Assembly: GCA_016205145.1 (NCBI GenBank) | Contig: JACQJH010000001.1 | Span: 451,501-515,500, forward strand | Direction: 5' to 3' | Source of the DNA: Candidatus Iainarchaeum sp. | GTDB lineage: Archaea > Iainarchaeota > Iainarchaeia > Iainarchaeales > JACQJH01 | DNA length: 64,000 nt | Part shown: positions 1 to 64,000 of the stretch, one piece after another | Layout of the letters: every line of letters starts with the position of its first letter | Position numbering within the stretch: position 1 is the stretch's first letter | The notes under the pieces: model-generated | What the model saw: only the letters and a program-made list of their open reading frames with translations | Database searches by the model: none | What the model was told of the DNA's origin: nothing | Position numbers and translations under genes: made by a program

Positions 1-420
1 GAGGTTGGGTTGTATGGCAGCAGGACAAGCGCGTTCTCGGTCGACCCCGACATCGGCATAGCGGTTGACGTGACGAATTCGAATGACGTGCTTGAAGACC
101 GGCCGACAAAGATTCTGGGCAATGGCCCTGTGCTCATAGTCAAGGATTCGGACATGATTGCAAGCAAGTCCATCAATGACGCGCTTATCGCAATAGCAAA
201 GCGGAGGAAGGCATCATTGCAGCTTGCGGTGATGAGCGGCGGCACTACCGATGCGTTGAGCATTTCTCTTTCACGCGAGGGCGTTCCTGCAACCGTTGTC
301 GGCGTTCCGGTAAGGAACATGCACACTGTTTTCGGCATCGCTTCATTGCAGGACATCGAAGAGCTTGTTTTGCTGCTGGAGGATTTTTTGAAAAAGCCGC
401 CGAAAATCCGCCCGCAGTGA
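1..420 (+). CDS. M42-family peptidase/endoglucanase (FrvX-like), C-terminal fragment. The gene begins upstream of the window.
   Basis: The frame is open from base 1. Translation VDPDIGIAVDVT...VGVPVRNMHT...IEELVLLL resembles the C-terminal half of M42 aminopeptidases. Confidence 0.55.
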   Translation, partial: EVGLYGSRTSAFSVDPDIGIAVDVTNSNDVLEDRPTKILGNGPVLIVKDSDMIASKSINDALIAIAKRRKASLQLAVMSGGTTDALSISLSREGVPATVVGVPVRNMHTVFGIASLQDIEELVLLLEDFLKKPPKIRPQ

Positions 421-500
421 ACGGTTTTTTTCGGATTGGCGATTTGGGTAAAAGTTTTTATTGGCCGGCCGGAGTTTTATTCCGGCGGCGTGGGCTGCGC

Positions 501-531
501 TTGCCTTAATAATTGTGTTTGCCTTAATAAT
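501..531 (+). promoter_or_regulatory. Tandem direct repeat TTGCCTTAATAAT (501-513 and 519-531) upstream of the DsbA-like gene, followed by an AT-rich TATA-like stretch.
   Basis: Two exact 13-nt copies lie 18 nt apart, immediately 5' of an AT-rich box and an RBS. Confidence 0.35.
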
Positions 532-589
532 GTTTCTGCAAAAATATCTGTTAAAAACTTTAAAATAATTTTTGGAAAGGGGGAGTTTG

Positions 590-1420
590 ATGACAAAACT
601 TGGGGAAATGGACGCAAAATCTTCTGCGCAGATTCCAAACAGCTTGGTTCTCGCGGCAAGCATATTTATTTCGGCGCTGATTTTATCGGCATCTGTCCTG
701 ATGGTGGGCAATTCCATTACAACTGAAATTTCAAAGCTTTCAGGCCTGGCGCTTGCGCCGGCAAATGCAGGCGGAACAGGAACCCAAGAGCAAAACGTTC
801 CTTCGCCCGCGCAGGCTGCGCCTTCTCCTGAGCCGGCGGCGCCCGAAATTTCGCTGAAAACGGTTTCAGGCAATGCAGCCGGAGTCATGGGCGAGGACAA
901 TGCGCCGGTTACAATCGTGGAATATTCCGATTTCCAGTGCCCGTTCTGCAGGCGCCATTACACTGAAACGCACCAGCAGCTGATAGACAATTACGTGAAG
1001 ACCGGCAAGGCAAAGCTTGTTTTCAAGGATCTGCCTTTGGACTTCCATCCTTCGGCTTCAATGGCCGCGAACGCGGCAAGGTGCGGCGCGGAGCAGGGAA
1101 AGTTCTGGGAAGCGCATGACGCAATCTTTGACATGCAGCAGGCAAAGGATCCCAGCGGGGGAACCGTGCAGTTTTCTGCGCAGGACGTCAAGGATGCCGT
1201 CGCGAAGATTTCCGGAATCGACGCAACAAAGTTCAATTCGTGCGTTGACAGCAGCAAGTATGCAAGCGATGTGAAGGCAAGCTACACCGAAGGCTTTTCC
1301 ATCGGCATAAACGGCACGCCGAGCTTTGTCATCGGACCGACGGACGGCAAGGGCCAGATTGTCGTTGGGGCGCAGCCTTTCGCGACATTCAAGGCGGTCG
1401 TAGACGGGTATTTGGGCTGA
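590..1420 (+). CDS. DsbA-like thiol:disulfide oxidoreductase. It has an N-terminal TM anchor and a Pro/Ala-rich linker.
   Basis: The motif FQCPFCRRHY is a CxxC in DsbA/thioredoxin-fold context. A GGGGG RBS precedes the ATG at 590. The ORF-track start at 572 is an alternative. Confidence 0.75.
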   Translation: MTKLGEMDAKSSAQIPNSLVLAASIFISALILSASVLMVGNSITTEISKLSGLALAPANAGGTGTQEQNVPSPAQAAPSPEPAAPEISLKTVSGNAAGVMGEDNAPVTIVEYSDFQCPFCRRHYTETHQQLIDNYVKTGKAKLVFKDLPLDFHPSASMAANAARCGAEQGKFWEAHDAIFDMQQAKDPSGGTVQFSAQDVKDAVAKISGIDATKFNSCVDSSKYASDVKASYTEGFSIGINGTPSFVIGPTDGKGQIVVGAQPFATFKAVVDGYLG

Positions 1421-1465
1421 AACCCAAATACCCCACTTTCTTTCTTTTCATTTTTTTGCGGGCTG

Positions 1466-2017
1466 GTGCAATTGGATTTTTTTGATTCCATGAACGCGAA
1501 AACCGCGCATCTTTCCAGAGCTTTCCGCATTGTGTTTTCCCGGCCCAAATATTCGCTTCTTGCCATTTTTCTTGCCATGGCTCTTTTTTTGGGTGTAAAC
1601 TTTCTTGTCAACTGGCGCCTGCTTTCGGGTTTCGTGCTTGGAAACTTTCCGCTGTCAAACAAAATCACGGTCCTTTCCGGATTAGCGCAGGGAAGCCTGC
1701 TAAACAACACGACTGAAACTTTTTTTTCCTTCGCCGTCGTGTCATTGCTAATCGGCGTGAACGTTTCGCTTTTCGCCTATCGCATCAGGCATTCGGGCTT
1801 GGACAAAAAGGCGGGCGCGAGCGGCATTCTGGGCGGGTTTTTCGGGCTGTTTGCCGCGGGCTGCACGGCCTGCACGCTTTCGCTTGTGGCATTTTTCGGT
1901 TTCGCGGGATTGTTTGCGCTGCTGCCTTTCAGGGGCTTTGAAGTGTGGGCATTGGGAATCGCGGTCCTCATGTTGAGCATTTACTGGAATTCGAAAAGCA
2001 TCTGCGGAGTCTGCTAG
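1466..2017 (+). CDS. Small polytopic membrane protein with an intramembrane CxxC (AAGCTACTL) and a C-terminal CGVC. It may be a DsbB/VKOR-like partner of the adjacent DsbA-like protein. This is paralog 1 of 3.
   Basis: Several hydrophobic helices, with a CxxC inside a helix. Paralogs occur at 6747 and 9725. The start is GTG 1466 or ATG 1490. Confidence 0.45.
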   Translation: MQLDFFDSMNAKTAHLSRAFRIVFSRPKYSLLAIFLAMALFLGVNFLVNWRLLSGFVLGNFPLSNKITVLSGLAQGSLLNNTTETFFSFAVVSLLIGVNVSLFAYRIRHSGLDKKAGASGILGGFFGLFAAGCTACTLSLVAFFGFAGLFALLPFRGFEVWALGIAVLMLSIYWNSKSICGVC

Positions 2018-2029
2018 CAGTTCGGGGGA

Positions 2030-2596
2030 ATGCGCATGGGCCTGACAAAACACGAAAGGAAACAGCTGAAAAAAACGGAACGGCTTGAAAGCGAAAGGAC
2101 CCTTGGCGAAAAAAAGCGGAAGGAAAATTTCCTGAAAAACGCGGGCATGGCAATCCTTGCAATCGCGGTTGTCGCGGCAATCGCCTTTTTTGCGTTGCAG
2201 GCAAATGCCAACAGGCCCAAACTGGACACGCGCGGCATTTCCTTTCCGTTGGTGAACGTGCACTGGCACGCCACGCCCCGCATTTTTTTGTGCGGCGGGG
2301 AAAAGTTGATTCCGACGCCGCCTGAAACAAATCCTTTGCTGCACACGCATGAGGACAGGCTCATCCACATCGAAGGCAGCGTTTCCGGGCCGGAGCAGAT
2401 AACCCTGGAAAGGTTTTTTGACGGCATCGGCATAAAGTTTTCTTCAACCGGAATCTGGGGCAAAAGGAACGGCGACACCTGCGAAAACACGGGCAAGGCG
2501 GGAAAGGTTTCAATGAAGGTCAACGGTTCCGCAAACACTGAGTTCCAGAATTTTGTGCCAAAGGACGGCGACGTGATAGAAATTCGTTTTGAATAG
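2030..2596 (+). CDS. Membrane-anchored His-rich protein of unknown function (HWHATP...LLHTHED).
   Basis: One N-terminal TM helix. The extracytoplasmic domain carries clustered His residues. It sits inside the metal island. Confidence 0.4.
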   Translation: MRMGLTKHERKQLKKTERLESERTLGEKKRKENFLKNAGMAILAIAVVAAIAFFALQANANRPKLDTRGISFPLVNVHWHATPRIFLCGGEKLIPTPPETNPLLHTHEDRLIHIEGSVSGPEQITLERFFDGIGIKFSSTGIWGKRNGDTCENTGKAGKVSMKVNGSANTEFQNFVPKDGDVIEIRFE

Positions 2597-2606
2597 GCGT
2601 TGTGAC

Positions 2607-2801
2607 ATGAATAAAGTGAAACAAACCGCGTTGTTCACCTGCCCGGAATGCGGCGCAAAATCGGAAATAGCGGTTCCAACCGGCAGGTGCCTTGCCTTTC
2701 ACGAATGCGTGGCATGCCATAAAATCATCGCGGCAAAAAAATCCTGTTGCGTCATCTGCGACTACTCCGACAAGAAGTGCCCTGTTTCAGCAAAACACTG
2801 A
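2607..2801 (+). CDS. Small Cys-rich (about 10 Cys in 65 aa) zinc-ribbon-like metal-binding protein.
   Basis: The pattern is CPECG...CLAFHECVACH...CCVICDYSDKKCP. ATG is at 2607. The ORF-track TTG start at 2589 overlaps the upstream stop. Confidence 0.4.
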   Translation: MNKVKQTALFTCPECGAKSEIAVPTGRCLAFHECVACHKIIAAKKSCCVICDYSDKKCPVSAKH

Positions 2802-2864
2802 CTGGCCGCACTTTTGATTGTTTGGCTTTTTTTTGGCGCTCAGGGGCTGTTCCGCTTTTTCCAC

Positions 2865-2911
2865 ATGGTTTCAACAACGGTTATCTATGGTTTCAGCCGC
2901 ATTGTTTGCAT
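2865..2911 (+). promoter_or_regulatory. Conserved 47-nt promoter/operator motif, copy 1: GGTTTCA-n12-TATGGTTTCAGC-n7-TTTGCAT.
   Basis: It is nearly identical to 9181-9227. It contains a TATA-like TAT.TATGG and lies 42 nt upstream of the GGAGG-preceded ATG at 2953. Confidence 0.5.
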
Positions 2912-2952
2912 CAGAGCCTGATTCAGGCAATGTTTTTGCGGAGGAGACGGAA

Positions 2953-3630
2953 ATGCAGGGTTGTTGCGGGGAAGGGCACAAGTCCGGTTCCCATAAGTCT
3001 GGTTCGGCTGGCCAGCAAGCGGAATTCAAAACCAGTGCCGGCGGCAAAAAGCTGGGTTTTGGAAAAACCGCATTGACTGTGGTTTTGGCCTTGGCTGTTG
3101 TAGCAGGACTGCTGTTTTTCCTTCGCCCCGGCTCGACTGGACAGGTGTCCGCAACCGCGACGGGCAATACTGTCGGTGCTGTGGCGCCGGGTTTTGAGTT
3201 GAAGGACATTGCCGGAAACAGCGTGAAGCTGAGCGATTTCAAGGGCAGGGCTGTCATACTTTTTTTCAACGAGGGCGGAATGTGCTATCCTTCGTGCTGG
3301 AACCAGATAAAGGCTCTGGCAACGGATGAAAGGCTTAACAACGAAAACGTGGCGTCTTTCTCCGTGGTGGTTGACAACACTTCGGACTGGGAGAAAATCA
3401 CGGCTCACGTGCCCGGCTTTTCGCAGTCGGGCCTGCTCTTCGACACTTCAAAGGTTGTTTCGTCAAGTTACGGGGCGCTGAACATGCCGTCTTCGATGCA
3501 TGGCGGCATGATGCCGGGGCACACATATTATATCATCGGAAAGGACGGCAAAATAAAGTTCATTTTCGACGACCCGCAGATGGGCGTGAGGAACGACCTG
3601 CTTGCCGCTGAAATAGCAAAGCTGGTTTGA
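2953..3630 (+). CDS. Membrane-anchored thioredoxin-like (TlpA/redoxin family) protein with an N-terminal Cys/His-rich tail (MQGCCGEGHKSGSHKSGS).
   Basis: The active-site-like motif is GGMCYPSCW. There is a TM segment TALTVVLALAVVAGLLFF and a strong GGAGGAG RBS. The in-frame ATG at 2887 lies inside the conserved motif, so it was rejected as a start. Confidence 0.65.
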   Translation: MQGCCGEGHKSGSHKSGSAGQQAEFKTSAGGKKLGFGKTALTVVLALAVVAGLLFFLRPGSTGQVSATATGNTVGAVAPGFELKDIAGNSVKLSDFKGRAVILFFNEGGMCYPSCWNQIKALATDERLNNENVASFSVVVDNTSDWEKITAHVPGFSQSGLLFDTSKVVSSSYGALNMPSSMHGGMMPGHTYYIIGKDGKIKFIFDDPQMGVRNDLLAAEIAKLV

Positions 3631-3655
3631 CGGCTGGATTGTTTTTGGTGGTGGC

Positions 3656-4534
3656 GTGGGCGAACTGCTTTTAGGCGCGTCAATAATAACCGCTTTTGTG
3701 GCGGGAGTCGCGGCATTGTTCGCGCCGTGCTGCATTACCGTGCTCTTGCCCGCCTACCTCGGCTCGGTTTTCAGGCAGATGCGCACGGTTTTCCTCATGA
3801 CTTTCGTTTTCTTCCTGGGCCTGCTCGCGGTTTTCCTGCCGCTCGGCCTCGGCTTCGCGGCGCTCGGCGAAGCGTTCAGGCAGTTTCACGACGTCATTTT
3901 CGTCGGCGGAAGCGTTTTCCTCATAGTGCTTGGCGCCTCGATGCTTTTGGGAAAGCACTTTTCAATGCCATTTGCACCGCGCCCGTCTCCAAAAGTTACT
4001 GGTGCGGTTTCGGTTTTCGCGCTCGGCGTGTTCTCCGGCATAGCGACGCTTTGCTGTGCGCCCGTGCTTGCCGGAGTGCTGGCGCTTTCGATAATGCCGG
4101 GTTCGGTTTTCTGGGGCGGAGTCTACTCGCTGGCTTACGTGCTTGGCATGACGATTCCGTTGTTCGTAATTGCCTTCGCGCTTGACAAGTCGGATGCCCT
4201 TGAAAAAATCCGGCTGCTCAACAGGACCGTCGAATACGGCTTCGGCGGAGAAAAAATCAGCCTGCTTGCATCCGAAATGGTTGCAGCGTTGATGTTCATC
4301 GGAATGGGCTTGCTGACGATTTACTTTTTCATGACCGGGCAGCTTGCACAAAATTCCGGCTTCCAGGTTTCCACGAACGTGATGCTTGCAGGAGTGGCGG
4401 ATTTTGCCTCGAAGTATTTTTCGTGGGCACCGCCGGTTGCATTGGCGGGCGCGGTTGCGCTGATTTTGGCCGGCCTGGCGTTCATTGCCTTCAAAGAGAA
4501 GCATGGCCGGGGAAACGAAAAAAGGGAATCCTGA
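3656..4534 (+). CDS. ccdA: CcdA/DsbD-family transmembrane thiol-disulfide electron transporter.
   Basis: It has PCC and LCCAP motifs in TM helices (FAPCCITVLLPAYLG; IATLCCAPVLAG) and is polytopic. It has a GTG start. Confidence 0.8.
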   Translation: MGELLLGASIITAFVAGVAALFAPCCITVLLPAYLGSVFRQMRTVFLMTFVFFLGLLAVFLPLGLGFAALGEAFRQFHDVIFVGGSVFLIVLGASMLLGKHFSMPFAPRPSPKVTGAVSVFALGVFSGIATLCCAPVLAGVLALSIMPGSVFWGGVYSLAYVLGMTIPLFVIAFALDKSDALEKIRLLNRTVEYGFGGEKISLLASEMVAALMFIGMGLLTIYFFMTGQLAQNSGFQVSTNVMLAGVADFASKYFSWAPPVALAGAVALILAGLAFIAFKEKHGRGNEKRES

Positions 4535-4598
4535 TGGGAGGGATGAAAACGTGATTGCAAAAATAATCGAAAGCGCAAAGCGCAACCATCTCGCGCAG

Positions 4599-4760
4599 AT
4601 GGCAATCTGCTGCCTCTTGCCGGTGCTGCTGATAATCGCGTTGCAGCTTTTGGGTTACACGGGTTTCTGGGTTTATGCCCTGGCCCTCGCTTTGTGCATC
4701 GGCTCGCACATTGCAATGGCGGCTATTGGCGCGAAAAAAGAGGGGCAGTCATGCCATTAG
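4599..4760 (+). CDS. Small two-TM membrane protein with a CC pair (MAICCLLPVLL...).
   Basis: It is a short hydrophobic ORF in the island. The start is ambiguous between GTG 4551 and ATG 4599. Confidence 0.3.
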   Translation: MAICCLLPVLLIIALQLLGYTGFWVYALALALCIGSHIAMAAIGAKKEGQSCH

Positions 4761-4964
4761 ACTTAGGAAAGCACCGCGGCTGGCTGGAAAACGCCTTCTG
4801 GCTTCTCGTGCTCGCAGTCGCATACATTGCAATGCAAAAAGCAATGCATCCCGGCTGGACGGTTTTCGGAATCTGAATCCGCCGGGTGTATTTAGCCTGA
4901 TTTGGAAAAACTAATATAAATGCCGCTGCGCATCCATTAAAAACGCAGGAGGGCGGGATTAATC

Positions 4965-6689
4965 ATGGCGGGATTTGATGGCAGGACTGTCATTGGCTTG
5001 GCTTTGGTGGCCGTAATCGTGTTTGGGGCGGCGTTTTACATTGGCACATCCGGAAATTCCGGAATGCGTTCAGAGACGCGGCCGGCCGGAAGCGCGGCCG
5101 GGCAAACGGGCGCGGCATTCCCTTCCGGTGAATTGTCCGCCGGCGACAGGGCCATGATGGAGCACTGCAAGTCCATGCCGCAAATGCCGGGGTGCGAAAA
5201 ATTCGCCGGTCAGGAAGCCGCCGCAAATGGCGGTGCGGGTGCAAACGCCGGTTACTCTGATTCAGTTGCCGGGCTTTCCGCGGCAGGCGGAACCGCGGTT
5301 TATGATGCGAAAGACGGCGGAAAAATAACCCTGTCAGCGTCGGCCGTCAAAAAAACCGTTGCCGGCACGGAAGTCAGGATGCTTGCATACAACGGCCAGA
5401 TTCCGGGACCCACGATAAGAGTGAAACAGGGAAGCTCTCTGGAAGTGGAATTCATAAACGGCCTTGACTCCGAAACGACTGTGCACTGGCACGGCGTGAG
5501 AGTAAAAAACGATTTTGACGGCGTTCCGGGCGTGACGCAAAAGCCGGTCAAGCCCGGGGAAAAGTTTGTCTACCCGCTGGAGTTTCCGGACGAGGGCATA
5601 TACTGGTATCATCCGCACATGAGAGAGGACTACCAGCAGGAGCTCGGGCTTTACGGCAACATCATCGTCGAGCCGTCCGATGAAGGCTCTTACAACAAGG
5701 TCAACCGCGAAATGACGCTTGCGCTTGACGACATTCTGATGGAAGGCAATGGCATTGCCGCGTTCTCCGCCGATTTTGCGACGCATTCCCTGATGGGAAG
5801 GTTCGGGAACGTGATGCTGGTCAACGGCAGTGACAAATTTGAAATGGCCGCGCTGAAAGGCGAAACTGTGAGGTTTTTCGTCACGAATGCCGCGAACGCA
5901 AGGACATTCAACTTGGTTTTCGGGGGATTGAAGTTGAAGGTTGTCGGCGCGGACAGCGGAAAGTATGAAAAAGAATTTTTCGCGGACTCGGTTGTGGTGG
6001 CGCCGTCGGAAAGGTACGTTGTGGAAGTGCTGTTTGACGGGGAGGGAACATACAACATCCTCAATTCGACGCCTGAAGGAAAAACGGTTCTCGGCAAAAT
6101 AGCCGTGTCGGGCCGGCAGGCGGAAGAGGATTATTCCAAGGAGTTTTTTGAAACAATGGAAAATTCCCGGGTTGCTGACAGCATTTCCGGCATGAGGCGG
6201 TATTTTGACAAGCCCGCGGACCATGAAATAAGAATCGGCGTGGACCTGATGGGCATGAGTCATGGCAGCATGGCGATGGCTCAGGGAACCGGCGGCATCG
6301 AGTGGGAGGACGAAATGCCGCAAATGAACCTGGCCATGAACAGCAGGATAATGGAATGGCAGTTCATTGACGTGAAAACCGGGAAAAAGAACGAGGGCAT
6401 AAGCTATGAGTGGAAAAAAGGCGACAAAATCAAGTTGAGGATTTTCAACGACCCGGATTCCGCGCACCCCATGCAGCACCCGATCCATTTGCACGGCCAA
6501 AGGTTCCTGGCCATAAGCAGTGACGGGGTGGAAAGCGAAAACCTGGCGTGGAAGGACACGGTTCTGGTCCCGTCGGGTTCCACGGCGGACATTCTTGTGG
6601 ATGTCTCGAATCCCGGAAAATGGATGCTGCACTGCCATGTCCCGGAACACATGGAAAGCGGAATGCACACGACGGTAAACGTAATATGA
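4965..6689 (+). CDS. Multicopper oxidase (laccase/CueO-like), membrane-anchored or secreted.
   Basis: The copper-ligand motifs HWHG, HPIHLHG and HCHVPEHMESGMH are present. It has an N-terminal TM/signal and a GGAGGG RBS. Confidence 0.9.
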   Translation: MAGFDGRTVIGLALVAVIVFGAAFYIGTSGNSGMRSETRPAGSAAGQTGAAFPSGELSAGDRAMMEHCKSMPQMPGCEKFAGQEAAANGGAGANAGYSDSVAGLSAAGGTAVYDAKDGGKITLSASAVKKTVAGTEVRMLAYNGQIPGPTIRVKQGSSLEVEFINGLDSETTVHWHGVRVKNDFDGVPGVTQKPVKPGEKFVYPLEFPDEGIYWYHPHMREDYQQELGLYGNIIVEPSDEGSYNKVNREMTLALDDILMEGNGIAAFSADFATHSLMGRFGNVMLVNGSDKFEMAALKGETVRFFVTNAANARTFNLVFGGLKLKVVGADSGKYEKEFFADSVVVAPSERYVVEVLFDGEGTYNILNSTPEGKTVLGKIAVSGRQAEEDYSKEFFETMENSRVADSISGMRRYFDKPADHEIRIGVDLMGMSHGSMAMAQGTGGIEWEDEMPQMNLAMNSRIMEWQFIDVKTGKKNEGISYEWKKGDKIKLRIFNDPDSAHPMQHPIHLHGQRFLAISSDGVESENLAWKDTVLVPSGSTADILVDVSNPGKWMLHCHVPEHMESGMHTTVNVI

Positions 6690-6746
6690 GCGGCTGCCCG
6701 GAACCGGTTTTAATAACTGCGTTGCGGATTCATTCCGTGGCATAAA

Positions 6747-7217
6747 ATGCGAAAATGGTGGCAAGTGGACAAAAAAATAAAATTCCTGTTGGTTGGGGCG
6801 GGGCTTTCAATTCTGCTTTTCATAATCATGGGAACGCCCACGGCCCTCGTGCCCAACCCATTCATTCACTACAAGAGGATGGTTGCCGCGGCATGGTTGG
6901 ACTATTTTTTTCTCGCCTCAACCTCGATAATGCTTGCGGCATTGATTTCGCTGAAACTGTATTTCAGGTCGGGGCGCGGCCTCGGCGCAAAAGAAATCGG
7001 CGGGGGCGCGCTGGGCTTTCTTGCGTTCAGCTGCCCGATTTGCAATGCTCTTCTCGTGGCTTTGCTCGGCGGCGCGACGATAATGGCGTTCGTGGAGCCG
7101 TTGAGGCCGCTGTTTGGAGTCGTGTCGATTGCGATTTTGGGTTGGCTTATTTATGGCGCGCTGAAATGCGGGGGATGCAATGGCGCCGCAGGCCGGCACG
7201 GCATGAAAATTAATTAA
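6747..7217 (+). CDS. CxxC membrane protein, paralog 2 (FSCPICNALLVALLGG; C-terminal CGGCNG).
   Basis: Same architecture as 1466-2017. Confidence 0.45.
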   Translation: MRKWWQVDKKIKFLLVGAGLSILLFIIMGTPTALVPNPFIHYKRMVAAAWLDYFFLASTSIMLAALISLKLYFRSGRGLGAKEIGGGALGFLAFSCPICNALLVALLGGATIMAFVEPLRPLFGVVSIAILGWLIYGALKCGGCNGAAGRHGMKIN

Positions 7218-7247
7218 TCTGCTTGCATTTACATACAATCTGTTGCG

Positions 7248-7955
7248 GTGCTTGGAATGGCGTTTCCTTTGAACCCCTGGCTTTTCGGCTCGGCCGCCCT
7301 GCTGTTGTTGTGGCTGGCCATATGGCTTTTCAGGCCCGCTTTGCGCAGGGAAATGCTTTTGGTCAGCCTTTTCACCGCGCCTTTGGGTCTGACGGAACCG
7401 CTTTTTGTGCCCGAATACTGGACTCCGCCTTCGCTGTTCAACCTTGCCGCCACAACGGGCTTTGACATTGAAAGCATAGTCTTCTGCTTTGCCGCCGGGG
7501 GAATAGCGGCGGTCATCTACGAAATCCTGGTGAAATCGAGGCACAGTGAAATGTCCATGAATGAAATGCGTTCTAAACGGCACAGGTTCCACAAAATCGC
7601 GCTCGCCTCTCCCGCAATCGTTTTCGTGCCCCTGTACCTTTTTTCCGGCCTGAACCCGATATATGTTTCAATAATTGCGCTGTTTGCCGGCGCAATGGCG
7701 ACTGTCGTGTGCAGGCCGGATTTGAAGAAACCGGTCTTAACCGGAGGAACAGTATTTTTGCTCATCTATTTCTTTTTCTTCCTGTTTTTGAGCGTGGCAT
7801 TCCCGGATTTTGTGCCGAACGCGTGGAATTTTTCGGCCATCAGCGGCATTCTTGTTTTCGGCGTCCCTTTTGAGGAGCTGCTGTTCGCGCTTTCCTTTGG
7901 AATGGCGTGGGCGGGCCTTTACGAGCATTTTTTCTGGAAAAAACTGGTTCGTTAG
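7248..7955 (+). CDS. Polytopic membrane protein. It may be lycopene-cyclase-domain-like, based on PxEE-type motifs (GVPFEELLF).
   Basis: Seven or more hydrophobic helices and a PFEELLF motif. The family assignment is tentative. Confidence 0.35.
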   Translation: MLGMAFPLNPWLFGSAALLLLWLAIWLFRPALRREMLLVSLFTAPLGLTEPLFVPEYWTPPSLFNLAATTGFDIESIVFCFAAGGIAAVIYEILVKSRHSEMSMNEMRSKRHRFHKIALASPAIVFVPLYLFSGLNPIYVSIIALFAGAMATVVCRPDLKKPVLTGGTVFLLIYFFFFLFLSVAFPDFVPNAWNFSAISGILVFGVPFEELLFALSFGMAWAGLYEHFFWKKLVR

Positions 7956-7985
7956 GCCAATCAGGCAACCGGCAAAGGCTTCCGG

Positions 7986-8411
7986 TCAGTGCGCGCCGCC
8001 GCCCTTGAAAGTCCGCGCGCAGTGCCTGCAGCAGAATTTCAGGGTTTTTCCGTTTATTTTTTCCGTGTGGCCGCCTTCATAGACCATGCAGGCGCAGTGC
8101 GCGCACTGCGAAAGCTTCGGTTCCACGGCAAGGTCTATGAGGCCGCCGAACCTGTGCAGCATCGACTTGCAGAACGCCTTGCCTTCCGGCGTCAGAGCGT
8201 AAACCTTTTTTTCCCTCGCGCCCTCTGATTTGACCCGGATGTATTTTGCCTTTTCAAGTTTTGCGAGGAAAGGGTAGATCTGGCCGGGTGAAACCCTGCT
8301 TTCGAGCCTTTCGCTTATCTCCTTTATGAGCTCGTAGCCGTGCCTGGGGCCGTCGCACAGAAGAAGCATGCAATAGAATTTGGCCATGTTTGTGATCCTG
8401 ATTTCTTTCAT
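7986..8411 (-). CDS. PadR-family winged-helix regulator fused to a C-terminal TRASH metal-sensing domain. It is a candidate copper-responsive regulator.
   Basis: The N-terminus LCDGPRHGYELIKEI...GQIYPFLAKLE is a PadR signature. The C-terminus CAHC-x20-CCRHC fits the TRASH pattern C-x2-C-x19-22-C-x3-C. Confidence 0.7.
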   Translation of the reverse strand: MKEIRITNMAKFYCMLLLCDGPRHGYELIKEISERLESRVSPGQIYPFLAKLEKAKYIRVKSEGAREKKVYALTPEGKAFCKSMLHRFGGLIDLAVEPKLSQCAHCACMVYEGGHTEKINGKTLKFCCRHCARTFKGGGAH

Positions 8412-8453
8412 TGCGGTCAGGCGGATTTATCTGGGAAAACGTTTAAATATTTA

Positions 8454-8474
8454 TATATCTAAATTTGATATATC
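8454..8474. promoter_or_regulatory. Divergent promoter region with ATATATC-n7-GATATAT(C). It holds two copies of the self-complementary GATATATC-like element, between the PadR-TRASH gene and the Met-rich protein gene.
   Basis: Sequence TTATATATCTAAATTTGATATATC. These are TATA-like boxes for divergent transcription and/or an operator. Confidence 0.35.
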
Positions 8475-8542
8475 TGTTTTCTGGGCATCATTTTTCTGAG
8501 CGTCATTTGGGCTGGCAACAATTTTTTTTGGGGTGGTTTGCA

Positions 8543-9130
8543 ATGGTGGAAAAATCGGGTTTGCTGGCATTGGTTGTATTGGCGGGTTTAATCGCGTTGC
8601 CTGTTGCAATGGCGCAGGGTTCGGATGATTTTGCGCAGGCGAAGGCGCTGATCGACAGGAATGCGTCCTGCGGCAGCCTGAGCAGCGAACAGCTTGAACT
8701 GATCGGCGATTATGTGATGGAGCAGATCCATCCCGGCGAAGCCCACGAATATGTGGAATCGATGATGGGCGGCGAGGGCTCGGATAGCCTGAAACGGGCG
8801 CACATTGCCATGGCTTACAGGTTCTACTGTGCAGGCTTAGGTTCTGGGTTGAACGCAAACAGCCCGTATTATGGCGTAATGGGCGGCTATGGGATGATGG
8901 GTGGCATGATGTACGGCAACTATGGCGGGATGATGGGTTCTGGCAATGCCTATTCCACTTATGGGCTTATGGGATACGGCGGCGGAACCGCAAATTATCC
9001 TGGAATGATGGGCTATAATGCGTCAACCGGCGGCCTTGGCCTGCTTACGCAGGTCTTGTTTGTGGTGGCGCTTGGTCTCGCAGTTCTGTTCCTTGGCATT
9101 AAAGTCTTCGGGCAATTTCAAAAGCGGTGA
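8543..9130 (+). CDS. Secreted Met/Gly/Tyr-rich protein with a signal peptide and a C-terminal TM anchor. It is a putative periplasmic copper-binding protein.
   Basis: Signal peptide LLALVVLAGLIALPVAMAQG. The central region is MGGYGMMGGMMYGNYGGMMGSGNAYSTYGLMGYGG. The C-terminal TM is LFVVALGLAVLFLGI. Confidence 0.55.
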   Translation: MVEKSGLLALVVLAGLIALPVAMAQGSDDFAQAKALIDRNASCGSLSSEQLELIGDYVMEQIHPGEAHEYVESMMGGEGSDSLKRAHIAMAYRFYCAGLGSGLNANSPYYGVMGGYGMMGGMMYGNYGGMMGSGNAYSTYGLMGYGGGTANYPGMMGYNASTGGLGLLTQVLFVVALGLAVLFLGIKVFGQFQKR

Positions 9131-9180
9131 TTGAGGATTTGGGGTTGAATGTCCTGCGGGTTGTATGCCGGCCCGGAACA

Positions 9181-9227
9181 AAAGGTTTCAGCAATGCCTA
9201 TTTATGGTTTCAGCAGGAATATTTGCA
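9181..9227 (+). promoter_or_regulatory. Conserved 47-nt promoter/operator motif, copy 2, upstream of the cupredoxin-copZ-copA operon.
   Basis: AAGGTTTCAGCAATGCCTATTTATGGTTTCAGCAGGAATATTTGCAT aligns with 2865-2911. Confidence 0.5.
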
Positions 9228-9296
9228 TAGTTGTGTTTTTTTGCATCCGGTCTTTTTTATGAATTTTATGGGTGAAGGCTCTAAAGTGGTGGTCAG

Positions 9297-9728
9297 ATGA
9301 ATGAGGTTAAAGTCCAGCGTGTTTTCCTGTTGCTTGTGTTAGGCGCCCTGGTCGTGTTCGGCGGAATGGTTCTGTTTTGGTTTGGCGCTAATGCAGCGCC
9401 CGCCAGATCGGCATCGGTAAATAATCAGGGTATTGTTGCCGGAGGGAACGGCCAGGCACAGGACATTTACATCAGGGCGCTTTCAAGCGGAACCTATGAC
9501 AAAAGCGAGGTCACGGTAAAGAAAGGCGTGCCGGTCAGACTGCATTTTTCCGCTGACCCTGGCGCGGGCTGCGGAAGGTATCTGGTGCTATACGGCCTGA
9601 ACGTCAATGCGCTTTCCAAGAACGGCGAAGAAGCGGTTGTCGACTTCACGCCGCAACAGGAAGGCAGCTTTGAATACAATTGCGGTATGAGAATGTTCAA
9701 ACCCGGAACATTGAAGGTTTTGGCATGA
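9297..9728 (+). CDS. Cupredoxin-like copper-binding domain protein with an N-terminal TM anchor.
   Basis: The beta-rich domain has Cu-ligand-like residues HFSADPGAGCGRY...YNCGMRMFKPG in a Cys...Cys-x-Met arrangement. Confidence 0.55.
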   Translation: MNEVKVQRVFLLLVLGALVVFGGMVLFWFGANAAPARSASVNNQGIVAGGNGQAQDIYIRALSSGTYDKSEVTVKKGVPVRLHFSADPGAGCGRYLVLYGLNVNALSKNGEEAVVDFTPQQEGSFEYNCGMRMFKPGTLKVLA

Positions 9729-10201
9729 GCAGGCTTGAAGCTTTGGCCTTGGTGTTGTCGGAGCGCAGTCAGCTCGCAATATTTCTTGCGGCGTTTGCCG
9801 TGCTTTTGCCTTTGCTGGCAGTCAGCTCGGCAATAATTTCGCCGGTGGGTTTTGCGTTCAATCCTTTGGCTGAACCGCTTGGAATCGCTTTGACAATCGT
9901 CATTGCAATCCTGATGGGCCTGAACCTGACGGTCCTGTTGCATGCCCACGCACGCAATGCAAATGCAAAAAAGGGGACTGTCCTGTTCGGCGGCCTGGCG
10001 GCAACGTTTGCCACTGCCTGCCCTGTTTGCCCGCCGACATGGATTGTCCTGCTCGGCTTCGGCTCGGCCGCGGGCTTTCTTTCTGGAACCGGGATTTTCA
10101 TTGCAATTGGCAGCATAGTCTTGCTTTCATTGGCTCTTTACAATTCTTTGGGTTGCGCAGACGGAAACTGCGGGGTGGACAAGAATGGAAAAAATGATTA
10201 A
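9725..10201 (+). CDS. CxxC membrane protein, paralog 3 (ATACPVCPPTW; C-terminal CADGNCG).
   Basis: Its ATG overlaps the upstream stop (ATGA). Same architecture as 1466 and 6747. Confidence 0.45.
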   Translation: MSRLEALALVLSERSQLAIFLAAFAVLLPLLAVSSAIISPVGFAFNPLAEPLGIALTIVIAILMGLNLTVLLHAHARNANAKKGTVLFGGLAATFATACPVCPPTWIVLLGFGSAAGFLSGTGIFIAIGSIVLLSLALYNSLGCADGNCGVDKNGKND

Positions 10202-10388
10202 AGTGAAAGGCATGCATTGTAAGTCATGCGAAATCCTTGTCGCGGACTCCGTGTCTGAAATCAGCGGCGTGGAAAGCGTCAAGGCGGACAGCAGGAAGGG
10301 AACTGTTGTGGTGAATGTCCGGGATGCCGGGATTCTCGGCAGGGTGAAAGCCGCGATTGAAAAGGAAGGCTACAAGGTGGAAAACTGA
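10185..10388 (+). CDS. copZ: Copper chaperone CopZ (single HMA domain).
   Basis: The GMHCKSCE motif is the MxCxxC of an HMA domain. The protein is 67 aa. Confidence 0.8.
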   Translation: MEKMIKVKGMHCKSCEILVADSVSEISGVESVKADSRKGTVVVNVRDAGILGRVKAAIEKEGYKVEN

Positions 10389-11308
10389 TGGAATTCGAAC
10401 TTGAACTTGGCGGAATGTCCTGCGGCTCATGCGAGCGCATAATCGAAAAGGTTGCCGAGAAAGCCGGCGCGGAAGTCAAGGAAATCGACTCGCGCAAAGG
10501 CAGGGTCACAATCGTTTCCGAGGAATCCAAAATAGCCGGAATAAGGGAAGAGCTTGCCAAGCGCGGCTTTGCCGAAAAGGGCAGCAGGGAAGACGTGGGC
10601 AGGGGCGACCTGAAAAACGTTGTTGGCTACATTTTGGCAGTGCTGTCAATCCAGCCGCACGTCGAAGAGGAAGCCAGGCTCGTCAACCACGCCATTGCGT
10701 CCGCGATTATTTTGGCTGGGCTGAACATTCTGGCTTACCTGTTTTTTGTGCAGGGCCTGGAGAACGGCGAAAAGTACCTTCCATTCCTTGCATTGGCGAT
10801 TGTTGCGTCAATAACATCCGTTTTCGCGTACCTTCACGCCAAATGCTACCGTAAAATCATGTCCTGCCAGAACGGCATGATGGTCGGAATGACCATGGGC
10901 ATGGTTCCGGGCTTCATGGTCGGCGCAATCATTGCCGCGACAAACGGAATGTTTCTTGGCAGCGTGGCCGGAATTCTGACCGGCGCATGGCTTGGCCTGA
11001 AGAGCGGAAAATGCTGCGGCGTAATGGGCGCAATGGAAGGAGTCATGGCCGGCCTGATGTCCGGTTTGATGGGGCCGATGACAGTGATCATGACCCTCAA
11101 CGACAACATGCTCGTTCTGCTTTACCTGATTTTCGGAATCTCTGTTTTTTTGCTCGGCGGCCTGAGCTACATGCTGTACCGCGAGGAAGGCGAAACCCCG
11201 GTTGCGAACACAAAGCTGCCGGAATTCATTGTTCTCGGCATTGCGTTCAATCTTGTGCTGCTGGCGATAATGCTTTTTGCGGTTAAGGGGCCATTGAGGT
11301 TCGTGTGA
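10388..11308 (+). CDS. Fusion of an N-terminal HMA domain to a polytopic Met-rich membrane domain. It is a candidate Cu(I) channel or permease.
   Basis: The N-terminus carries GMSCGSCE. The membrane part is [19 protein letters not shown]...[24 protein letters not shown]. Confidence 0.55.
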
Positions 11309-11318
11309 GGGCGATGGC

Positions 11319-13775
11319 ATGAAAAAAATCACAGTCGGCATTAAAGGCATGCATTGCGCTTCCTGCGCCACGATAATCGAGCGTCGCCTCAAAAAAGTTG
11401 AAGGCGTGAAGGATGTCTCTGTCAGCGTCGCGGCAAACAGGGCGGCGATCGAATTTGATGAGGGCATTGCGGGCATTGAACAGTTTGGAAAGGCAGTGGA
11501 AAGTGCAGGGTACGAACTCGTCCAGCCGCAGGGGCAGGATTCCGGCGATGCGAAGATAACAATGCATGTAAAGGGCATGGATTCGCCGCATTGTGCGGGC
11601 ATTGTCGGGAATGCGCTCAAGGGAACCGCTGGAGTGAAAAAATTCGACCTCAGCTTCCAGAATGCCTCGGCAATGGTTGAATTCGATGCCTCCATCACCG
11701 GCTTTGATAAAATAAAGGCTTCGATTGCAAGGGCAGGCTATGATGCGGAACTGCTTGTCGGGGAGGAAACAGTGGACCAGGAGAAGGCCGCACGCGATAA
11801 AGAAATCGCGGAATTGAAGCGCAGGCTCGTTTTTTCGGCATTGCTGACCGTGCCGGTTGTCCTGCTTGCATTGCCGGAAATGCTGAAAACTGTTATGGCA
11901 TTCGAGTACCCGCAGTTCATAATGCAGAACATGGCTGCATTGCAATTGCTGTTTTCAACGCCGGTGATGTACCTTAACAGGGACATGTTTGTGAGGGGCT
12001 TCAGGGGGCTGTTGAATAACATGCCGGGCATGGACAGCCTTGTCGCTTTGGGCGTCGGGACAACCTATGCTTACAGCGCAATCGTGGCCCTGCGCATCAT
12101 TGGCGGAGTCATGTATTTTGAAACCGCTGCTTTGCTTCTCACGTTCATATTGCTTGGCAGGTACCTTGAGGCGATTGCCAAAGGAAAGACTTCCGAGGCA
12201 ATCAAGCGCCTTGTAGGGCTTGCGCCGAAAACCGCAATCGTGGTCAGGGCAGGAAAAGAGGTTGAAATTCCGATCAAGGAAGTTGTTGTCGGGGACATTG
12301 TCATTGTGAAGCCGGGCAGCAAGATTCCGGTTGACGGCGTCATAGTCGAAGGCGAAAGCAGCATTGACGAGAGCATGATTACAGGGGAGAGCATGCCCGT
12401 GCACAAGCGAAAAAATGACATTGTGATCGGCGGGACAATCAACGGCAATGGCTCTTTCAGGTTCAGGGCGACAAAAATCGGCAAGGACACAATGCTTGCG
12501 CAGATAATCCGTTTGGTGGAGGACGCGCAGGCAAGCAAGGCGCCGATCCAGAAGCTTGCAGACACTGTCGCAGGCTATTTTGTGCACGCAGTAATAGTGC
12601 TTGCATTGCTTGCCTTCGCTTACTGGTATTTCGTGGCAGGCCAGCCGTTTCTTTTCGCGCTCACAATCCTTGTTTCAACGCTTGTGATTTCCTGTCCTTG
12701 CGCAATGGGCCTTGCAACCCCGACAGCGGTCATGATTGGAACCGGCAAGGGCGCCGAGAACGGCGTGCTCATAAAAAACGCGGAGAGCCTTGAAATCCTG
12801 CATCAGGCCAAAACCTTTGTGTTCGACAAGACCGGCACAATCACCATGGGAAAGGCGTCGGTAACGGAAATCGTTCCGGTCGGAATCAAGGCAGCCGACC
12901 TTCTTTGCCTTGCGGCTTCCGCGGAAAAGAATTCCGAGCATCATTTAGCGCAGGCAATCGTGAAAAAGGCGAAGGAATCGAGGCTGAAAATTGCAGAACC
13001 GAAATCTTTCAAGGCGATTCCGGGGCATGGCGTCGAGGCAAAAGTCGGGGCGAAGAATGTTCTCATCGGAACTGTTGTCCTGATGAAAAAAAGCGGGGTC
13101 CGGATCGGAAACGATTTGGTTGGCAGGATGCAGTCGCTTGAAGAGCAGGGAAAAAGCGTTGTCCTTGTTTCGTCGGACGGAAAGCTTGTGGGAATGGTTG
13201 CGATTGCCGACACCATAAAAGAGCATGCTGCCGAGGCTGTAAGGCAATTGCAGGCAATGGGTTATGAAACCGTCATGATAACCGGCGACAATTCCCGCAC
13301 TGCAAACGCGATTGCAAAGCAGGCAGGCATTTCAAGGGTGCTGGCGCAGGTGCTTCCGTCGGACAAGGCCGCGGAAGTCAAGAAATTGCAGTTGAACGGA
13401 AGAAAGGTTGCCTTTGTCGGCGACGGCATAAACGATGCCCCGGCCTTGGCGCAGGCCGACATTGGAATCGCGATTGGCAGCGGCACCGACGTTGCGATTG
13501 AAAGCGGCGGAATAGTTTTGGTGAAAAGCGATTTGCGCGACATTGTGACGGCGGTAAAGCTTAGCAAATACACTCTCGGCAAAATAAAGCAGAATCTGTT
13601 CTGGGCTTTCGGCTACAATGCGGTCGGCATTCCGCTCGCGGCAGGCGCATTCTATCCTTTCACCGGCTGGCTTTTGTCGCCGGTCATAGCCGGAGCGGCA
13701 ATGGCTTTCAGCTCGGTAAGCGTTGTTTCGAACAGCCTGCTCATGCGCGGATGGAAACCGGATAAAAAGGTTTGA
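11319..13775 (+). CDS. copA: Copper-translocating P1B-type ATPase CopA with two N-terminal HMA domains.
   Basis: It has GMHCASCA and GMDSPHCA motifs, an [14 protein letters not shown] motif, DKTGTIT, and GDGINDAP. Confidence 0.92.
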
Positions 13776-14741
13776 CTATTGTTTTCCCGCGCTGAGCGCC
13801 TGGTAGTTTACCGCGCCGTAAGTGTTGTTTTCTTTGAGCGCGCGGATGATCTGCTGTGCCGCTTCGACCCCGCACTTGTCCTGCGCTTCCTTTGTGGCTG
13901 AGGCGATGTGCGGCGTGAGAATGACGTTGCCCAACTGCGTCAGCTCCGAGTTTTCCAATGGTTCTTTTGCGAAAACGTCGAGTGCAGCGCCGCCAAGCTT
14001 TCCGCTTTTAAGCGCTTGAACCAGGTCGGCTTCGTTTATTGCCCCGCCGCGCGCAGTGTTCACGATTTTTGCGCCGTCCTTCATTTTTGAAATAGTGTCC
14101 GCGTTAATCATTCCTTTTGTCTGCTCTGTCAGGGGAACGTGCAATGAAATCATGTCCGCCTGTGCCAGCAGTTCGTCCAACTGCACCAGGCTTGCGTTCG
14201 CTTCCCTTACATGCTCTTCTTTCGCGAAAGGGTCCGCAACGACGATTTTCATTCCGAATGCGTTGCCGCGTTTGGCAACTTCCCTTCCGATGCGGCCGAA
14301 GCCGATCAGGCCGAGAGTTTTTCCCTGAAGCTCGTTGCCCTTGAACGCTTTCTTCTCCCATTCGCCGCGCTTCATGCTCGCGTCGGCCTTTGCGATGTGC
14401 CTGTTCAATGCGATCATCAAACCGATTGCGTGCTCGGCAACGGAAACGGTGTTGCCTTCCGGGGTGTTGAAGACGAAAATGCCTTTTGCGGTCGCGGCCT
14501 GGATGTCAACATTGTCGAGGCCAACCCCGGCCCTTGAAACCGCTTTCATCTTGTGCGCTGCGGCGATGATTGCGGGCGTGACTTTCGTGGCGCTTCTCAC
14601 TATCATTGCGTCGTATCCGGAAACCGATTGCACGAGCTGTTCTTCGCTGAGCCCCTCCCGTTCATCGGCTTCGAGGCCCGCCTCTCTTATCATTTGCACG
14701 CCTTTTTTTGCGATGTTGTCCATTACGAGAACTTTTGCCAT
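13776..14741 (-). CDS. serA: D-3-phosphoglycerate dehydrogenase (2-hydroxyacid dehydrogenase family).
   Basis: Motifs GLIGFGRIGREVAKR (NAD-binding) and the catalytic region HIASAT. It sits next to a class V aminotransferase. Confidence 0.8.
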   Translation of the reverse strand: MAKVLVMDNIAKKGVQMIREAGLEADEREGLSEEQLVQSVSGYDAMIVRSATKVTPAIIAAAHKMKAVSRAGVGLDNVDIQAATAKGIFVFNTPEGNTVSVAEHAIGLMIALNRHIAKADASMKRGEWEKKAFKGNELQGKTLGLIGFGRIGREVAKRGNAFGMKIVVADPFAKEEHVREANASLVQLDELLAQADMISLHVPLTEQTKGMINADTISKMKDGAKIVNTARGGAINEADLVQALKSGKLGGAALDVFAKEPLENSELTQLGNVILTPHIASATKEAQDKCGVEAAQQIIRALKENNTYGAVNYQALSAGKQ

Positions 14742-14781
14742 TTTGGTCCCCCGGTTTTTCCCGTGCGATTTTCGCGGATTT

Positions 14782-15924
14782 TCACGCTATTGCCTTCATT
14801 GTGGCGAGAATCGAGTCGATTGTGTCCAGCAGTTCTTTCAGTTGTTCTTCCGTGGTGTCGCCCATGTGCGCTATCCTGAAAGTCTGCTGCTTGAGCTTGC
14901 TGTAACCGTTTGAAATCACATAGCCTTTTTTGCCGAGCTCTTCGTTCAGCTTGTCGATGTCGTATCCTTTCGTGTTTTTGATGCAGCTTAATGCGATTGC
15001 CTCGAAGCCCTTTTCCGGGAACAGTTCAAAGCCCTGTTCCTTGACCCAGGAGTGGCAGATGTTCCTCAGCTTTTCGTGCCTTGCAAACCTCTGTTCGAGG
15101 CCTTCCGCGAGCATGTTGTCAAGCTGTTTGTCCAGGCCGAACAATTGCGGTATTGCGGGCGTGCTCGGCGTATTGTTTTTCTGGTGGTATTTGTCCATTT
15201 CAATAAGGTCAAAATAATAGCCCCTGTTTTTCACTTCTTTCGCCTTGTCCAGCGCCTTCTGGCTCACGGATGCGATTGCCAGGCCGGGCGGCAAGGCAAA
15301 TGCCTTCTGCACTCCGGCAAGGCAGATGTCGATGCCGAAAGCGTCTGTGTCAATCGGCATTGCCGTCAGGCTTGAAACAGTGTCGACGCAGAAAATTGTT
15401 TCAGGATAGTCTTTCATCACTTTTGCGATTTGTTCAAGCGGGTTCAATACGCCGGTGGATGTTTCGCTGTGCACCAGCATTACAGATTCGTATTTTCCGG
15501 TTTCAAGCTTTTCCTTCAATGGCTCGGCCTTGTTTGCGAGGCCCCATTCCACGCTTAAAGCGTCGGCCTGCTTTCCGTTTGCGAGGCTGAGCCTGTGCCA
15601 CAGTTCGGAGAAGTTTCCGCATGTCATGTGCAGGCATTTTTCGTTTGCCGTGTTGCGCGAACAGGCTTCGAATGCGCCTGTGGAGGAGGACGTGAACATG
15701 AAGACCCTGTTCTTGGTGAACATTGCCTTCTGGATTTTCGGCTGGATTGAAGCGTACAGGCTTGCGAATTCCCTGCTCCTGTGCCCGATCATGGGCCTGC
15801 CTATCTCATGCCTGATTTCCTCGCTGACTTCCGTCGGACCCGGAATGAAAAGCCTTTTGTGCACTTCAAAATCCCCCCTAATTTCTGTTATATGCCTGAT
15901 AAAAGACTGATATTTAGCCGACAA
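14782..15924 (-). CDS. Class V aminotransferase (serine-pyruvate/phosphoserine aminotransferase-like).
   Basis: It starts with PGPTEV and has the length and motif pattern of PLP fold-type I. It is adjacent to serA. Confidence 0.75.
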   Translation of the reverse strand: MSAKYQSFIRHITEIRGDFEVHKRLFIPGPTEVSEEIRHEIGRPMIGHRSREFASLYASIQPKIQKAMFTKNRVFMFTSSSTGAFEACSRNTANEKCLHMTCGNFSELWHRLSLANGKQADALSVEWGLANKAEPLKEKLETGKYESVMLVHSETSTGVLNPLEQIAKVMKDYPETIFCVDTVSSLTAMPIDTDAFGIDICLAGVQKAFALPPGLAIASVSQKALDKAKEVKNRGYYFDLIEMDKYHQKNNTPSTPAIPQLFGLDKQLDNMLAEGLEQRFARHEKLRNICHSWVKEQGFELFPEKGFEAIALSCIKNTKGYDIDKLNEELGKKGYVISNGYSKLKQQTFRIAHMGDTTEEQLKELLDTIDSILATMKAIA

Positions 15925-16048
15925 CTTTTTTTAAAGCGTGCGTTCGGAGCCGGTTTCGTCCGGCTGGTTCGATGACGGGTATCTCGCGTTGCTCGATACC
16001 CATCTGCACTCAGCATTAAATGTTTCGGAGGCGTGCGACGGAGCCAGG

Positions 16049-17023
16049 TTATTCCTTGATTTCAGCGGCATCGATCTGCCCGTCGCCGTCCAAATCCAGG
16101 CCTTCGACAACTTTTGCGTGAATCCTTTCATTGAAAAGATTTGGCTTGGCAATCTTTTCAACGCTTTTTGCCATTGCGACAACCGCGGCCTTGGTGCCAG
16201 CATTGCGGTTTCCGGCTATGAGCAGAATGCGCTTGTCGCCGAAGAAAGGGTGTGGCGCCTTGACGATTATGCCTGTTGCGTCCTCGGTGTAGGTTTTTTC
16301 CGAAGCCGAGCTTTCAATGCCCCATGGGCCATTGCTTTGCACGAATTTTACGGGCAGCCTGTCGTTTATTTCCTGGCAGATCTTGTTTGTGATCGGCCCG
16401 CCGACAATGATTGCGTTGCTGTCAAGCTTTTCCAGTGACTCGACCATTGTGTCCAATAGCACGAAAGGGTATTTTATTTTGGAGGCATAACTGCCGAGGA
16501 TTGCTGCCAGTTCGACTGCCAGGTGGGAGTCCCTTGCCCTCGCCTTGAGCGGGCCGTGCGGATCGGGCGAGCCGATGATGATTTTGGCTGAAAAAACGCC
16601 CTTATGTATAAACGGTTCGAGGAATTCTGCAATCTCTTTAGGCACTTCCTTTTCCCTGCCTTCGATGGCCTGCTTTTCCCCGCCGGCATCCGGTGTAACG
16701 ATTGACACCGCGCCGAAGTCCGCGGAAAAGAATTTTGCCAGGGCGCCCTGTTTTTCCTGCGTCTTCTGCACCGACACAAGTCCGGATTTTTTCAGCTGGT
16801 TGATGTAATAGTATGCTTTCTGCTCCGGCATGCCCAGCTTTTTCGCCAGCTCGGCAGGATAAGCCGGCTTTTTCACCAGCTCAGAGTAAATTTTCCATGC
16901 GCTATCGCTGGCAAGCGGCCTTATTTCGCTTGCCTTGTGGGCAATTTTTGTGGCGATTCGCCTCCGGACCGCGTTCCTTTCAAATTCGACAAAATCCGCC
17001 AAAAACACCACCACTTTTAACAT
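16049..17023 (-). CDS. Winged-HTH transcriptional regulator with a central domain of unknown function and a C-terminal canonical EF-hand Ca2+-binding loop.
   Basis: The wHTH is AWKIYSELVKKPAYPAELAKKLGMPEQKAYYYINQLKKSGLV. The C-terminal DLDGDGQIDAAE matches D-x-D-x-D-G-x-I-x3-E. Confidence 0.5.
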   Translation of the reverse strand: MLKVVVFLADFVEFERNAVRRRIATKIAHKASEIRPLASDSAWKIYSELVKKPAYPAELAKKLGMPEQKAYYYINQLKKSGLVSVQKTQEKQGALAKFFSADFGAVSIVTPDAGGEKQAIEGREKEVPKEIAEFLEPFIHKGVFSAKIIIGSPDPHGPLKARARDSHLAVELAAILGSYASKIKYPFVLLDTMVESLEKLDSNAIIVGGPITNKICQEINDRLPVKFVQSNGPWGIESSASEKTYTEDATGIIVKAPHPFFGDKRILLIAGNRNAGTKAAVVAMAKSVEKIAKPNLFNERIHAKVVEGLDLDGDGQIDAAEIKE

Positions 17024-17187
17024 TTTAATAATGGTATAGCTTTTTTAATAATAATGGTTGAATTTTTATTTAAATGCTTGCCCCTGCGTTCTGAATTTTT
17101 TCTTAATGCTTCCGCGATTTTCGGGTTGGGTTTTAAATACCTGCGGAAAGCAATTGTCTTATTCGCAACTGTTTTTTGTGGTTTGTA

Positions 17188-18957
17188 ATGTGTGGAATCA
17201 TCGGCGTGAAAGGCCTGAACGGCTTCAATGAGGCGCAGCCTGCCATACTGTCGGGCCTGAAAAGCCTGGAATACAGGGGCTATGATTCCTGGGGAATTGC
17301 GCTGGAGCAGGCCGGCGGGTTTTTCGTTGAAAAGAAGGCCGGCAGGATTTCCGATGAAAAAGGCGTTTCCGAGATCCGGGCAGGCACGGGCATCGGCCAC
17401 ACTCGCTGGGCAACGCATGGAAAAGTCTGCGAGGCAAACGCGCATCCGCACCTTTCAAGGAACGGCAAAATTGCCGTGGTGCACAACGGCATAATCGAGA
17501 ACTATTCGGAGCTCAGGGAAACGCTTTCAGGCAACGGTTTCACTTTCGCATCGGAAACCGACACCGAAGTCGTTCCGCATCTGATTGAATCTTTCATGGC
17601 TGAACCCGGCAATGATTTTTTCGGCGCTGTGAGAAAGGCGCTGCTGCAGCTCGAAGGCAGCTTTGCAATCGTTGCAATGCACGCCGATTCCGATTCATTG
17701 GTTTGCGCGCGCAACGGCTCGCCCCTGCTTCTTGGAGTTTCGGATGACGCGCTTTTTGCGGCATCGGACATCACGGCTTTCCTTGGCCACACCAAAAACG
17801 CGGTTTACCTTGCCGACGGGGAAATGGCCCTGCTCTCTGACAGGCCGGAGGTTTTTTCCATTGCAACCGGCGAAGGCGTTCCGTTCAAGGTTGAAACCGT
17901 TGACTGGAACGTCGAGCAGGCGAAGAAGGGCAATTTCGCGCATTTCATGCTGAAAGAAATTTGCGAGCAGCCGCAGACAATCAGGCTTGCCATCGAGCAG
18001 GACAAGGCACTGCTTGACAAGGCAACCGGAATGCTGCGCGATGCTTTCGGCATCTTTTTTGTGGGCTGCGGCACAAGCTACCATGCCTGCGTTTCGGCGT
18101 CATACATGTTTTCCGGCATTGCGGGAAAGCACGTGAATGCCTGCCTTGCCTCGGAGTTTTCCAATTACACGGATTTCATCGGGCCGGGCGCGCTTGTCGT
18201 CGCGGTCTCGCAGTCCGGCGAAACCGCGGATTTGATTGACGCCGTGAAAACCGCAAAGCAAAAAGGCGCGAAGGTTTTGTGCATCGTGAACGTCATGGGC
18301 TCTTCGCTTTCAAGGCTCGGCGACGAAACCCTGATGATGAATGCCGGCCCTGAAATCTGCGTGCTGTCGACGAAAAGCTACACTTCACAGCTTGCAATCC
18401 TTCTGCTTCTGGCGTTTTCGCTTGCGGGCAAAGCACGGGAAGGCAGGGCGCTCATTCTGGATGCCGCGTCAAAAGTCAAAAAAGTCATTTCCGGAAACGA
18501 AAATGAAATCAAAAGGATTGCCGCCGCAACGAAAAACGCGAAAGACTATTTTGTCATTGGCAGGGACCTCGCATTCCCTTCCGCGCTTGAAGGCGCGCTC
18601 AAGATAAAGGAAGTCTCCTACATCCATGCCGAAGGCTTTGCCGGAGGGGAGTTGAAGCACGGCACAATCGCATTGGTCGAGCAGGGCGTTCCGGCAATAG
18701 TGTTTTCAACCGAAAAGACAAGGCCGCTCATCCTGGGCAATGCAATGGAAATAAAGTCGCGCGGCGGCATGATAATAGGCTTGGACTCGAAGCCGAACCC
18801 GCTTTTCGACCATTTCATTGAAGTGCCAGAAGTTTCGGAGGCAAACCCGATTTTAATGATTGTCCCAATTCAACTGCTTGCATATCATCTCGCATTGGAG
18901 CGCAATTGCGATCCGGACAAGCCGCGCAATCTCGCAAAATCTGTAACGGTGAAATGA
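17188..18957 (+). CDS. glmS: Glutamine--fructose-6-phosphate aminotransferase.
   Basis: MCGIIG N-terminal nucleophile, two SIS domains, and the conserved C-terminal VTVK. Confidence 0.92.
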   Translation: MCGIIGVKGLNGFNEAQPAILSGLKSLEYRGYDSWGIALEQAGGFFVEKKAGRISDEKGVSEIRAGTGIGHTRWATHGKVCEANAHPHLSRNGKIAVVHNGIIENYSELRETLSGNGFTFASETDTEVVPHLIESFMAEPGNDFFGAVRKALLQLEGSFAIVAMHADSDSLVCARNGSPLLLGVSDDALFAASDITAFLGHTKNAVYLADGEMALLSDRPEVFSIATGEGVPFKVETVDWNVEQAKKGNFAHFMLKEICEQPQTIRLAIEQDKALLDKATGMLRDAFGIFFVGCGTSYHACVSASYMFSGIAGKHVNACLASEFSNYTDFIGPGALVVAVSQSGETADLIDAVKTAKQKGAKVLCIVNVMGSSLSRLGDETLMMNAGPEICVLSTKSYTSQLAILLLLAFSLAGKAREGRALILDAASKVKKVISGNENEIKRIAAATKNAKDYFVIGRDLAFPSALEGALKIKEVSYIHAEGFAGGELKHGTIALVEQGVPAIVFSTEKTRPLILGNAMEIKSRGGMIIGLDSKPNPLFDHFIEVPEVSEANPILMIVPIQLLAYHLALERNCDPDKPRNLAKSVTVK

Positions 18958-18958
18958 G

Positions 18959-20347
18959 ATGGCGGAAGAAACTGCAATGAACGCAGGCACGCGGAAAAGG
19001 CGGCTGTTTGAAACCGACGGCATCCGCGGAAAGGCCAATGCCTATCCGATGACGCCTGAAATAGCGTTGCGCGTGGGCAAGGCTGTCGCAAAATATTTCC
19101 TTGAACGCAACGGAAAAACGAGCCACCGCATTGTCATAGGCAAGGATACGAGGCGTTCAGGTTACATGCTTGAAAACGCGCTTGTCTCAGGAATAGTTTC
19201 AATGGGCGCGAACGCCCTGCTTGTCGGGCCCATTCCGACCCCGGCGATAGCGCACCTGGCAAAGTCCCTGAACTGCGACGCCGGAATAATGCTTTCCGCT
19301 TCACACAATCCTGCCGAGGACAACGGCATAAAGATTTTTTCGGGGGAAGGCTTCAAGCTTGACGACAAAGTCGAGCTTGAAATCGAAAGGCTCATTTTTT
19401 CCGACATCGACGCCTCGCACATAACCGGAAACCTGGTCGGCGGGGCGAAAAGGATTGACGATGCCGCGGGCAGGTACATTGAATTCGTAAAGAATTCCAT
19501 TAACAACCAGCCCTTGGACGGCCTGAAAATCGTGCTTGACGTGGCGAACGGCTCGGCTTACAGGATTGCGCCGTGGGTTTTCTCGGAACTCGGCGCGGAA
19601 GTCATTGTCATGAACGATTCGCCTGACGGCATGAACATCAATGCAGACTGCGGTGCACTGCACGTGCAGGGCATGCTGGAAAAAGTAAAGGAAACCGGCG
19701 CAGGCATAGGCATTGCTTTCGACGGCGACGCCGACAGGATAGCGGTCTGCGACGAAACCGGAAAGGAAGTTGACGGCAACGCTTTGCTCGCCATTTTCGC
19801 GCTTGACCTTTCGGACAAGGGAAAGCTGAAAAACAATTGCGTCGTCTCGACGGTCATGGCAAACTCCGCCCTGACGGAACTGCTCGGCGGGCACGGCATC
19901 AGGACAGTCCATACGCCGGTCGGCGACAGGTATGTGATAGGCGAAATGCGCAGGGGAACATCAAATTTCGGCGGCGAGCCGAACGGCCACACTGTCTTTT
20001 TCGATTACAACACCACGGACGACGCAATGGTCGCGGCATTGCAGCTGCTTGCGATAATGAAACGGTCCGGCAAAAAGGTTTCCGAGCTTGCTTCGGTGCT
20101 CAGGCCTTTTCCGCAGGCGCTTGTCAATGTGAAGGTCCGCGAAAAAAAGCCTTTTGAAACCCTGCCCCGCGTGAAACAAAAAATCGCGGAAGCGGAAAAA
20201 TCTTTGGCAGGCAACGGCAAGGTTTTGGTGCGCTATTCGGGCACGGAAATGCTTGCCAGGGTTCTGGTTGAAAGCGGTTCCATGGAAAAATCCGAATCGC
20301 TCGCTGCTGGCATCGCAAACGTGATAAAAAATGAAATCGGCGCGTGA
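18959..20347 (+). CDS. glmM: Phosphoglucosamine mutase/phosphohexomutase.
   Basis: SASHNPAEDNGIK active-site serine loop and FDGDADR metal-binding loop. Confidence 0.88.
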   Translation: MAEETAMNAGTRKRRLFETDGIRGKANAYPMTPEIALRVGKAVAKYFLERNGKTSHRIVIGKDTRRSGYMLENALVSGIVSMGANALLVGPIPTPAIAHLAKSLNCDAGIMLSASHNPAEDNGIKIFSGEGFKLDDKVELEIERLIFSDIDASHITGNLVGGAKRIDDAAGRYIEFVKNSINNQPLDGLKIVLDVANGSAYRIAPWVFSELGAEVIVMNDSPDGMNINADCGALHVQGMLEKVKETGAGIGIAFDGDADRIAVCDETGKEVDGNALLAIFALDLSDKGKLKNNCVVSTVMANSALTELLGGHGIRTVHTPVGDRYVIGEMRRGTSNFGGEPNGHTVFFDYNTTDDAMVAALQLLAIMKRSGKKVSELASVLRPFPQALVNVKVREKKPFETLPRVKQKIAEAEKSLAGNGKVLVRYSGTEMLARVLVESGSMEKSESLAAGIANVIKNEIGA

Positions 20348-21014
20348 AAAACCGGTGATTTGGATGGCTGAACTGGCTGGGCAAAAAATCCGCGGGTTTT
20401 TGCGGCGGGTTGAAAAGGAAATCGCAAATGCAAAGAACGCCGAACTCGAATTCTGGAAACTCCTCGACGAGGCGGAAAAGCTTTGTGAAGGCATTCAGAA
20501 TGCAAGCGAAGGCGCGGTTGAGCAGAATGTTGTCGTGGAAGGATTGCTGTCCGTCGGAAAAGGCTCGGTTGTCAAGGCCGGCTCGCGCATCGAAGGCGAT
20601 GTTTTCATTGGCGGGAACTGCGTGATCGGGCCGAACGCGTACCTGCGCAAGTCTGTCGTAATCGGCGACAACTGCCATGTCGCAAACTCTGAAATAAAAA
20701 ATTCTGTCATACTGCATGATTCGAACGTCCCGCATTACTCTTACGTCGGCGACTCCGTAATTGGCGCGAACGTGAATCTCGGAGCGGGAACAAAGATTGC
20801 GAATCTGCGCTTTGACGACAAGAACATTTTCGTTGCGGTTGCCGGCAAAAAAACCGATTCCGGCAGGCGCAAGCTCGGCTGCCTCATAGGCAACAATTCG
20901 AAGCTTGGCATAAATTCCAGCGTCAACTGCGGCGTCATAATCGGCAACGGCTGTTTTGTCCGGCCGGGGAAAGTTGTGGAAAAGAACCTTGAAGATGGGG
21001 CAAAACTTGATTGA
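20331..21014 (+). CDS. Left-handed beta-helix (hexapeptide repeat) acetyltransferase. It is GlmU C-terminal-domain-like and has no nucleotidyltransferase domain.
   Basis: It carries repeated [LIV]GxxxxI hexapeptides (IGGNCVIGPNAYL..., IGANVNLGAGT...). Its start overlaps the glmM stop. Confidence 0.65.
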   Translation: MKSAREKPVIWMAELAGQKIRGFLRRVEKEIANAKNAELEFWKLLDEAEKLCEGIQNASEGAVEQNVVVEGLLSVGKGSVVKAGSRIEGDVFIGGNCVIGPNAYLRKSVVIGDNCHVANSEIKNSVILHDSNVPHYSYVGDSVIGANVNLGAGTKIANLRFDDKNIFVAVAGKKTDSGRRKLGCLIGNNSKLGINSSVNCGVIIGNGCFVRPGKVVEKNLEDGAKLD

Positions 21015-21026
21015 TTTTTTCGCGCC

Positions 21027-21371
21027 TCATCTTGTCTTGTATCCGAATTTCCGGCTGTATTTTTTGTGGTCGTACCACTCCAAAATGATGCTTACAACAA
21101 TTATTTCGTCCCTTGCCACTGAATAAATCAGCTGCCATCCTTTCGGCAGATTGTATTTCCAGCAGTTGTCTATTCCGTATTTCCTGAAATATTCCTTCGG
21201 AACCTGTTTTTTCGGCACCTGTATTCCTGAAAACGCGTTTTCCCGGATGTTTTCAAATGCCTTTTCCAAAAATCCGCTGAGCGCAAGGTCTTCAGTTGTC
21301 GAATGCCCCAATTCTTGGAATGCTATTTTTATTTTTTCATCCGCAAACCTGATTTTTGACGCAAGTTTCAT
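21027..21371 (-). CDS. RelE/ParE-superfamily toxin-like protein.
   Basis: The C-terminal WQLIYSVARDEIIVVSIILEWYDHKKY resembles the RelE beta-core. It overlaps the upstream gene by 4 nt. Confidence 0.45.
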   Translation of the reverse strand: MKLASKIRFADEKIKIAFQELGHSTTEDLALSGFLEKAFENIRENAFSGIQVPKKQVPKEYFRKYGIDNCWKYNLPKGWQLIYSVARDEIIVVSIILEWYDHKKYSRKFGYKTR

Positions 21372-21664
21372 TTTTTGTTTCCCCAGCCAAGGCTTTCCAT
21401 GGCGAGGTATTTTCTGGCAAGCGCCGGATTATAAATCCAGGCTATTTTTCGTTCCTTGTCGAGGGCAATCTTTCCCGAGTCCAGAAGATAGCCGATGGTG
21501 GTGCAGTATGTCTGGTACATCATTTTTTTCGGCAGTTTTTCCCACAGCATTCTTTTCCTGAATTCGCCTGAATGCGCTTTTATGACTTTTTCGACCATTA
21601 AGACCGTGTCCAATCGGGGATAGCGCGTGATTTGAACGGTTTCCGAAGCCACAAAAAGCACCAA
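21368..21664 (-). CDS. Small protein upstream of, and translationally coupled to, the RelE-like gene. It is a putative antitoxin or DNA-binding partner.
   Basis: Operon position and 4-nt overlap. No recognised motif. Confidence 0.3.
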   Translation of the reverse strand: MVLFVASETVQITRYPRLDTVLMVEKVIKAHSGEFRKRMLWEKLPKKMMYQTYCTTIGYLLDSGKIALDKERKIAWIYNPALARKYLAMESLGWGNKK

Positions 21665-21670
21665 TCCTTG

Positions 21671-21688
21671 TTATATCAGTTGATATAA
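21671..21688. promoter_or_regulatory. Perfect inverted repeat TTATATCA-GT-TGATATAA immediately upstream of the putative toxin/antitoxin operon. It is a candidate autoregulatory operator.
   Basis: 8-bp arms with a 2-nt spacer, located 7 nt 5' of the start codon complement. Confidence 0.35.
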
Positions 21689-21778
21689 TAAGTATTTTAA
21701 ACCGTTTCTCCTGGCGCCCGTGTGTAAGTGGGCGGAATGCGATGCGTTTGCGAAGGTGCCTGCAAACGGCTGTTCCGG

Positions 21779-24700
21779 TCAGTAGATTATTTCCTTGCCT
21801 TTCATCGCGTCCAGGAAAATCGTGCGGTTCTTTCCGTCATAGCTTTTCAGCCTTCCCTCGTATGCCGGCATGTAAACGGTTTCGATTTTTTTGACGACGA
21901 TCTTGCTCCACAGCCTTTTCAACGATTCCGCCGCCTGTTCCTTTGAAACGCGCGGGGCCTCGATTGCCACGGATTCCTGCTGTTTCAATGGCAGGCCGTG
22001 CAGCGAATTCATTATGGGGTGCAGCGGGTTTGCGGGCAAATCAACGCTCTCGTTTAGCCTGAAGGAAGTTTCATTGTTCGCGGTTTCAATTTTGATTATG
22101 TTCTTGTCCGCGAGGCTTTTCAGCAGCCTCCTGAGCCTGGCCTCGTCCATGCCGGTTTTCTGCATCAATGCTTCCAGGCCGGCCTTATCCTTTTTGAGAG
22201 CGTTGAAGAGAATCGCCTCGTTTTCGTTCAGCTGCGAAAATTCCTTGAATCCGCGTGACTCCAAAAACTCGTTTCCGGCATAGTGCAGGAATTCGCCGCT
22301 CAGGGAATTGACGTATGCCTCGCCGACATTGAAAATTTCCTTGGAGCCGAAATAGTTGAATTTGAACGCGAAAACGGGAATGAATTTGAGGTAAACGCTT
22401 TCCAGCATCTCCTCCTTTCCGAAAAATCCCAAAAACTTTTTTTGCCGCATGGCATTGAACGCTTTTCTCGCGGCTTCCTCATTGACCTGCACCGGAAACG
22501 CGAGCAGTTCCGGCGGTTCCTGCACTCCGGCTGCGGTTTCAGGTTTCGGCGCCTCTTCCTTCAAAACCTTCTTTTCGATTTCCTCCGCCTTTCTTGTCGC
22601 CTCTTCGAGCTTTTTCTCCATTTCCTCTTCGTAGCCGGGCACGCTCACGGTCTGCTTTTCGGAGTCAAATTCTATTCCCTTGCGGTCGAGCTGTTCCATT
22701 ATGTCCGATGGTTCAATGTTCGCCTTGAACTTGTTGTTGACAGTGTTTATGATCTGGCGGATTTTTTCAAGCTCAATCACGCCTTCCTTTTCAATTTTGG
22801 CGAGGCACATTTCCAATGCAAGCTTTTTCGCCTTCTCCGGATCCAGGTCCTTCGACAGTTCTGCGGTTTCAGCTTCCCTGCCTTCGTGCTGTGACATTCT
22901 CGGCCTGACCCTCATTACGAACGCCCTGCTTGTCTCCTCGCGCCTGTCGCCGGTAAGCGCGGTTCCAACGGGAAGCGTTTTGATGAACGTGGGCTTCCTG
23001 AATTTTTTTGGAATCAGGGTGGGAGTCCTCTTGAAAACGGATTTTATGTCGTCGTCGAAGACAAGCTTGTGCGTCATTATTATGTCAAGCTGTGACAGCA
23101 CGTGCGAGTCGATTGCAGACGGCTGTTGTGTTGCGAAGACAAGCGAGCAGCCGGGCTGGCGGCCCTGCTTCACATATTCTATGAGCGAAGTTGTCGCAGG
23201 CGTCTTGACGTTTCCGCTCGGAATGAGCGTATGCGCCTCGTCTATGAACAGCCATGTCGGCGGAATCTCAAGCTCCATCATTTCATCCGCATCAACAGTC
23301 TTGTGCCTGCTAGCCGCCTCACGCCTTGTGGTTTTTTTGCGCGCTGCAAGAATGCGCCTGCCAAGAATGCCTATGACCAGCGCGGAAACATTGTCCTCAA
23401 GGAAAGAGGTGTCGATGATTGTGAGCTGGTTTTCCATGCTCAGTTCGCCCAGAGGTGTGCCCTTATCGGAGAAAACGCCCCAGTTTTTTGCGGCGTCAAA
23501 CCTTGAAACCAGCGCCCTGATAGAATCGGGCTTGTAGCCCTTGTCCGAGGAATGCAGTTCCTTGTCGTTTTCAAGGCAGTTTATCAGGTCGTCAAGCGTG
23601 TAATTGCCTTTTTTTCCCGCAATTTTCGGTCCTTCCTTCTGCTCGTAGCCGCTTCTCACCTTTGAAATGACCTTTTCTATGAGCAGGCCGCTCGGCGAAA
23701 ACCTTTCAATGCCGAATGTGAGGCACCAGTCGTCGGTTGAAAGCAATGAGGCGTGCATGGAAAACGTCGCGTCAAACGTTCCGCCCGGCACCTGGTCCTT
23801 GACTCCCGCAGGAATGAATACCTTGAGGTTGTCCAAACCCTGCGGTGTCAGATCCCATTTTGCAAGCATGCCAATTTCCCTTTCATCCTTGTTCGGGAAC
23901 CTCATCGACCAGAACACGCCGATGGGGTCTATCACGATTATGCCGACGTTCTTGTTTTTGTGCGCCAGCTCTTCCGCGAGAACGCCCAAAACGTAAGACT
24001 TTCCGGATCCGCGGGCACCGTTCACGAAAATGACGTGCGGGTTGAGGCTGTCCACCAATACATTGAAATCGTTGAGTTCGGAGTCCTGCACTTTTCCGAC
24101 AAACAGGCCGGCTTCCTCGCCGTACTTTTCAAACAACGACTTTTTCCTGCCGATGAACGCAATCTTTTTTTTCTCGTCAGACAATAAGCTGAGTTCGAAC
24201 CTGCCGCCTTCCTCGTCTCTCTCCTTCTCTTTCTCGGTTTTCGCCTCGACCGGGTTTGGCTTGTGCTGGTCGGAATAAATGTCCGCTTCGCGGATGCCGA
24301 CTTCCTTGTCGAACGGCAGGAGTTCATCCTTCTGCGCGTAAATGGATGCCTTCTCCAGAATGACGTCCTTTATCTGCTGCTTGTCCTCTTCCTCCAAGGC
24401 GATTTGTTCAAGCTCGTCGTTCATTTCAAGGTCGTCAGCTGCCTGCTTTTTGGCCTTGACTCCCGCCGCATCTAAATCCGTTTCCGCGCCTTTTCCCGCC
24501 CTGCCTTCGCCGGCAATGCCATTCCCGCTTTCCTTTGCCGCGGCGTTTTGGGCGGGTTTTTGTTTCGCCTGCCTTTTCCTTTTCACGCGCTTTTCATCGG
24601 GCGCCGCGCTTTCAATAACGGTTTCGTTTTCGAACCCGGCTTTTTCGGCCGGAACGCCTTTTCCTTTTTCCGCTGTTTCCGGCGCGTTTTCTTCTGTTAT

Positions 24701-24904
24701 GTTTTCGCCTTCTTCGCCCGCGCTTTTCGCCTTTTTTTCGGCTTTTTCCTTCAGTTCAATGGTCTTTTTCTTCCTTGCCTCGCGCGCCGCCTTGCGCTCG
24801 TTGCTTTCGCCCAAGACCTCGTCGAAAATGTCCTTGTCGTCCTCGACAAAAGAGGTCTCAATGACCTTCTCGTCATCGCTTTCGCTGGCTTCGGCTTCAG
24901 GCAT
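21779..24904 (-). CDS. Large (1041 aa) HerA/DUF87-type P-loop ATPase. It has a roughly 260-aa acidic/Lys-rich disordered N-terminus and a roughly 400-aa C-terminal extension containing wHTH-like segments.
   Basis: Walker A FVNGARGSGKS. Walker B with DEAH (LFIDEAHTL). A VFATQQPS sensor-like motif. The rest is low-complexity E/K-rich. Confidence 0.65.
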   Translation of the reverse strand: MPEAEASESDDEKVIETSFVEDDKDIFDEVLGESNERKAAREARKKKTIELKEKAEKKAKSAGEEGENITEENAPETAEKGKGVPAEKAGFENETVIESAAPDEKRVKRKRQAKQKPAQNAAAKESGNGIAGEGRAGKGAETDLDAAGVKAKKQAADDLEMNDELEQIALEEEDKQQIKDVILEKASIYAQKDELLPFDKEVGIREADIYSDQHKPNPVEAKTEKEKERDEEGGRFELSLLSDEKKKIAFIGRKKSLFEKYGEEAGLFVGKVQDSELNDFNVLVDSLNPHVIFVNGARGSGKSYVLGVLAEELAHKNKNVGIIVIDPIGVFWSMRFPNKDEREIGMLAKWDLTPQGLDNLKVFIPAGVKDQVPGGTFDATFSMHASLLSTDDWCLTFGIERFSPSGLLIEKVISKVRSGYEQKEGPKIAGKKGNYTLDDLINCLENDKELHSSDKGYKPDSIRALVSRFDAAKNWGVFSDKGTPLGELSMENQLTIIDTSFLEDNVSALVIGILGRRILAARKKTTRREAASRHKTVDADEMMELEIPPTWLFIDEAHTLIPSGNVKTPATTSLIEYVKQGRQPGCSLVFATQQPSAIDSHVLSQLDIIMTHKLVFDDDIKSVFKRTPTLIPKKFRKPTFIKTLPVGTALTGDRREETSRAFVMRVRPRMSQHEGREAETAELSKDLDPEKAKKLALEMCLAKIEKEGVIELEKIRQIINTVNNKFKANIEPSDIMEQLDRKGIEFDSEKQTVSVPGYEEEMEKKLEEATRKAEEIEKKVLKEEAPKPETAAGVQEPPELLAFPVQVNEEAARKAFNAMRQKKFLGFFGKEEMLESVYLKFIPVFAFKFNYFGSKEIFNVGEAYVNSLSGEFLHYAGNEFLESRGFKEFSQLNENEAILFNALKKDKAGLEALMQKTGMDEARLRRLLKSLADKNIIKIETANNETSFRLNESVDLPANPLHPIMNSLHGLPLKQQESVAIEAPRVSKEQAAESLKRLWSKIVVKKIETVYMPAYEGRLKSYDGKNRTIFLDAMKGKEIIY

Positions 24905-25016
24905 GGAAAAACCAAGCTATATTGTGTGTTTTCATATATTTATGTTTTCTCTGCCGCGGCAAGAATTCTTAAATATTAGTTAAGGTTTTAGTAGGTGGGG
25001 TTGTCAAGGTAATTGA

Positions 25017-26894
25017 ATGTCCGCGTTTTCTTCTGATGAAACGGGCCAAGTCCCGGTAGCCTTGAAATTGCTCGCCGTGCTTGCCATCATCGCGTTCGTG
25101 CTTGCCCTTGTTTCATTGGGCCGGAACGGGCAGGCAAACCTTGCGGGCCGGTTTGCCGGAGCGCAAGCCGATTTTGGCGGAACATGCCTGTTCGGGGATT
25201 TTTTCTGCTTTTCCGGATCAGGCGGGGCGCAGGATTCATTCGAAGGGGATTCGGCTGTTTCCGGTTCAGGTTTCGATTATGCAAATGAGCCGGGCATGCC
25301 GGAAGCCGGCGGCGGTTTTTATGGCGGCTATGATTCCGGCGCGGCGCCGGAAGATTTTGGCGCCGGCCCGGAAACGGGTTCGGACCCTGATTATGGCGGC
25401 CAAAGAGGCGCGCCTTCCGGAAGCGGACTGCCGGAAATTTACGGTTCGGTCCAGCCGGCCGGCAGTTTTGGTGGCGTGAACGCCGGAAAAAGCGTTCTTG
25501 ACAGGGAAAGGCCGCCCGTCAGGATGCCAAAAAACCTGCCCCAGTCATCCGAAAAATCCGGTCCGAAAGCTGTTGCGGCCTCTTTTGAAAAGTATTCCTC
25601 GGACTATCCGCCAGAATGCAAAGAGCATTGCCCGTCGGTCACGGTTTTCTGTTTGCCGGAAGGCCAACTTGCGGATGAATGCGGTGAAGGCGCCACTGCC
25701 TGTGCGGATGAGGCTTCCTGTGAAATCAGCCTGCTTGATTCGGCCTGCGGGTCTGCGGGAATAAGCTCTGGAACATATCCTGCCGGTGAAATCGAGGATA
25801 TTTTGAACGATGCCAAGGAAAAGTCCGCGCCAGGGCCAGATGAGGCGGAGGACATTTGCACGCTGGAACACGAATTCAGGCACATCTGCGACCCTGATGA
25901 CAGGCCGCCCGGTTCCCGCCAGCAATGCACCGAAGTTTATGCCGAAGTCTACGAGGACAAGTGCATGAACGACTTTGCCGAGGCGAACTGCGGCGAAAAC
26001 CAGAATTGGACCGATGAGCAGTGCGGCGACCTTTGCGGCAGAATAGAGTACGGCAATTATGTGCGCAAGTGGGATGACTGCATGTGCCAGAATGCGGTTT
26101 CGGCAGAGGGCAAGTACAGCACCGGTTCAACCGGCTCATCCGACTGCTGTTCTTGCATAAGCCAGTGCACGGCCTATGGCGATAATATGGCGATGCCGCA
26201 GGCATGCATTGACAAGGGCTTTGTCAACCAGAAGGACGCCCAAAGCGCGTGCGCCGGCATTTCAAAAGCGGGAAGCGGCCACGGCTGCGACTATTGGAGC
26301 AGTGACGAGCACGACGAAGCCCAGATTTTCGGCCAGTGCGGCGGCCCCGGCATCTTTCTCGGCTGCTGTTCCGGTTACCCTTCCGGGCAAAACCCGTGGC
26401 CGGGAAACAAATGCGAAAGCTGTGACGCGCTTTTGGCATTGCAGGTTCCTGTCGGCGACGACGGAAAAACAGACTATGCCCTGCTTAAAACGCAGAGGCT
26501 TGAGGCGGTTGCAAAAGCCTGCAATGGCGCTCCCGCCAATTTCGATTCCGAGTTCAAAGACGGTTCCGATGGGCAGATATTGGAAGTTTGCGTGGTCTGC
26601 AACGACCCGTGCCGGCCCTGCTATCAGCAGGCGGGCGGAACAACATCTTCATGTTTTCCGAAAGGGCCTGCAGGCACTTGCGCCCCTGAAAAGGATGATG
26701 CCGCGCTTTTGGGCTTGATCAAAAACATTGCAAAGGGCAGCGGAGTCTGCGCAAATCCTTTGACGGCTTATATGACAAGCATGCAGGCCGGCCCGTACTG
26801 CGGCCAGGCGTGCTGTGCCGACTATAGCTGCCCACTCCCAGAATATGGCAACACCACTCCAGGCATTGCCGGATGCGTGCTCTGCGATAGTTAA
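25017..26894 (+). CDS. Membrane-anchored, extracellular, extremely Cys-rich protein (about 60 Cys) with a Gly/Asp/Ser/Tyr-rich disordered linker.
   Basis: N-terminal TM LKLLAVLAIIAFVLALVSL. A GSG/GGY-rich region. Then a dense Cys domain ending GCVLCDS. It is divergent from the HerA-like ATPase gene. Confidence 0.5.
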   Translation: MSAFSSDETGQVPVALKLLAVLAIIAFVLALVSLGRNGQANLAGRFAGAQADFGGTCLFGDFFCFSGSGGAQDSFEGDSAVSGSGFDYANEPGMPEAGGGFYGGYDSGAAPEDFGAGPETGSDPDYGGQRGAPSGSGLPEIYGSVQPAGSFGGVNAGKSVLDRERPPVRMPKNLPQSSEKSGPKAVAASFEKYSSDYPPECKEHCPSVTVFCLPEGQLADECGEGATACADEASCEISLLDSACGSAGISSGTYPAGEIEDILNDAKEKSAPGPDEAEDICTLEHEFRHICDPDDRPPGSRQQCTEVYAEVYEDKCMNDFAEANCGENQNWTDEQCGDLCGRIEYGNYVRKWDDCMCQNAVSAEGKYSTGSTGSSDCCSCISQCTAYGDNMAMPQACIDKGFVNQKDAQSACAGISKAGSGHGCDYWSSDEHDEAQIFGQCGGPGIFLGCCSGYPSGQNPWPGNKCESCDALLALQVPVGDDGKTDYALLKTQRLEAVAKACNGAPANFDSEFKDGSDGQILEVCVVCNDPCRPCYQQAGGTTSSCFPKGPAGTCAPEKDDAALLGLIKNIAKGSGVCANPLTAYMTSMQAGPYCGQACCADYSCPLPEYGNTTPGIAGCVLCDS

Positions 26895-26959
26895 GAAACC
26901 TGGCTGTGCGGCTTTGGCTTTTGGCAAGTTATCTTTAAATACTTTCCCGAAACCAATAT

Positions 26960-28657
26960 TTGCGAGAGTTATGCCAAGTGATTCACTTTGGGTTCGCGAG
27001 TGATTCTTCTTCTGTAAACCTGCATAGCTTTCAGCACGCAAAAAAAGGCTCAATCTGCCCAACATTCAAGACCGTCCAGACATCAAACAGTTTTGATGCA
27101 ACCGGGTTTTTCGCAAAACTCTCCGATTACGGCAGGAAGGAAAACTGCATTTTGTTTGAAAGCGCGGACATAGTCAAAAAGTACGGCGAGCACAGCATCG
27201 GCTCCTCTTCGCCCTGCCTGAAAGTTTCCGGAAAAGGCGCGAAATTCGGGATTCTTGCCCTCAATGCGACCGGCGAAAGGTTCCTGAAATTCCTCCACAC
27301 CCGCCTGGGCTTCTGTGACAGTGTCAAATTCGCTAAAACGAAAATCTCCGGCTCGCTCAAGCCGAAAGCGCAGGGCGTTTCCGAGGAGGAAAGGCTGAAG
27401 CTGAAAACGCACGCCGACATTCTGCGGCAGATTGCTTTCGCATTGAAGCCAGCCGGCTTGGCCGTGCCATTCCCTGCTTATGCCGGCTTGTTCGGCGCGA
27501 TTTCCTATGACTTCATAGACCAGTTCGAGTTCCTGCCGAAAAACAGGGCAGACCCGCTCAAGGACCCGGATTACGAACTGTTCTTCCTTGACAATTTGTT
27601 CCACTGCAACCATGCAAAAAAAACTCTCACTTTCGTGGCAAATGCCCTGCTCTTTGACGGCACGAAAAAAGAAATGGAAAATGAAAAAACGCGCTGCCTT
27701 GCGAAAATCGCGGAAATGGAAGCCGCGCTCGCAATGCCCCTGCCAAAAAAACGCAGGTTCAAAACGCGCGCCGGCAATGCGCAAAAAATGTCAACCGACT
27801 GCGCAAAAAAAGATTTCATCAAAACCGTTGAAAAGTGCAGGGAAAACATCCTGGCGGGCGACGTTTTCCAGATAGTGCCCAGCCGCACAAGCATCGTTCC
27901 CTATTCCGCCGAGCCGCTGGACATTTATTCCGAACTCAAAAAACTCAATCCCTCGCCTTACATGTTTTTCGTGAATGCGAAAAGCGGCATCCTGCTAGGA
28001 AGCTCGCCGGAAACGTTTTTGCGCGTGCAGGCAAAGAATGGCAAAGGCGGAAAGTATGAAAAATCCGTTGAAATCCGGCCGATTGCTGGAACGAGGCCGC
28101 GGGGCAAAACCGAAGCAGAGGACGCGGCCTTTGAAAAAGAACTCCTCTCCGATGAAAAGGAACTGGCCGAGCACACGATGCTGATCGACCTGGCGCGCAA
28201 CGACGTGGCACGCGTTTCGATTCCCGGCACAAGGCGCGTTGAAACTCCGTATCATGTCGAAAAGTATTCGCACGTCCAGCACATTGTTTCAAACGTTCTT
28301 GGCACATTGAAGCCGGAGCTTGACTGCCTGCACGCTTATCTTGCAAGCATGAACATGGGCACTTTGACAGGCGCGCCCAAGGTGAAGGCAATGGAGTTGT
28401 TGCGCCGTTATGAGAAGACAAAGCGCGGCTTTTACGGGGGAAGCGTTGCCTATATCACTCCATCAGGAGAGCTTGACTCCGCAATCGTCATCAGGAGCGC
28501 GAGGCTGAAAAACGGCAAGGCGTTTGTGCGCGCCGGCGCAGGCATTGTCTTCGATTCGGTGCCGGAAAAGGAATTCGATGAAACCGGGCGCAAGGCGCAG
28601 GCCTGCCTGAATGCAATCGAAAGCGCGAACAAAAAAGCCGGGGCGGCGGGAAAATGA
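26960..28657 (+). CDS. trpE: Anthranilate synthase component I.
   Basis: Motifs LLESA..., IRPIAGTRPRG, LIDLARNDVARV and GAPKVKAMEL. The start codon is ambiguous (TTG 26960 or GTG 26978). Confidence 0.88.
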   Translation: MRELCQVIHFGFASDSSSVNLHSFQHAKKGSICPTFKTVQTSNSFDATGFFAKLSDYGRKENCILFESADIVKKYGEHSIGSSSPCLKVSGKGAKFGILALNATGERFLKFLHTRLGFCDSVKFAKTKISGSLKPKAQGVSEEERLKLKTHADILRQIAFALKPAGLAVPFPAYAGLFGAISYDFIDQFEFLPKNRADPLKDPDYELFFLDNLFHCNHAKKTLTFVANALLFDGTKKEMENEKTRCLAKIAEMEAALAMPLPKKRRFKTRAGNAQKMSTDCAKKDFIKTVEKCRENILAGDVFQIVPSRTSIVPYSAEPLDIYSELKKLNPSPYMFFVNAKSGILLGSSPETFLRVQAKNGKGGKYEKSVEIRPIAGTRPRGKTEAEDAAFEKELLSDEKELAEHTMLIDLARNDVARVSIPGTRRVETPYHVEKYSHVQHIVSNVLGTLKPELDCLHAYLASMNMGTLTGAPKVKAMELLRRYEKTKRGFYGGSVAYITPSGELDSAIVIRSARLKNGKAFVRAGAGIVFDSVPEKEFDETGRKAQACLNAIESANKKAGAAGK

Positions 28658-29034
28658 CTGCAATTATTAACCTGTCTTTTGATGAAGCTATGGCAGTTTA
28701 TGAGGAAGTCATGCTTGCAACGGATTCGAAACCGGCTGTCAGGATTTCCGGCACTTTGGAGCACATCCTGCTTTCATGCGAGAATTCGTTTAACGGCGAA
28801 AATGATGCCTTGTTTTTCAAGGCGGCTTTTTTGCTAAAGGAAATAATTTCAAAGCACCCTTTTATGGATGGAAACAAGCGCGGCGCTCTGGCCATAACCG
28901 ATGCTTTTCTGAGCCAAAACGGACAATTTTTGGAGTTTGAAAGGCAGGATGTGGCATTTTTGGAAGAAATAGACTTCAAAAAACTGCGGGTTGGCACGAT
29001 AAAAAAATTTTTGGAGAAAAAGGTGAAAGTCTAA
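28654..29034 (+). CDS. doc: Doc (death-on-curing)/Fic-fold toxin family protein.
   Basis: The KHPFMDGNKRGALA motif matches HPFx[DE]GNKR. The protein is 126 aa. Its ATG overlaps the trpE stop (ATGA). Confidence 0.7.
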   Translation: MTAIINLSFDEAMAVYEEVMLATDSKPAVRISGTLEHILLSCENSFNGENDALFFKAAFLLKEIISKHPFMDGNKRGALAITDAFLSQNGQFLEFERQDVAFLEEIDFKKLRVGTIKKFLEKKVKV

Positions 29035-29168
29035 TGGCTCGCCAAAACCTTGTAAATTTCAATGTTCCTTTTGACTACTTTGCGGGCAACTTTCCTGAAT
29101 TTTTCGTCAGCCATATTAATATCTCTGCGATAAGTGCATTTAAACATTTGCAGGCGGCGGGAAAATGA
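29034..29168 (+). CDS. 44-aa ORF bridging doc and the next gene, with overlapping stop/start codons at both ends.
   Basis: TAATG overlap with the doc stop and ATGA overlap with the downstream start. It is not in the ORF track because it is under 60 aa. The protein is MARQNLVNFNVPFDYFAGNFPEFFVSHINISAISAFKHLQAAGK. Confidence 0.3.
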   Translation: MARQNLVNFNVPFDYFAGNFPEFFVSHINISAISAFKHLQAAGK

Positions 29169-29965
29169 GCAGCAAACAAAGAACACCGGTTTCACCCACA
29201 AGCCGGCTGAGAAATTTGATAGCCGATTCTTATTTCAGGGCGTCTCCTCGTGCCAAAACGGATTTGCGCACGGGGCTGAGTGAAGGCCACGGAGGGAGTC
29301 ATCCGGATTATCCGAACAGGGGCGCAATGAATGTTTTTGAGGTAATTGATGATGGGAAACCGTTAAGGGGCATTAGGAAAAGTTTCCAATTGGCTCTGCG
29401 TCTTGTGGCTGATTTCCATGGCCGGCCGGCAACTGGCATTTTGAGAATGGGCAAAGCAGGAATAAGGCGCAAAGTTAGCGGCGAAGCGGCACATCTTCTT
29501 CCGGGGCACGGGCTTGCCGGGCCACAATTTGTTGAGCAGAAGATTTTTGAAAATGTTCCGCCCGACAAACTTGAGCTTTTCATTGATATTGCCAGAAAAA
29601 ATAAGGGCGAGCCGTTGGCGAGGTTTCTGGAACGTGAAACGGTTTCCGGAATATATTCTGATGAGGAACGGGCAGCCCTTTGCGAAGGGTTTCCGACCGT
29701 CGGCAGGCTTTTGGCGGCCGTAAGGGCCGGTTTGCTTGTAAAGCTGACCGAACAGGCGATAGTAGAACTTGCATATGCGCACAGAGTGCAACTTCCGAAA
29801 CCGTTTACTGGCAGGCCCCTAAAAACGCACGTGATTTTGGAATATCTTGCGCCAAAATATCCTTCGCGCGAGGCGATGATTGCCGACATTGAACGGGTTG
29901 TGCAAGAAATTCCCGGGTACCAGTTTGTTGCCGAACTGGAAAGAGTTGAAGGTGAAAAAAGATGA
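29165..29965 (+). CDS. Hypothetical 266-aa protein, translationally coupled upstream to the 44-aa ORF and downstream to trpG. It is not TrpF.
   Basis: ATGA overlaps at both ends. No recognised domain. Its composition is somewhat AT-shifted relative to the trp genes. Confidence 0.4.
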   Translation: MSSKQRTPVSPTSRLRNLIADSYFRASPRAKTDLRTGLSEGHGGSHPDYPNRGAMNVFEVIDDGKPLRGIRKSFQLALRLVADFHGRPATGILRMGKAGIRRKVSGEAAHLLPGHGLAGPQFVEQKIFENVPPDKLELFIDIARKNKGEPLARFLERETVSGIYSDEERAALCEGFPTVGRLLAAVRAGLLVKLTEQAIVELAYAHRVQLPKPFTGRPLKTHVILEYLAPKYPSREAMIADIERVVQEIPGYQFVAELERVEGEKR

Positions 29966-30600
29966 GCAAAGGCAAAAGAGGAAAAGGCGCGCGAGGCAAG
30001 GGCATCAACGTTTTGTTCATCGACAACTTCGATTCTTTTACATACAATCTTGTGGACGAGTTTGCGAAACGCGGTTGCCGCGTGAAGGTTTTCCGCAACA
30101 ACATCGCCATCGCAAAAATCAAAAGCGAGGCGAAAAAGTTCAAGGCTCGGCTGATTGTCATTTCGCCCGGCCCCTCGACGCCGGAGCGCGCGGGCAATTC
30201 TATTGCGGTCATAAAAGAGTTTGCCGGAAAAATCCCGGTTTTCGGCGTTTGCCTTGGCCTGCAGGCAATGGTTGTTGCCTTCGGCGGAAAGGTTGCAAGG
30301 GCGCCTGAAACCGTGCACGGCAAGCCGTCTGACGTGGTGCATGACGGCAGAACCATTTTTGAAGGAATTACAAATCCTTTTTCGGCGGGAAGGTATCATT
30401 CCCTTTGCGCTGTCAAAGTGCCATCCTGCCTGCAGGTTTCGGCTTTGTCGGAGTCGAAAGTCGTCATGGCTTTGCGGCACGAAAAATCGGGGAAGACTTT
30501 CTGTGAGGGCGTTCAGTTCCATCCCGAAAGCATTTTAACGCAGGAAGGCGGAAAGATTATTGAAAACATAATTAAAATGGCAGAACGTGATGGCAGATGA
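29962..30600 (+). CDS. trpG: Anthranilate synthase component II (glutamine amidotransferase).
   Basis: Nucleophile elbow GVCLGLQ and the HPES motif. Confidence 0.9.
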   Translation: MSKGKRGKGARGKGINVLFIDNFDSFTYNLVDEFAKRGCRVKVFRNNIAIAKIKSEAKKFKARLIVISPGPSTPERAGNSIAVIKEFAGKIPVFGVCLGLQAMVVAFGGKVARAPETVHGKPSDVVHDGRTIFEGITNPFSAGRYHSLCAVKVPSCLQVSALSESKVVMALRHEKSGKTFCEGVQFHPESILTQEGGKIIENIIKMAERDGR

Positions 30601-31613
30601 TCCGTGACAGCCTTTCAAAACTGGTTGAGCGCAAAAGCCTTTCCGATGCGGAAATGCAGGTATGCGTTTCGGAAATGATGATGGGTGAAGCCACGCCGGG
30701 CCAGATAGGCGCGTTCCTCGCGGCAATGCGCATGAAACCTGAAAGTGCCGGGGAAGTCGCTTCCGCAATGATGGCGATGCGCAAATTCATGGTTCCGGTG
30801 AAACCCAAAACAACCGAACCGCTTTTGGACATTGTGGGCACGGGCGGCGATGCCGTGAAGACTTTCAATGTTTCGACGTGCGCGGCAATCATTGCAAGCG
30901 CTGCAGGCTGCAGGGTTGCAAAGCACGGCAACCGCTCTTTCACAAGCAAATGCGGCTCCGCGGATGTTTTGGAAGCTTTGGGCGTCAAGGTCGGCCTCGA
31001 TGCGGAAAAGTGCGCGGAAATGATTGACAGGATCGGAATAGCGTTCATGTTTGCCCCGACGCATCATCCTGCAATGAAGTTTGCCGGCCCTGTGCGCAAG
31101 GAAATCGGTTTCAGGACAATCTTCAACCTGCTCGGCCCGCTCACAAACCCGGCAATGGCGCAGACAATGGTTGTCGGCGTGTACGAAAAGGAACTGGTTG
31201 AAAAGACAGCCAATGTTTTGAAAACTGTCGGAGTGGAGCACGCGCTTGTATTGCACGGCCTGGACGGATTGGACGAGTTTTCGACTGTCGGGCAGACTTT
31301 TGTCGCCGAGCTTTCAGGCAAAAAGATTTCAACCAAGACTTTTTCGCCTAAGGATTTCGGCTTCAAAAAGGCGAAAGCGCAGGACATTGCCGGCGGTTCG
31401 GCTGAAGAGAATGCCAAAATAATTCTCGCAACCCTGAGCAACGAGGAGAAGGGAGCGAAGCTTGACATTGTCTTGTTGAATGCGGGCGCCGGCATTTTCG
31501 TGAACGGAAAGGTGAAAAGCGTGAAGGAAGGCGTTGCGGTGGCAAGGCAGGCAGTCGAATCGGGTGCTGCGCTGAAAAAGCTGGGGCAATTAAAGGAGTT
31601 GTCGAACAGATGA
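30597..31613 (+). CDS. trpD: Anthranilate phosphoribosyltransferase.
   Basis: GTGGDAVKTFNVST and the KHGNRSFTSKCGSADVLEALG motif. Confidence 0.9.
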   Translation: MIRDSLSKLVERKSLSDAEMQVCVSEMMMGEATPGQIGAFLAAMRMKPESAGEVASAMMAMRKFMVPVKPKTTEPLLDIVGTGGDAVKTFNVSTCAAIIASAAGCRVAKHGNRSFTSKCGSADVLEALGVKVGLDAEKCAEMIDRIGIAFMFAPTHHPAMKFAGPVRKEIGFRTIFNLLGPLTNPAMAQTMVVGVYEKELVEKTANVLKTVGVEHALVLHGLDGLDEFSTVGQTFVAELSGKKISTKTFSPKDFGFKKAKAQDIAGGSAEENAKIILATLSNEEKGAKLDIVLLNAGAGIFVNGKVKSVKEGVAVARQAVESGAALKKLGQLKELSNR

Positions 31614-32389
31614 CTTCCGTCAATTTTTTGGAAGGCATTGTTTCGGCTAAAAAGCGCGAGCTTTGCCTGAAAAAGGAGAAGCTTCCGTTCGAGCGCATGA
31701 AGAAAGCCCTCAATCCTGCGGAAAAGGATTTTAAGGCCGCGATCGAGGGCAAGCAGAAAATCTCCCTTGTCGCGGAAATCAAGATGGCGTCACCTTCGGC
31801 GGGAACGCTTTTGCAGGGCGCATCCCCCGTAGAGATTGCGGCGCTTTACGCAAAATACGCCGACGCGGTTTCATTTGTTTCTGACAAATCTTATTTCAAG
31901 GGCAACATCGCGGATTTGCCGAAAGTCTCATCGGTTTCCGGCCTGCCAGTGCTGATGAAGGACTTCATAATAGACGAGTACCAGATTCTGGAAGCGCGCT
32001 TTTTCGAAGCGGATGCGGTTCTGCTGATTGCGTCCATGCTGAAAACCGAAACCCTTGCCGATTTCATTTCAACCGCTGAAAGGCTTTCAATGCATTGTGT
32101 TGTAGAGGTGCATTCGCGCTCCGAACTTGACAAGGCGCTTGAGGCCGGCGCGGAAATAATCGGCATCAACAACCGCAACCTCACGGACTTTTCAATCGAC
32201 ATGAACACGACAAAAAACCTTGCGCCGTTCGTGCCCAAGAAAAAGGTCGTCATTTCGGAATCCGGTTTTTCTTCAAGGCATGATGTTGAAAAGTTCCGCG
32301 GCGAAATCGACGCAATCCTTGCCGGAACCGCCATACTCAAGGCGCAGGACAGGGAAGCAATGCTGAAGGAGCTTTCAGGAAGGCAATGA
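31610..32389 (+). CDS. trpC: Indole-3-glycerol phosphate synthase.
   Basis: EIKMASPSAG and the TIM-barrel pattern. It overlaps the trpD stop. Confidence 0.87.
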   Translation: MTSVNFLEGIVSAKKRELCLKKEKLPFERMKKALNPAEKDFKAAIEGKQKISLVAEIKMASPSAGTLLQGASPVEIAALYAKYADAVSFVSDKSYFKGNIADLPKVSSVSGLPVLMKDFIIDEYQILEARFFEADAVLLIASMLKTETLADFISTAERLSMHCVVEVHSRSELDKALEAGAEIIGINNRNLTDFSIDMNTTKNLAPFVPKKKVVISESGFSSRHDVEKFRGEIDAILAGTAILKAQDREAMLKELSGRQ

Positions 32390-32440
32390 TTGGAGAATTC
32401 GCGGATGAAGAATTCGTGAATGAAGGATATTTGAAACTGG

Positions 32441-33637
32441 ATGTTGGTTTTGATGGCTGGGATCGGCAGGTTTGGAAAGTTCGGCGGCATTTTCGTGCCG
32501 GAAACCCTTATGCCGGCGTTGGAGGAATTGCAGGCGGCGTTTTCAAAGTATTCGAAGGACAAGGCTTTCAACCGCGAGCTTGATTATCTGCTTAAAGAAT
32601 ATGCTGGCAGGCCCACGCCGTTGACTTTCGCGGACAACCTTTCAAAAATCGTCGGGGCGAAAGTTTACCTGAAGCGCGAGGACCTGCTGCATACGGGCGC
32701 GCACAAGCTCAACAATGCTTTGGGGCAGGCCCTGCTTGCAAAGCGCATGAAAAAATCCAGGCTTATTGCGGAGACCGGCGCTGGCCAGCACGGCACGGCT
32801 GTCGCGACCGCGGGTGCAAAACTGAAATTCAAGACCGAAATTTTCATGGGCGAGGTTGACATTGAAAGGCAGAAGCCGAACGTTTTCCGGATGAAACTGC
32901 AGGGGGCAAAGGTTGTTCCGGTTTCAAGCGGGGGAAAAACCCTCAAGGACGCGATCAACGAGTGTTTGCGCGACTGGGTTGCAAGTTCCGGGTACACGCA
33001 TTACCTTCTCGGTTCGGCTTTGGGCCCGCATCCTTTTCCGGGCATGGTTGCGCATTTCCAGAGCGTCATTGGCAAGGAAGCCAGACGGCAGATTTTGAAA
33101 GCCGAGGGCAGGCTTCCGGATTCGGTTGTGGCGTGCGTGGGCGGCGGCTCGAACTCAATCGGCATTTTCAGGGAATTCCTGAAAGACAAAAAGGTCGGCC
33201 TGCTCGGAGTCGAGGCCGGCGGCCTGGGCATTGAAACCGGAAAGCATGCCGCGCGGTTTGCTGACAAAAAGCTGGGCAGGCCCGGCGTTATCCACGGCAC
33301 TTACACTTACGTTTTGCAGGACAAGTTCGGGCAGATTTACAACACGCATTCCGTGAGCGCGGGCCTGGATTACAGCGCTGTCGGCCCTGAACATTCGCTC
33401 TTGAAGGAAGCGGGCAGGGCAAAGTATTCTTACGCTACTGACCGGCAGGCATTGAATGCGTTCAAGGTCTTGTCGGAAGAAGAAGGAATCATTCCGGCTT
33501 TGGAAAGCGCGCACGCTGTCGCGTACCTGCTCAACCACAAAAACGAGTTCAAGGGCAAGACCGTTGTCTTGAATCTTTCCGGCCGCGGAGACAAGGACAT
33601 TTTCCACGCGGCAAAACAACTGGGTGAGGAAATTTGA
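32441..33637 (+). CDS. trpB: Tryptophan synthase beta chain.
   Basis: [13 protein letters not shown] and the PLP-Lys motif [13 protein letters not shown]. Confidence 0.92.
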
Positions 33638-34461
33638 AAAAAACAGGGGAAACGCGCGAAACGCGCTTTGAAAAAAGGTTTTCTGAATTGCGCTCGGCCG
33701 GGCGGCATGCCTTTGTGCCGTTCGTGGTTTTGGGCGACCCGGATTTTGAAACCTCGCTTGAAATAATCAGGACGCTGATTGCTTCCGGCGCTGATGCCCT
33801 TGAATTGGGATTTGCCTTCTCCGACCCGATTGCCGACGGCCCCGTGATTCAGGAAGCCGACCAGCGAGCGCTCGCATCCGGCATGGACACAGACAGGAAT
33901 TTCGAACTGTTGAAAAAAATCCGTTTGCTTGACGCGGAAATTCCAATCTCGCTGCTAATCTATTCAAATCTTATCCTGCAATTCGGCATTGACCGGTTTT
34001 ACAAAAATTGCGCGGAATGCGGCGTTGACGCGGTTCTCGCGTCAGACGTTCCAGTCGAGGAATCGAAGCCGTTCCTTGCCTGCGCGAAAAAATTCGGAGT
34101 GCACCAGATTTTTTTGGTCACGCCGAATGAAACCGAATCGAGGCTGAAAAAAATCCTCGCGGTCTCAAACGGTTATGTTTACGTTGTAGCGGTTCTTGGC
34201 GTTACCGGCGCGCGCGAAAACGTGCAGTCCGTGGCAAAGGGCCTGCTGCAAAAACTGGCAAAAAAAACAAGGCTGCCACTGCTCGTGGGATTCGGCATTT
34301 CGAAGCCGGAGCATGTGCGGGAAATCATTGCGTCCGGCGCGGACGGCGCGATTGTCGGCAGCGCAATCGTCAGGAAAATCGGCGAAAACCTTTCTGACAG
34401 GGAAATGCTTTTGCGTGAACTTAAGAAATTCGCCTCCAGTCTGAAAAGTGCTTCGCTCTGA
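33634..34461 (+). CDS. trpA: Tryptophan synthase alpha chain.
   Basis: The start overlaps the trpB stop. Motifs [11 protein letters not shown] and LVGFGIS. Confidence 0.87.
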
Positions 34462-34587
34462 CAAAAATTTGCTTTAAAAACCCTTGCCAGAAAAATTTTT
34501 CTAATCGGTTATCGCAGGCTGTCGCAGGCAGAGGGTTTGAGCGTAGCGAGAACCCTCAACGTCGCACCCGCCGGGCGATGACGGCGA

Positions 34588-34660
34588 GGGCCTGTAGCTC
34601 AGCTGGTAGAGCGCCGCATTCGCATTGCGGAGGCCACGGGTTCGAATCCCGTCGGGTCCA
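34588..34660 (+). tRNA. tRNA-Ala (anticodon CGC) with the G3:U70 identity pair. No CCA is encoded.
   Basis: Cloverleaf GGGCCUG/CGGGUCC acceptor, anticodon loop UUCGCAU, TUC loop TTCGAAT, discriminator A. Confidence 0.85.
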
Positions 34661-34662
34661 AA

Positions 34663-34790
34663 CACGCGCTTTCGATCGCGTGTGCCGAAACCAAGGCGTA
34701 TCACTGTCGTGATACGCCGGGTAAGCAAAAACGCGCTTTCAGCGGGACCGAAACCAAGGCGTACCGATGCTGCAGTTAACCGCGCGGGCT
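34663..34790 (+). repeat. Conserved tRNA-trailer structured module (copy A, with a degenerate second repeat): hairpin + GCCGAAACCAAGGCG + hairpin + CGCCGGGTAAGC.
   Basis: The same module with compensatory stem changes follows tRNA-Ser(UGA) and tRNA-Ser(GGA), and occurs at 51366. Confidence 0.5.
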
Positions 34791-34800
34791 TGATTGTGAA

Positions 34801-36048
34801 TCAGGTTTTTGCAATCGCGTTTTCAAGTTCCGCAATCAAATCGTCCGCATTTTCTATTCCCACGCTCAGCCTCAGCAGGCCGTCGGTGATTCCTTTCCTT
34901 TTGCGCTCTTCCGGCGGCAGGGAACTGTGCGACATTGTCGCGGGGTGGCTGACCAGGCTTTCGACTCCGCCCAGGCTTTCGCCGTAGGTCCAGATGTGCA
35001 GATGTTCAACGAGTTTTTCCGCTGCCTTCAGCCCGCCTTTGAGCTCGAATGAAACCATTCCGCCGGATCCGGTCTGCTGTTTTTTTGCAAGGCCGTGCTG
35101 TGGATGCCCTGCCAGGCCTGGGTAATGCACTTTTTCCACTTTCGCGTTGCCTTCGAGGAATTCCGCGACTTTTTGCGCGTTCTTGTTGTGCTGTTCCATT
35201 CTCAGGTGCAGGGTTTTCAGGCCCCTCAATGCAAGGAAGCATTCCATCGAAGCCATTATGCCGCCGGTCGCGCGCGCATTGAACCGCAGGTTTTCTATGA
35301 GCTCCAAATCATCCGAGCTGATGCTGCCGCCGACCACGTCATTGTGCCCGGCATAGTATTTTGTGAGGCTGTTCAAGACAATGTCTGCGCCGAATTTTTT
35401 TGGCTTCTGGAAATGCGCGGTCAGGAAAGTGTTGTCCACAAGCAATGGAATGCCGCGGCGTTCACAGGTTTCCTTCATCGCCTTGATGTCGACAAGCTTC
35501 AGCATTGGGTTTGTGGGTGTTTCGACAAAAACAAGCTTTGTGTTCGGCTTGAGGCTTTTTTCAAGATTTTCGGGTTTTGTCAAATCAACGAAGTCGGCCT
35601 GCGCCCCGAACTTGTCCAGGACGCGCTTTGTCAGCCTGTAGAACCCGCCGTAGCAGTCGTCGTTGAAAATGATGTGGTCCTTGTTCGAGAGCGTGTGGAT
35701 CAGTGCCAATGACGCGGCAATGCCCGAGCCGAAGCAGACGCTTTGCCCGTAGCCTTCAAGATGCGACATCGCCTTTTCAAGAACCTCGCGCGTCGGCGTT
35801 GACATCCTGCCGTATTCGAAGCCGTGCGGCCTGCCGATGCCGGCCTGCCTGTAAGTTACGGCCTGGTGGATGGGCGTGCAAATTGCCCCCGTTGCGGCGT
35901 CCTGCTGGTTGCCGCCATGCACGCACAAGGTCTCGAAGCCCAGCTTCTTTTCCTCGCCCTTCCCAATCACGTCAAGTGTGTACGCCATCGAAGAAAACCC
36001 TCTGCTTACAGAAACCCCCTTTATTCTTTTTATAATAATTGTTGACAT
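34801..36048 (-). CDS. Cys/Met-metabolism PLP-dependent enzyme (cystathionine gamma-synthase/beta-lyase/O-acetylhomoserine sulfhydrylase family).
   Basis: The PLP-lysine motif is NSLTKYYAGHNDVVGG. The likely true start is the internal MAYTLDVIGK. Confidence 0.82.
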   Translation of the reverse strand: MSTIIIKRIKGVSVSRGFSSMAYTLDVIGKGEEKKLGFETLCVHGGNQQDAATGAICTPIHQAVTYRQAGIGRPHGFEYGRMSTPTREVLEKAMSHLEGYGQSVCFGSGIAASLALIHTLSNKDHIIFNDDCYGGFYRLTKRVLDKFGAQADFVDLTKPENLEKSLKPNTKLVFVETPTNPMLKLVDIKAMKETCERRGIPLLVDNTFLTAHFQKPKKFGADIVLNSLTKYYAGHNDVVGGSISSDDLELIENLRFNARATGGIMASMECFLALRGLKTLHLRMEQHNKNAQKVAEFLEGNAKVEKVHYPGLAGHPQHGLAKKQQTGSGGMVSFELKGGLKAAEKLVEHLHIWTYGESLGGVESLVSHPATMSHSSLPPEERKRKGITDGLLRLSVGIENADDLIAELENAIAKT

Positions 36049-36168
36049 GATTATTCAAATGTGAATTTAGGCTTTTGAATCCGCTTTGCCGGAGCCCCGC
36101 GCCGGGGAAAAAGCTTTTTATTACCTTTAACCCTTATTCTGTCAAAATTTTTTTAGTTTGGTGGTGGT

Positions 36169-36783
36169 TTGTTGAAAAAATCGTTTATTGCAGTTTCAAT
36201 TTTCTTCCTGATTTTCCTTTTGGGCTGTGCGCAGCAGGGCACCGGCATTGGCGGAGTTTCCCTGAAGGACTGCGGCAATGACGCGACCTGCTTCGACGCG
36301 GCTTCGCAGAAATGCGAGGCGGCGAAAGCAACGCTTTCACAGTCAACCGAACAGGGCTCCGTTCAAACCTATGCGGAGAGCAGGGGCAAGTCCGGCGGAA
36401 ACTGCGAATTTTATTCCAAGATAATCAAGTTTGACATTGCCACGGATGCCCCCGGGGTTTCGCCCGAATTTTCGGCCAAGGTGAATGCTCTTGTCAAGGG
36501 CCTTGAAGGCAAGGACATGGTATGCAGGGTTCCGGAGGACAAGGCAAAATCCCAGGTGCTGGACTTTGCCGAAAGCCAGGACCTTTTTGAAAAGTACTGC
36601 TCCGGTGCGCTGAAAGACGAGCTTTCAGCACTGCAGTCCAAGCTTGCGGATTTGGTGCAGCAGGAACTGCAGGCGCAGATTGCGGCAGCAGGCCCACAGT
36701 CCGGAACCGCTGACCCAACGGCTGAACAGCCCGCATATCCTGACTATGCTCCGCCGGTTGATGAAACGGGAAGCGCGCAATAA
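36169..36783 (+). CDS. Putative lipoprotein or secreted protein of unknown function.
   Basis: Signal peptide with lipobox-like LLGCAQQ. It is Cys-containing and has a Pro/acidic C-terminus. Confidence 0.45.
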   Translation: MLKKSFIAVSIFFLIFLLGCAQQGTGIGGVSLKDCGNDATCFDAASQKCEAAKATLSQSTEQGSVQTYAESRGKSGGNCEFYSKIIKFDIATDAPGVSPEFSAKVNALVKGLEGKDMVCRVPEDKAKSQVLDFAESQDLFEKYCSGALKDELSALQSKLADLVQQELQAQIAAAGPQSGTADPTAEQPAYPDYAPPVDETGSAQ

Positions 36784-36817
36784 GCGCTTCTCCCCTTTTC
36801 TTTTTTTTTTAATTTTT

Positions 36818-37441
36818 TCATTTGCCGAGAATTTCGGTCCTGCCGGAATAAAGCTTTTTGAATTTCTCGGCGTCCGCAGCCGAGCCCACAATGCTCGCGT
36901 AATGCATGGGCACGGCAATTTTCGGCCTGATTGTTTCAGCCGCCTTTGCTGCTTCTTCCGCGGTCATCACATAGGTTCCTGAAACGGGCAAAAACGCGAC
37001 GTCGATGTTTTCGAGCCCTGACATTTCCGGAATGAAATCCGTGTCGCCGGCGTGGTAAACGCGAATTCCGTCCATTTCAATTACAACGCCGATGCCCAGT
37101 CCCTTCGGATGGAATTTCTTGTTTGTGTTGTACGCCTCCACCGCGGAAATTCTGGCCCCGGCAATTTCAATGCTTTCGCCTGCGGACAAGCCGCTTGCGT
37201 TTTTGCCGATTTTTGCGGCACAGCTTTTGGCGCAGACGATTTTTGTCTTTTCGGACGAAATTTTTGCGATATCCTGCAGGCTCAGGTGATCGAAATGTTC
37301 GTGCGTTACAACGATTATGTCCGCCTTGAAACCGGCGGCAATCCTGAACGGGTCGATGCACACTGTTTTCGAGCCGGAAATCTTGGCCGAATCATGGCCC
37401 AGAAGCTCAAATGAAACATTCCTGAATTCAAGTTTTCCCAA
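36818..37441 (-). CDS. Metallo-beta-lactamase-fold hydrolase.
   Basis: VVTHEHFDH (HxHxDH) and a downstream HAGD. Confidence 0.75.
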   Translation of the reverse strand: MGKLEFRNVSFELLGHDSAKISGSKTVCIDPFRIAAGFKADIIVVTHEHFDHLSLQDIAKISSEKTKIVCAKSCAAKIGKNASGLSAGESIEIAGARISAVEAYNTNKKFHPKGLGIGVVIEMDGIRVYHAGDTDFIPEMSGLENIDVAFLPVSGTYVMTAEEAAKAAETIRPKIAVPMHYASIVGSAADAEKFKKLYSGRTEILGK

Positions 37442-37480
37442 TCAAACACCGCCAGCATGTTTTGGTGCATTCCGGCTTTT

Positions 37481-38635
37481 TTATTTTTTGCCCGCATTGA
37501 GCACGACGATTGCGGTTGCGCTTGCCAGGGCGCTGAATGCGAATGCCGCCTGCGCCCCGAAAGCGCCCCACAGCACTCCTGCGATAATGCTTGCAGGCAA
37601 CAGCAGCAGTCCCGTTATGCCCTGGTACGTGGCAATGGCACCAGTCCTTTTTTCCTTCGGGACAAGCTCCGAGGCAATCGTGCGCTGAATGGTTTCAGTG
37701 CCGGCTGTGGCAATGCCATAAAGCAAAAGAAGCACGACTGCAATCCAGATTTCATTGGAGATTGCGAGCAGGGCGAAGGAAACCGCGAACAACGCAAATG
37801 AGACTGACAATCCATTTTTCCTTCCAAACCTGTCGGCAAGCCTGCCCAATGGAACCGTGAACAGCGCATACGCAATGTTGAATGCAAGGTATGCAAGCGG
37901 CACGAAAGCTATCGGCATTCCAAGCTCCTGGATTCTTATAAGGAGAAACGCAAGGCTCATGTTTCCGGCGGCAAAAACGCATGATGCCAGAAAGAACCGC
38001 CTGTAGCCAGTGCCTTCGCCGGCTAAAACCTTTTCCTCGGACGCCTTTGCATTTTTTGCCGCCGGTTCCCTTACAAGCACGAATATTGCCACCAGTGCCA
38101 CAACTGCCGGAATGAACGAGAGCAGGAAAACGAGCCTGAAATTGCCGGAAAAAACCGCGAGAATTGCGAACGCCAATAGTGGGCCGATTATCGCTCCAAG
38201 CGTGTCCATTGCGCGGTGCACGCCGAAAGAAAACCCGCGCGAACTCTTATCGGAAGAATCGGCTATGAGCGCGTCCCTCGGCGGCCCCCTGAGGCCTTTT
38301 CCGGCGCGGTCAACGAACCTGACTGCAAGGACATGCCACCACACGGTTGAAAGCGCAAAAAACGGTTTTGCTATCGCCGACAAACCGTAACCGAAAATCA
38401 TCGCGCTCTTTTTTTTGCCGAAAAACTTTTCCAGTTTGGGCGCGAGGAGGCTGAATACGCTGGCGGTCGATCCGGCAATGCCCTCGATCATGCCTATGGC
38501 CGCCTTGTCAAGCAGGAGCACGCCTGACATGAATGCCGGCAGAATGGAAAAAATCATTTCGCTTGAAATGTCGGTAAGCAGGCTGACAATGCCCAGAACA
38601 AAGACATTCGGCTTGATTTTGTCAAAAAACCCCAT
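37481..38635 (-). CDS. MFS transporter.
   Basis: 12 predicted TM helices. MFS loop motifs RFVDRAGKGLRGPPRDA and LADRFGRK. Confidence 0.8.
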   Translation of the reverse strand: MGFFDKIKPNVFVLGIVSLLTDISSEMIFSILPAFMSGVLLLDKAAIGMIEGIAGSTASVFSLLAPKLEKFFGKKKSAMIFGYGLSAIAKPFFALSTVWWHVLAVRFVDRAGKGLRGPPRDALIADSSDKSSRGFSFGVHRAMDTLGAIIGPLLAFAILAVFSGNFRLVFLLSFIPAVVALVAIFVLVREPAAKNAKASEEKVLAGEGTGYRRFFLASCVFAAGNMSLAFLLIRIQELGMPIAFVPLAYLAFNIAYALFTVPLGRLADRFGRKNGLSVSFALFAVSFALLAISNEIWIAVVLLLLYGIATAGTETIQRTIASELVPKEKRTGAIATYQGITGLLLLPASIIAGVLWGAFGAQAAFAFSALASATAIVVLNAGKK

Positions 38636-38659
38636 CCTGCACCGCCGCGCCCAAAACCT

Positions 38660-39778
38660 TCAGGTGTTTCCGACCGCGCTTTTTTTGATTTCGTGGACCG
38701 CCAGCACGAACAATCCAGCAGTCCACGCGAAAGGCTTTTCGCATTTGAGCATGAATGAGTTTGCCGGAACGCCTTTTTCGTCGAGTATTTCAGGCGAGGC
38801 ATTGGCCATGTTTATGATGCCTGCGATTGCCCTGAGCTGCTGTTCCGCTTCCTTTGACAACCCCATCTGTTTCATTGCAACCGCGTTCAGGCAGCCGATC
38901 CACGGCCAGCTGAAGCCGTTATGGTAATGGTATGCCCTGAACGGCAGGAGCAGGAGCGCAATGCGCCATGGCGGATAAGGCGGAAAATTGGTTTTCATGG
39001 GCACTTTCGCAAGCTGCCTCTGCTTCACGTAATTCTGCACCATCTGCGCCTGCACACCATCGGCTATTCCCCAAAGGCACGCCAAAACGTTTCCGTCCGA
39101 GGAGAAAAAATCCTGTTCCCAGAAATCGAACCAGTCGTTGTAATAGCCGCCGTTCCAGAACCGCTGGTTCAATTTTTCCCTGACGCGTTCCGCAAGCCGT
39201 GCATGTTCTTCCGCAGGTTCCTTTTTCCCGGCAATGGCGCAAAGCTTTGAAAAATCCGACAACGCCCTGCAATAACAGCAGTTCGTGTAAAGCACGTTCC
39301 CGAATTTGAGGACAGTGTCCATCCAGTTGGCGAAAAGCCCTTCCTCGATGAGGAAATCACTGTTGCGGTCCCCCGCTTTCAGCCAGGCCATCGCCTTTTC
39401 TGCCTTTTCAAAATTGTCCAACAGGAATTTCCTGTCATTGCTTTTCTGCACATAGTCAAGGAATGCCATGAAAAAAAGCGCCTGGCTGTCGATGCAGGGC
39501 GAAAAAAGCATGGGCTTGTACGATGGCCTGAGCTTCCTTGAAACCCTGCCCGGCAGCAAGCCGTCCTTTCTCTGCAGGGAAAGGAACAGCGACAGGTTCT
39601 TTTTGGAAATTTCAAAGTCCCCGAGGCAGTTCGCGCCCAAAGAGGCGAAAAAGGAATCCCGCGCCCAGTACTCGTTGAAATTCCTCAGGCCTGCTACAAT
39701 CCCGTCCTTTGAATAGCATCTGCGCAGGTCGCCGGCCGCGGTTTCATACGCGAGCGCAATCTCGGTTTTTTCGGGCAT
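38660..39778 (-). CDS. Six-hairpin (alpha/alpha)6 glycoside hydrolase, GH63/glycogen-debranching C-terminal-like.
   Basis: Trp/Tyr-rich pattern (NFNEYWARDSFF, LYTNCCYCRAL, WNGGYYNDW) typical of GDE_C/GH63-like enzymes. Assignment is by resemblance. Confidence 0.5.
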   Translation of the reverse strand: MPEKTEIALAYETAAGDLRRCYSKDGIVAGLRNFNEYWARDSFFASLGANCLGDFEISKKNLSLFLSLQRKDGLLPGRVSRKLRPSYKPMLFSPCIDSQALFFMAFLDYVQKSNDRKFLLDNFEKAEKAMAWLKAGDRNSDFLIEEGLFANWMDTVLKFGNVLYTNCCYCRALSDFSKLCAIAGKKEPAEEHARLAERVREKLNQRFWNGGYYNDWFDFWEQDFFSSDGNVLACLWGIADGVQAQMVQNYVKQRQLAKVPMKTNFPPYPPWRIALLLLPFRAYHYHNGFSWPWIGCLNAVAMKQMGLSKEAEQQLRAIAGIINMANASPEILDEKGVPANSFMLKCEKPFAWTAGLFVLAVHEIKKSAVGNT

Positions 39779-39915
39779 GCCGCAAAGAATAGGAGCAAAA
39801 AAGCTTTAATGCTTTCAATTTGGCTGGCTTTTCTTCCGCCTTACCGGAAAAGCTTTTTAACCCCTTTACCTTTAATTAGTTCAGGTTTTTTTTGAGTCGC
39901 GGGGGAGAGAAAAAA

Positions 39916-42441
39916 GTGCAACGCTGGCATGCGGCTTTTCTTGCACTTCTCGCCGTATTGGTCCTTCCCGCAGGCGCATTCGCCGCGGTTTCACTCTCAA
40001 TCGCAGGCGGCGCGGCATACACCAACACCGCGACGCCGCAACTCGCCATAACCGCAGATAACACGACCGACGCCAACATGTTCTTTTCCTGCACTGGCGC
40101 GGTATGGTCAGCATCACAGCCATTCCAGGCAACTTATTCGTCTTTCAACATCACTTCCGGCGAAGGCTGTTCGTCTGGCGACGGCCTGAAACCGGTTCAC
40201 GTCAAAGTCCAAAAGCAAACCGGCGAAGAAACCGACAACAAAACGATAACCCTTGACACGTCGGTTCCGACAATTTCCGGCCGGACTCCGGCAAACAACA
40301 CTTACACTTCCAACACACTGCCGGCAATAATTTTCGATGCCAACGATTCCGGCTCAGGCATCAACGATTCAAACACGGTTTTGAAAATCGGCGGCTCCGC
40401 TGTCGACCTGACCGGCAAGAAAACCGCCACAAGCACGGGTTACAGGATTTCATACGCGATTTCCTCTGCCTTGTCGCATGCCCAGACCGTGAGCCTTGAG
40501 GCAAGCGCGGCCGACAATGCAGGAAACACTGTTTCCTCGTCCTGGTCTTTCACAGCGGATTTGCAGGGTCCATCAACCGCAAGCGTTTCATCTTCAAGCG
40601 ACACAAACAATGCGAATGTCAAGTTTTCCATAAGCAATGTTTCGGATTCCGGCATCGGCGTGACCCAAGGCAATGGAAAGGTTGCGTTTTCATGCACGAA
40701 TTCTCTGCCTTCAACAAGCGTTGCGTTCGCATCAGACGTAAACTTTGACATCACTTCGTCAAGCCACGGCTGTTCTTCTGGCGAGGGCGCAAAAGCCCTC
40801 TATTTCTGGGTTGCCGATGACTTGGGCAACTGGATGCAAACCGCTGCGCAGAAAACTGTAAACTATGATATAACAAAGCCGTCCACGCCTTCAACGCCCC
40901 GCATCACAGTCGGCGACAGCAAGATTGACCTTGCATGGGATGCGGCGTCCGACAACCTGAGCGGCCTCAAGGAATACGTCATTTACCAGGACAACGCTCT
41001 TCTCACCACTACCACGTCGACAACTTACACTGTAACCGGCCTTTCAAACGGTTCGACTTATTCTTTCAGCCTGAGTTCGCGCGACAATGCCGGCAACCAA
41101 AGCGACAAGTCCGGCAGTTCCGCTGGCGTGCCGGTGTCGTCTTCCGGCAGTTCCGGAAATTCCGGCTCTTCCGATTCATCCGATGATTCTGACAGCCCCG
41201 CGCCAACTGTGCTTGTCGACTCCACCCTGCCTGATGTTTCGTTTGTCAATCCTTCCGCGGGCGACAATGTCAAGGGCATTTTTGAGGTTAAGGTGAAGGC
41301 GACGGATGCGCGCGCGATTTACAATGTGGGCCTTTACGTCGACTCCAAGGATGAAAAAAACCTTGTCGCGGCAAAGGACGTTTCGGAGAACGACGAGTTT
41401 GCCTTTTCGGTTGATTCCTCGAAATGGCCTGACGGCAGCCATGAACTGATTGCGGTTGCAACGGACTTTTCGCCTCAGCGCAACAAGAACGAGGCAAAGC
41501 TTGCGGTTGTTTTCGCCAACGCCGAAAAAAAGCCGGAGCAGGCAGTGCAAAAGAAGGCCAAAACCGAAGAGCAAAAGCCTGAAACGGTTTATTCAAAAGT
41601 TTACATTATGCCTTCCAGGGAAAGCGCGGCAAAGGCCCTGGCCTTGCTTGGATTGGGTGCCAATGCAAGCGCAGAGGCCGCGAACACTGTTTCCAATGGA
41701 ACGCTTGAAAGGAAAATCGAGATTTCGTCTGATGCGGACAGCAACGGCTTGTTCGGCTTGAAAGTGCGGATTTCATTCACGAACGTTTCCGGCGGCGGCA
41801 GCCTGAAGGTCCTGGAATTCGTGCCAAAGGAAATAGCAGAAAAGGCTTCTTTAATCCGGTCGGAACTCCCCTTCAATGTCATTGCCGACGACCCGGTAAT
41901 AGAGTTTGACGTGAACGCGGATGCAAACCAGAGCGTTTCAATCGACTACTGGCTTGAGGCGGATTTGAACAAGGCCGAAGCGGAAAAGCTTTCAAAGGCA
42001 AACCTTGCATCCAAATTCAGCGCGCCCCCCGTTGTTCTGCCCGCGGAGACCAAAATAGATTACGCTTCGATAAAGGCCGCGGTTGAACCAAAACCGGATG
42101 ACTTGCTTTCCGGTTTTTCCGGCCTGCTGAGCCTCGCCGACATGAAGCTTCCGTTCGGGCTGAACGCGGGCATGGCTGTCCTCGGCATAATTGCGGTTTC
42201 ATTGGTGTTTTTGTTCGGAGCGTCGTTTTTGAGGAAAGCGCATTCGCCGGCTGAACAAGGCGAGCCGGGGGAAGAGCTCGGCGAAAAGGTTTTCGTCGAA
42301 GCCGACGAGACAATTGCAACGGAGCCTGTCACGGCTCCAGGGCAGATAATAAAAAGGCCCGCCGATAAAAAGCGGAAAAAGGATTCCCTGGAAAAGATTG
42401 AGGACAAAATAAAGGGCCTGCGGTCGAAAGAAGATTTATAA
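39916..42441 (+). CDS. Large cell-surface protein. It has a signal peptide, repeated Ig-like modules with a GCSSG[DE]G motif, an FN3 domain, a Ser-rich linker, and a C-terminal TM anchor plus a charged tail.
   Basis: Signal FLALLAVLVLPAGAFA. Repeats ITSGEGCSSGDGLKPVHV and ITSSSHGCSSGEGAKALYF. FN3-like ...LAWDAASDNLSGLKEYVIYQ...TYTVTGLSNGSTYSFS. C-terminal TM GMAVLGIIAVSLVFLFG. GTG start. Confidence 0.6.
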   Translation: MQRWHAAFLALLAVLVLPAGAFAAVSLSIAGGAAYTNTATPQLAITADNTTDANMFFSCTGAVWSASQPFQATYSSFNITSGEGCSSGDGLKPVHVKVQKQTGEETDNKTITLDTSVPTISGRTPANNTYTSNTLPAIIFDANDSGSGINDSNTVLKIGGSAVDLTGKKTATSTGYRISYAISSALSHAQTVSLEASAADNAGNTVSSSWSFTADLQGPSTASVSSSSDTNNANVKFSISNVSDSGIGVTQGNGKVAFSCTNSLPSTSVAFASDVNFDITSSSHGCSSGEGAKALYFWVADDLGNWMQTAAQKTVNYDITKPSTPSTPRITVGDSKIDLAWDAASDNLSGLKEYVIYQDNALLTTTTSTTYTVTGLSNGSTYSFSLSSRDNAGNQSDKSGSSAGVPVSSSGSSGNSGSSDSSDDSDSPAPTVLVDSTLPDVSFVNPSAGDNVKGIFEVKVKATDARAIYNVGLYVDSKDEKNLVAAKDVSENDEFAFSVDSSKWPDGSHELIAVATDFSPQRNKNEAKLAVVFANAEKKPEQAVQKKAKTEEQKPETVYSKVYIMPSRESAAKALALLGLGANASAEAANTVSNGTLERKIEISSDADSNGLFGLKVRISFTNVSGGGSLKVLEFVPKEIAEKASLIRSELPFNVIADDPVIEFDVNADANQSVSIDYWLEADLNKAEAEKLSKANLASKFSAPPVVLPAETKIDYASIKAAVEPKPDDLLSGFSGLLSLADMKLPFGLNAGMAVLGIIAVSLVFLFGASFLRKAHSPAEQGEPGEELGEKVFVEADETIATEPVTAPGQIIKRPADKKRKKDSLEKIEDKIKGLRSKEDL

Positions 42442-42477
42442 TCAATAATGGTGCAATAAAATCGGGGTTGAAATTTT

Positions 42478-43254
42478 TTGGGCGAAAGCTTTCTTTTTTG
42501 TTCGGGGAAAGGCGGAGTCGGGAAGACTTCTTCCGCGATAAACCTTTCCTTCGCTTTGGCCGAGCTTGGCAGGCGTGTCGCGCTCGTCGACGTCAATGTC
42601 CCGAATCCGAACATCGCGTTCCATTTGAAGATTCCGGATTACGTTGAAACCCTGAATGAATTGATGCTGGGGAAAAAGCAGCAGCACAAGATTCCCGGCT
42701 ATTACAACTGGCGCCTTCGCATTGTTCCCGCGGCGTTTTCCGTGAGGGCAATGGAGAGCTTTGACCTCCGCTCTTTCAGCGCAGCGCTCAAAGGCATCTG
42801 CTCTGAAACCGATGTCATGATGCTTGACTCCGCACCAGGCCTCGGCGCGGAAGTCGTGGCGTCGCTTGAGGTTTCCGACAAGGTTGTCATAGTCACAAAC
42901 CCTGAAATTCCGGCCCTGGCGGATGCGGCAAAGACAATCCACATAGCAAATGACCGCGGCATAGAGGTTTCCGGCGTAATAGTGAACAGGGTGGGAAGGT
43001 TCAGGCACGAGCTGAAGCGCAGTGAAATCCTGAACGTGATCGACAATGTTCCGATTCTGGGCGAGATTCCCGAAGACCCGTTTGTTTCAAGCGCCGTGCG
43101 TTCCGGACAGCCGGTCGTGCTCAAATATCCTGCGAGCAAGGCGGCGCGCGAATACAAGCGCATTGCATCCAAGCTCATAGGCGAAAAGTTCGTCGACAGG
43201 ACCGGCGTTGTGGACCGCCTGCAATTGTTCCTTGAAAAATTCAAGCCGGTCTGA
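42478..43254 (+). CDS. MinD/ParA-family ATPase.
   Basis: Deviant Walker A SGKGGVGKTS. TTG start. Confidence 0.8.
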   Translation: MGESFLFCSGKGGVGKTSSAINLSFALAELGRRVALVDVNVPNPNIAFHLKIPDYVETLNELMLGKKQQHKIPGYYNWRLRIVPAAFSVRAMESFDLRSFSAALKGICSETDVMMLDSAPGLGAEVVASLEVSDKVVIVTNPEIPALADAAKTIHIANDRGIEVSGVIVNRVGRFRHELKRSEILNVIDNVPILGEIPEDPFVSSAVRSGQPVVLKYPASKAAREYKRIASKLIGEKFVDRTGVVDRLQLFLEKFKPV

Positions 43255-43304
43255 GGCAATTGTTTTAATTCCGTCATTGCATTGGTCTTTCAGGTGGTTG
43301 TCTT

Positions 43305-43949
43305 TTGAAAATTGCCGCATCAGTCCTGTCAGCCGATTTTTCGCGCCTTGGCGAGGAAATACGCGCTGTTGATGGCGCGGGCGTTGACTGGCTCCAGTTT
43401 GACGTCATGGACGGCATTTACGTTCCGAACATTTCTTTCGGCGCGCCAATAATCGCGTCGGCGCGCAAAGCTTCAAAGCTTTTTTTCGATTCGCATTTGA
43501 TGATTGCCAAACCGGAGCGGTTCATAAGCCAGTTCGCGGAAGCCGGCAGCGACAACATCACTTTTCACGTCGAAGCAACAAGGAATCCTGCGAAAACAAT
43601 AAAGATTATCCACGACAACGGCTGCAAGGCGGGGGTTGCGGCAAACGCAAAGGTTCCGGTCAAAAAACTTCTGCCATTCCTTTCAGAAGCCGACCTGGCG
43701 CTCATAATGACGGTCAACGCCGGTTTTTCAGGCCAGTCATTCATTTCCGGGTGCCTGAAAAAGGTCGAGGCCGTGGCAAAAACCAATGAAAGGGAAAAGC
43801 TCGGCCTTGAAATACAGGTCGACGGCGGAATAAACGCAAAAACCGCGCCATTGTGCCTTGCCGCGGGGGCAAACAACCTGGTTTCGGCTTCGCACATTTT
43901 CAAATCCGCCGATTATGCGAAGGCAGTGCTTTCGCTCCGGGGCCGGTAA
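43305..43949 (+). CDS. rpe: Ribulose-phosphate 3-epimerase.
   Basis: SVLSADFSRLGEE, DVMDG and the HLM motif. TTG start. Confidence 0.87.
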   Translation: MKIAASVLSADFSRLGEEIRAVDGAGVDWLQFDVMDGIYVPNISFGAPIIASARKASKLFFDSHLMIAKPERFISQFAEAGSDNITFHVEATRNPAKTIKIIHDNGCKAGVAANAKVPVKKLLPFLSEADLALIMTVNAGFSGQSFISGCLKKVEAVAKTNEREKLGLEIQVDGGINAKTAPLCLAAGANNLVSASHIFKSADYAKAVLSLRGR

Positions 43950-43950
43950 A

Positions 43951-45306
43951 ATGGACGCCGCGGAAAAAATGCGCATTCTCGATGCAAACCTCGCATATTA
44001 CGGCATTTCGGTTGCGGATGCAATGGAAAACGCCGGCAAAGGCGTTGCCTCGGAAATCGAAAAGCGCTTCTGCCGGGGCAAGCGCAAAAAAATAGCTGTT
44101 TTCTGCGGCCTTGGCAATAACGGCGGCGACGGCCTGGTTTGCGCGCGTTATCTTGCAAAAAAAAACTCCGTTCACGTTTTCCTTGCCGGCAGGCCTGAAT
44201 TGATAAAAACCCCGGAAGCAAAGCTGAATTGGCAGAGGCTCAAAAAAACCAATGCCAAAGTGAAATGCATTTCTTCTGCATCGGAAATTTCCGCCGGCAA
44301 ATTCGACATTGTAGTCGAAGCCTTGGTGGGTTTGGGCGTTGAAGGCAGGCTGAAAGAGCCATTGCATTCCATTGTCGCAAAACTGAACGCCTTGCATGCA
44401 GGCAAGGTTGCAGTGGATGTTCCCGCGCCGGGCTTCAAGGCTGATCTGACCGTCTCCCTTCACAACGCAAAAGTGAATGGCGCCGTCGTGGTCGGCATCG
44501 GCATTCCAAAAGAGCTGGAAAACTTCACCGGCCCGGGCAATGTGAAAATCCTGAAACGGCCGGCCAAAAACAGCCACAAGGGCGAGAACGGAGTCGTTTT
44601 GCTTGTAGCAGGTTCAAGGAAATGGCATGGCGCCCCGGTTTTTGCCGGCCTCACGGCTTCAAGGCTCTGCGACCTGGTTTTGTTTGCCACTGCCCGGGAA
44701 AACATTCCAATAGCAAAGAAGGCTTCGCCGGAATTCATTGTCTTTCCCCTCCAATCTGCCTTGAAGGAAATAAACAAGGCTGACTGCGTGCTCATCGGCC
44801 CGGGCCTTGAGCCGAGCGCTTCAAACAAGGCGCTGATCAAAAAGCTTCTTTCGCACAAGGACAAGAAGTTCGTGCTCGACGCAACCGCGCTCCGGCTTGC
44901 GAACCCGTACTGGCTGAACGCAAATTGTGTTGTGACGCCGCACCGCGCCGAATTCAAGGCACTGTTCAAAGCCGGGCCGAACGAAAAAAACGTGAAGGCA
45001 ATGGCGAAAAAGTTCAACTGCATTGTCGTCCTGAAAGGTTCCGTCGACCTCATTTCCGACGGCCGGGCGGTTTACAAGAATTTTTCCGGCAACCAGGGCA
45101 TGACCAAAGGCGGCACTGGAGACGTGCTTGCCGGCCTGATTGCGGGCTTTGCGGCAACAAACGATTTGCTTTTGTCGTGCCTTGCCGCAGCTTTCCTGAA
45201 CGGCTTTGCCGGCGACTTGCTGAAAGAAGAGCGCGGATTCATGTTCAATGCCCAGGATTTAATGGAAATGATTCCCCGCGCAAAAAAACTTTTGGATGAA
45301 TTGTGA
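43951..45306 (+). CDS. nnr: Bifunctional NAD(P)H-hydrate repair enzyme (YjeF-N epimerase + ADP-dependent dehydratase).
   Basis: FCGLGNNGGDGLVCARYL (YjeF_N) and the C-terminal carbohydrate-kinase-like GGTGDVLAG. The ORF-track start at 43858 overlaps rpe, so ATG 43951 is preferred. Confidence 0.82.
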   Translation: MDAAEKMRILDANLAYYGISVADAMENAGKGVASEIEKRFCRGKRKKIAVFCGLGNNGGDGLVCARYLAKKNSVHVFLAGRPELIKTPEAKLNWQRLKKTNAKVKCISSASEISAGKFDIVVEALVGLGVEGRLKEPLHSIVAKLNALHAGKVAVDVPAPGFKADLTVSLHNAKVNGAVVVGIGIPKELENFTGPGNVKILKRPAKNSHKGENGVVLLVAGSRKWHGAPVFAGLTASRLCDLVLFATARENIPIAKKASPEFIVFPLQSALKEINKADCVLIGPGLEPSASNKALIKKLLSHKDKKFVLDATALRLANPYWLNANCVVTPHRAEFKALFKAGPNEKNVKAMAKKFNCIVVLKGSVDLISDGRAVYKNFSGNQGMTKGGTGDVLAGLIAGFAATNDLLLSCLAAAFLNGFAGDLLKEERGFMFNAQDLMEMIPRAKKLLDEL

Positions 45307-45313
45307 ACGGGCT

Positions 45314-46189
45314 TTATTCGGAGTCGACGCCTTTCACGCCCTTATCCGTTTCATGGCCCGGCTTTTCCCGGTTTTTCCTTAAGCGAAGGTATGCCGCATA
45401 GACTATTCCGAGATACGCAAAGTATCCGAGCACCTGCGACAGGGATGGCGCGGTGTCATATCCGACAATGCCTTTCAGGATTCCGCCGACTGCGCCTTTC
45501 TCGTGCATCAATGCGTAGCTGCCGTCGGCATTCATCGGCGGCGTGATGTCGTAAACGTGTTCCACTATGACGGGGAGCGCACCGGCTTCCTCCAATTCAT
45601 GGATTCCCTGTGAAAACAGGCCGGCCGCCAGCAGAACGAGAATTATGCTTGTGAATTTGAAGAACCTGCTCAATCTGACGTGCACGATGTGCCTGAAAAT
45701 AAGGTATGCCGCCACAACCGCCAAGGCAAACCCGATTGCAACCGCAGCAATGCTCACGGCTCCGGAGGAAATCCTGATGCCGTTAAGGAAAAGCACTATT
45801 TCAATGCCCTCGCGGAATATGTTCACGAATGACAGCATTGCAATGCCGATGCCGCTGCCAAGCATTGCCTGCCTGCCCACGCCCCGCTCTACTTCCTGCG
45901 CGATTTTCCTGTGCTTTAACATCCAGAGTATGAGCCATGTCACGAGAGCAGCCGCAACAATGAGCGTGACTCCTTCAAAAAGCGCTTCGACCGGCTCGAA
46001 GGCTTCCTCTGCAAACCCGAACAATGCCGCGGCAAGAACGCTCGCGATTCCCGCAAAAGCCGCGCCAATCCACACGTTTCCGGCAAACCTGCCGTTGCCG
46101 GTCTTGTAAAGGTACGCGAGCATTATGCCCACAAGCAATGAAATCTCGAAAAATTCCCTGAACGCAACAATGAATTCCGCAAGAGCCAT
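45314..46189 (-). CDS. FTR1/EfeU-family high-affinity iron permease.
   Basis: Two RExxE motifs in TM helices (FREFFE, FREGIE). The upstream part of the 452-aa track ORF is non-protein-like, so the start was taken at MALAEF. Confidence 0.7.
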   Translation of the reverse strand: MALAEFIVAFREFFEISLLVGIMLAYLYKTGNGRFAGNVWIGAAFAGIASVLAAALFGFAEEAFEPVEALFEGVTLIVAAALVTWLILWMLKHRKIAQEVERGVGRQAMLGSGIGIAMLSFVNIFREGIEIVLFLNGIRISSGAVSIAAVAIGFALAVVAAYLIFRHIVHVRLSRFFKFTSIILVLLAAGLFSQGIHELEEAGALPVIVEHVYDITPPMNADGSYALMHEKGAVGGILKGIVGYDTAPSLSQVLGYFAYLGIVYAAYLRLRKNREKPGHETDKGVKGVDSE

Positions 46190-46266
46190 TTGCACCAGTT
46201 TTGCAGTTTTTTTCCCATTTATTTTTTGAAGCCGCCAAGTCACGCCGGCCCAAAAAGCCAGTTCTA

Positions 46267-46290
46267 TTGTGGAACATTGTTGTGGAACAT
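46267..46290. promoter_or_regulatory. Tandem direct repeat TTGTGGAACAT x2 in the divergent FTR1/PAS-regulator intergenic region.
   Basis: Exact 11-mers at 46267-46277 and 46280-46290. Confidence 0.4.
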
Positions 46291-46358
46291 ATTTTAAACC
46301 TTTCCCGTTCCTTCCGCCGGCGCAAGCCTTTAAATTCCTGAGCCGCCTATTCTTTTGC

Positions 46359-46943
46359 ATGGTTTCCGAAGCGGAAATAATCAGGGCGCTCGATTCATCC
46401 GGACGCGGCCAGTCGATTTCCGAGCTTTCCGGCAGGCTCAAGGCCGACAGGCGCACTACCGCCAAACTGCTTGAAGTGCTCAAGGCGAAAGGCATTGTAG
46501 AGTTCGAGCGCGTGGGCATGGTCAAATTGTGGTCGGTTTCCAAGTCGCCGATAATTTCACTGCTTTTGAAGGACGACGAGCAGAGCGTCGTGCTGAAAAA
46601 CATCCTCAACTCGCTTGACGAGGGAATAAGCATTCTCGACAAGGACCTGAAAATCATCTGGGTAAACGACACCGTAAAAAAAATGGCGAAGCGCCTGACG
46701 CACCTGCAGGGCAGGCGCTGCTATGAAACCTACCTGAACCGCAAGGACATCTGTGCAAAGTGTCCTGCAATGAAAACCTTCAGCTCCGACAAAATGCAGA
46801 AATCCGTAGAGCGCGGAAAGGACAAGAACAACAACTCCTACCACTACCAGTTCATCACCGCGCCGATCAGGGGCAGGGACGGAAAGGCAATCGCGATAAT
46901 CGAAACGATCCGGGATTTGTCCGACTTGACAGGCAAAGCCTGA
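46359..46943 (+). CDS. Winged-HTH + PAS-domain sensor/regulator.
   Basis: N-terminal wHTH (ISELSGRL...TAKLLEVLKAKGIVEF) followed by a PAS-like fold with Cys residues (CYETY...CAKCPAM). Confidence 0.5.
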   Translation: MVSEAEIIRALDSSGRGQSISELSGRLKADRRTTAKLLEVLKAKGIVEFERVGMVKLWSVSKSPIISLLLKDDEQSVVLKNILNSLDEGISILDKDLKIIWVNDTVKKMAKRLTHLQGRRCYETYLNRKDICAKCPAMKTFSSDKMQKSVERGKDKNNNSYHYQFITAPIRGRDGKAIAIIETIRDLSDLTGKA

Positions 46944-47039
46944 ATTTTTTTTGATTGCCTGCGCAATTCAAATCACCGGCAACCCGCCTGTGTTCGCTTA
47001 AAAAACCCTGGGCAGTTCAATTTTTCCAAGCTGATTCAA

Positions 47040-48335
47040 ATGGCCGAACCTGTCGATATGAACCATGCGTTTTCAAAGGCGCTTGAACTGATGGAAGGGA
47101 CGCGCAAAAACGTTTTCATTACGGGAAGGGCGGGCACGGGCAAATCGACCCTGCTGGGCCATTTCAAAAGCGTTTCAAAAAAACGGCTTGCTGTAATCGC
47201 CCCGACCGGTGTTGCGGCTGTCAACGTCGGCGGCCAGACAATCCACTCGTTTTTCGGCTTCAAGCCGAACATCACGGTCGGCAAGGTGAAGGTTTCAAAA
47301 AAGCGCAGGATATTCGAGGCCCTAGACGCAATCATCATCGACGAAATTTCGATGGTGCGTGCCGACATCCTGGACTGCATCGACCGTTTCCTGAGAGTCA
47401 ACCGCGGCAATCTTGGCGAGCCGTTCGGCGGCGTGCAGATGATTTTGTTCGGCGACCTCTATCAGCTTCCGCCGATTGTGTCTGGTGCTGAGCGCGCGCA
47501 CTTTTCGACTTTTTACCGAAGCCCATACTTTTTCGACTCGGATGCCTTTGAAGGCCTCGGGCTTGAAATAATCGAGCTTGACGAGGTTTACAGGCAGAAG
47601 GACAGGGAATTCGTAAGCTTGCTTGACGGGGTAAGGCATAACAGGATTTCCGACGAGCACCTGAAGCGCCTGAATGCACGGGTCATGCCGTCCTTTGAGC
47701 CGAAAGAAAACGAATTTTACGTGCGCCTGTGCACGCTGAACAGCATGGCGGATGAAATCAACGCGGCGGAACTCGAAAAAATCAAAGCCTATGAATACCG
47801 CTTCCGCGCGGCATCGGAAGGCGATTTCGGAAACGAGTACATGCCATGCGAACAGGAACTCAAACTCAAACTGGGCGCGCAGGTGATGTTTTTGAACAAC
47901 GATTCGGAAAAGCGCTGGGTGAACGGCTCGATGGGAAAAGTCATAGGCTTCCGCAGGGAAAATGAAAACTATGCAATCCAGGTCGAACTGCCCACAAAGG
48001 AAAAGGTTGCCGTAAACCCGCACACCTGGGAACTGTTCAGGCCGAAACTCGACCCGCTCCGGAACGCGCTCGCATATGAAACGATCGGCTCTTTCACGCA
48101 GTATCCTTTGCGCCTGGCCTGGGCCATCACAATCCACAAAAGCCAGGGAAAAACGTTCGAAAAGGCGATAATCGATTTCGGCCATGGAACATTTGCGCCG
48201 GGACAGGCTTACGTCGCCTTGAGCCGGTGCACGACGCTTGAAGGCATGGTCCTCAAAAGGCCGCTTGAAAAAAGGCACGTGATGGTCGACAAAAAAATCG
48301 CGGACTTCATGGAAAAAGCGAAAAAGCCGGGATGA
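47040..48335 (+). CDS. Pif1/RecD-family 5'-3' DNA helicase.
   Basis: Walker A GRAGTGKST and DEISMV. The C-terminus AITIHKSQGKTF...AYVALSRC is the Pif1/UvrD_C_2 signature. Confidence 0.8.
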   Translation: MAEPVDMNHAFSKALELMEGTRKNVFITGRAGTGKSTLLGHFKSVSKKRLAVIAPTGVAAVNVGGQTIHSFFGFKPNITVGKVKVSKKRRIFEALDAIIIDEISMVRADILDCIDRFLRVNRGNLGEPFGGVQMILFGDLYQLPPIVSGAERAHFSTFYRSPYFFDSDAFEGLGLEIIELDEVYRQKDREFVSLLDGVRHNRISDEHLKRLNARVMPSFEPKENEFYVRLCTLNSMADEINAAELEKIKAYEYRFRAASEGDFGNEYMPCEQELKLKLGAQVMFLNNDSEKRWVNGSMGKVIGFRRENENYAIQVELPTKEKVAVNPHTWELFRPKLDPLRNALAYETIGSFTQYPLRLAWAITIHKSQGKTFEKAIIDFGHGTFAPGQAYVALSRCTTLEGMVLKRPLEKRHVMVDKKIADFMEKAKKPG

Positions 48336-48439
48336 TGGCTAGAACCTAGGGCGCCCAAAGAAATGACTGGTCAAGTGGATAATTGTATGGGTAGATAATT
48401 AATAACATTCATTCAATAAATTAAATTATTTTTTGAAGT

Positions 48440-49150
48440 TTGCGTGTCTGGGTGATTAATATAGGAAACCCAATAAATTTTGTCAAAACAAGTTTTAACA
48501 AAATAATAATCAGCACAAAAATTCAAAAAATCAATTATGTGCAACGAATTCTCCTGCTCGTAGTGTCTTGGACGCTTATTGGCTCGATTATAGGAATAAA
48601 TCTAGTAAAATTTAATCTCATTGAAGTTTCAAATTCGTCAATTATTGGTTTGTGTATTTTTAATTGTAATAATATTCAAAATGTCCAAGACAACAAAATA
48701 ACCGAAGAACAAAGGCAAATTGAATATAATAAACATCTGAGGCTTGTGGATTCAACTATTGCAGAGCTAAAAAACAATAGGGGTATTGCTAATCAGTATT
48801 TTGATGATAACAAATCGTATCTAGTTTATCACTACCTATTTTCAAAACGATTTAAAACGACCCAGCTTGAAACGCTAATAAACTCTTCAGATTTTAGAAA
48901 CAATAGCATTATGGGACTTCTAGGTATAGTTGAAACAAACACCAAAAGTGCAAATAAATATCTTGACAATTTAGAACAAATGTTAAAACAAATTGAAACT
49001 GAAGGGCAGTATGATCAATATGGTAAATATGAAGAAACATTTCAAAATATTTTTGAAAAAATTATTAAACCGCTGAACCAAGCGCAAGAAACATTAATTC
49101 AGTTATTAACAAAATACAAGGTTTCTGTGGGCATTAATTCTTTTCCGTGA
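48440..49150 (+). CDS. Orphan ORF within an approximately 0.85 kb AT-rich islet. It is a membrane-anchored, Asn/Ile/Lys-rich protein, and its start is uncertain.
   Basis: The island has strikingly low GC relative to its flanks. There is one TM segment and no recognised motif. Confidence 0.3.
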   Translation: MRVWVINIGNPINFVKTSFNKIIISTKIQKINYVQRILLLVVSWTLIGSIIGINLVKFNLIEVSNSSIIGLCIFNCNNIQNVQDNKITEEQRQIEYNKHLRLVDSTIAELKNNRGIANQYFDDNKSYLVYHYLFSKRFKTTQLETLINSSDFRNNSIMGLLGIVETNTKSANKYLDNLEQMLKQIETEGQYDQYGKYEETFQNIFEKIIKPLNQAQETLIQLLTKYKVSVGINSFP

Positions 49151-49198
49151 GCAAATAAAATTTTGTGTGGCGGTTATTGAATCTTGGTCCTTTTGTTA

Positions 49199-51031
49199 TT
49201 ATTCCCACTCGATCGTCGCGGGCGGCTTGTGCGTTATGTCGACGTACACTCCGCTGATCTTTGTCTTCGGCACTTTTTCCAAAAGCTTTTTCACGAACTT
49301 TTCGGGCAGGGGGAAAAATTTTGCGGTCATTGCCTCGCGGCTCTGCACCGGCCTCAAGACAATCGATTCGCGGCGCCTGCAGTCCGTTCCAACTGGAATC
49401 AAAACTGTCGGGAACTGCCATATTTCATTCATCAGGCCCTGCTTTTCGACCAGCTTCATCACAATCTCATCCATTTCCTGCAGCAATTCAATCCTTTTAG
49501 CGTTCAAATCCTTTGCGAACAGGTTGATGCTTTCCGCCTTTTCCCGGTTAACGCAATAGACAACCCTGTTGACTTCCGGCACTTCGTTTGTGATGCGCGT
49601 TGAAACGAATTCAAGGGCCTTCCAGCCGCTTTTGCCGAACAATGCCATGACATGCTTGTACGAGCGCGAATCGCCCTGGACGCCGACGCTTTTCAATGGC
49701 AAAACCTTTGGCCGCAAACCGGATTCGGCGCAGATTCCGGAAGCCTTTTTTTCGATTGCGGCAATCTCCTTTGCGCTGGAATCACTTTTGCCATTTGAGC
49801 ACAATGCCCTGATTGCAAGTCCCGGCCCGGGAAACGGGTGCCTCAAAACCATTTCATTGGGCAAACCGATGCTTTCGCCCAGCGCCCTGACTTCATCCTT
49901 GTACAACTGCTTCAACGGCTCTATGACAATGCCTTTCGCAATCATTTCCTCTATGACCGGAACGCGGTTGTGGTGCGTCTTGATTTTAGAGGCAAACTTT
50001 GTTCCGGCAGTCTCAATCGTGTCAGGATAAATAGTTCCCTGGCACAAAACCCACTGCTCATGGTTCAATCCGAGCTTTTCAATTTCCGCCTGCATTATTT
50101 CAACAAACAGGTTGCCTATGATTTTTCGCTTTTCCTCCGGGTCGAAAACGCCCTTAAGCGCCGCGAAAAACCTTTTCGACGCGTCAACGGTTGTAACATC
50201 GCACAATCCGAGCTTTTTGAACGCCTTTTTCACGCTTTTCGATTCATTCCTGCGCATGAAGCCCGTGTCAACGTGCAAGGCAAAAACCCTGTCACGCGGC
50301 AGGGCCTTACTCACCAAAGCCAATGCAACAGTGCTGTCGACTCCGCCGGAAACAAGGCTGAAAACCTTCCTGTCGCCGACAGCCCTGACAATCTCGATTA
50401 TCTCCCTTGAAAGATAATTTTCCATTGTCCAGTTTGCATCGCAGCCGCACACGTCAAAAACAAAATTCTTGAGAATCTGCATGCCGTTCTCAGTATGCGT
50501 GACTTCAGGATGAAACTGCAAACCGAAAAATTTCCTGCCTGCATCAGCAACCGCCGCGGCTTCACAGTCGTCGGTGCTGCCAATCACTTCAAACCCTTCC
50601 GGCAGTTTCTCGACAGTGTCGCCGTGCGACATCCACACCTTTTCATTGCCCTGCAACAAGTGGAACAGCCCTTCGGATTTTTTGACGTGCAGGAAAGCCG
50701 AGCCGTACTCCTTTGTCTTTCCGGCAGAAACCGTTCCGCCAAGCGCCTGTGCCATTAATTGGTGGCCATAACAAATGCCCAGCACCGGCTTGCCCAGTCC
50801 GAGAATCTTCCTGTTGAACGGCGGAGCATTCCTGTCGTAAACCGAGTTCGGCCCGCCGGACAAAATTATCCCGCAGCAGTTTTCAAGCTCTTTTTCGGAA
50901 ACAGTCGGCTCCTTTATCTCCGAAAAAACGTTCATTTCGCGGACGCGCCTTGCAATCAGATGCGCGTACTGCGCGCCGAAGTCGATTACAACTATGCCCT
51001 TCTGTTCCTGCATAAACTCAGATAACATCAA
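49199..51031 (-). CDS. guaA: GMP synthase (glutamine-hydrolysing).
   Basis: GATase GICYGHQ, PP-loop SGGVDSTV, and C-terminal IEWE. Confidence 0.92.
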   Translation of the reverse strand: MMLSEFMQEQKGIVVIDFGAQYAHLIARRVREMNVFSEIKEPTVSEKELENCCGIILSGGPNSVYDRNAPPFNRKILGLGKPVLGICYGHQLMAQALGGTVSAGKTKEYGSAFLHVKKSEGLFHLLQGNEKVWMSHGDTVEKLPEGFEVIGSTDDCEAAAVADAGRKFFGLQFHPEVTHTENGMQILKNFVFDVCGCDANWTMENYLSREIIEIVRAVGDRKVFSLVSGGVDSTVALALVSKALPRDRVFALHVDTGFMRRNESKSVKKAFKKLGLCDVTTVDASKRFFAALKGVFDPEEKRKIIGNLFVEIMQAEIEKLGLNHEQWVLCQGTIYPDTIETAGTKFASKIKTHHNRVPVIEEMIAKGIVIEPLKQLYKDEVRALGESIGLPNEMVLRHPFPGPGLAIRALCSNGKSDSSAKEIAAIEKKASGICAESGLRPKVLPLKSVGVQGDSRSYKHVMALFGKSGWKALEFVSTRITNEVPEVNRVVYCVNREKAESINLFAKDLNAKRIELLQEMDEIVMKLVEKQGLMNEIWQFPTVLIPVGTDCRRRESIVLRPVQSREAMTAKFFPLPEKFVKKLLEKVPKTKISGVYVDITHKPPATIEWE

Positions 51032-51189
51032 AAACCTTTAAACACGAACACAACACCAAAAACCGCACGAACGCCTTGAATGCAAAAGAGAAAAAGAGTG
51101 TTTCCCGAAACCGCGGAAATTATGTCCAATCCCAAAACATATTTAAAAAGTTGCAGGCAAAAACCTTGAAAGTGTTGGGAGTTGAAGGG

Positions 51190-51365
51190 GCGAGTCATAC
51201 CGCTTGCGGTTCCCTGGCTTGCCCTCTCATTTTTATCCTGAGCCGCTTTCGTCCGGCTCGCCGTCTCGTCCGGCGGGTACGTTTTGTGGTGTTCGCGCCG
51301 TTGCGGAACACCACGCATGCTTTGCGGGGTTTGCAAGGGGTGCAACCCCTGCGTTTTATCCGGCT
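51190..51365 (+). ncRNA. Candidate structured ncRNA of unknown identity, made of multiple GC-rich hairpins. The strand is uncertain.
   Basis: Nested inverted repeats (GAGCCG..CGGCTC, GTGGTGTTC..GAACACCAC, GGGG-TGCAA-CCCC). No ORF. It is directly followed by a copy of the tRNA-trailer module. Confidence 0.2.
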
Positions 51366-51411
51366 GGTTCGAAACCAAGGCGGCCTGCTGTTGCAAGCCG
51401 CCGAGTGAGTC
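51366..51411 (+). repeat. tRNA-trailer-like module copy B (GGTTCGAAACCAAGGCG + hairpin + CGCCGAGTGAGT), not preceded by a recognisable tRNA.
   Basis: Core GAAACCAAGGCG and CGCCGAGT, with a distinct stem sequence. Confidence 0.4.
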
Positions 51412-51531
51412 AGTACTCCTGACCCTCCCCCGAAATTCCTGATTTTTTCCCACAAAAACCATTAAAAAACTCCCTGACCAAGAATAGTTCAAGGCACCGG
51501 AATCAAAGTGCCAAAAAGCCACCATCAAATT

Positions 51532-51735
51532 GCGGGGGTGGCGGAGCGGTCTAACGCGCCAGCCTTGAGAAACCTTTTTCTTTCTTGAGAAGAAAGAAAA
51601 AGCTTCAATGCAAAATCAAAGATTTTGCATGCATCAAAAATTTGATTTTTGATGTACCAAAAAGAAAGAACCGTTCTTTGTTTCAGGCAAGCTGGTATCC
51701 GAAAGGATGCGCGAGTTCGAATCTCGTCCCCCGCG
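51532..51735 (+). tRNA. tRNA-Ser (anticodon UGA), class II, with an approximately 120-nt intron in the anticodon loop.
   Basis: Exons give a GCGGGGG/CCCCCGC acceptor, a 3-bp D-stem with an 11-nt loop, anticodon stem CCAGC/GCTGG, loop CUUGAG|A, a long variable arm, TTCGAAT, and G73. The intron is 51570-51689. Confidence 0.75.
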
Positions 51736-51736
51736 A

Positions 51737-51800
51737 GCACGCAGTTTCGGCTGCGTGGAGCGAAACTAAGGCGGTTCACACTGTGAACCGCCGAGTAAGC
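51737..51800 (+). repeat. tRNA-trailer module copy C.
   Basis: Hairpin CACGCAG-TTTCGG-CTGCGTG, then GAGCGAAACTAAGGCG, a hairpin, and CGCCGAGTAAGC. Confidence 0.5.
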
Positions 51801-51887
51801 AAAAAAATCACATCGCGTTTTTCGCCTTGCAAAACCGGTTTCGTTTTTAAACATTTTCCACCCAATCTTGGACAAGGTGAGTTGTGG

Positions 51888-52442
51888 ATGAAAAGGCTTG
51901 CAATCGCTTTAATCGCAATCTTATTGCTTTTCGGCTGCACCGTGCCGAAAAAGCCGTCAGGCAATGACAATAATGCGGCTGTAAATCCCCCAGTTGGAGT
52001 TGATTTGATGAAAAACGTTGTGGAAAAAGGCGACACTGTCAAAGCCGACTACATTGGCACGTTTGTCGACGGCAACAAGTTTGATTCTTCGATTGACCGG
52101 AAAGAGCCGCTGGAATTCGTGGCCGGCGCCGGACAGATGATAAAAGGCTTTGACGCCGCAGTCATTGGCATGAAATTGAACGATGAGAAGAACATAACTC
52201 TCCAGCCCAAGGACGCGTACGGCGAAAAGGACCAAAGCCTGGTCAAGCAGGTTCCGAAATCCAATCTTACCGACCAGAACATTTCACCCGAAGTCGGCAT
52301 GACCTTGTTCGCGAACGGCCAGCAGATTGAAGTCACGGCAGTCGACGAGAACACAGTCACTTTGGACTTCAACAGCAGGATGGCGGGCAAAACCCTGAAC
52401 TTCTGGCTCAAAGTGGTCGGAATAACCAAAAAGCGGGCTTAA
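51888..52442 (+). CDS. FKBP-type peptidyl-prolyl cis-trans isomerase, lipoprotein-like.
   Basis: Lipobox LLFGC. FKBP core YIGTFVDGNKFDSS...FVAGAGQMIKGFDAAVIGM. Confidence 0.75.
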   Translation: MKRLAIALIAILLLFGCTVPKKPSGNDNNAAVNPPVGVDLMKNVVEKGDTVKADYIGTFVDGNKFDSSIDRKEPLEFVAGAGQMIKGFDAAVIGMKLNDEKNITLQPKDAYGEKDQSLVKQVPKSNLTDQNISPEVGMTLFANGQQIEVTAVDENTVTLDFNSRMAGKTLNFWLKVVGITKKRA

Positions 52443-52640
52443 ACCAAGCCTGCCCCTCTTTTTTTATTCTTTATTTAACAGCTTTTGGTATGTTAGGATA
52501 AGCCGCCGGGCGGCAGAGGCATTGAGCTTTTGCGAAATGCCTCAACATCGCACGTTGGCGACGAAAACGCGCTGAAAGCGCGTAGGGCTATGCGAGTGAA
52601 ACGAGCATAGTGCGTCGCACCAGACGGGCGATGACGTCTT

Positions 52641-52824
52641 GCGGGGGTGGCGGAGTGGTCTAACGCGCCAGCCTGGAACTGCCCTTTCTTTTCTTTGAAA
52701 AAGAAAAGAAAGTGCAAGGTGCCCAAAGAAAAGAAAACGGGCCATTGCCCGGAAAAGGCGCTTTGCAAGGCACCAACAAGCTGGTTTCCGCAAGGAAGCG
52801 CGAGTTCGAATCTCGTCCCCCGCG
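52641..52824 (+). tRNA. tRNA-Ser (anticodon GGA), class II, with an approximately 100-nt intron.
   Basis: The exons are near-identical to the tRNA-Ser(UGA) exons. The anticodon loop is CUGGAA|A. The intron is 52679-52778. Confidence 0.75.
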
Positions 52825-52888
52825 TGCCGCTTTCGGGCGGCAGTGCCGAAACCAAGGCGTATTGCTAATCGCAATACGCCGAGTAGGC
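52825..52888 (+). repeat. tRNA-trailer module copy D.
   Basis: Hairpin TGCCGC-TTTCGG-GCGGCA, then GTGCCGAAACCAAGGCG, a hairpin, and CGCCGAGTAGGC. Confidence 0.5.
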
Positions 52889-52943
52889 TCAATCAGGCAA
52901 AAAGGCTATTAAGCTTTAGCAGAAAGAATTAATCTTACTCAAA

Positions 52944-53026
52944 GCGGGGTTACCCAAGCGGTTAACGGGAGCGGGTTGAGGGCCCGTAGCTTAGTGCTTA
53001 CAGCGGTTCGAATCCGCTACCCCGCA
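52944..53026 (+). tRNA. tRNA-Leu (anticodon GAG), class II, with no intron.
   Basis: Acceptor GCGGGGT/ACCCCGC, anticodon loop UUGAGGG, long variable arm, A73. An integrase gene lies immediately downstream. Confidence 0.8.
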
Positions 53027-53087
53027 AAAGAAAATTGCGTTCTGTTTTGACCCCCTGCTTTTATTTGAAAAAGGCAGGAGGGTTTGT

Positions 53088-54209
53088 ATGATTAAGACAG
53101 AATCGCAGCTTTCAAACTACTTTTCTGGGTTCGAGGAACAGATAGGCAAGCACAACGCCCAGTTAATAATTGCTTTTGCCGAAAAGCACAGGGCGACCGT
53201 TACAGAGCCGAGCCTTCAACGAATTAGCACGGTTTGCATTCGTTTGAAGTCTATTGCCAAGTGGCTGAACAAGCCTCTGGACAGGCTAACCGAAGCCGAC
53301 CTAATCAGGCTTAACACGGCAATGCGCGACAAGGGCATGAAGTCAAGCGCGGACTACCGGCAATGCCTAAAGCACTTTTTCAAGCTGACCGACAAAAAGC
53401 GTTTCTATGACCTCATTGAATCAGAATACCTGCGAAACGTCAAGAAAAAGGGCACAGACCAGCTTGTGGACGCGGAAGAATTTTGGAGTCAAAGCCAATG
53501 CAACGATTATCTCATGGAAAGCCTTAACCGTTCCAAAAGGCACGGTGCGTTTGCTGCAATTTGGTTGTCGTGTGGCATGAGGCCGCATGAAATAATGGGT
53601 TTGCATAAGGCAGACCTTGAATTGGATGGACAAAGCCTTGTAGTCAAGGTTCGGAGCGGCAAAACCGGCAAAAGAACAATCGTGTTAAACGGCAACGAAG
53701 GAACAGGGGTTTTTCGATATGTTGAGCCTTACCTTGACACTTTGAAAGACAACGAAAAGCTATTTTCCCTGACTTACAAGGCCGTTGAAAAATGCCACCA
53801 CAACATTTGTGAAAAAATAGGCTTGCCGGAAGGCAAAAGCCGAAAGCTTTACATGAGCAGAAAACGGACTTTGACACGCTGGTATAACGAGTTTGGGCTT
53901 GTCAAGGCCGCCAAAATGTGCGGCCACGTGCAAGGCGGTCGGGCAATGAAACACTATTTGGACATGACCGACGAGGAATTGAAGGAAAACAAGCGGCCGG
54001 AACGCCTTGAAAACAAGGTTTGCCCCAATCCAAATTGCAAGCAAGTCAACGAACCGCTTAGCGGCCTATGCTCCAAATGCAGCAGCCCGCTGGACAGGGA
54101 ACGCTTTGACGAGCTGATAAAAAGCAGCTTGGACGAACTGGTTGAAACAAAAATTGCGCTGGCAATCGTCAAACTCCAAAATGAAGCCCTGAAACTCAAA
54201 ACCCAATAG
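53088..54209 (+). CDS. int: Tyrosine recombinase/integrase with a C-terminal zinc ribbon.
   Basis: Catalytic region RPHEI...GHVQGGRAMKHY. C-terminal CPNPNC...CSKC. Confidence 0.85.
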   Translation: MIKTESQLSNYFSGFEEQIGKHNAQLIIAFAEKHRATVTEPSLQRISTVCIRLKSIAKWLNKPLDRLTEADLIRLNTAMRDKGMKSSADYRQCLKHFFKLTDKKRFYDLIESEYLRNVKKKGTDQLVDAEEFWSQSQCNDYLMESLNRSKRHGAFAAIWLSCGMRPHEIMGLHKADLELDGQSLVVKVRSGKTGKRTIVLNGNEGTGVFRYVEPYLDTLKDNEKLFSLTYKAVEKCHHNICEKIGLPEGKSRKLYMSRKRTLTRWYNEFGLVKAAKMCGHVQGGRAMKHYLDMTDEELKENKRPERLENKVCPNPNCKQVNEPLSGLCSKCSSPLDRERFDELIKSSLDELVETKIALAIVKLQNEALKLKTQ

Positions 54210-54759
54210 GCTGCCCTTCATGTGCCAACAAAAAGGTTATAAATGCCAGACGATTTATTTACTGTATGAATAGTGCCGGAGCAGGCAATGTTGATGCAAT
54301 AGCTGTTTTTGGTGTTGCCGGAGCGATTTTAGGCGCAATTTTTCCCATTTTTGGAACCAACACCGTCATAGTTGGGCTGTTTGCCGGCATAATAATAGGG
54401 TTCCTTATACAACGGGGGTGATTTTCTGGACACCCCAACATATATAGCAATTTTTGGGCTGTTTGCAGTTCTCCTTCTAATATACCGAAAATTCGTTCTG
54501 AAAAAAGAACTGTCATACAGAATTTATTTTGTGGTTATTCTCGGAACGTTATCTGTTGCAGAAGCCACGTCCGCAATCATTTTGTATTTTTTTAATTTGG
54601 ATTTGGGGATTATAAGCAAAGATTTGCTGTTTGTCGTTGCGGGTGGCTTAATGCTTTTGTTTTCTTTGGGTTTTGTTTTTCGGGAAATTCGCGAGACCGA
54701 AAAATAAGGTTAAGAGCGCTGGAAAAAGGAAAGAAAGGCACATTAGCGGTAGACTAAAA

Positions 54760-55236
54760 CTAATTCTTGCGTTTTCTATTTGAAGTCCTTCTTTTTGCTT
54801 TTGTCTTATAAACTTCGTTTACCAACTTGTTAGAGTAATAACCCCTAATATCTATGCCCAATTCTTCACATGCTTTTTTTCTGGATTTGCCTTGCCGCTT
54901 TTTATTTAAAAGCCTTTTTTTCAAATATTCTCGGTTGTGTTCTGGGCGAATGCCAGAAACCAAAATTTTTTGCACCTTGTTAAACTGTCTTTTCTTAATT
55001 ATCGACTTTTTCGACTCACAATAAAACCCATTTCTAAGAATATAACTGATTGAGCTAACTGGCATTTTCATTATTTCCGCTGTTTTTCTGATTTCAAATT
55101 CTTCCAAAAAGACCTCAAAAATATGTCTAACCTTGTTGGCTGCTTTCTTATCAATAGTCAAAACCTGTATTACCTTCTTTTCTAGTTTATAGCCTAGCGG
55201 GGCACGCCACAAAATTTTATTGCTCATACTAATCAC
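54760..55236 (-). CDS. Basic HTH DNA-binding protein in the element cargo.
   Basis: HTH-like TAEIMKMPVSSISYILRN and a Lys/Arg-rich C-terminus. Confidence 0.35.
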   Translation of the reverse strand: MISMSNKILWRAPLGYKLEKKVIQVLTIDKKAANKVRHIFEVFLEEFEIRKTAEIMKMPVSSISYILRNGFYCESKKSIIKKRQFNKVQKILVSGIRPEHNREYLKKRLLNKKRQGKSRKKACEELGIDIRGYYSNKLVNEVYKTKAKRRTSNRKRKN

Positions 55237-55344
55237 ACTAGTTCTAACTGGGTTTTAAACCAATATGTGGGGTGGCTTCTTGAACAGTATTCGTCAAACT
55301 TTTTTAGAAATGTTTTTCTTGGTCAAAGGGGGTATACTATGGGG

Positions 55345-55503
55345 ATGATTATGCCATCACAAAAACGATTCGGGAAAAAAATGAAACTTTGCGTTAGCGA
55401 GGCAATGTTTGCCCGTTTGCAAAAACTCGCCAAAAAAGAGGAGACGACAATTGCGGAAATCGTTCGCGCCACCCTGAAAAGGGAAGTAGGGGCGGAATTA
55501 TGA
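55345..55503 (+). CDS. Ribbon-helix-helix (CopG/Arc-like) protein.
   Basis: KLCVSEAMFARLQKLAKKEETTIAEIVRATL has the beta-strand plus two helices pattern. It is preceded by a GGGGG RBS. Confidence 0.45.
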   Translation: MIMPSQKRFGKKMKLCVSEAMFARLQKLAKKEETTIAEIVRATLKREVGAEL

Positions 55504-55651
55504 CCTTGTTCGCTGGAATTCCTGTGGAGAAAATTCGAAAAAGTGCGGAACTCCGCGAGGCGTTCCTTGAACTCAAAAAGGCTTTCGAGCCGGGGCGCAT
55601 TGAAAAATAAAAAAAGGCGAGGCCCTGCAAGACCTCGGCCAAAAAGAAGGT

Positions 55652-55915
55652 ATGCCAATGCAGATTACGATTTCTAGAAATAAAAGCACGGGGCTGGCGC
55701 TTTACGACGGCAAAGCCTGCGCGGTTTGCGGGGCAACGAAAGGAGGGGCAAAACGTTGGGTGTTTGTGTTTTCATACTGTCAAAAAGCCAAGGTTTGCGG
55801 CCCGTGCGTTTTTCAAATAGGCCCAGCAAATGTTTCCGAGTGGCTTGAAAAAAAAGCTGTTTTTGACAAAAAAGGCTATTTGACCGGCTTTCGGCCGGGG
55901 GTGGTCGTCCCGTGA
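55652..55915 (+). CDS. Small Cys-cluster (zinc-finger-like) protein.
   Basis: CAVCG...YCQKAKVCGPC. Confidence 0.35.
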   Translation: MPMQITISRNKSTGLALYDGKACAVCGATKGGAKRWVFVFSYCQKAKVCGPCVFQIGPANVSEWLEKKAVFDKKGYLTGFRPGVVVP

Positions 55916-56514
55916 CCTCTACACCGGATGAAACAACAACGCTTGAAGAGAGCAGGCGAGTTTCGGAATTGAAGCACCTGAGCAAGGAAGCTTTTTTGAT
56001 ACAGATTACCGCAACGGAAAAGAAGATTCAGGAAGCTTTAGTAGCTGTGAAAAAACTCCATGCCAATGCCGAAATTATTTTGCAGGGAACCGCACTTGGC
56101 AAATTTGGAAAACTCGCAGACAAAGCTTTTACAGTTCTTCAAAAAAATGGCCAATTTTCAACAAACGATGCTAGCAAATTTGGCGTATTTGGTTCAAGAG
56201 ACCTGGACAAACTCTTCACTGAAATCTCAAAACGTTATCCTGAAGTGCGAACACAAAAAACCACGTTGTACGGCTCCAACCAGAAAATTCGGGTCGCAGT
56301 AATTGACGTACACGAGTTCGAAAAGGCAAAATCTGGGCCTTACAATGACATTCGCAATTTTGTCGTTGAGAAAAATCCGACACGTGACCAACTCATTGAA
56401 AAGTTTGGCTGGGGCGAAAAAGTCGCTAATGATACAATCGCATTGCTTGCGCGGAAGGGAATGCTTTGCTGGTCAGATGGCAGATATTCCTGGGAGGACG
56501 CTCAACTAGTCTGA
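55912..56514 (+). CDS. Hypothetical element protein of 200 aa.
   Basis: It is translationally coupled to the upstream ORF. No motif was recognised. Confidence 0.3.
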   Translation: MTSTPDETTTLEESRRVSELKHLSKEAFLIQITATEKKIQEALVAVKKLHANAEIILQGTALGKFGKLADKAFTVLQKNGQFSTNDASKFGVFGSRDLDKLFTEISKRYPEVRTQKTTLYGSNQKIRVAVIDVHEFEKAKSGPYNDIRNFVVEKNPTRDQLIEKFGWGEKVANDTIALLARKGMLCWSDGRYSWEDAQLV

Positions 56515-57178
56515 GGGAGTTGGGTTGTTGTAGAGTAGTATAGTAGAGTTGAAAACATATATCTCAACTAACTCCCCCCTACTTAGTTGGGTACGTTATA
56601 GGTCTATGAAAAATTATGAGAGAAAAGGAATGTTCCCAACTGGTTAAGGGGAGTTGGGTATTTTGTAAGGTGTTTTTGTGAAAAAGTCTGAAACTCAGCT
56701 TGTCCGAACAAACCTTTTGTTGCCTGAGTCTTGCCGGGCTGTGTTGAGGTTAGTTGGCTCTGGTAGCTTGTCAAAAGGTTGCAGAATTTTGGCACAGCAG
56801 GCGATTAAAACAGAGTTTGCGGCTGGCAGGCCGCGAAAATTTGACGGCGGGAAAGGCAAGGAAAATGTTGCGCATTACCACACTGGTTTTCAGAGTGCTT
56901 TCGATATACTTGAACAGCAAAAGAAGGTGGTTGGTTGAATAAAAAGAAGCGGCAAAGGCGTGTGCAGGAGTTTCTGTTTTTGGACGAGCCAACGCCCACA
57001 GCCTTGTTCCTGAAGCTGAACCGGCTTTCAAGGCAAGGCTGGCGAACCGAAATTACTGACGTCCACCATACCGAGTTTTTCCGTTCCTGCACGGCTGTTG
57101 TTTCGTGGCGTCGTGTCATGCCGCGTTTTAGCATTTCCTACACGGGAAAGGGAAACTGAAGTCAAAGGAGGACTGACT

Positions 57179-57544
57179 ATGAAAAATGCAGAAATTAAGA
57201 AAACAAAAGAAGAAACGCCATCAACCCTTGGGAACGAAACGTCTGATGAGGAAGCCGAACCAGGGCCGAAACCCAAAGGCAGGCCGCCGAAATCTTCCAT
57301 AAAAATCGAAGGCGAACCGCAGCAGGACGCGTGCGAAAAAATGCAGCAGTTGGCAATTTGTTTGACCTCGATTGACATGAGCAAGCTTTCATGGCTGAAG
57401 AGGAAAGGCCATTTTTCATACCTGTCCGAAACGATGCGGGAACTCGTGCGTGCCGAGTTTTTGCGGCTGCACCCCGAACCACCATTGTGGCCGGATGATA
57501 GTGTTTGGAAGAAACAGGGGAAGGACAAGACGACGGTTGGTTGA
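57179..57544 (+). CDS. Hypothetical protein with an AT-hook-like GRP motif (PKPKGRPPKSS).
   Basis: A GGAGG RBS precedes the ATG at 57179. Confidence 0.3.
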   Translation: MKNAEIKKTKEETPSTLGNETSDEEAEPGPKPKGRPPKSSIKIEGEPQQDACEKMQQLAICLTSIDMSKLSWLKRKGHFSYLSETMRELVRAEFLRLHPEPPLWPDDSVWKKQGKDKTTVG

Positions 57545-59097
57545 GGCAAGAAGGTGGTTTGTTTGGTGAAATCGAGGCGAAAGCTGCTCAACGAACTCGG
57601 CGGCTTGAGGCGCAGCAATAACGCTTTGAAAAGCGAGCTTGACGCATTAAGATTGCCGGAAGGCGAGCTTTGGCGCAAGGCGCATACATTGTTTCAAGAA
57701 AACCTGCGGCTTCGTGCAGAATTGGAACAGATACGAAAACAGAGGGCTAGTTTCCCATGAAACCCGCAGCAATCGCACAGGATTCACACAACTTCTGACA
57801 GGATTGCAACCAAAACAGACCTTTTTGGGCGTTTTTCAGTCATTTTAAGCCCATTTTGGGCTTGTTTTGAAGCCTTTTCCGGCTGCTTTCTCGGCCGGTG
57901 AGGGGTGTGTGTGAGATGCTTTTTGCTGGGCTACTTTTATCTGTAAACCCCATTAAATGATTCGCAAAGTAATTTGACGATTACCAAAAAAATTTTTTTC
58001 GATGGCAACTGCTGCCGCAATAGCATTTGTTTAGGGTGGTTGGATGGCTCGGAAAATCATTGGGCGATACCTATTATCGAGAGGTGTCTCTATTATTGGC
58101 CGGTCAAAAATCAAAAACAAAGCCAATTTTCCAAAAAATTTTCAGAAAACCGAGTATCGACTCGACGAAAAGAAAAGCGTTTACTTGCAATGGGCTGAAA
58201 TCAGGGATGCGTGGGTTAACTTCCAAAGCCTCGATGACCTGACCACTTGGCTGGAAGACATTTTGCCTAACGCTTCCGGCAAATATTATATCAGATGCTT
58301 CGCTGAATGGCACGCGTTCATTCCCCAGCCAACCACAAAGAAACGGTTGAAAAGAAAACGCGGCCGACCGTTCAGCAAAAAGGAAAGAAAGTTTAGAATT
58401 GGTTGGGACATCATTTGTGCCTTTGCCATAGAATCCGGCACGGTAATGAGAGTCTTCGCGCACAAGCGAGGCAAAACCGATTATTCGCCGAAGCGGCGGA
58501 ATGCTTACTGGCTTTTGGGTGCAATCCAAGACCAGAAGGAAGGCAAGCATGTCTTCGACCAGATTTAAAGGCGGGCAAAGCCTACATGCTTTTTTCGCAA
58601 ACCATTTGCCTTCAACCCGCAACGCCCTGCCCCGCAAACGGTTAAGGCATTGCCAGCAAGGGAGTTTAGTAGAAAAGCCCCGCATTTGCCTTCAAGCCAA
58701 GCAGGAGCGCGGGCGCAAAAGCCTTGCAGTTGAAATTAAGCCATGCCAACAAAAGATTAACCATGCTGGCTGCGCGTCCATAAAATCATTTGCGAAAATC
58801 GCAAGCCAAAAGGGCAGGAGTTGTGAGGCCATTTCTCATTAAGGCCTTAACACTTTTGAAAAGCGTTGACGAATACAAGCCCTTTCCCGAAAACCCTTTC
58901 GACTATTCCAGCCAGCCCCTTGTGCAGAAAAGCCCCACAGAAGGCTTCAAGGCTTTCCACTTCACCGGCGAAAAATGCCTAAAGAATAGTTCAACATATG
59001 CAGCAAAAACATTGCGCTTTTGAAAAGTGTTTGCCTTTCAATCAAAAGCCTTCAACGCTTCTCTAAAGGGTCAATTGTTTTTCATTCATTTCTCGTT

Positions 59098-59946
59098 TTA
59101 TTGGAGTTGCACTTCAATTGGAATTGCTATTTCTGGAGTGCCACAAATAATAGAATATGGCGTCACTGAGTTGTCAACTTGTCCAACACAAATGGTAACT
59201 GAGCCTGCTTCATTCTGGCTTGTAGAGCCATAACTCGAATAAGCTATTTTTAGTACAGTGCTTTGTTTTGGTCTTAAATTATATAACTCATCTTCGAACC
59301 CTATAATACCAACGTTATGCGATGTGCTATTAATTGACGTTCTAATGCCCTGCACCTCAAAATCAGAATCGTTTGTTATTGTAAGTGTTTTTTCATCCTT
59401 ATAGACCGTTTCTTTGATACTTGGTTCGTTTGGATAAACCGGCATGCTTTTCGGAGTCAAATCAATTTTTTTCGGGGCGACTTCCAGTTTTATTTCTGGC
59501 GGTGGAATTTGGAATGTTTTGCAGTCGGATGAATTAGACACGCAATAACGGATAGGGGAAATTTCTAGAGACTCTGATTGCAACAGTATGCCAATGAGAG
59601 AAGCTGAACAAACACTTTGTGGTTCACAAGAAATAGTGGTTGGCAAAGAGTCCACCGCGCTAATGCTATCATAATATATATTTAGCTCAATAGCTTTACC
59701 TTCATTTGACTTATTTTCAAATTTTACCTCTGCTGTTCCAATGGGTCTTATATCTTGTTTTGCGCCTATCGCCGCCATATCAATTGGATAGATAGATTTC
59801 CAGTTTGCCCCTTTAAATTCAATCGAGTCTATTTTAGGTTGGGCTTGTTGGATACAGCCGGTTAAAAAAATTCCTGTCAAAAAGACTGCAATCAAGATTA
59901 GCAAAATATTCCGGCCAGGTCCTAATTTTTCCCAATTATTGTTCAT
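59098..59946 (-). CDS. Secreted or lipoprotein-like element protein.
   Basis: N-terminal TM/signal with LTGC. The domain is beta-rich and Ser/Thr-rich. Confidence 0.35.
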   Translation of the reverse strand: MNNNWEKLGPGRNILLILIAVFLTGIFLTGCIQQAQPKIDSIEFKGANWKSIYPIDMAAIGAKQDIRPIGTAEVKFENKSNEGKAIELNIYYDSISAVDSLPTTISCEPQSVCSASLIGILLQSESLEISPIRYCVSNSSDCKTFQIPPPEIKLEVAPKKIDLTPKSMPVYPNEPSIKETVYKDEKTLTITNDSDFEVQGIRTSINSTSHNVGIIGFEDELYNLRPKQSTVLKIAYSSYGSTSQNEAGSVTICVGQVDNSVTPYSIICGTPEIAIPIEVQLQ

Positions 59947-60035
59947 TATACCACACTCTTATTGTCAAAACCCAGTATAAATATGTTACGTTACTGTTAC
60001 TCTGGCTTTAATTTAGGGGTTCAGTCACTAATTCT

Positions 60036-60284
60036 ATGTCTGAGTATGACCTGTTGGCGCAGATTAGGCGCGGCAAGATTAAACCCCAAATCCTTAAGCT
60101 TTTACAAGAACCAAAAACGCCAACAGACTTGAAAAAGATTATCGGAGCCCATAGAGAAACAATCAGCAGAGCAATACTCGAAATGGAAGAAAAAGGCCTA
60201 GTAACTTGTCTGAACCCAAAACAACCAAACTTTAGGTACTATCAAATTACAAACAAAGGAAAAAACCTATTGAAGAAAGTATGA
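60036..60284 (+). CDS. Small winged-HTH (ArsR/MarR-like) regulator.
   Basis: ILKLLQEPKTPTDLKKIIGAHRETISRAILEMEEKGLV. Confidence 0.45.
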   Translation: MSEYDLLAQIRRGKIKPQILKLLQEPKTPTDLKKIIGAHRETISRAILEMEEKGLVTCLNPKQPNFRYYQITNKGKNLLKKV

Positions 60285-60302
60285 GAATTTCTTATTTGCA
60301 CC

Positions 60303-61265
60303 CTAGTTAAGTAATTTTTCGCATTCTGCACTTGATTCACGCCATATACAAAATGTTACTTCTTTTTCTAGGGGGTATGACTGTTCTGTGCAATTTTCAC
60401 AATAGAGGGATACATTTAATTTGTGTAAGCCCACGGGGACGTTTTCTGGGTTACACTTTTGTTTATGTGCCCCGTCTGGCCTCTCGCTGCAGGCATTGAA
60501 TGAAATTTTCATATCTCTTTTTGTGCTTTCTAATCCGCTTAGGTTTTGGATAGTACTTTCTAGTATTTGTGGCCAGAAAATGCTATTTACGCCATTGCTG
60601 TCCTTCTCATTTGCAAGCATAGTAATTATTCCGGTATCTGTAATACCAAGATTTTGCAGTTTAAGTTTTAACCAACCGCCCGAGATTTGTTTATAATTCC
60701 CATTTTCATCAGTTTCAAATTTTGCTATTTCGCTGGCACTAAAAAATAAATCTGTTTTTTCGTCACCAAAACTTGTTTGCAAGTATGGAATGATATGTGG
60801 CGTTCTATCTAAAGTTGTGGCTAAAAGCCGTGTTTGATTCGACATCTCTTCAACTGTTTTCTTGTTTTCATTTAAAAAAGAGGCATTGAAGTATGCGCCC
60901 ACGAGAAGCGCGGCTAGAGTTATTACTGCAACTACTTTTGAAATATTTAAAGAAAAATTCGCAATCTTTGAATTTTCTTCTGCTTTGTCAGCTAGTTTTT
61001 TTGCCGATTCTGCAATTTGTTTTGTTTCTTCCACCATACTTTTTGTTGCAGCTATATTTCTATCTTGTCTTTCTAGTGAGTGCCAAAATTTTCTTTTATT
61101 ATCTTCGGCTTTGAAAGGCTCAGCCCTGCTATCTGTGAGTTTGTAGGCAAAACGAACAACTAATTCGACTTCTTCGTCTGTGCAATCGGACATGTTTCTT
61201 TTGCCAGTCACTACACTGTTAGCAATCTCAATAGCTCTGTTTTCGTCACTGAGCATAAAAATCAA
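60303..61265 (-). CDS. Membrane/coiled-coil protein with a C-terminal Cys-rich module.
   Basis: A TM helix, a long alpha-helical region, and a C-terminus CSERPDG...CNPEN...CENC...FCIW...C. Confidence 0.35.
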   Translation of the reverse strand: MIFMLSDENRAIEIANSVVTGKRNMSDCTDEEVELVVRFAYKLTDSRAEPFKAEDNKRKFWHSLERQDRNIAATKSMVEETKQIAESAKKLADKAEENSKIANFSLNISKVVAVITLAALLVGAYFNASFLNENKKTVEEMSNQTRLLATTLDRTPHIIPYLQTSFGDEKTDLFFSASEIAKFETDENGNYKQISGGWLKLKLQNLGITDTGIITMLANEKDSNGVNSIFWPQILESTIQNLSGLESTKRDMKISFNACSERPDGAHKQKCNPENVPVGLHKLNVSLYCENCTEQSYPLEKEVTFCIWRESSAECEKLLN

Positions 61266-61270
61266 TTAAA

Positions 61271-61831
61271 CTATGTTAAATCAAGTAAGTCCGTTTTGTT
61301 AGCAAGGTTGAGTAGGCCAGTGGAAAAAACCCAAGACGCAATCGCTAATGTGCCAAGTCCTGCCACTGCCAATATAACTTTGGCGATAAAAATTACTTGT
61401 GCTACAATAACCTGATTACTAAACAGCAACATTAATTTTACTAGAGGACTTTGATTAAACTCAGTTGTCGATAAATAAATTGTAGCATTAAAAAAAATTA
61501 ATCCGAAAATAAAAAGAATGGTGGAAGTAAAAAAGTTTTTTCCAGATTCTGTCGCAATTGTCTTTTGTTTTTTTTCATTCACTGCTCTGCTAAATTCAAA
61601 ACTTAGGAGGCTAAATGTTGTTGAAACAACAATTGCTGCTTCCCATAGCACGAAATATTCGGCAAATTCGTTCAATCTATTTATGTCTGGAATTAATCTA
61701 AGGATAAACGCAAATATTGCCAACGTAACTAAGCCGGCAATCATAACTGCCGACAATTTAATGGCAATTTTTATAATTTTGTTTATTTTTTTCTTAATAT
61801 TGGACTTGTCGAACTTTTTCAATAAAAACAC
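61271..61831 (-). CDS. Polytopic membrane protein (AT-rich cargo).
   Basis: Multiple hydrophobic helices. Confidence 0.35.
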   Translation of the reverse strand: MFLLKKFDKSNIKKKINKIIKIAIKLSAVMIAGLVTLAIFAFILRLIPDINRLNEFAEYFVLWEAAIVVSTTFSLLSFEFSRAVNEKKQKTIATESGKNFFTSTILFIFGLIFFNATIYLSTTEFNQSPLVKLMLLFSNQVIVAQVIFIAKVILAVAGLGTLAIASWVFSTGLLNLANKTDLLDLT

Positions 61832-61877
61832 CTATTAATTTGGTTGAAATTTACGATTCAAATACGAAAATCAACAA

Positions 61878-62615
61878 TTATACTTTCAAAATGTATTGTT
61901 TATCCTTCTTTGTCCAGCGGCCTTTTAGGATTATTGGGTGCGCTCCTTTTTCGACATATTTGCCAGAATAATAGTTTAAATCTGCGCTTTCTCCAACGTC
62001 TAAAATTGCTACAATCAAGTCAGGATAAAAGTTTGTATATTCTTCTATTTGTGCCATTAGATTTCGCAAAACATTGTTGTTTTTTGCTATTTTGACTTCA
62101 ATGCCAATTCTTCTGTTTATGACCATGTCTATTTTTTCGCCATGCTCTAATGGCACTTCAGGTTCAACCTGCCAATGCGGTTTGCTTGCTTTTAACAATG
62201 TTTCCAAAACAAATGACAATTCCCGTTCATTTTGAAAAATTCTATCAGACTCAAATTTTTTTAATATCCCAAGTATTTCTAACACTTCTGAATCAATTGG
62301 TGTTTTTCTTTTGTAAACCCACAAATTAGCCCATTTATCAATACGCTCCATATCGGCCATAAGTCCTTTGAAAAAAGACACTGTTGGTATTGATAATAGG
62401 AATAATCCTAAAAGCAAGCTCAATAGGCTACTAACAAAATCTGTTTTGAACCCACCCCAACCAAAAATTCCAGCTAAACCCAAAAATACCGATATGACAC
62501 CAATAGCTAGTAAAACAACAAAAAGTTCTGTTTTGGTTATCTTTTTTTGTCGTTTTGAGGGTGTGTTATTCCATGTATTTTTAGGCCTGCGCGCAAATGA
62601 TTTGAACCTGCCCAT
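61878..62615 (-). CDS. Membrane-anchored protein with a PD-(D/E)xK nuclease-like C-terminal motif.
   Basis: N-terminal TMs. The C-terminal GEKIDMVINRRIGIEVK has the D...E.K arrangement. Confidence 0.35.
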   Translation of the reverse strand: MGRFKSFARRPKNTWNNTPSKRQKKITKTELFVVLLAIGVISVFLGLAGIFGWGGFKTDFVSSLLSLLLGLFLLSIPTVSFFKGLMADMERIDKWANLWVYKRKTPIDSEVLEILGILKKFESDRIFQNERELSFVLETLLKASKPHWQVEPEVPLEHGEKIDMVINRRIGIEVKIAKNNNVLRNLMAQIEEYTNFYPDLIVAILDVGESADLNYYSGKYVEKGAHPIILKGRWTKKDKQYILKV

Positions 62616-63045
62616 CTGCCAAAATTATGTCCTTCTAGTTAAAAAGTTTTTCGGCATTATTGGCTGTGGCTTTAAAGTTGTAGGTTGCATTTGAGCATTT
62701 AACAATTCAGTACAAGCAGAGTTAAAGTTCTCGCAATTCATAGTTTCCGGTCTTGTTTAAAACCCATTCTAGCTTTTGTCCGGCTTGCCAGCCTTTGGCC
62801 TTGACAAGCGGTGGCGCGATTGTGAGAACAAACGCCCCGCTTTGGTGTTGTTGGAGTTTTGGCATTTCGGTTCACCAAAAAAACTTTATATTAGTATTGA
62901 CATTATATAAGATATAAAAGCAGGGGTTATAACGTAGAATTGTAATCAATCAGAACGCATTTTTTTATTTCGGCTACCCCGCATCATAATCTGATTCGTC
63001 ACTTGTGCATGGTCGTATTTTCTCTGGTTAATTTTTTTGGCGGCC

Positions 63046-63069
63046 AAAAGTTCTACGCGTAGAACTTTT
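63046..63069. promoter_or_regulatory. Perfect 24-bp palindrome AAAAGTTCTACGCGTAGAACTTTT upstream of the DtxR/MntR-family gene. It is a candidate metalloregulator operator.
   Basis: Exact self-complementarity, 28 nt upstream of the start codon. Confidence 0.45.
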
Positions 63070-63096
63070 TAAGCTTATCTGTGTTCATAGTGCTTT

Positions 63097-63495
63097 ATGG
63101 TTAACCAATCCAGGCTGGATTATGTCCGGGCGATTTTCATTTTGTCCGGCAGGCTGGGCGAGGTTCGCGGCAAGGGCCTGTCGGAATACCTTGGCGTGAG
63201 CAAGAACACTGTTTCGACAATGCTGAAGCGCTTGAGGGCGCAGAAGCTTGTTTTGTATGAAGAGTATGGCGCGGTTTCATTGACAAAGAAGGGCGAGCGG
63301 CTGGCGAAAGACCTTACCGCAAGGCACAGGCTCATAGAGCTTTTTCTTACCAGGGTTCTCAAGCGCAATCCCAAGACAGTGCATGGCGAGGCCGACCTTT
63401 TGGAGCACGCTTTTTCCGAGCAGAGTTTGAAGTCGATGCGAAAGCTTTTGGGCAATCCCAAGTTTGACCCTCACGGGAAAACAATTTTCGTTTGA
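63097..63495 (+). CDS. mntR: DtxR/MntR-family metal-dependent transcriptional repressor.
   Basis: N-terminal HTH (SEYLGVSKNTVSTMLKRL) and the metal-binding region (HRLIELFL...HGEADLLEH). Confidence 0.8.
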   Translation: MVNQSRLDYVRAIFILSGRLGEVRGKGLSEYLGVSKNTVSTMLKRLRAQKLVLYEEYGAVSLTKKGERLAKDLTARHRLIELFLTRVLKRNPKTVHGEADLLEHAFSEQSLKSMRKLLGNPKFDPHGKTIFV

Positions 63496-63507
63496 GGCTG
63501 ATTTTGG

Positions 63508-64000
63508 ATGGTTTTACAACGCCTAAACAGGTTTACAGAGGCCTTGGGCAGGGTTTTGTCGAAGTTTCGCGTGTTCTCGGATCCGAAATTTTGGGCGTTT
63601 TTCGGCACCGGCCTGATTGTCAGCGTCGCGTACATGGATCCGGGCAATTGGGGAACCTCGATTGCGGCCGGCTCGGTTTACAATTACAGCCTGCTTTGGG
63701 CTATCTGGCTTGCAAGTGGAATGGCAATGCTTTTCCAGTATTTGTCCGGAAAAATGGGGATTGCAGGCTATTCTCTTGCCGAAGTCATTCATCTGCGCTG
63801 GAAAAACAGGTCGCTTGTGCTTGTTTATTGGCTGCTTGCAGAAGCCGCCATTCTTGCAACCGATCTTGCTGAGTTTTTGGGAATCGTCGTTGCACTAAAC
63901 CTTCTGTTCGGCGTGCCCTTGCTTTTAGGCGCGTTCATAGCAATGCTTGACGTCCTGTTGCTTTTGTTCCTTGCCTCCAAGAGCTTTCGCGCAATCGAAT
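63508..64000 (+). CDS. mntH: Nramp-family divalent metal (Mn2+/Fe2+) transporter MntH. The N-terminal part runs off the window end.
   Basis: GTGLIVSVAYMDPGNWGTSIAAGSVYNYSLLW is the Nramp DPGN signature. There is no stop codon before 64000. Confidence 0.85.
   Translation, partial: MVLQRLNRFTEALGRVLSKFRVFSDPKFWAFFGTGLIVSVAYMDPGNWGTSIAAGSVYNYSLLWAIWLASGMAMLFQYLSGKMGIAGYSLAEVIHLRWKNRSLVLVYWLLAEAAILATDLAEFLGIVVALNLLFGVPLLLGAFIAMLDVLLLLFLASKSFRAIE

Follow-up and report, generated by a model that had tools for sequence, protein, structure and literature searches.

Background

CopR/CopT regulators, which combine an Lrp-type helix-turn-helix domain with a TRASH domain, have been described in Sulfolobus, Thermococcus and Pyrococcus furiosus (PMC7830388). 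Their operator, through which a copA/copZ regulon is controlled, sits on the archaeal core promoter beside the BRE, their gene is typically divergent from copA, and their phased contacts are spaced by about one helical turn (PMC7830388); in P. furiosus the CopR motif activates copA transcription in vitro (PMC7830388). The regulon, the operator placement, the divergent gene and the phased contacts have a counterpart in the promoter element described here, which we call motif A and which occurs twice in a 64-kb stretch of DNA (hereafter the window, meaning that stretch in its whole length). The protein and the layout of the sites differ. CopR is a soluble cytoplasmic octamer that senses copper via TRASH, whereas the candidate regulator proposed here has a DUF7343 winged helix and is anchored in the membrane by two helices. 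The CopR motif TTNNCAWWWTGNNAA is a semi-palindrome directly 5' of the BRE (PMC7830388), whereas in motif A ATGGTTTCA repeats flank the TATA box, 22 bp apart. The CopR motif has no match in the window.

A second group for comparison is formed by the transmembrane regulators ToxR, CadC and TcpP of bacteria and ArnR/ArnR1 of Sulfolobus, one-component proteins in which, as in the candidate, a DNA-binding domain is joined to a membrane anchor and to a part that senses outside the cytoplasm, and which regulate promoters from their place in the membrane (PMC10269533; PMC6396743). In the characterised members, among them ToxR, CadC and ArnR, the DNA-binding domain is N-terminal and the membrane segment or segments follow; in the DUF7343 protein the order is reversed, with an N-terminal two-helix hairpin, a short Cys/His loop and a C-terminal winged helix-turn-helix (wHTH). 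Moreover, the known archaeal transmembrane regulators control motility and pili, not metal or thiol stress.

The gene content of the locus recalls bacterial envelope responses to copper stress, Scs in Salmonella and Dsb/Cpx/Cus in E. coli, which depend on the two-component regulators CpxAR and CusRS and on sigma-70 promoters. In these responses copper export is co-regulated with thioredoxin-, DsbD- and DsbA-like envelope oxidoreductases, as it is here, but the candidate in the present case is a single membrane-anchored wHTH protein and not a two-component system. The bacterial regulators CopY with its cop box, CueR and CsoR likewise exert copper-responsive control of copA/copZ through promoter-overlapping operators; they belong to different protein families, work with different promoter machinery and sense cytoplasmic copper. 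The CopY cop box TACANNTGTA has no match in the window. Finally, the operator of B. subtilis PadR is the inverted repeat ATGT-N8-ACAT. A PadR-type regulator is encoded 770 nt from the second copy of motif A, and a palindromic operator (motif B, below) overlaps its own promoter as in PadR repressors, whereas motif A is a direct repeat of different sequence which tracks a DUF7343 gene and not padR.

Motif A and the copper operon

The window is archaeal, most likely derived from Iainarchaeota (DPANN), as indicated by an intron-containing tRNA (110-nt intron) and by its archaeal relatives; the proteins most closely related to its regulator and CopA come from Iainarchaeota/Diapherotrites and other DPANN archaea. 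In an archaeal organism the logic of a promoter is that of BRE, TATA box and TBP/TFB, and the A/T-rich octamer enclosed by the two heptamers of motif A is therefore read as a TATA box. The copy upstream of the copper operon (copy 2; window 9179-9228, CAAAAGGTTTCAGCAATGCCTATTTATGGTTTCAGCAGGAATATTTGCAT) and the genes behind it, supported by Pfam matches and by independent gene calls on identical Logan contigs, are laid out as follows.

9184-9190, plus strand: site 1, a GGTTTCA heptamer, immediately 5' of the BRE-like position
9191-9205, plus strand: core promoter between the sites, with a BRE-like AA at 9193-9194 and the TATA-like box CTATTTAT at 9198-9205
9204-9212, plus strand: site 2, ATGGTTTCA (heptamer 9206-9212), abutting the TATA box, with TAT at 9203-9205
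9225-9227, plus strand: predicted transcription start region, GCA, about 25 nt 3' of the TATA centre
9297-13775, plus strand: operon after copy 2 (Pfam matches, gene calls)
9297-9728, plus strand: cupredoxin (Pfam)
9725-10201, plus strand: 158-aa protein (gene call)
10185-10388, plus strand: CopZ/HMA (Pfam)
10388-11308, plus strand: 306-aa protein with a weak HMA match (Pfam)
11319-13775, plus strand: CopA P1B-ATPase (Pfam)

The core of copy 2 is thus GGTTTCA-N15-GGTTTCA at 9184-9212, two direct heptamers 22 bp apart from start to start, with TAT before the second and a TATA-like octamer and BRE-like AA enclosed. Site 2 falls between the TATA box and the predicted start site. Since 22 bp is close to two helical turns, the two ATGGTTTCA sites that bracket the BRE-like and TATA elements would lie on the same face of the DNA. 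On both strands of the window the pattern GGTTTCA-N15-GGTTTCA is found twice, as against 0.00047 occurrences expected from base composition, and both occurrences are intergenic and on the plus strand. The second of them (copy 1; window 2862-2911, CACATGGTTTCAACAACGGTTATCTATGGTTTCAGCCGCATTGTTTGCAT) belongs with copy 2 to the repeat-finder family D16, with 78% identity over 50 nt (9179-9228 against 2862-2911), and TTTGCAT stands about 12 nt after the second GGTTTCA in both copies. A scan of the window with a position weight matrix (PWM) trained on six instances returned no third copy; copy 2 had the highest score among all instances scanned (49.2) and copy 1 scored 45.4. Copy 1 also precedes an operon on its own strand:

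2867-2895, plus strand: motif A copy 1, with GGTTTCA at 2867-2873, TTATCTAT at 2881-2888 and GGTTTCA at 2889-2895
2953-7955, plus strand: operon after copy 1 (Pfam matches, gene calls)
2953-3630, plus strand: AhpC/TSA-redoxin (Pfam)
3656-4534, plus strand: DsbD_TM (Pfam), followed by small ORFs
4965-6689, plus strand: multicopper oxidase (Pfam), followed by a 156-aa protein
7248-7955, plus strand: lycopene-cyclase-domain protein (Pfam)

The initial annotation had seen in 9181-9227 the second copy of a shared regulatory motif of the cupredoxin-copZ-copA operon, 70 nt upstream of a tightly packed five-gene plus-strand operon ending in copA. Its coordinates prove right to within a few bases. The distance is indeed 70 nt, counted from the end of motif A copy 2 to the ATG at 9297, and the packing is confirmed by overlaps of 4, 17 and 1 nt and a single gap of 10 nt. 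The claim of a shared motif is borne out much more widely, as the same bipartite motif, spacing and TATA-like centre recur in 80 non-redundant instances (next section). The existence of motif A as a conserved regulatory site, and its role as such, are near certain. From the gene content of the downstream operon, which is devoted to copper handling, the promoter would be expected to respond to copper.

Some further features of the two promoters were observed. An ATG within ATGGTTTCA is in frame with the downstream ORFs in several loci (window 2887-2952; L001, about 12449-12390; L002, about 7134-7100), so that automatic gene calls begin inside the operator. For the redoxin the Logan call has 247 aa (window 2887-3630); the ATG at 2953, with GGAGG 8 nt upstream, is the likelier start. 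The gene directly 5' of copy 1 (window 2589-2801) encodes a Cys-rich GDCCVxC-domain protein (NCBIfam NF041374), and in L001 and L002 the corresponding position beside the motif is held by the DUF7343 regulator gene.

Elsewhere in the window there are two paralogous tRNA-like genes with long introns (51530-51738 and 52639-52827), one of which is reported by Rfam and neither by ARAGORN. A conserved sequence of about 35 nt with GCCGAAACCAAGGCG stands directly 3' of three tRNA genes (34667-34701, 51742-51776 and 52828-52862).

Motif A in other genomes and metagenomes

Among 80 genome loci fetched for relatives of the PadR-TRASH protein (10 query sequences), motif A is perfect in four from Iainarchaeota (L001, L002, L005 and L006), with a spacer of varying sequence, and a degenerate copy precedes the cupredoxin operon of L001. 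Metagenomes were scanned with one 19-base pattern, GGTTTCANNAANNNNNNNNTATGGTTTCA, which yielded 81 loci and 80 non-redundant motif A instances; the site 1 heptamer of these instances is fixed by the pattern. Positions that the pattern leaves free are nonetheless far from random. Before site 1 there is A in 60 and T in 50 of 78 instances, the centre (+14 to +18) reads A-T-A-T-(A/G) in 39 to 63 of 78, and after site 2 there is G in 51 and C in 47 of 78. This argues that most scan matches are true members of one class and not chance hits. Conservation is weak at +42 to +44, where C-A-G occurs in 33 to 39 of 78. Site 1 is often extended to a full palindrome, TGAAACC-AT-GGTTTCA, which fits the expectation for a winged-helix dimer. 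The heptamers hold their 22-bp spacing across contigs of 26-62% G+C and across several phyla, and the distance to the start codon varies widely. The closest of the fetched loci to the window itself was L138 (about 75% identity over 199 nt), with none at 90% nucleotide identity or above.

The genes downstream of motif A in these loci encode CopA/HMA proteins (23), DsbA (12), CopZ (9), DsbD-like proteins (7) and cupredoxin (4), and in 17 loci a Cys-rich family with a PDMVGGC tail. Many of the first genes that match no family encode Cys-rich secreted or membrane proteins, or rhodanese-like ones. With respect to the tailed proteins, those of unknown family 3' of motif A share a C-terminal VPDMVGGC (or QVGGC) and have no Pfam match, and some carry an internal CEYCCG...CGCAH motif. 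Genes with such tails are:

L001, 11667-12449 and 11405-11665, minus strand: VPDMVGGC/QVGGC-tail proteins
L002, 6370-7134 and 6111-6401: VPDMVGGC/QVGGC-tail proteins
L122, after 6246: VPDMVGGC/QVGGC-tail protein

A membrane-anchored DUF7343 protein as candidate regulator

Divergent from motif A in both L001 and L002 is a gene (in L001, from GW2011_AR10, at 12463-12966) whose product of about 167 aa has two N-terminal hydrophobic helices and a C-terminal winged helix, the latter matching Pfam DUF7343. Such a divergent DUF7343 gene accompanies 46 of the 67 non-redundant motif A instances for which 500 nt or more of upstream sequence was available, and its start lies 31-159 nt from the motif (median 77). 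In L005 the DUF7343 gene is inside the motif-driven operon. The 21 instances that have no divergent DUF7343 gene include secondary sites where the contig or locus encodes the regulator elsewhere, as in L001, a single locus with the regulator and further motif sites, and in L109 and L122, which lie on one 1.19-Mb contig. At such sites (L001; L109/L122) the element adjoins padR-TRASH, and the regulator sits at another nearby motif site.

The association was also examined in the reverse direction, independently of the motif, by a protein family search followed by the fetching of loci for seven members. Phased heptamers were present in the divergent intergenic region of all seven (L164, L165, L166, L167, L170, L172 and L173), in each case with TATGGTTTCA at their end, behind a TATA-like box; small differences are seen among the upstream heptamers (GGTTTCA, GGTTACA, GGTTTCG, AGTTTCA). 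Two of these loci, both from Micrarchaeota, face operons for HMA-DsbD/cupredoxin/CopA and for DsbA/HMA/DsbD/CopA. All named members of the DUF7343 family come from Diapherotrites, Micrarchaeota and Woesearchaeota and carry the labels "hypothetical" or "uncharacterized membrane protein", and our literature search returned no mention of DUF7343 and nothing relevant on DPANN copper regulation. Upstream of distant DUF7343-like homologues in five loci from Aenigmatarchaeota/Micrarchaeota (L012, L018, L037, L063 and L075) motif A was not recognisable.

The AlphaFold (AF2) model of the regulator (pLDDT 82.8) consists of a helix at residues 2-27, a loop with a small hairpin, a long helix at 50-100 and, at 104-162, a wHTH. 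Among solved folds it comes nearest, though weakly, to MarR/ArsR-type winged helices. By hydropathy, exactly two transmembrane segments are predicted in 44 of 51 homologues. Lys and Arg are enriched before the first and after the second segment (positive-inside), from which the loop is predicted to face outward, and 33 of the 51 homologues have C-x4-12-C-x-H-E in this loop. The homologues from the related loci thus have what defines a transmembrane regulator in the literature, a DNA-binding domain and at least one transmembrane segment (PMC10269533). Altogether, it is probable that the candidate DUF7343 protein is the binder of motif A.

The window itself has no DUF7343 gene divergent from motif A or within a motif-driven operon. 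Searches of its 64 kb by tblastn and with HMMs of three and of 51 sequences gave no significant homologue, the best hmmsearch match having E = 0.045. The window sequence is present in Logan runs SRR12113384 and SRR12113383, and the regulator was not located in that sample: the four Logan-sourced ones looked up among the seven homologues (P0041, P0059, P0045 and P0061) come from other runs. By analogy with L001 and L109/L122, where regulator and secondary motif sites are separated, we assume that the organism of the window has a DUF7343 gene as well.

The PadR-TRASH neighbour and a separate palindrome

Between the two copies of motif A lies the gene of a second potential regulator, with a palindrome of its own:

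7986-8411, minus strand: PadR-family winged-helix regulator with a C-terminal TRASH metal-binding domain (Pfam PF03551 and PF24273)
8453-8473: motif B, palindrome ATATATC-TAAATTT-GATATAT beside TTTAAATA, in the divergent promoter between padR-TRASH and a Gly/Met-rich gene (8543-9130)

The alignment of PadR-TRASH proteins has a conserved C-x2-C...CC-x2-C signature, and CopA is encoded within 3 kb of padR-TRASH in 55 of the 80 genome loci, a proximity which makes PadR-TRASH very probably a copper regulator. The palindrome TATATC-N5-8-GATATA, with at most one mismatch, is upstream of padR-TRASH in 57 of 78 loci, compared with 1.3% of random 150-mers. The loci that bear it belong to DPANN, Hadarchaeota and Bathyarchaeia, and a TTTAAA/TTTATA box adjoins the palindrome. 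Motif B, which has one perfect copy in the window and is absent from the cop promoter, is therefore taken to be the predicted PadR-TRASH operator. PadR-TRASH and its palindrome look like a widespread, undescribed pair of archaeal copper regulator and operator.

The protein encoded at 8543-9130 is rich in Gly, Met and Tyr, has a C-terminal membrane helix and GGMMG/YGGMMG repeats, and matches no family; its gene is conserved beside padR-TRASH in L001, L003 and L004. One possibility is an envelope protein, rich in methionine, that binds copper and is controlled by motif B. Very small Cys-rich ORFs, for example MVSMHSCCGG...GGCCGGQ and MCGACGGGGN, were also noticed between padR-TRASH and the Gly/Met-rich gene, just 3' of motif B, and may be metal-binding or leader peptides:

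L001, about 7800-7770, minus strand: small Cys-rich ORF
L003, about 4015-3905: small Cys-rich ORF
L004, about 5140-5030: small Cys-rich ORF

Transcription from the motif B promoter (about 8450) could also continue through the Gly/Met-rich gene into the cop operon, which would then have input from both sensors. Oligo-T is an archaeal termination signal, and a T7 and a T6 tract are found at window 9236-9242 and 9252-9257, 10-30 nt 3' of the predicted cop start site. These tracts might stop transcripts that run on from the Gly/Met-rich gene upstream, or act as attenuators of the cop transcript.

Proposed mechanism

According to these data, the reading that we favour, with a probability of about 0.65, is that 9184-9212 and 2867-2895 of the window are promoter-embedded operators of a DUF7343 transmembrane one-component regulator, whose repression is lifted by copper or thiol stress. 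The binder would be a protein with two N-terminal membrane helices, an outward loop with Cys-x(4-12)-Cys-x-His-Glu, a long cytoplasmic helix and the C-terminal DUF7343 winged helix. Its dimers would sit on site 1, beside the BRE, and on site 2, which overlaps the edge of the TATA box and the stretch from TATA to start, and sites so occupied would block the assembly of TBP, TFB and RNA polymerase. Copper, or a copper-driven oxidation of thiols outside the membrane, would alter the Cys/His loop, and the regulator would be released or remodelled. The regulon thus switched on would comprise copper export (CopA, CopZ, HMA proteins, cupredoxin and multicopper oxidase) and envelope thiol-disulfide repair (DsbA, DsbD/CcdA, redoxin and Cys-rich proteins). 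In the window it would consist of two promoters, and the cytoplasmic PadR-TRASH would work through its separate palindrome. We infer that the protein binds DNA and that it represses and does not activate, and likewise what it senses. Divergent adjacency of the DUF7343 gene would also fit a protein that simply belongs to the regulon of another factor.

A broader proposal is more tentative, and we give it somewhat less than even odds: that DPANN archaea (Iainarchaeota, Micrarchaeota and Woesearchaeota) use an undescribed membrane-tethered one-component regulator of this type, whose Cys...Cys-x-His-Glu loop would sense extracellular copper or copper-driven thiol oxidation and which would clamp the BRE/TATA region of a conserved regulon for copper export and disulfide repair.

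Alternative explanations

The most serious alternative keeps the DUF7343 protein as the binder and changes its action, making it an activator or a dual switch: site 1 would recruit TFB/TBP in response to copper, and site 2 would be released or repositioned. In archaea, activators classically sit just 5' of the BRE, and characterised bacterial transmembrane regulators such as ToxR and CadC are activators. Site 1 of motif A is directly 5' of the BRE-like AA, as is the CopR motif of P. furiosus (PMC7830388). It is site 2 that speaks for repression, because in the loci derived from the regulator it is better conserved than site 1, and it abuts the TATA box ahead of the predicted start site. The stretch between TATA box and start site is the typical position of archaeal repressors, namely MDR1, Phr and LrpA. 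We consider activation or dual switching unlikely, yet it is the alternative to be taken most seriously. Less probable still is a role of motif A as operator for the neighbouring cytoplasmic PadR-TRASH (7986-8411), in which case this regulator would act directly on the operons to either side. The position of its gene, between both copies of the motif and 770 nt from copy 2, is in favour of this, as are its occurrence near copA in 55 of 80 genome loci, the placement of motif A right beside padR in L005, L006 and L122, and the presence of TRASH, which is known to bind metal in archaeal copper regulators (PMC7830388). Nevertheless, PadR-TRASH has its own palindrome in 57 of 78 loci, including lineages where no motif A was seen, and in the window this palindrome occurs once, at 8453-8473, and not at the cop promoter. 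Motif A has no inverted repeat TATATC-N5-8-GATATA such as marks PadR/PadR-TRASH operators; motifs A and B have no common sequence. In addition, padR-TRASH is found in the fetched stretch of only about 8 of 80 motif A instances, compared with 46 of 67 for the DUF7343 gene. PadR-TRASH was rejected as the binder of motif A on the strength of its own palindrome, and it probably does not bind there.

Two further explanations dispense with a specific DNA-binding factor. The likeness of the copies might go back to a local duplication of recent date, or to nothing more than a strong core promoter common to both; in favour of this, the element has a BRE-like AA and a TATA-like box, and operons follow both copies. 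What is conserved is the reverse of that expectation, the heptamers being invariant and the TATA box variable (CTATTTAT, TTATCTAT, CTATATAT, ATAATTAT, ATATGTAT). Furthermore, the heptamers keep their 22-bp spacing across phyla and always before the same gene classes, and the remaining promoters of the window lack them, all of which makes this explanation very improbable. That the element acts at the RNA level, say as a riboswitch or structured 5' leader of the cop genes, fits its location upstream of the first gene, across a 70-nt gap. Of the readings considered it is the least credible. The repeats are direct and not inverted, the TATA box belongs to the conserved part, which precedes the predicted start site, and instances differ greatly in their distance to the start codon. 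The folding of 9179-9300 is no better than that of shuffled sequence (z = +0.75) and the element matches no Rfam family at the gathering threshold; on these two grounds the RNA element was discarded.

Significance

To our knowledge, almost nothing is known about gene regulation in DPANN archaea, very few of which have been cultivated. The present analysis supplies a precise operator, ATGGTTTCA-N13-ATGGTTTCA around the TATA box, and defines a regulon of copper efflux, envelope thiol-disulfide enzymes and several unknown Cys-rich families. It also puts forward a candidate regulator from a family labelled so far only as DUF7343 or "hypothetical", and a second regulator-operator pair, PadR-TRASH with TATATC-N7-GATATA, in many archaeal phyla. 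Recognition of the motif improves annotation as well, as the ATG in ATGGTTTCA misleads gene callers into extending ORFs.

In function the element resembles other promoter-embedded operators of metal regulons, and the protein can be placed, broadly, among the transmembrane one-component regulators (PMC10269533). It departs from the characterised systems in its reversed domain order and in having an uncharacterised DUF as DNA-binding domain. A membrane-tethered repressor that occupies the TATA box of an archaeal promoter would be a valuable model for transmembrane regulators that work with a eukaryote-like transcription apparatus. If the proposed mechanism is true, this regulator, together with the cytoplasmic PadR-TRASH and its separate palindrome, would form a two-compartment copper-sensing circuit, and it would be the first extracytoplasmic metal-sensing transcription factor, with the first defined regulon, in these largely uncultivated archaea.

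Follow-up and report, generated by a model that had tools for sequence, protein, structure and literature searches.

Prokaryotic copper passage by routes other than P1B-type ATPases is poorly understood, with CcoA and the debated CopD/YcnJ as main candidates (PMC7558416), and a description of an accessory copper membrane protein of archaea was not found in the literature searched. A gene in the window (the whole stretch of 64,000 nucleotides analysed here) raises the question whether such a route exists next to a canonical copper exporter. Its product, hereafter the Met-ladder protein, joins an HMA domain to a Met-rich membrane domain and had been proposed in a preliminary description to be a novel Cu(I) permease encoded between copZ and copA. 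This position was borne out by the gene order, which runs cupredoxin (9297), CPxC protein, copZ, Met-ladder gene, copA (Table 1). The TGA of copZ overlapped the ATG of the Met-ladder gene (junction TGATG), a gap of 10 nt separated the latter from copA, and the ATG of the CPxC protein gene overlapped the stop codon of the cupredoxin gene (ATGA). These overlaps and the short gap indicated that the genes are tightly coupled.

Table 1. Coordinates of the Met-ladder gene, its domains and neighbouring genes in the window.
Feature	Coordinates	Strand	Remarks
Multicopper oxidase, membrane-anchored	4965..6689		upstream of Met-ladder gene
PadR-type regulator with C-terminal TRASH (metal-binding) domain	7986..8411	-	PadR 1.2e-16
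CupA-like cupredoxin, membrane-anchored, predicted extracytoplasmic	9297..9728	+	Cupredoxin_1 1.6e-7
158-aa membrane protein with intramembrane CPVCPP and C-terminal CxxxxC (CPxC protein)	9725..10201	+	between cupredoxin and copZ
copZ, 67-aa HMA chaperone	10185..10388	+	Pfam HMA 48 bits
Met-ladder gene (HMA + 7-TM)	10388..11308	+	306 aa, ATG start
N-terminal HMA domain (aa 1-66)	10388..10585	+	predicted cytoplasmic
CxxC of HMA domain (C12, C15)	10421-10432	+	predicted Cu(I)-binding
Seven-helix membrane domain (aa 90-297)	10655..11278	+	predicted N-in/C-out
Conserved TM3-TM4-TM5 core (aa 160-240)	10865..11107	+	
copA, P1B-type Cu(I) ATPase	11319..13775	+	E1-E2_ATPase 2.9e-63, TIGR01511 3e-186

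The copA product carried two N-terminal HMA domains, gave CopA-type NCBIfam matches and showed the CPC, YN and MxxSS motifs that form the Cu(I)/Ag(I) signature. Matches of copZ to the NCBIfam CopZ model were sub-threshold (46 bits versus a cut-off of 91 bits). The PadR-type protein, whose TRASH_HVO_1752_C match (7e-5) was under its 27-bit Pfam cut-off, is likely to be the Cu-responsive regulator of the cluster. The CPxC protein, for which no match was found in Pfam or NCBIfam, was a distant paralogue of the product of 6747..7217 (24% identity, E 8e-6).

The proposed N-terminal HMA domain with an MxCxxC motif was confirmed by profile and by fold. Its GMxCxxC loop (GMSCGSC, residues 9-15, with C12 and C15 as the cysteines) was kept in HMA-bearing homologues. 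As a single sequence, the protein scored 19 bits against Pfam HMA (PF00403; gathering cut-off 24.8), which was its only Pfam match at E <= 1. The family profile matched the CopA N-terminal domain 1p6t (E 2.5e-8) and many CopZ/Atx1 structures, and 29 of 41 family members scanned matched HMA in Pfam. In the AF2 model (pLDDT 93.9, pTM 0.89), residues 2-58 adopted a beta-alpha-beta-beta-alpha fold (DSSP: E2-7, H13-25, E29-34, E39-43, H46-58), for which Foldseek matched 3dxs and 2kyz (probability 1.0, target TM-scores 0.70-0.79). Across 205 family sequences, 120 carried a CxxC-bearing extension of 55 aa or more at the N-terminus and 71 lacked the HMA domain.

The Met-ladder protein is neither CopA nor CopZ, as had been stated before. 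No E1-E2_ATPase or Hydrolase match was found in Pfam or NCBIfam, and the hallmarks of P1B-type ATPases (E1-E2 ATPase and HAD domains, DKTGT, and CPC in TM6) were instead found in the neighbouring copA product. With 306 aa and seven TM helices it also differs from CopZ/Atx1-type proteins, which are single soluble HMA domains of ~70 aa, and it scored 18.9 bits against the NCBIfam CopZ model (cut-off 91).

A polytopic Met/Gly-rich membrane domain was likewise substantiated. DSSP analysis of the AF2 model yielded seven helices (90-119, 127-152, 160-186, 188-210, 212-235, 241-267 and 277-297), and hydropathy also supported a polytopic arrangement. Summed per-loop mean K+R contents over 205 sequences were 6.98 for loops predicted inside and 1.79 for those predicted outside, consistent with the predicted N-in/C-out topology. 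The HMA domain is thereby predicted inside, and the partner cupredoxin outside. The 81-residue core contained 14 Met (17%) and 17 Gly (21%); at a background of 2.5% Met, the probability of at least 14 Met in this core was 1.4e-8. MxxxM occurred six times and GxxxG fifteen times in the protein, and from residue 163 through 211 Gly recurred at four-residue intervals. An internal duplication relating TM3-4 to TM5-6 was rejected (hhalign probability 2.5%). The CC pair pointed out earlier was indeed present, at residues 209-210 in the TM4-5 loop, but was conserved in just 53% of the 205 homologues and was therefore left out as a defining site. Since the HMA domain is missing from a part of the family and the CC pair is found in little more than half of it, neither is essential to the function of the core.

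The conserved core contained a ladder of methionines, comprising M164, M165, M168 and M172 in TM3 and M213, M220, M224, M228, M231 and M235 in TM5. Each of these ten membrane Met residues was at least 97% conserved in the 205 sequences. In the same set, conservation was 87% for C160, 96% for N186 and 93% for E217, which was replaced by Q (4%) or H, while position 239 was D in 86% and E in 10%. Helical-wheel arithmetic, used as an approximation in place of inspection of the model coordinates, placed the six TM5 Met as a straight ladder on one helix face, within an 80-degree arc and over ~33 Å, with the TM5 Gly on the opposite face. The family core motif was C-x-x-G-M-M-x-G-M-T-x-G-M ... A-T-N-G-M-F-x-G ... 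G-x-M-G-x-M-E-G-x-M-A-G-x-M-x-G-x-M-G-A-M-x-x-x-M-x-x-x-D. All invariant or near-invariant family residues were present in the window protein except at three positions, where A183, P230 and V299 stand in for the prevailing G, A and P. Conservation of these features across 205 homologues indicated that they do not reflect chance composition.

The membrane domain defines a real, well-conserved family, for which neither a curated family nor a solved structure gave a match. Besides 77 close homologues, clustering at 50% identity gave no fewer than 150 clusters that covered the membrane domain, and the protein was encoded in at least 273 species genomes of DPANN archaea, methanogens, Patescibacteria and one other bacterium. 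Searches of Pfam, NCBIfam, PDB sequences and PDB folds returned no match to this domain, and in these databases no homology to a characterised non-metal transporter, the outcome that would have spoken against the earlier proposal, was found. Among 41 members scanned, the 25 most frequent Pfam families listed did not include CopD/PcoD, MerT/MerF/MerC, CTR (SLC31) or other metal permeases. The commonest Pfam match besides HMA was Gly-zipper_YMGG (11 members, best E 0.01), and various unrelated families were weakly matched by 1-3 members each; all of these matches were judged compositional. Foldseek matches to bestrophin, MFS and GPCR structures were regarded as noise (E >= 0.1, TM <= 0.23, rmsd 13-25 Å). 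When the membrane domain by itself served as profile query, further HMA-bearing or unannotated members were retrieved but no Pfam-annotated distant relative, in line with the precomputed Pfam column for the ~200 homologues listed, which held PF00403 or no entry. A tblastn search of PLSDB plasmids gave no match, and a description of the family was not found in the literature searched. Homologue tables labelled members 'HMA domain-containing', 'copper chaperone CopZ', 'cation transporter', 'cation transport ATPase' or hypothetical; a dedicated family model would correct such HMA-derived or hypothetical annotations.

The comparison of gene context drew on 81 non-redundant loci, which came from DPANN archaea, methanogens and Patescibacteria and from one MAG labelled Thaumarchaeota. 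Linkage to copZ, to copA and to the gene for a CupA-like cupredoxin was kept in about 90% of these loci, across two domains of life. The cupredoxin, which is encoded two genes upstream in the window and had gone unmentioned in the preliminary description, is the most consistent partner: its gene was no more than 3 kb away in 75 of the 81 loci, and in 55 the distance was at most 300 bp. Corresponding counts were 74 for copA within 3 kb (36 directly adjacent), 61 for an adjoining copZ, 14 for a CPxC-type protein within 1.5 kb and eight for a PadR-TRASH gene within 4.5 kb. In three proteins (P0153, P0166 and P0190), a C-terminal Cupredoxin_1 domain was fused to the membrane domain, in P0190 with a SurA_N domain in between. 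In a single further sequence (P0152), the HMA domain and TM1-5 were joined to a HisKA_3/HATPase_c histidine kinase. One bacterial contig (L085) showed the order CsoR-CopA-[Met-ladder protein-cupredoxin], which, together with the PadR-TRASH gene in the window, suggested a Cu-excess regulon.

The window cupredoxin was homologous to S. pneumoniae CupA (2mry/4f2e, E 9e-10) with ligands aligned, and retained the Cys...CxMxM Cu(I) ligand motif described for CupA (PMC5552934, PMC7558416). An N-terminal TM anchor was present in all 82 cupredoxins examined; K+R content was 1.99 on the N-terminal flank of the anchors versus 0.84, and linkers rich in S/T/P/G followed. These anchor features, together with the SurA_N domain inserted in P0190, add to the topology evidence for an extracytoplasmic cupredoxin. 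Synteny, cupredoxin fusions and near-invariant Met make the copper link much stronger than could be seen initially, and the protein is supported as a candidate Cu(I) permease, a function predicted from its sequence features.

The reading preferred here, tentatively and with slightly less than an even chance of being correct, is that the Met-ladder protein is a new Cu(I)-conducting membrane relay from cytoplasmic HMA/CopZ to the extracytoplasmic cupredoxin chaperone, leaning outward for detoxification. The analysis establishes domain architecture, conservation, synteny, fusions and predicted topology; we infer that the membrane domain binds Cu(I), that it translocates the ion and in which direction. 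Cytoplasmic Cu(I) bound to CopZ would be passed to the CxxC of the fused HMA domain and then to a thiolate/imidazole site at the cytoplasmic face (C160, H150 and often C209/C210). Thioether ligand exchange would move it stepwise along the Met residues of TM3 and TM5, with a glycine zipper keeping the ladder helices tightly packed, to an outer-face site (N186, D239, M188/M235) and finally to the Cys2Met2 site of the anchored cupredoxin. Methionine-lined Cu(I) paths have precedents in the methionine ladder of CusA and the MxxxM motif of CcoA (PMC7558416, PMC4725013). Outward flux would serve detoxification, either in parallel with CopA or as an accessory to it. The lean towards net outward flux derives from co-transcription with copA and from regulators of the Cu-excess type (PadR-TRASH in the window, CsoR in the bacterial relative). 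E217 might provide proton coupling, although its replacement by Q in 4% of members weakens an obligatory role in proton antiport; alternatively, the conduit may be equilibrative, with chaperone occupancy setting the direction. Counting against the relay, no recognisable energy-coupling module was found in the protein, a second exporter next to CopA looks redundant, the Met side chains may face a lipid or oligomer interface instead of an internal path, and MerP/MerT/NmerA and CopC/CopD, which come nearest in their logic, are regarded as inward-directed.

The same partners could in principle operate in reverse, with Cu(I) from the extracytoplasmic cupredoxin entering the cytoplasmic HMA/CopZ pool for cuproprotein supply, for sensing, or for funnelling surface-bound Cu into the CopZ-CopA route. 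Such import would parallel the mercury system, in which a soft-metal binder on the outside works with a membrane protein that has Cys at its cytoplasmic face and with a cytoplasmic HMA domain, and CopC/CopD, likewise seen fused and in Cu-induced operons (PMC7558416); it can also be likened to transfer from CTR1 to Atox1. With no energy coupling, a passive Met conduit, an inside-negative potential and high-affinity cytoplasmic chaperones would favour influx, and a copper-requiring multicopper oxidase is encoded in the same window. However, multicopper oxidase genes co-occurred in only 2 of 81 loci, and service to the upstream oxidase was rejected as a general role. Import also seems unlikely in view of co-transcription with copA near Cu-excess-type regulators, and uptake followed by CopA-mediated export into the same compartment would be futile. 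Moreover, most hosts are DPANN archaea, Patescibacteria and methanogens, which are assumed to need little copper.

Proximity of copA in most loci would equally suit a non-translocating membrane metallochaperone or scaffold for CopA, with Met sites at a protein-protein or lipid interface, which would raise the local supply of CopZ/Cu(I) at the entry platform of CopA, hand Cu(I) leaving CopA to the cupredoxin, or both. PacL-type partners of mycobacterial P-ATPases form 'effluxosomes' and offer a comparison. Membrane-anchored chaperones that serve P1B pumps exist, for example CupA (PMC7558416), and periplasmic acceptors such as CusF receive Cu(I) straight from CopA (cited in PMC5552934). Nevertheless, a scaffold is improbable: a six-Met TM5 ladder that spans the full membrane, with polar residues at both faces, exceeds what docking needs, the tightest linkage, including fusions, is to the cupredoxin rather than to CopA, and one locus (L003) combines the Met-ladder gene with cupredoxin, CPxC protein and copZ genes, its nearest copA being ~8 kb away. 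The kinase fusion P0152, nearby MerT-like CPxC proteins and the weak Gly-zipper_YMGG matches could instead point to copper sensing or signal input at the membrane, or to a role unrelated to Cu(I), either with another thiophilic metal (Ag, Hg, Cd) or as a structural glycine-zipper protein. This is very unlikely, as the kinase fusion is known from one sequence, the window protein has no output domain and the Gly-zipper matches are compositional, while both neighbours point to Cu(I), the adjoining ATPase by its Cu(I)/Ag(I) signature and the cupredoxin as a CupA-type Cu(I) chaperone.

The Met-ladder protein may, with a probability that we place somewhat below even, be the founder of a previously unrecognised non-ATPase Cu(I) transporter family, in which a seven-helix Met-ladder wire between cytoplasmic HMA and extracytoplasmic CupA-type cupredoxin chaperones would be a prokaryotic functional analogue of CTR1. 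It is a small (~220 aa) and defined candidate in which ten near-invariant Met mark out an unusually explicit predicted path for the ion, and its obligatory partners at both membrane sides make chaperone-to-chaperone transfer across the bilayer directly testable.

Among known systems, CTR1 (SLC31) shares MxxxM motifs combined with GxxxG packing in a TM helix, and its transfer of Cu(I) to a cytoplasmic HMA chaperone would have a counterpart in the Met-ladder protein. CTR1 is eukaryotic, with three TMs and a trimeric pore, whereas the Met-ladder protein is prokaryotic, has seven TMs and was confidently modelled by AF2 as a monomer; no sequence or fold match between the two was found. Stepwise movement of Cu along conserved intramembrane Met, as proposed here, has been described for CusA (RND) and for the MxxxM/HxxxM motifs of CcoA (MFS) (PMC7558416, PMC4725013). 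These are 12-TM folds with known proton coupling, unrelated to the seven-TM fold found here, which matched neither RND nor MFS folds in the Pfam scan or Foldseek. MerP-MerT-NmerA likewise combines an outside soft-metal binder, a Cys pair at the cytoplasmic face and a cytoplasmic HMA domain. Homology to these proteins was not detected with Pfam or NCBIfam; MerT is a small membrane protein with three TMs and its CC pair in TM1, in contrast to the partially conserved pair in the TM4-5 loop. Unlike the mercury relay, the proposed path is Met-based, which would suit Cu(I)/Ag(I), and the neighbouring ATPase is of the Cu(I) type.

CopC/CopD (PcoC/PcoD; fused in YcnJ of Bacillus subtilis) similarly pairs an extracytoplasmic beta-barrel Cu binder with a polytopic membrane protein, and both systems occur in copper operons and at times as one polypeptide. 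The role of CopC/CopD is debated (PMC7558416), and by comparison that of the Met-ladder protein is likewise debatable. Eight TMs are predicted for PcoD (PMC7558416), against seven and a methionine ladder in the family described here, in which a CupA-type Cys2Met2 cupredoxin takes the place of CopC and a cytoplasmic HMA domain is usual; the 25 most frequent Pfam families listed for 41 members did not include CopD. S. pneumoniae CupA and the partner cupredoxin share the N-terminal TM anchor and the Cys...CxMxM ligands. CupA, however, lies on the cytoplasmic side, where it supplies a metal-binding domain of the cupredoxin type on CopA, whereas the partner cupredoxin is predicted outside, in a locus where CopA has HMA domains and CopZ is separate. 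According to a 2020 review, CupA is confined to a few streptococci (PMC7558416); the loci described here add no fewer than 75 archaeal and CPR-bacterial genomes to the range of CupA-type cupredoxins, with a different predicted compartment. If the Met-ladder protein is such a chaperone-to-chaperone wire, this analogue of CTR1 would be widespread in DPANN archaea, methanogens and Patescibacteria, and CupA-like chaperones would be ancient and able to act outside the cell.

The ORF between copZ and copA was found to be real and encodes a 306-aa protein, X. The preliminary description had presented X as an MxCxxC-type HMA domain fused to a Met-rich polytopic membrane domain with Met motifs and a CC pair, located between copZ and copA and belonging to neither of these families; every particular of this observation was confirmed. 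X carries GMSCGSC at residues 9-15. The Pfam HMA model scored the single sequence at 19 bits, under its cut-off of 24.8, and HMA was the sole Pfam match at E <= 1; NCBIfam yielded weak HMA-type matches only. A profile of 41 X-family members, searched against PDB sequences, matched the N-terminal metal-binding domain of CopA (1p6t, E 2.5e-8) as well as many CopZ/Atx1/MerP structures; every one of these matches involved residues 1-69. An AlphaFold2 model, for which an alignment of 41 family members was used as input, was very confident (mean pLDDT 93.9, pTM 0.89) and showed a beta-alpha-beta-beta-alpha HMA fold (residues 2-58), a short amphipathic helix (75-86) and seven long helices (90-119, 127-152, 160-186, 188-210, 212-235, 241-267, 277-297). 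For the N-terminal part, Foldseek retrieved HMA structures at a probability of 1.0. Of the 81 residues in the TM3-TM5 core (160-240), 14 were Met (P = 1.4e-8 against a 2.5% Met background) and 17 were Gly, with Gly spaced every fourth position from residue 163 to 211. Six MxxxM and fifteen GxxxG motifs were counted, and the CC pair was located at residues 209-210. According to helical-wheel arithmetic, the six Met residues of TM5 lie within an 80-degree arc and extend over 22 residues, a span of approximately 33 Å that equals a full bilayer, with Gly on the opposite face. No internal duplication was detectable (hhalign probability 2.5%).

The novelty proposed for the membrane domain was borne out by remote-homology searches, since Pfam, NCBIfam and PDB sequences and folds assigned it to no curated family. 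Profile searches of residues 90-306 against PDB sequences gave marginal compositional matches (best E 0.004), with no stretch significant alone, and Foldseek found no meaningful match to this domain among 350,000 PDB chains. The best-scoring candidate, bestrophin, was rejected as a fold relative (E 0.1, TM 0.17, rmsd 23.6 Å). When the 41 members were compared with Pfam, the commonest non-HMA match was Gly-zipper_YMGG (11 members, best E 0.01), which was dismissed as compositional; other weak matches were scattered over unrelated families (1-3 members each). X showed the metal-binding loop and the fold of an HMA domain. It failed the tests for a P1B ATPase, soluble CopZ, CopD, MerT and CTR, and its membrane domain resembled none of the solved folds searched.

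An exhaustive phmmer search of 1.84 billion cluster representatives returned 180 proteins at E <= 1e-10, and nearly all of the best 150 covered the membrane domain. A pattern scan covered one genome per species, and among its first 600 candidate stretches at least 273 were confirmed to hold relatives. The top 80 species-genome matches came mostly from DPANN archaea (Micrarchaeota and relatives, Woese-, Nano-, Pace- and Aenigmatarchaeota, Iainarchaeum). Methanosarcinales MAGs, Methanoregula, the complete genome of Methanosphaerula subterraneus strain EG (without MAG label), one Thaumarchaeota MAG and two Patescibacteria were also among them; locus L085 is a further bacterial example. In an alignment of 205 sequences, Met was conserved to at least 97% at positions 164, 165, 168, 172, 213, 220, 224, 228, 231 and 235, and Gly to at least 91% at seventeen positions. 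Further conserved positions were N186 (96%), E95 (95%), E217 (93%; Q 4%, H 2%), E266 (88%), C160 (87%; His in 6%), D239 (86%, plus E in another 10%) and H150 (79%); the CC pair occurred in only 53% of members. Relative to TM3-5, helices TM1, 2, 6 and 7 were poorly conserved, which identifies TM3-5 as the functional core. The family is large and strongly constrained despite its absence from curated families.

An N-terminal CxxC (HMA) extension was present in 120 of the 205 members, and 71 consisted of the bare membrane domain. Three members (P0153, P0166, P0190) carry a C-terminal Cupredoxin_1 domain, in P0190 in the order X domain, Pro/Thr-rich linker, SurA_N domain, Cupredoxin_1. Five others (P0184, P0187, P0199, P0208, P0215), 330-360 aa long and lacking HMA, form a divergent subfamily. 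Both of their termini carry different Cys-rich extensions, with a CGAMM tail at the C-terminus; E217 is replaced by His, and a WCCG motif is invariant.

Features of the window discussed in the text
Feature	Coordinates	Strand	Remarks
DsbA-like thioredoxin	572..1420	+	upstream of cop genes
TlpA/AhpC-like redoxin	2818..3630	+	upstream of cop genes
CcdA/DsbD_TM protein	3656..4534	+	upstream of cop genes
Multicopper oxidase, membrane-anchored, three-domain	4965..6689	+	upstream of cop genes
Second CPxC membrane protein	6747..7217	+	intramembrane CPxC, C-terminal Cys pair
Membrane protein, 235 aa, Lycopene_cyc domain	7248..7955	+	match 2e-17; inside metal island
PadR regulator with C-terminal TRASH metal-binding domain	7986..8411	-	divergent from cop cluster
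Met/Gly/Tyr-rich membrane-anchored protein	8465..9130	+	N-terminal signal/TM segment, C-terminal TM helix
Cupredoxin_1 protein	9297..9728	+	Pfam
Membrane protein with CPVCPP motif (first CPxC protein)	9725..10201	+	ATG overlaps cupredoxin stop (ATGA)
copZ	10185..10388	+	stop overlaps X ATG (TGATG)
X	10388..11308	+	between copZ and copA
copA	11319..13775	+	10-nt gap after X
tRNA, 184 nt	52641..52824	+	Rfam call, 43 bits; absent from ARAGORN output
tRNA-Leu(gag)	52944..53026	+	ARAGORN call; absent from Rfam gathering scan

The genes from the cupredoxin to copA are packed as a predicted operon, and a copper and extracytoplasmic-thiol island takes up the initial ~14 kb of the window. The copA product has two HMA domains, and CPC, YN and MxxSS motifs were read from its translation; by the established P1B-1 classification, we take this combination to denote a Cu(I)/Ag(I) pump. 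The PadR-TRASH protein probably serves as the cluster's copper sensor. Both CPxC proteins have the intramembrane motif and a C-terminal Cys pair, are distantly related (24% identity, E 8e-6), matched no Pfam family and gave only a weak MerTP-like match in NCBIfam (2e-3); they may be thiol-based metal carriers. The Met/Gly/Tyr-rich protein, with a long low-complexity stretch (MMGGYGMMGGMMYGNYGGMMG...), had no Pfam match and has homologues in 6 other cop loci; it may act as an extracellular Cu(I) sponge. A close homologue (2e-82) of the Lycopene_cyc protein lies directly upstream of X in locus L048. Outside the island, the length of the 184-nt tRNA suggests an intron-containing archaeal tRNA. 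In the last 16 kb (48001..64000), GC falls to 0.39-0.46 from about 0.52-0.54, which may mark a segment that is foreign or of different composition.

For a neighbourhood survey, all ORFs of 81 non-redundant loci were translated and searched with the window's proteins. In 75 loci a cupredoxin was encoded no more than 3 kb from X, and in 55 the distance was at most 300 bp; it was located 5' of X in the Micrarchaeota-type order and 3' in the order of Woese/Nanoarchaeota, methanogens and Patescibacteria. This adjacency, together with the fusions, identifies the cupredoxin as the tightest partner of X. CopZ genes adjoined X in 61/81 loci. Homologues of the first CPxC protein (14/81) recurred between cupredoxin and copZ, and DsbA-like genes also recurred (14/81); PadR-TRASH homologues (8/81) and multicopper oxidases (only 2/81) were found as well. 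In locus L003, cupredoxin, CPxC protein, copZ and X are grouped with no copA immediately alongside, and a bacterial contig encodes CsoR, then CopA and then an X-SurA_N-cupredoxin fusion.

For the window cupredoxin, two homologues from Streptococcus pneumoniae were identified: the Cu(I) chaperone CupA (2mry/4f2e, E 9e-10) and, within CopA, the cupredoxin domain (4f2f, E 7e-7). In the alignment, its first Cys and its C-G-M-x-M motif coincide with theirs. An N-terminal TM anchor is common to all 82 cupredoxins of the loci; the CxMxM motif is exact in nearly all and reads CxMHM in a few. Mean K+R counts of 1.99 before and 0.84 after the anchor, together with the S/T/P/G/N/Q-rich linkers that follow it, indicated a predicted N-in/C-out orientation. 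For X, summed per-loop means of K+R in the 205-sequence alignment (6.98 for predicted cytoplasmic loops versus 1.79 outside) are consistent with seven spans between an HMA in the cytoplasm and a C-terminus that lies outside; this C-terminus is the attachment site of the fused cupredoxins and SurA_N domain. The window cupredoxin is thus predicted to lie outside, whereas pneumococcal CupA acts on the cytoplasmic side (PMC7558416). CupA has been stated to occur in only a few streptococci (2020 review, PMC7558416). CupA-like membrane-anchored Cys...CxMxM cupredoxins, predicted outside, were observed in at least 75 archaeal or Patescibacterial loci (L001-L084 and the window). The CcdA and TlpA-like thiol-reducing genes of the window would fit a Cys-liganded protein located outside; across the surveyed loci they showed no general linkage to X.

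X very probably belongs to this copper module as a membrane component that binds Cu(I). In the most economical reading, Cu(I) would move between both chaperones via X by stepwise ligand exchange. The path would comprise CopZ and the fused HMA in the cytoplasm, a Cys/His cluster (H150, C160, C209/C210) where TM2/3 and TM4/5 end on the cytoplasmic side, the Met ladder within the membrane with E217 placed in the inner leaflet, the outer-face residues N186, M188, M235, D239 and N/H240, and the Cys2Met2 site of the cupredoxin outside. Such a trans-membrane relay, leaning outward, is tentatively proposed at slightly below even chances.

copA was located within 3 kb of X in 74/81 loci, adjoining it in 36/81, and the whole gene set adjoins regulators of the copper-excess type. 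This linkage argues for detoxification, by outward flux or by overflow to an outside sink. Copper import by X, for which the missing energy module and the inward action of analogous systems argue, runs against the same linkage and is considered unlikely. That X serves CopA as a non-translocating chaperone or scaffold is also rather improbable. In the single sequence P0152 (499 aa), a HisKA_3/HATPase_c histidine kinase is fused to HMA and TM1-5, which suggests that the Met-ladder domain is able to act as a metal-sensing input; for X, a sensor or other role is given only a slim chance.

As a putative relay, X offers an explicit, testable candidate Cu(I) path with obligatory partners at both membrane faces, in a system whose predicted extracytoplasmic CupA-like chaperones are widespread in archaea and CPR bacteria. 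Its membrane family is new, its membrane fold possibly so too, and its system logic is familiar. The proposed chemistry resembles the methionine ladder of CusA and the MxxxM motifs of CcoA and CTR1 (PMC7558416, PMC4725013), and the logic that of the MerP/MerT/NmerA and CopC/CopD relays. By analogy, X would work like known chaperone-permease relays while standing outside all families behind them.

What the first reader, a model, noticed from the sequence alone, without database searches (positions are those of the whole stretch)
16049..17187. wHTH regulator terminating in a canonical EF-hand loop, divergent from glmS-glmM
DLDGDGQIDAAE at the extreme C-terminus satisfies every EF-hand loop position. 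A Ca2+-binding loop on an archaeal winged-helix regulator is unusual. The 160-nt intergenic region shared with glmS contains TTAATAATGG and TAATGCTT direct repeats that could be its operator.
Basis: seen in the sequence. Interest (0 to 1): 0.55.

Follow-up and report, generated by a model that had tools for sequence, protein, structure and literature searches.

The report
Conserved archaeal regulator beside glmS
This gene encodes a DNA-binding regulator found in hundreds of tiny DPANN archaea and mislabelled as an S-layer protein; it sits back-to-back with the amino-sugar gene glmS, shares a conserved binding-site motif with it, and ends in a conserved calcium-type loop that is not a true EF-hand.

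Summary
ORF 16049-17023 (-) encodes a 324-aa protein with an ArsR/TrmB-type winged helix. Its last 15 residues match the PROSITE EF-hand loop pattern. It is divergent from glmS-glmM across a 164-nt spacer.

- Residues 129-300 are homologous to the archaeal S-layer anchor/dimerisation domain (PF05124; PDB 9FSA). This explains the public label "S-layer protein".
- The protein belongs to a large uncharacterised family with relatives in at least 559 species-level genomes; the best 80 are labelled almost entirely as DPANN lineages.
- glmS, or a glmM-glmU-glmS operon, is the divergent neighbour in about 48 of 70 informative loci.

However, it is predicted as strand-loop-strand, occurs once per protein, and scores below Pfam's EF-hand cut-offs. 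It is a Dx[DN]xDG cation loop, not a canonical EF-hand.

TAATGCTT is not supported.

Best reading: an autoregulated, one-component regulator of UDP-GlcNAc synthesis. The effector and any Ca2+ role are untested.

The parts
16049..17023 (-). Regulator CDS, 324 aa (stop codon at 16049-16051). It is 100% identical to a protein from a Candidatus Diapherotrites MAG that is annotated 'S-layer protein'.
16940..16996 (-). N-terminal beta-hairpin (residues 10-28) preceding the winged helix. It is conserved in the family and is not a signal peptide.
16721..16933 (-). Winged helix-turn-helix (residues 31-101). The recognition helix 67-79 (EQKAYYYINQLKK) carries invariant Q68, Y71 and Y72.
16640..16699 (-). 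Variable inter-domain linker (residues 109-128), containing the low-confidence stretch at about residues 111-125.
16124..16639 (-). C-terminal domain (residues 129-300), homologous to the S-layer anchor/dimerisation domain (PF05124; PDB 9FSA).
16529..16570 (-). Family-specific, near-invariant segment S152-PDPHG-xx-KARARD165. A 7-residue stretch within it has no counterpart in the aligned M. voltae S-layer domain. Candidate effector site (inferred).
16061..16096 (-). Dx[DN]xDG / EF-hand-like 12-residue loop, D310-E321 (DLDGDGQIDAAE).
16052..16120 (-). C-terminal beta-hairpin (residues 302-324) carrying the loop. It ends in the near-invariant terminal Glu.
17026..17037 (-). Operator-like site 2, ATACCATTATTA (13.9 bits), at -14 to -3 from the regulator ATG.
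17049..17060 (-). Operator-like site 1, CAACCATTATTA (10.4 bits), at -37 to -26 from the regulator ATG. It overlaps an A/T-rich TATA-like stretch.
17067..17074 (.). Palindromic TATA-like box TATTTAAA. Possible alternative TATA for the regulator (inferred).
17132..17139 (+). TATA-like box TTTAAATA about 50 nt upstream of the glmS ATG. Likely glmS promoter (inferred).
17188..18957 (+). glmS, glutamine:fructose-6-phosphate amidotransferase, starting MCGIIG.
18959..20347 (+). glmM-type phosphoglucosamine mutase.
20331..21014 (+). Left-handed beta-helix (hexapeptide) acetyltransferase resembling the GlmU C-terminal domain. It overlaps glmM by 17 nt.

Best explanation
The gene encodes a cytoplasmic one-component transcription factor of a previously uncharacterised family. 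The best 80 genomic loci are labelled almost entirely as DPANN lineages.

Proposed mechanism:
- The N-terminal PH1932/Phr-like winged helix recognises a pseudo-palindromic operator, ATAC[CT]A[TCG]TAT[AT]A. The perfect form is ATACTAGTAT.
- In this window two copies lie 23 bp apart, at -37 and -14 from the regulator's own start codon. They flank or overlap its A/T-rich core promoter.
- Binding should therefore repress the regulator's own transcription.
- From the same position, upstream of the glmS TATA box, binding should also control the divergent glmS-glmM-acetyltransferase (UDP-GlcNAc synthesis) operon.
- The C-terminal domain is a contiguous version of the S-layer anchor domain, which forms a two-fold dimer in Methanococcus voltae. 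It most likely provides dimerisation.
- Its family-specific PDPHG...KARARD segment most likely senses an amino-sugar phosphate or nucleotide sugar such as GlcN6P or UDP-GlcNAc.
- The terminal DxDxDG hairpin most likely holds a divalent cation that stabilises the end of the domain, rather than acting as an EF-hand switch.

Shown here: the domain architecture, the family and loop conservation, the synteny, and the conserved motif with its positions.

Inferred: DNA binding, the direction of control, the identity of the effector, and metal binding.
For: - Architecture: Pfam HTH_20 and TrmB score above their cut-offs, and S_layer_C scores 48.8 bits against a cut-off of 23.9. TIGR01564 scores 37.2 against 25.
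- Models: the AF2 models have pLDDT 92.5 for the full length and 93.6 (pTM 0.90) for the C-domain.
- Solved relatives: a family profile against PDB sequences gives PH1932 at E = 1.3e-14, the 9FSA S-layer anchor at 1.8e-7 and Phr at 2.1e-6. Foldseek agrees.
- Dimerisation: the 9FSA domain forms the two-fold axis of the M. voltae S-layer anchor (PMC11410804).
- Family size: 924 hits; 144 clusters at 50% identity with E < 1e-30; relatives in at least 559 GTDB species genomes.
- Synteny: glmS is divergent and adjacent in 43 of 70 loci with enough upstream DNA. It lies within 3 kb in 51 of 80. In five more loci (L053, L054, L066, L067, L070) the intervening genes lie on the glmS strand; they match glmM and/or the hexapeptide acetyltransferase in four of them (L067 unidentified).
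- Motif strength: information content is 9.9 bits, against 6.8 +/- 0.14 in shuffles.
- Motif density: 12.8 hits/kb in these spacers, against 0.96/kb in 267 other intergenic gaps.
- Held-out test: a PWM trained on 23 spacers (the window, L002-L024 and L069; mostly labelled Iainarchaeum) gives a median best score of 10.5 bits in 18 other-lineage spacers. The 37 control gaps give 4.6 bits (p = 3.2e-6).
- Separated loci: where glmS is separated from the regulator by other genes (L001, L035, L072), a motif copy also lies upstream of glmS.
- Specificity in the window: only two hits of at least 10 bits occur in the 64-kb window, and both are in this spacer.
- Recognition helix: Q68, Y71 and Y72 are invariant.
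- RNA alternative: no glmS ribozyme or other Rfam family is found in the spacer.
Against: - No experiment supports DNA binding, effector binding or metal binding.
- In 22 of 31 loci without the adjacent divergent glmS arrangement, mostly Woesearchaeota-type, no motif lies upstream of the regulator. Their glmS promoters could not be inspected, so the regulon is unproven there.
- The operator is A/T-rich and lies in A/T-rich promoter DNA, so part of the signal could reflect shared promoter architecture.
- The distance from the operators to the glmS TATA box varies from about 10 to about 100 bp between loci. The direction of glmS control is therefore unclear.
- No structural relative of the C-domain is a known small-molecule sensor.
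Confidence: 0.6

Rival explanations
1. The protein is a Ca2+-responsive transcription factor. The C-terminal loop would be the sensor, and Ca2+ occupancy would switch DNA binding, linking envelope or ionic status to UDP-GlcNAc supply.
For: The loop matches PS00018. Positions 1, 3, 5, 6, 8 and 9 are kept in at least 97% of 238 relatives. The family ends exactly three residues after position 12 in 211 of 238 members. Dx[DN]xDG loops bind Ca2+ in near-identical fashion in many structural contexts (PMC3123361).
Against: The loop is predicted as strand-loop-strand, unpaired, and lacks an exiting helix that could transmit a conformational change. The bidentate position 12 is Glu in only 79% of relatives and Lys/Arg in 11%. 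A second, equally conserved site (PDPHG..KARARD) exists that could be the sensor. [quoted passage not shown]
Confidence: 0.15
2. The protein is a housekeeping DNA-binding or chromatin-type protein whose position next to glmS is inherited gene order, not regulation.
For: The family is near-universal in these lineages. In about 20 loci the gene sits among unrelated housekeeping genes, such as a TP_methylase-family methyltransferase, ribosomal protein S15 and a DHH phosphoesterase, with no motif upstream.
Against: The divergent orientation with glmS is kept in loci labelled as several different DPANN lineages, while the other neighbours change. A specific motif is shared by these spacers and follows glmS when the two genes are separated.
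Confidence: 0.15
3. The protein acts on proteins rather than on transcription, for example as a partner or modulator of the GlmS enzyme in the manner of Bacillus GlmR. The winged helix would then serve as an interaction module.
For: The synteny with glmS is tight. The C-domain fold recurs in carbohydrate-handling proteins: BcsB and the N-terminal domains of GH115, GH67 and GH84 enzymes.
Against: The winged helix matches DNA-binding ArsR/PadR regulators with an invariant recognition helix. A conserved palindromic DNA motif accompanies the gene. There is no homology to GlmR, which belongs to the CofD/YvcK family.
Confidence: 0.05
4. The protein is a genuine S-layer or cell-surface protein, as NCBI annotates it.
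For: PF05124 and TIGR01564 score above their cut-offs. Database names say 'S-layer protein'.
Against: It is 324 aa with an N-terminal winged helix. It has no signal peptide or transmembrane segment; the maximum 19-residue hydropathy is 1.19. Homologues start with acidic or polar residues such as MDSFV and MADFV. Only the anchor/dimerisation domain is shared with S-layer proteins, and here it is contiguous, with no inserted outer domains.
Confidence: 0.02

Closest known systems
PH1932 (PDB 1ULY/2CWE) and Phr (PDB 2P4W), ArsR-like winged-helix regulators of Pyrococcus
   Same: The N-terminal winged helix is homologous. The family profile gives E = 1.3e-14 for PH1932 and 2.1e-6 for Phr, and Foldseek aligns 84 residues to 1ULY at rmsd 1.2 A. 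All are archaeal, and these Pyrococcus proteins are dimeric DNA binders (my own knowledge).
   Different: Those proteins dimerise through a C-terminal helical region (my own knowledge). This family instead carries a 200-residue S-layer-anchor-like alpha/beta domain with a terminal DxDxDG hairpin.
S-layer protein anchor/dimerisation domain of Methanococcales and Thermococcales (Pfam PF05124 S_layer_C, TIGR01564; PDB 9FSA from M. voltae)
   Same: The C-domain is homologous (48.8 bits; profile E = 1.8e-7; Foldseek E = 1.3e-6, TM 0.67 normalised to the target). Shared motifs are IVVGS, LDTEV, LVGGPxxN and VxAG..aT. In M. voltae the domain forms a two-fold dimer.
   Different: In S-layer proteins the domain is split: residues 24-75 plus 484-576, with the outer domains inserted between them, and the protein is secreted. 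Here the domain is contiguous and, by inference, cytoplasmic. It also has a 7-residue insertion within PDPHG..KARARD and an extra 38-residue tail carrying the cation loop.
EF-hand and other Dx[DN]xDG calcium-binding loops (PROSITE PS00018; Rigden et al. 2011, PMC3123361), including the integrin-like 'calcium blade'
   Same: The 12-residue loop matches the pattern, and the liganding positions 1, 3, 5 and 9 are near-invariant.
   Different: There is no helix-loop-helix, no paired hand and no Pfam-level match. The strand-loop-strand context resembles propeller 'calcium blades', but here the motif is a single hairpin at the extreme C-terminus of a transcription factor.
Bacterial amino-sugar regulators (NagC, NagR/DasR, the glmS ribozyme, GlmR) and archaeal dual regulators at divergent promoters (SurR, TrmBL1). 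This comparison rests on my own knowledge.
   Same: The proposed logic is the same: a one-component factor next to its target, sensing a pathway metabolite and autoregulating through operators in a shared divergent spacer.
   Different: There is no sequence or fold relationship to any of them. No glmS ribozyme is present. The effector and the sign of regulation are unknown.

Membership tests
Canonical EF-hand | 12-residue loop consensus (PROSITE PS00018) | tested here: met
   Regex match at residues 310-322. The chance rate is about 5e-4 per shuffled protein.
Canonical EF-hand | Helix-loop-helix: an entering helix E and an exiting helix F starting at loop position 10 | tested here: not met
   DSSP on two AF2 models with pLDDT above 92 gives strand 302-309, loop, strand 319-322. 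Only three residues follow position 12.
Canonical EF-hand | Occurs as a pair of EF-hands forming one domain | tested here: not met
   There is one match per protein in all 268 relatives examined.
Canonical EF-hand | Score above Pfam's gathering threshold for the EF-hand models | tested here: not met
   EF-hand_5 scores 16.5 against 25.9. EF-hand_1 scores 13.5 against 25.4.
Canonical EF-hand | Binds Ca2+ | not testable with these tools
   This needs ITC, 45Ca overlay, or a structure with bound metal.
Dx[DN]xDG calcium-binding loop (Rigden et al.) | Dx[DN]xDG linear motif with an acidic residue at position 9, conserved among homologues | tested here: met
   Among 238 relatives: D1 100%, D/N3 97%, D5 98%, G6 97%, D9 98%.
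ArsR/TrmB-type winged-helix transcription factor | wHTH domain recognised by family models and by structural comparison | tested here: met
   HTH_20 scores 31.0 (cut-off 27) and TrmB 28.0 (cut-off 25.6). PH1932 is matched at E = 1.3e-14. Foldseek aligns 1ULY at rmsd 1.2 A.
ArsR/TrmB-type winged-helix transcription factor | Sequence-specific DNA binding to a (pseudo)palindromic operator | tested here: inconclusive
   A conserved pseudo-palindromic motif is found next to the gene across lineages. Binding itself was not tested.
ArsR/SmtB metalloregulator | Metal-sensing alpha3N/alpha5 sites; score above the NCBIfam cut-off | tested here: not met
   NF033788 scores 16.6 against 55. CmtR scores 18.1 against 150.
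Archaeal S-layer protein (TIGR01564 / PF05124) | Contains the S_layer_C domain | tested here: met
   PF05124 scores 48.8 bits against 23.9. TIGR01564 scores 37.2 against 25, matching only positions 484-569 of the 571-position model.
Archaeal S-layer protein (TIGR01564 / PF05124) | Secreted protein of about 500-600 aa with a signal peptide and outer lattice domains inserted into the anchor domain | tested here: not met
   The protein is 324 aa and begins with a wHTH. No hydrophobic leader is present. The domain is contiguous, whereas the 9FSA construct joins residues 24-75 and 484-576.
glmS ribozyme / RNA-based glmS control | Rfam covariance-model match in the glmS leader | tested here: not met
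   No relevant match at E <= 1 in 15900-17500.

The most novel reading that the evidence does not exclude
The terminal Dx[DN]xDG hairpin would be a genuine intracellular Ca2+ (or other divalent-cation) sensor on a transcription factor. It would couple cation or envelope status to UDP-GlcNAc production across DPANN archaea. That would make it a prokaryotic functional analogue of the eukaryotic Ca2+-regulated repressor DREAM, built from an S-layer anchor domain recruited into the cytoplasm.
Probability: 0.12. Interest if true: 0.8.

Novelty: new variant of a known kind. Interest (0 to 1): 0.55.

Why it matters
**Regulation in DPANN archaea.** These archaea have very small genomes and few recognisable regulators, and nothing is known experimentally about how they control envelope-precursor synthesis. 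I found no described transcriptional regulator of glmS in archaea in the searchable literature. This family offers a concrete, testable candidate: a defined protein, a defined 12-bp operator and a defined target operon, conserved in hundreds of genomes.

**Annotation.** The result corrects a systematic misannotation as 'S-layer protein'.

**Domain evolution.** The anchor/dimerisation module of archaeal S-layer proteins has a cytoplasmic homologue. That bears on how S-layer proteins were assembled from existing domains.

**Calcium-loop contexts.** A near-invariant Dx[DN]xDG loop on a DNA-binding protein that is inferred to be intracellular is an unusual context. Rigden et al. found only EF-hands and calcium blades intracellularly in large numbers.

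Tried and rejected
- **CapG hit.** A single-sequence phmmer hit to the UDP-sugar 2-epimerase CapG (7YA2, E = 0.024) looked attractive given the UDP-GlcNAc context. It disappeared in the family-profile search, so I rejected it as chance.
- **RNA control.** An Rfam scan of the spacer and flanks found no glmS ribozyme or other element.
- **Co-loss test.** I tested whether loss of the cation loop goes with loss of the PDPHG/KARARD segment. The odds ratio is 3.4 and p = 0.014 without phylogenetic correction. This is no stronger than the correlation with general divergence, so it is inconclusive.
- **TAATGCTT.** It has one exact copy in the spacer. The best PWM score there is 6.2 bits, below any useful threshold.
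- **Paralogues.** None is present in the window.
- **Promoter scan.** The sigma-70 promoter scan was not used because the organism is an archaeon.
- **Model coordinates.** I could not examine the spatial relation between the loop, the terminal Glu, the PDPHG/KARARD segment and the dimer interface.
- **Literature.** Three searches found no description of this family or of an archaeal glmS regulator.
Full report
**What is at the coordinates**

The ORF at 16049-17023 on the minus strand encodes 324 residues ending ...AKVVEGLDLDGDGQIDAAEIKE. Pfam finds a winged helix: HTH_20 scores 31.0 bits and TrmB 28.0, both above their cut-offs, at residues 38-89. This is an S_layer_C domain (PF05124, 48.8 bits against a cut-off of 23.9) at residues 180-286. 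EF-hand_5 and EF-hand_1 match the last 15 residues, but below their cut-offs (16.5 against 25.9; 13.5 against 25.4). NCBIfam gives TIGR01564 'S-layer protein' at 37.2 bits. The match covers only the last 86 positions of that 571-position model.

Residues 310-322 match the PROSITE EF-hand loop pattern PS00018. Shuffles of the same protein match it only 96 times in 200,000.

The divergent genes are glmS, a glmM-type mutase and a hexapeptide acetyltransferase. The glmS start must be the ATG at 17188, which gives MCGIIG. The catalytic N-terminal cysteine of Ntn amidotransferases requires this (established knowledge). The spacer is therefore 164 nt.

The first reported repeat is real. It is an exact 10-mer TAATAATGGT at 17026 and 17049, 23 bp apart, found nowhere else in the window. 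The second repeat is weak. TAATGCTT occurs once in the spacer, with a 7/8 copy nearby.

**The family**

The protein is 100% identical to a protein from a Candidatus Diapherotrites MAG that is annotated 'S-layer protein'. It has 924 relatives at E <= 1e-3, and most of those listed are 300-325 aa with the same architecture.

An exhaustive search of cluster representatives gives 144 clusters at 50% identity with E < 1e-30. A scan of one genome per GTDB species finds relatives in at least 559 genomes. The best 80 are labelled as follows:
- Iainarchaeum (Diapherotrites)
- Woesearchaeota
- Aenigmatarchaeota
- Nanoarchaeota
- Micrarchaeota
- Nanohaloarchaea
- unclassified 'archaeon'
- a few odd labels, which I take to be binning or labelling errors

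Conservation is high. The mean column identity is 54% over 53 sequences. Invariant residues lie in three places:
- the recognition helix: Q68, Y71, Y72
- a segment G151-S-P-D-P-H-G157 ... K160-A-R-A-R-D165
- L190-D-T and G208-G-P-x-T-N213, plus the C-terminal loop

**The C-terminal loop**

Of 120 close homologues, 112 match PS00018 at the extreme C-terminus. Of 148 distant cluster representatives, 119 keep DxDxDG there. Most of the rest are truncated fragments.

Over the 238 full-length relatives that carry the loop, the loop positions are as follows:

| Loop position | Residue(s) | Frequency |
|---|---|---|
| 1 | D | 100% |
| 3 | D or N | 97% |
| 5 | D | 98% |
| 6 | G | 97% |
| 8 | I or V | 97% |
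| 9 | D | 98% |
| 12 | E | 79% |
| 12 | K or R | 11% |

In 211 of the 238, the protein ends exactly three residues after position 12. The last residue is Glu in 209 of 256 sequences.

The loop is nevertheless not a canonical EF-hand. Two AlphaFold models were made: the full length (pLDDT 92.5) and the C-domain alone (pLDDT 93.6, pTM 0.90). Both place the loop between two beta-strands, 302-309 and 319-322. There is no exiting helix and no partner hand. It belongs to the wider class of Dx[DN]xDG loops, which bind Ca2+ in many structural contexts. Rigden et al. note that only EF-hands and propeller 'calcium blades' are common inside cells (PMC3123361). A near-invariant copy on a DNA-binding protein, which I infer to be intracellular, is therefore unusual. 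Metal binding is untested.

**The C-terminal domain**

A family profile searched against PDB sequences matches three entries:

| PDB entry | Protein | E-value |
|---|---|---|
| 1ULY | PH1932 | 1.3e-14 |
| 9FSA | M. voltae S-layer anchor | 1.8e-7 |
| 2P4W | Phr | 2.1e-6 |

Foldseek on the isolated C-domain model gives the following hits:

| Hit | E-value |
|---|---|
| 9FSA (TM 0.67 normalised to the target) | 1.3e-6 |
| BcsB (16 chains) | 6e-5 to 8e-4 |
| N-terminal domains of GH115, GH67 and GH84 glycosidases | >= 1e-2 |

9FSA is an engineered fusion of residues 24-75 and 484-576 of the M. voltae S-layer protein. It forms the two-fold axis of a dimeric anchor (PMC11410804). In the S-layer protein the domain is therefore split by the outer lattice domains, whereas here it is contiguous.

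The residue-level alignment shows shared motifs: IVVGS, LDTEV, LVGGPxxN and VxAG..aT. It also shows two features specific to the regulators. One is a 7-residue insertion within the PDPHG..KARARD segment. The other is the last 38 or so residues, which carry the cation hairpin.

The protein has no hydrophobic leader. Its maximum 19-residue hydropathy is 1.19, and homologues begin with polar or acidic residues. The 'S-layer protein' label is a domain-level transfer, not a correct functional name.

**Genomic context**

I analysed 80 loci from other genomes. Only glmS, PGM/PMM-family (glmM-type) mutase genes and the hexapeptide acetyltransferase recur upstream of the regulator.
- glmS is divergent and adjacent in 43 of the 70 loci with at least 700 nt of upstream sequence. 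It lies within 3 kb on the opposite strand in 51 of 80.
- In L053, L054, L066, L067 and L070 the intervening genes lie on the glmS strand. In all but L067 they match glmM and/or the hexapeptide acetyltransferase, so the regulator faces a glmS-containing operon.
- In about 20 loci, mostly Woesearchaeota-type, the gene instead follows a TP_methylase-family methyltransferase gene and a small wHTH gene on the same strand. In some it is followed by a DHH phosphoesterase and ribosomal protein S15.

**The operator**

An EM motif search on 40 non-redundant regulator-glmS spacers converges on ATAC[CT]A[TCG]TAT[AT]A. Its information content is 9.9 bits, against 6.8 +/- 0.14 (maximum 7.1) in shuffled sets. 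In many loci it scores on both strands with a 2-nt offset, which means it is a pseudo-palindrome. The perfect form is ATACTAGTAT, as in L021 and L023. Where two same-strand copies lie close together, the start-to-start spacing is 20-23 bp.

Hit density, compared with 267 other intergenic gaps of the same loci, is as follows:

| Threshold | Regulator-glmS spacers | Other intergenic gaps |
|---|---|---|
| 8.5 bits | 12.8 hits/kb | 0.96 hits/kb |
| 12 bits | 3.75 hits/kb | 0.11 hits/kb |

To avoid circularity, I trained a PWM on 23 spacers only: the window, L002-L024 and L069, mostly labelled Iainarchaeum. I then tested it on 18 spacers from other lineages. The median best score is 10.5 bits, against 4.6 in 37 control gaps from the same loci (Mann-Whitney p = 3.2e-6).

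In L001, L035 and L072 glmS has its own upstream region, and a motif copy lies there too.

In this window the only two hits of at least 10 bits in 64 kb are 17026-17037 (ATACCATTATTA, 13.9 bits) and 17049-17060 (CAACCATTATTA, 10.4 bits).

**Mechanism**

The two sites lie at -14 and -37 from the regulator's ATG. They bracket an A/T-rich stretch, TTATTATTAAAAAA, at about -31 to -18, where a TATA box for a leaderless or short-leader mRNA would sit. If instead the palindromic TATTTAAA at 17067-17074 is the TATA box, the sites fall between the TATA box and the transcription start, and just downstream of it.

Either way the sites overlap the regulator's own core promoter. In archaea that position means repression by blocking TBP/TFB or RNA polymerase (established knowledge from MDR1, Phr, TrmB and SurR). 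Negative autoregulation is therefore the best-supported step.

For glmS the likely TATA box is TTTAAATA at 17132-17139. The sites lie upstream of it, by about 70-100 bp here and by only about 10 bp in short spacers such as L009. A position upstream of BRE/TATA is compatible with activation, or with BRE occlusion in the compact spacers. I cannot decide the sign.

Three further steps are inferred:
- The C-domain very probably dimerises the protein, by homology to 9FSA.
- The near-invariant, basic, regulator-specific PDPHG..KARARD segment is the best candidate for binding an anionic pathway metabolite such as GlcN6P or UDP-GlcNAc.
- The cation hairpin is most simply a structural metal site at the end of the domain.

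**Alternatives**

- Ca2+ as the actual signal is not excluded, and it is the most novel reading. Against it stand the lack of a transmitting helix and the 11% Lys/Arg at position 12.
- A housekeeping DNA-binding role with inherited gene order is weakened by the motif following glmS.
- A GlmR-like protein-protein role has no support beyond the synteny.
- A true S-layer role is excluded for practical purposes.
- RNA-based control is not indicated.

**Limits**

- Everything about binding to DNA, metal or metabolite is inferred.
- The A/T-rich motif sits in A/T-rich promoter DNA.
- The glmS promoters of genomes where the two genes are unlinked could not be fetched.
- Model coordinates could not be analysed, so the geometry of the loop, the terminal Glu and the conserved basic segment is unknown.

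**Verdict**

The object is a member of a large, undescribed and misannotated family of one-component regulators, found mainly in DPANN-labelled genomes and tied to UDP-GlcNAc synthesis. It has a new effector/dimerisation domain related to S-layer anchors and a conserved non-EF-hand cation loop. This is a new variant of a known kind. Interest is moderate: the finding is directly testable, it touches an open question about regulation in DPANN archaea, and there is a small chance of a real Ca2+-sensing transcription factor.

Noticed in passing
L002:524-2194 (-) and L002:2211-2696 (-); the same families occur in 6-7 loci: A HAD + CofD (PF01933, the YvcK/GlmR-type family) fusion gene and a GNAT acetyltransferase lie directly downstream of glmS in several DPANN loci. 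Bacillus GlmR is a CofD-family protein that binds UDP-GlcNAc and activates GlmS (my own knowledge). A second, post-translational layer of GlmS control may therefore exist.
   Followed up: partly
window 21779-24904 (-): A 1041-aa HerA/DUF87-type ATPase with a long charged N-terminal region. A relative lies on the glm-operon side of the regulator in 14 loci, mostly labelled Iainarchaeum or unclassified archaeon.
   Followed up: partly
window 21027-21371 (-) and 21368-21664 (-): Two small overlapping ORFs (114 and 98 aa) with no Pfam match. The same pair, at about 59% identity, is adjacent in a Woesearchaeota locus (L043:9721-10310). This is possibly a toxin-antitoxin-like mobile pair.
   Followed up: no
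window 17176-17187: The mechanical ORF start of glmS (TTG 17176) adds four residues before the obligatory Met-Cys. The real start is ATG 17188.
   Followed up: yes
window 17059-17073 / 17092-17106 and 17069-17081 / 17132-17144: The spacer holds further imperfect direct repeats: TGAATTTTTNNTTAA twice, and TTTAAAT[GA]C[TC]TGC twice. The second pair looks like duplicated TATA-box regions.
   Followed up: partly
L030:369-1136 (+), L030:1240-1518 (+) and about 10 similar loci: In Woesearchaeota-type genomes the regulator follows a TP_methylase-family methyltransferase gene and a 92-aa winged-helix gene on the same strand. It has no operator motif upstream, which suggests a different transcriptional arrangement in that lineage.
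   Followed up: partly
window 11319-15924: Downstream of the regulator lie a class-V aminotransferase (14782-15924, -), a D-2-hydroxyacid/phosphoglycerate dehydrogenase (13776-14741, -) and a copper-type P-type ATPase with two HMA domains (11319-13775, +). None of these is conserved next to the regulator in other loci.
   Followed up: yes
L019, L050, L025 and other loci: Several loci carrying this archaeal family are deposited under labels such as Peregrinibacteria, Campylobacterales or 'uncultured Methanosarcinales'. These are probably binning or labelling errors in the public records.
   Followed up: no
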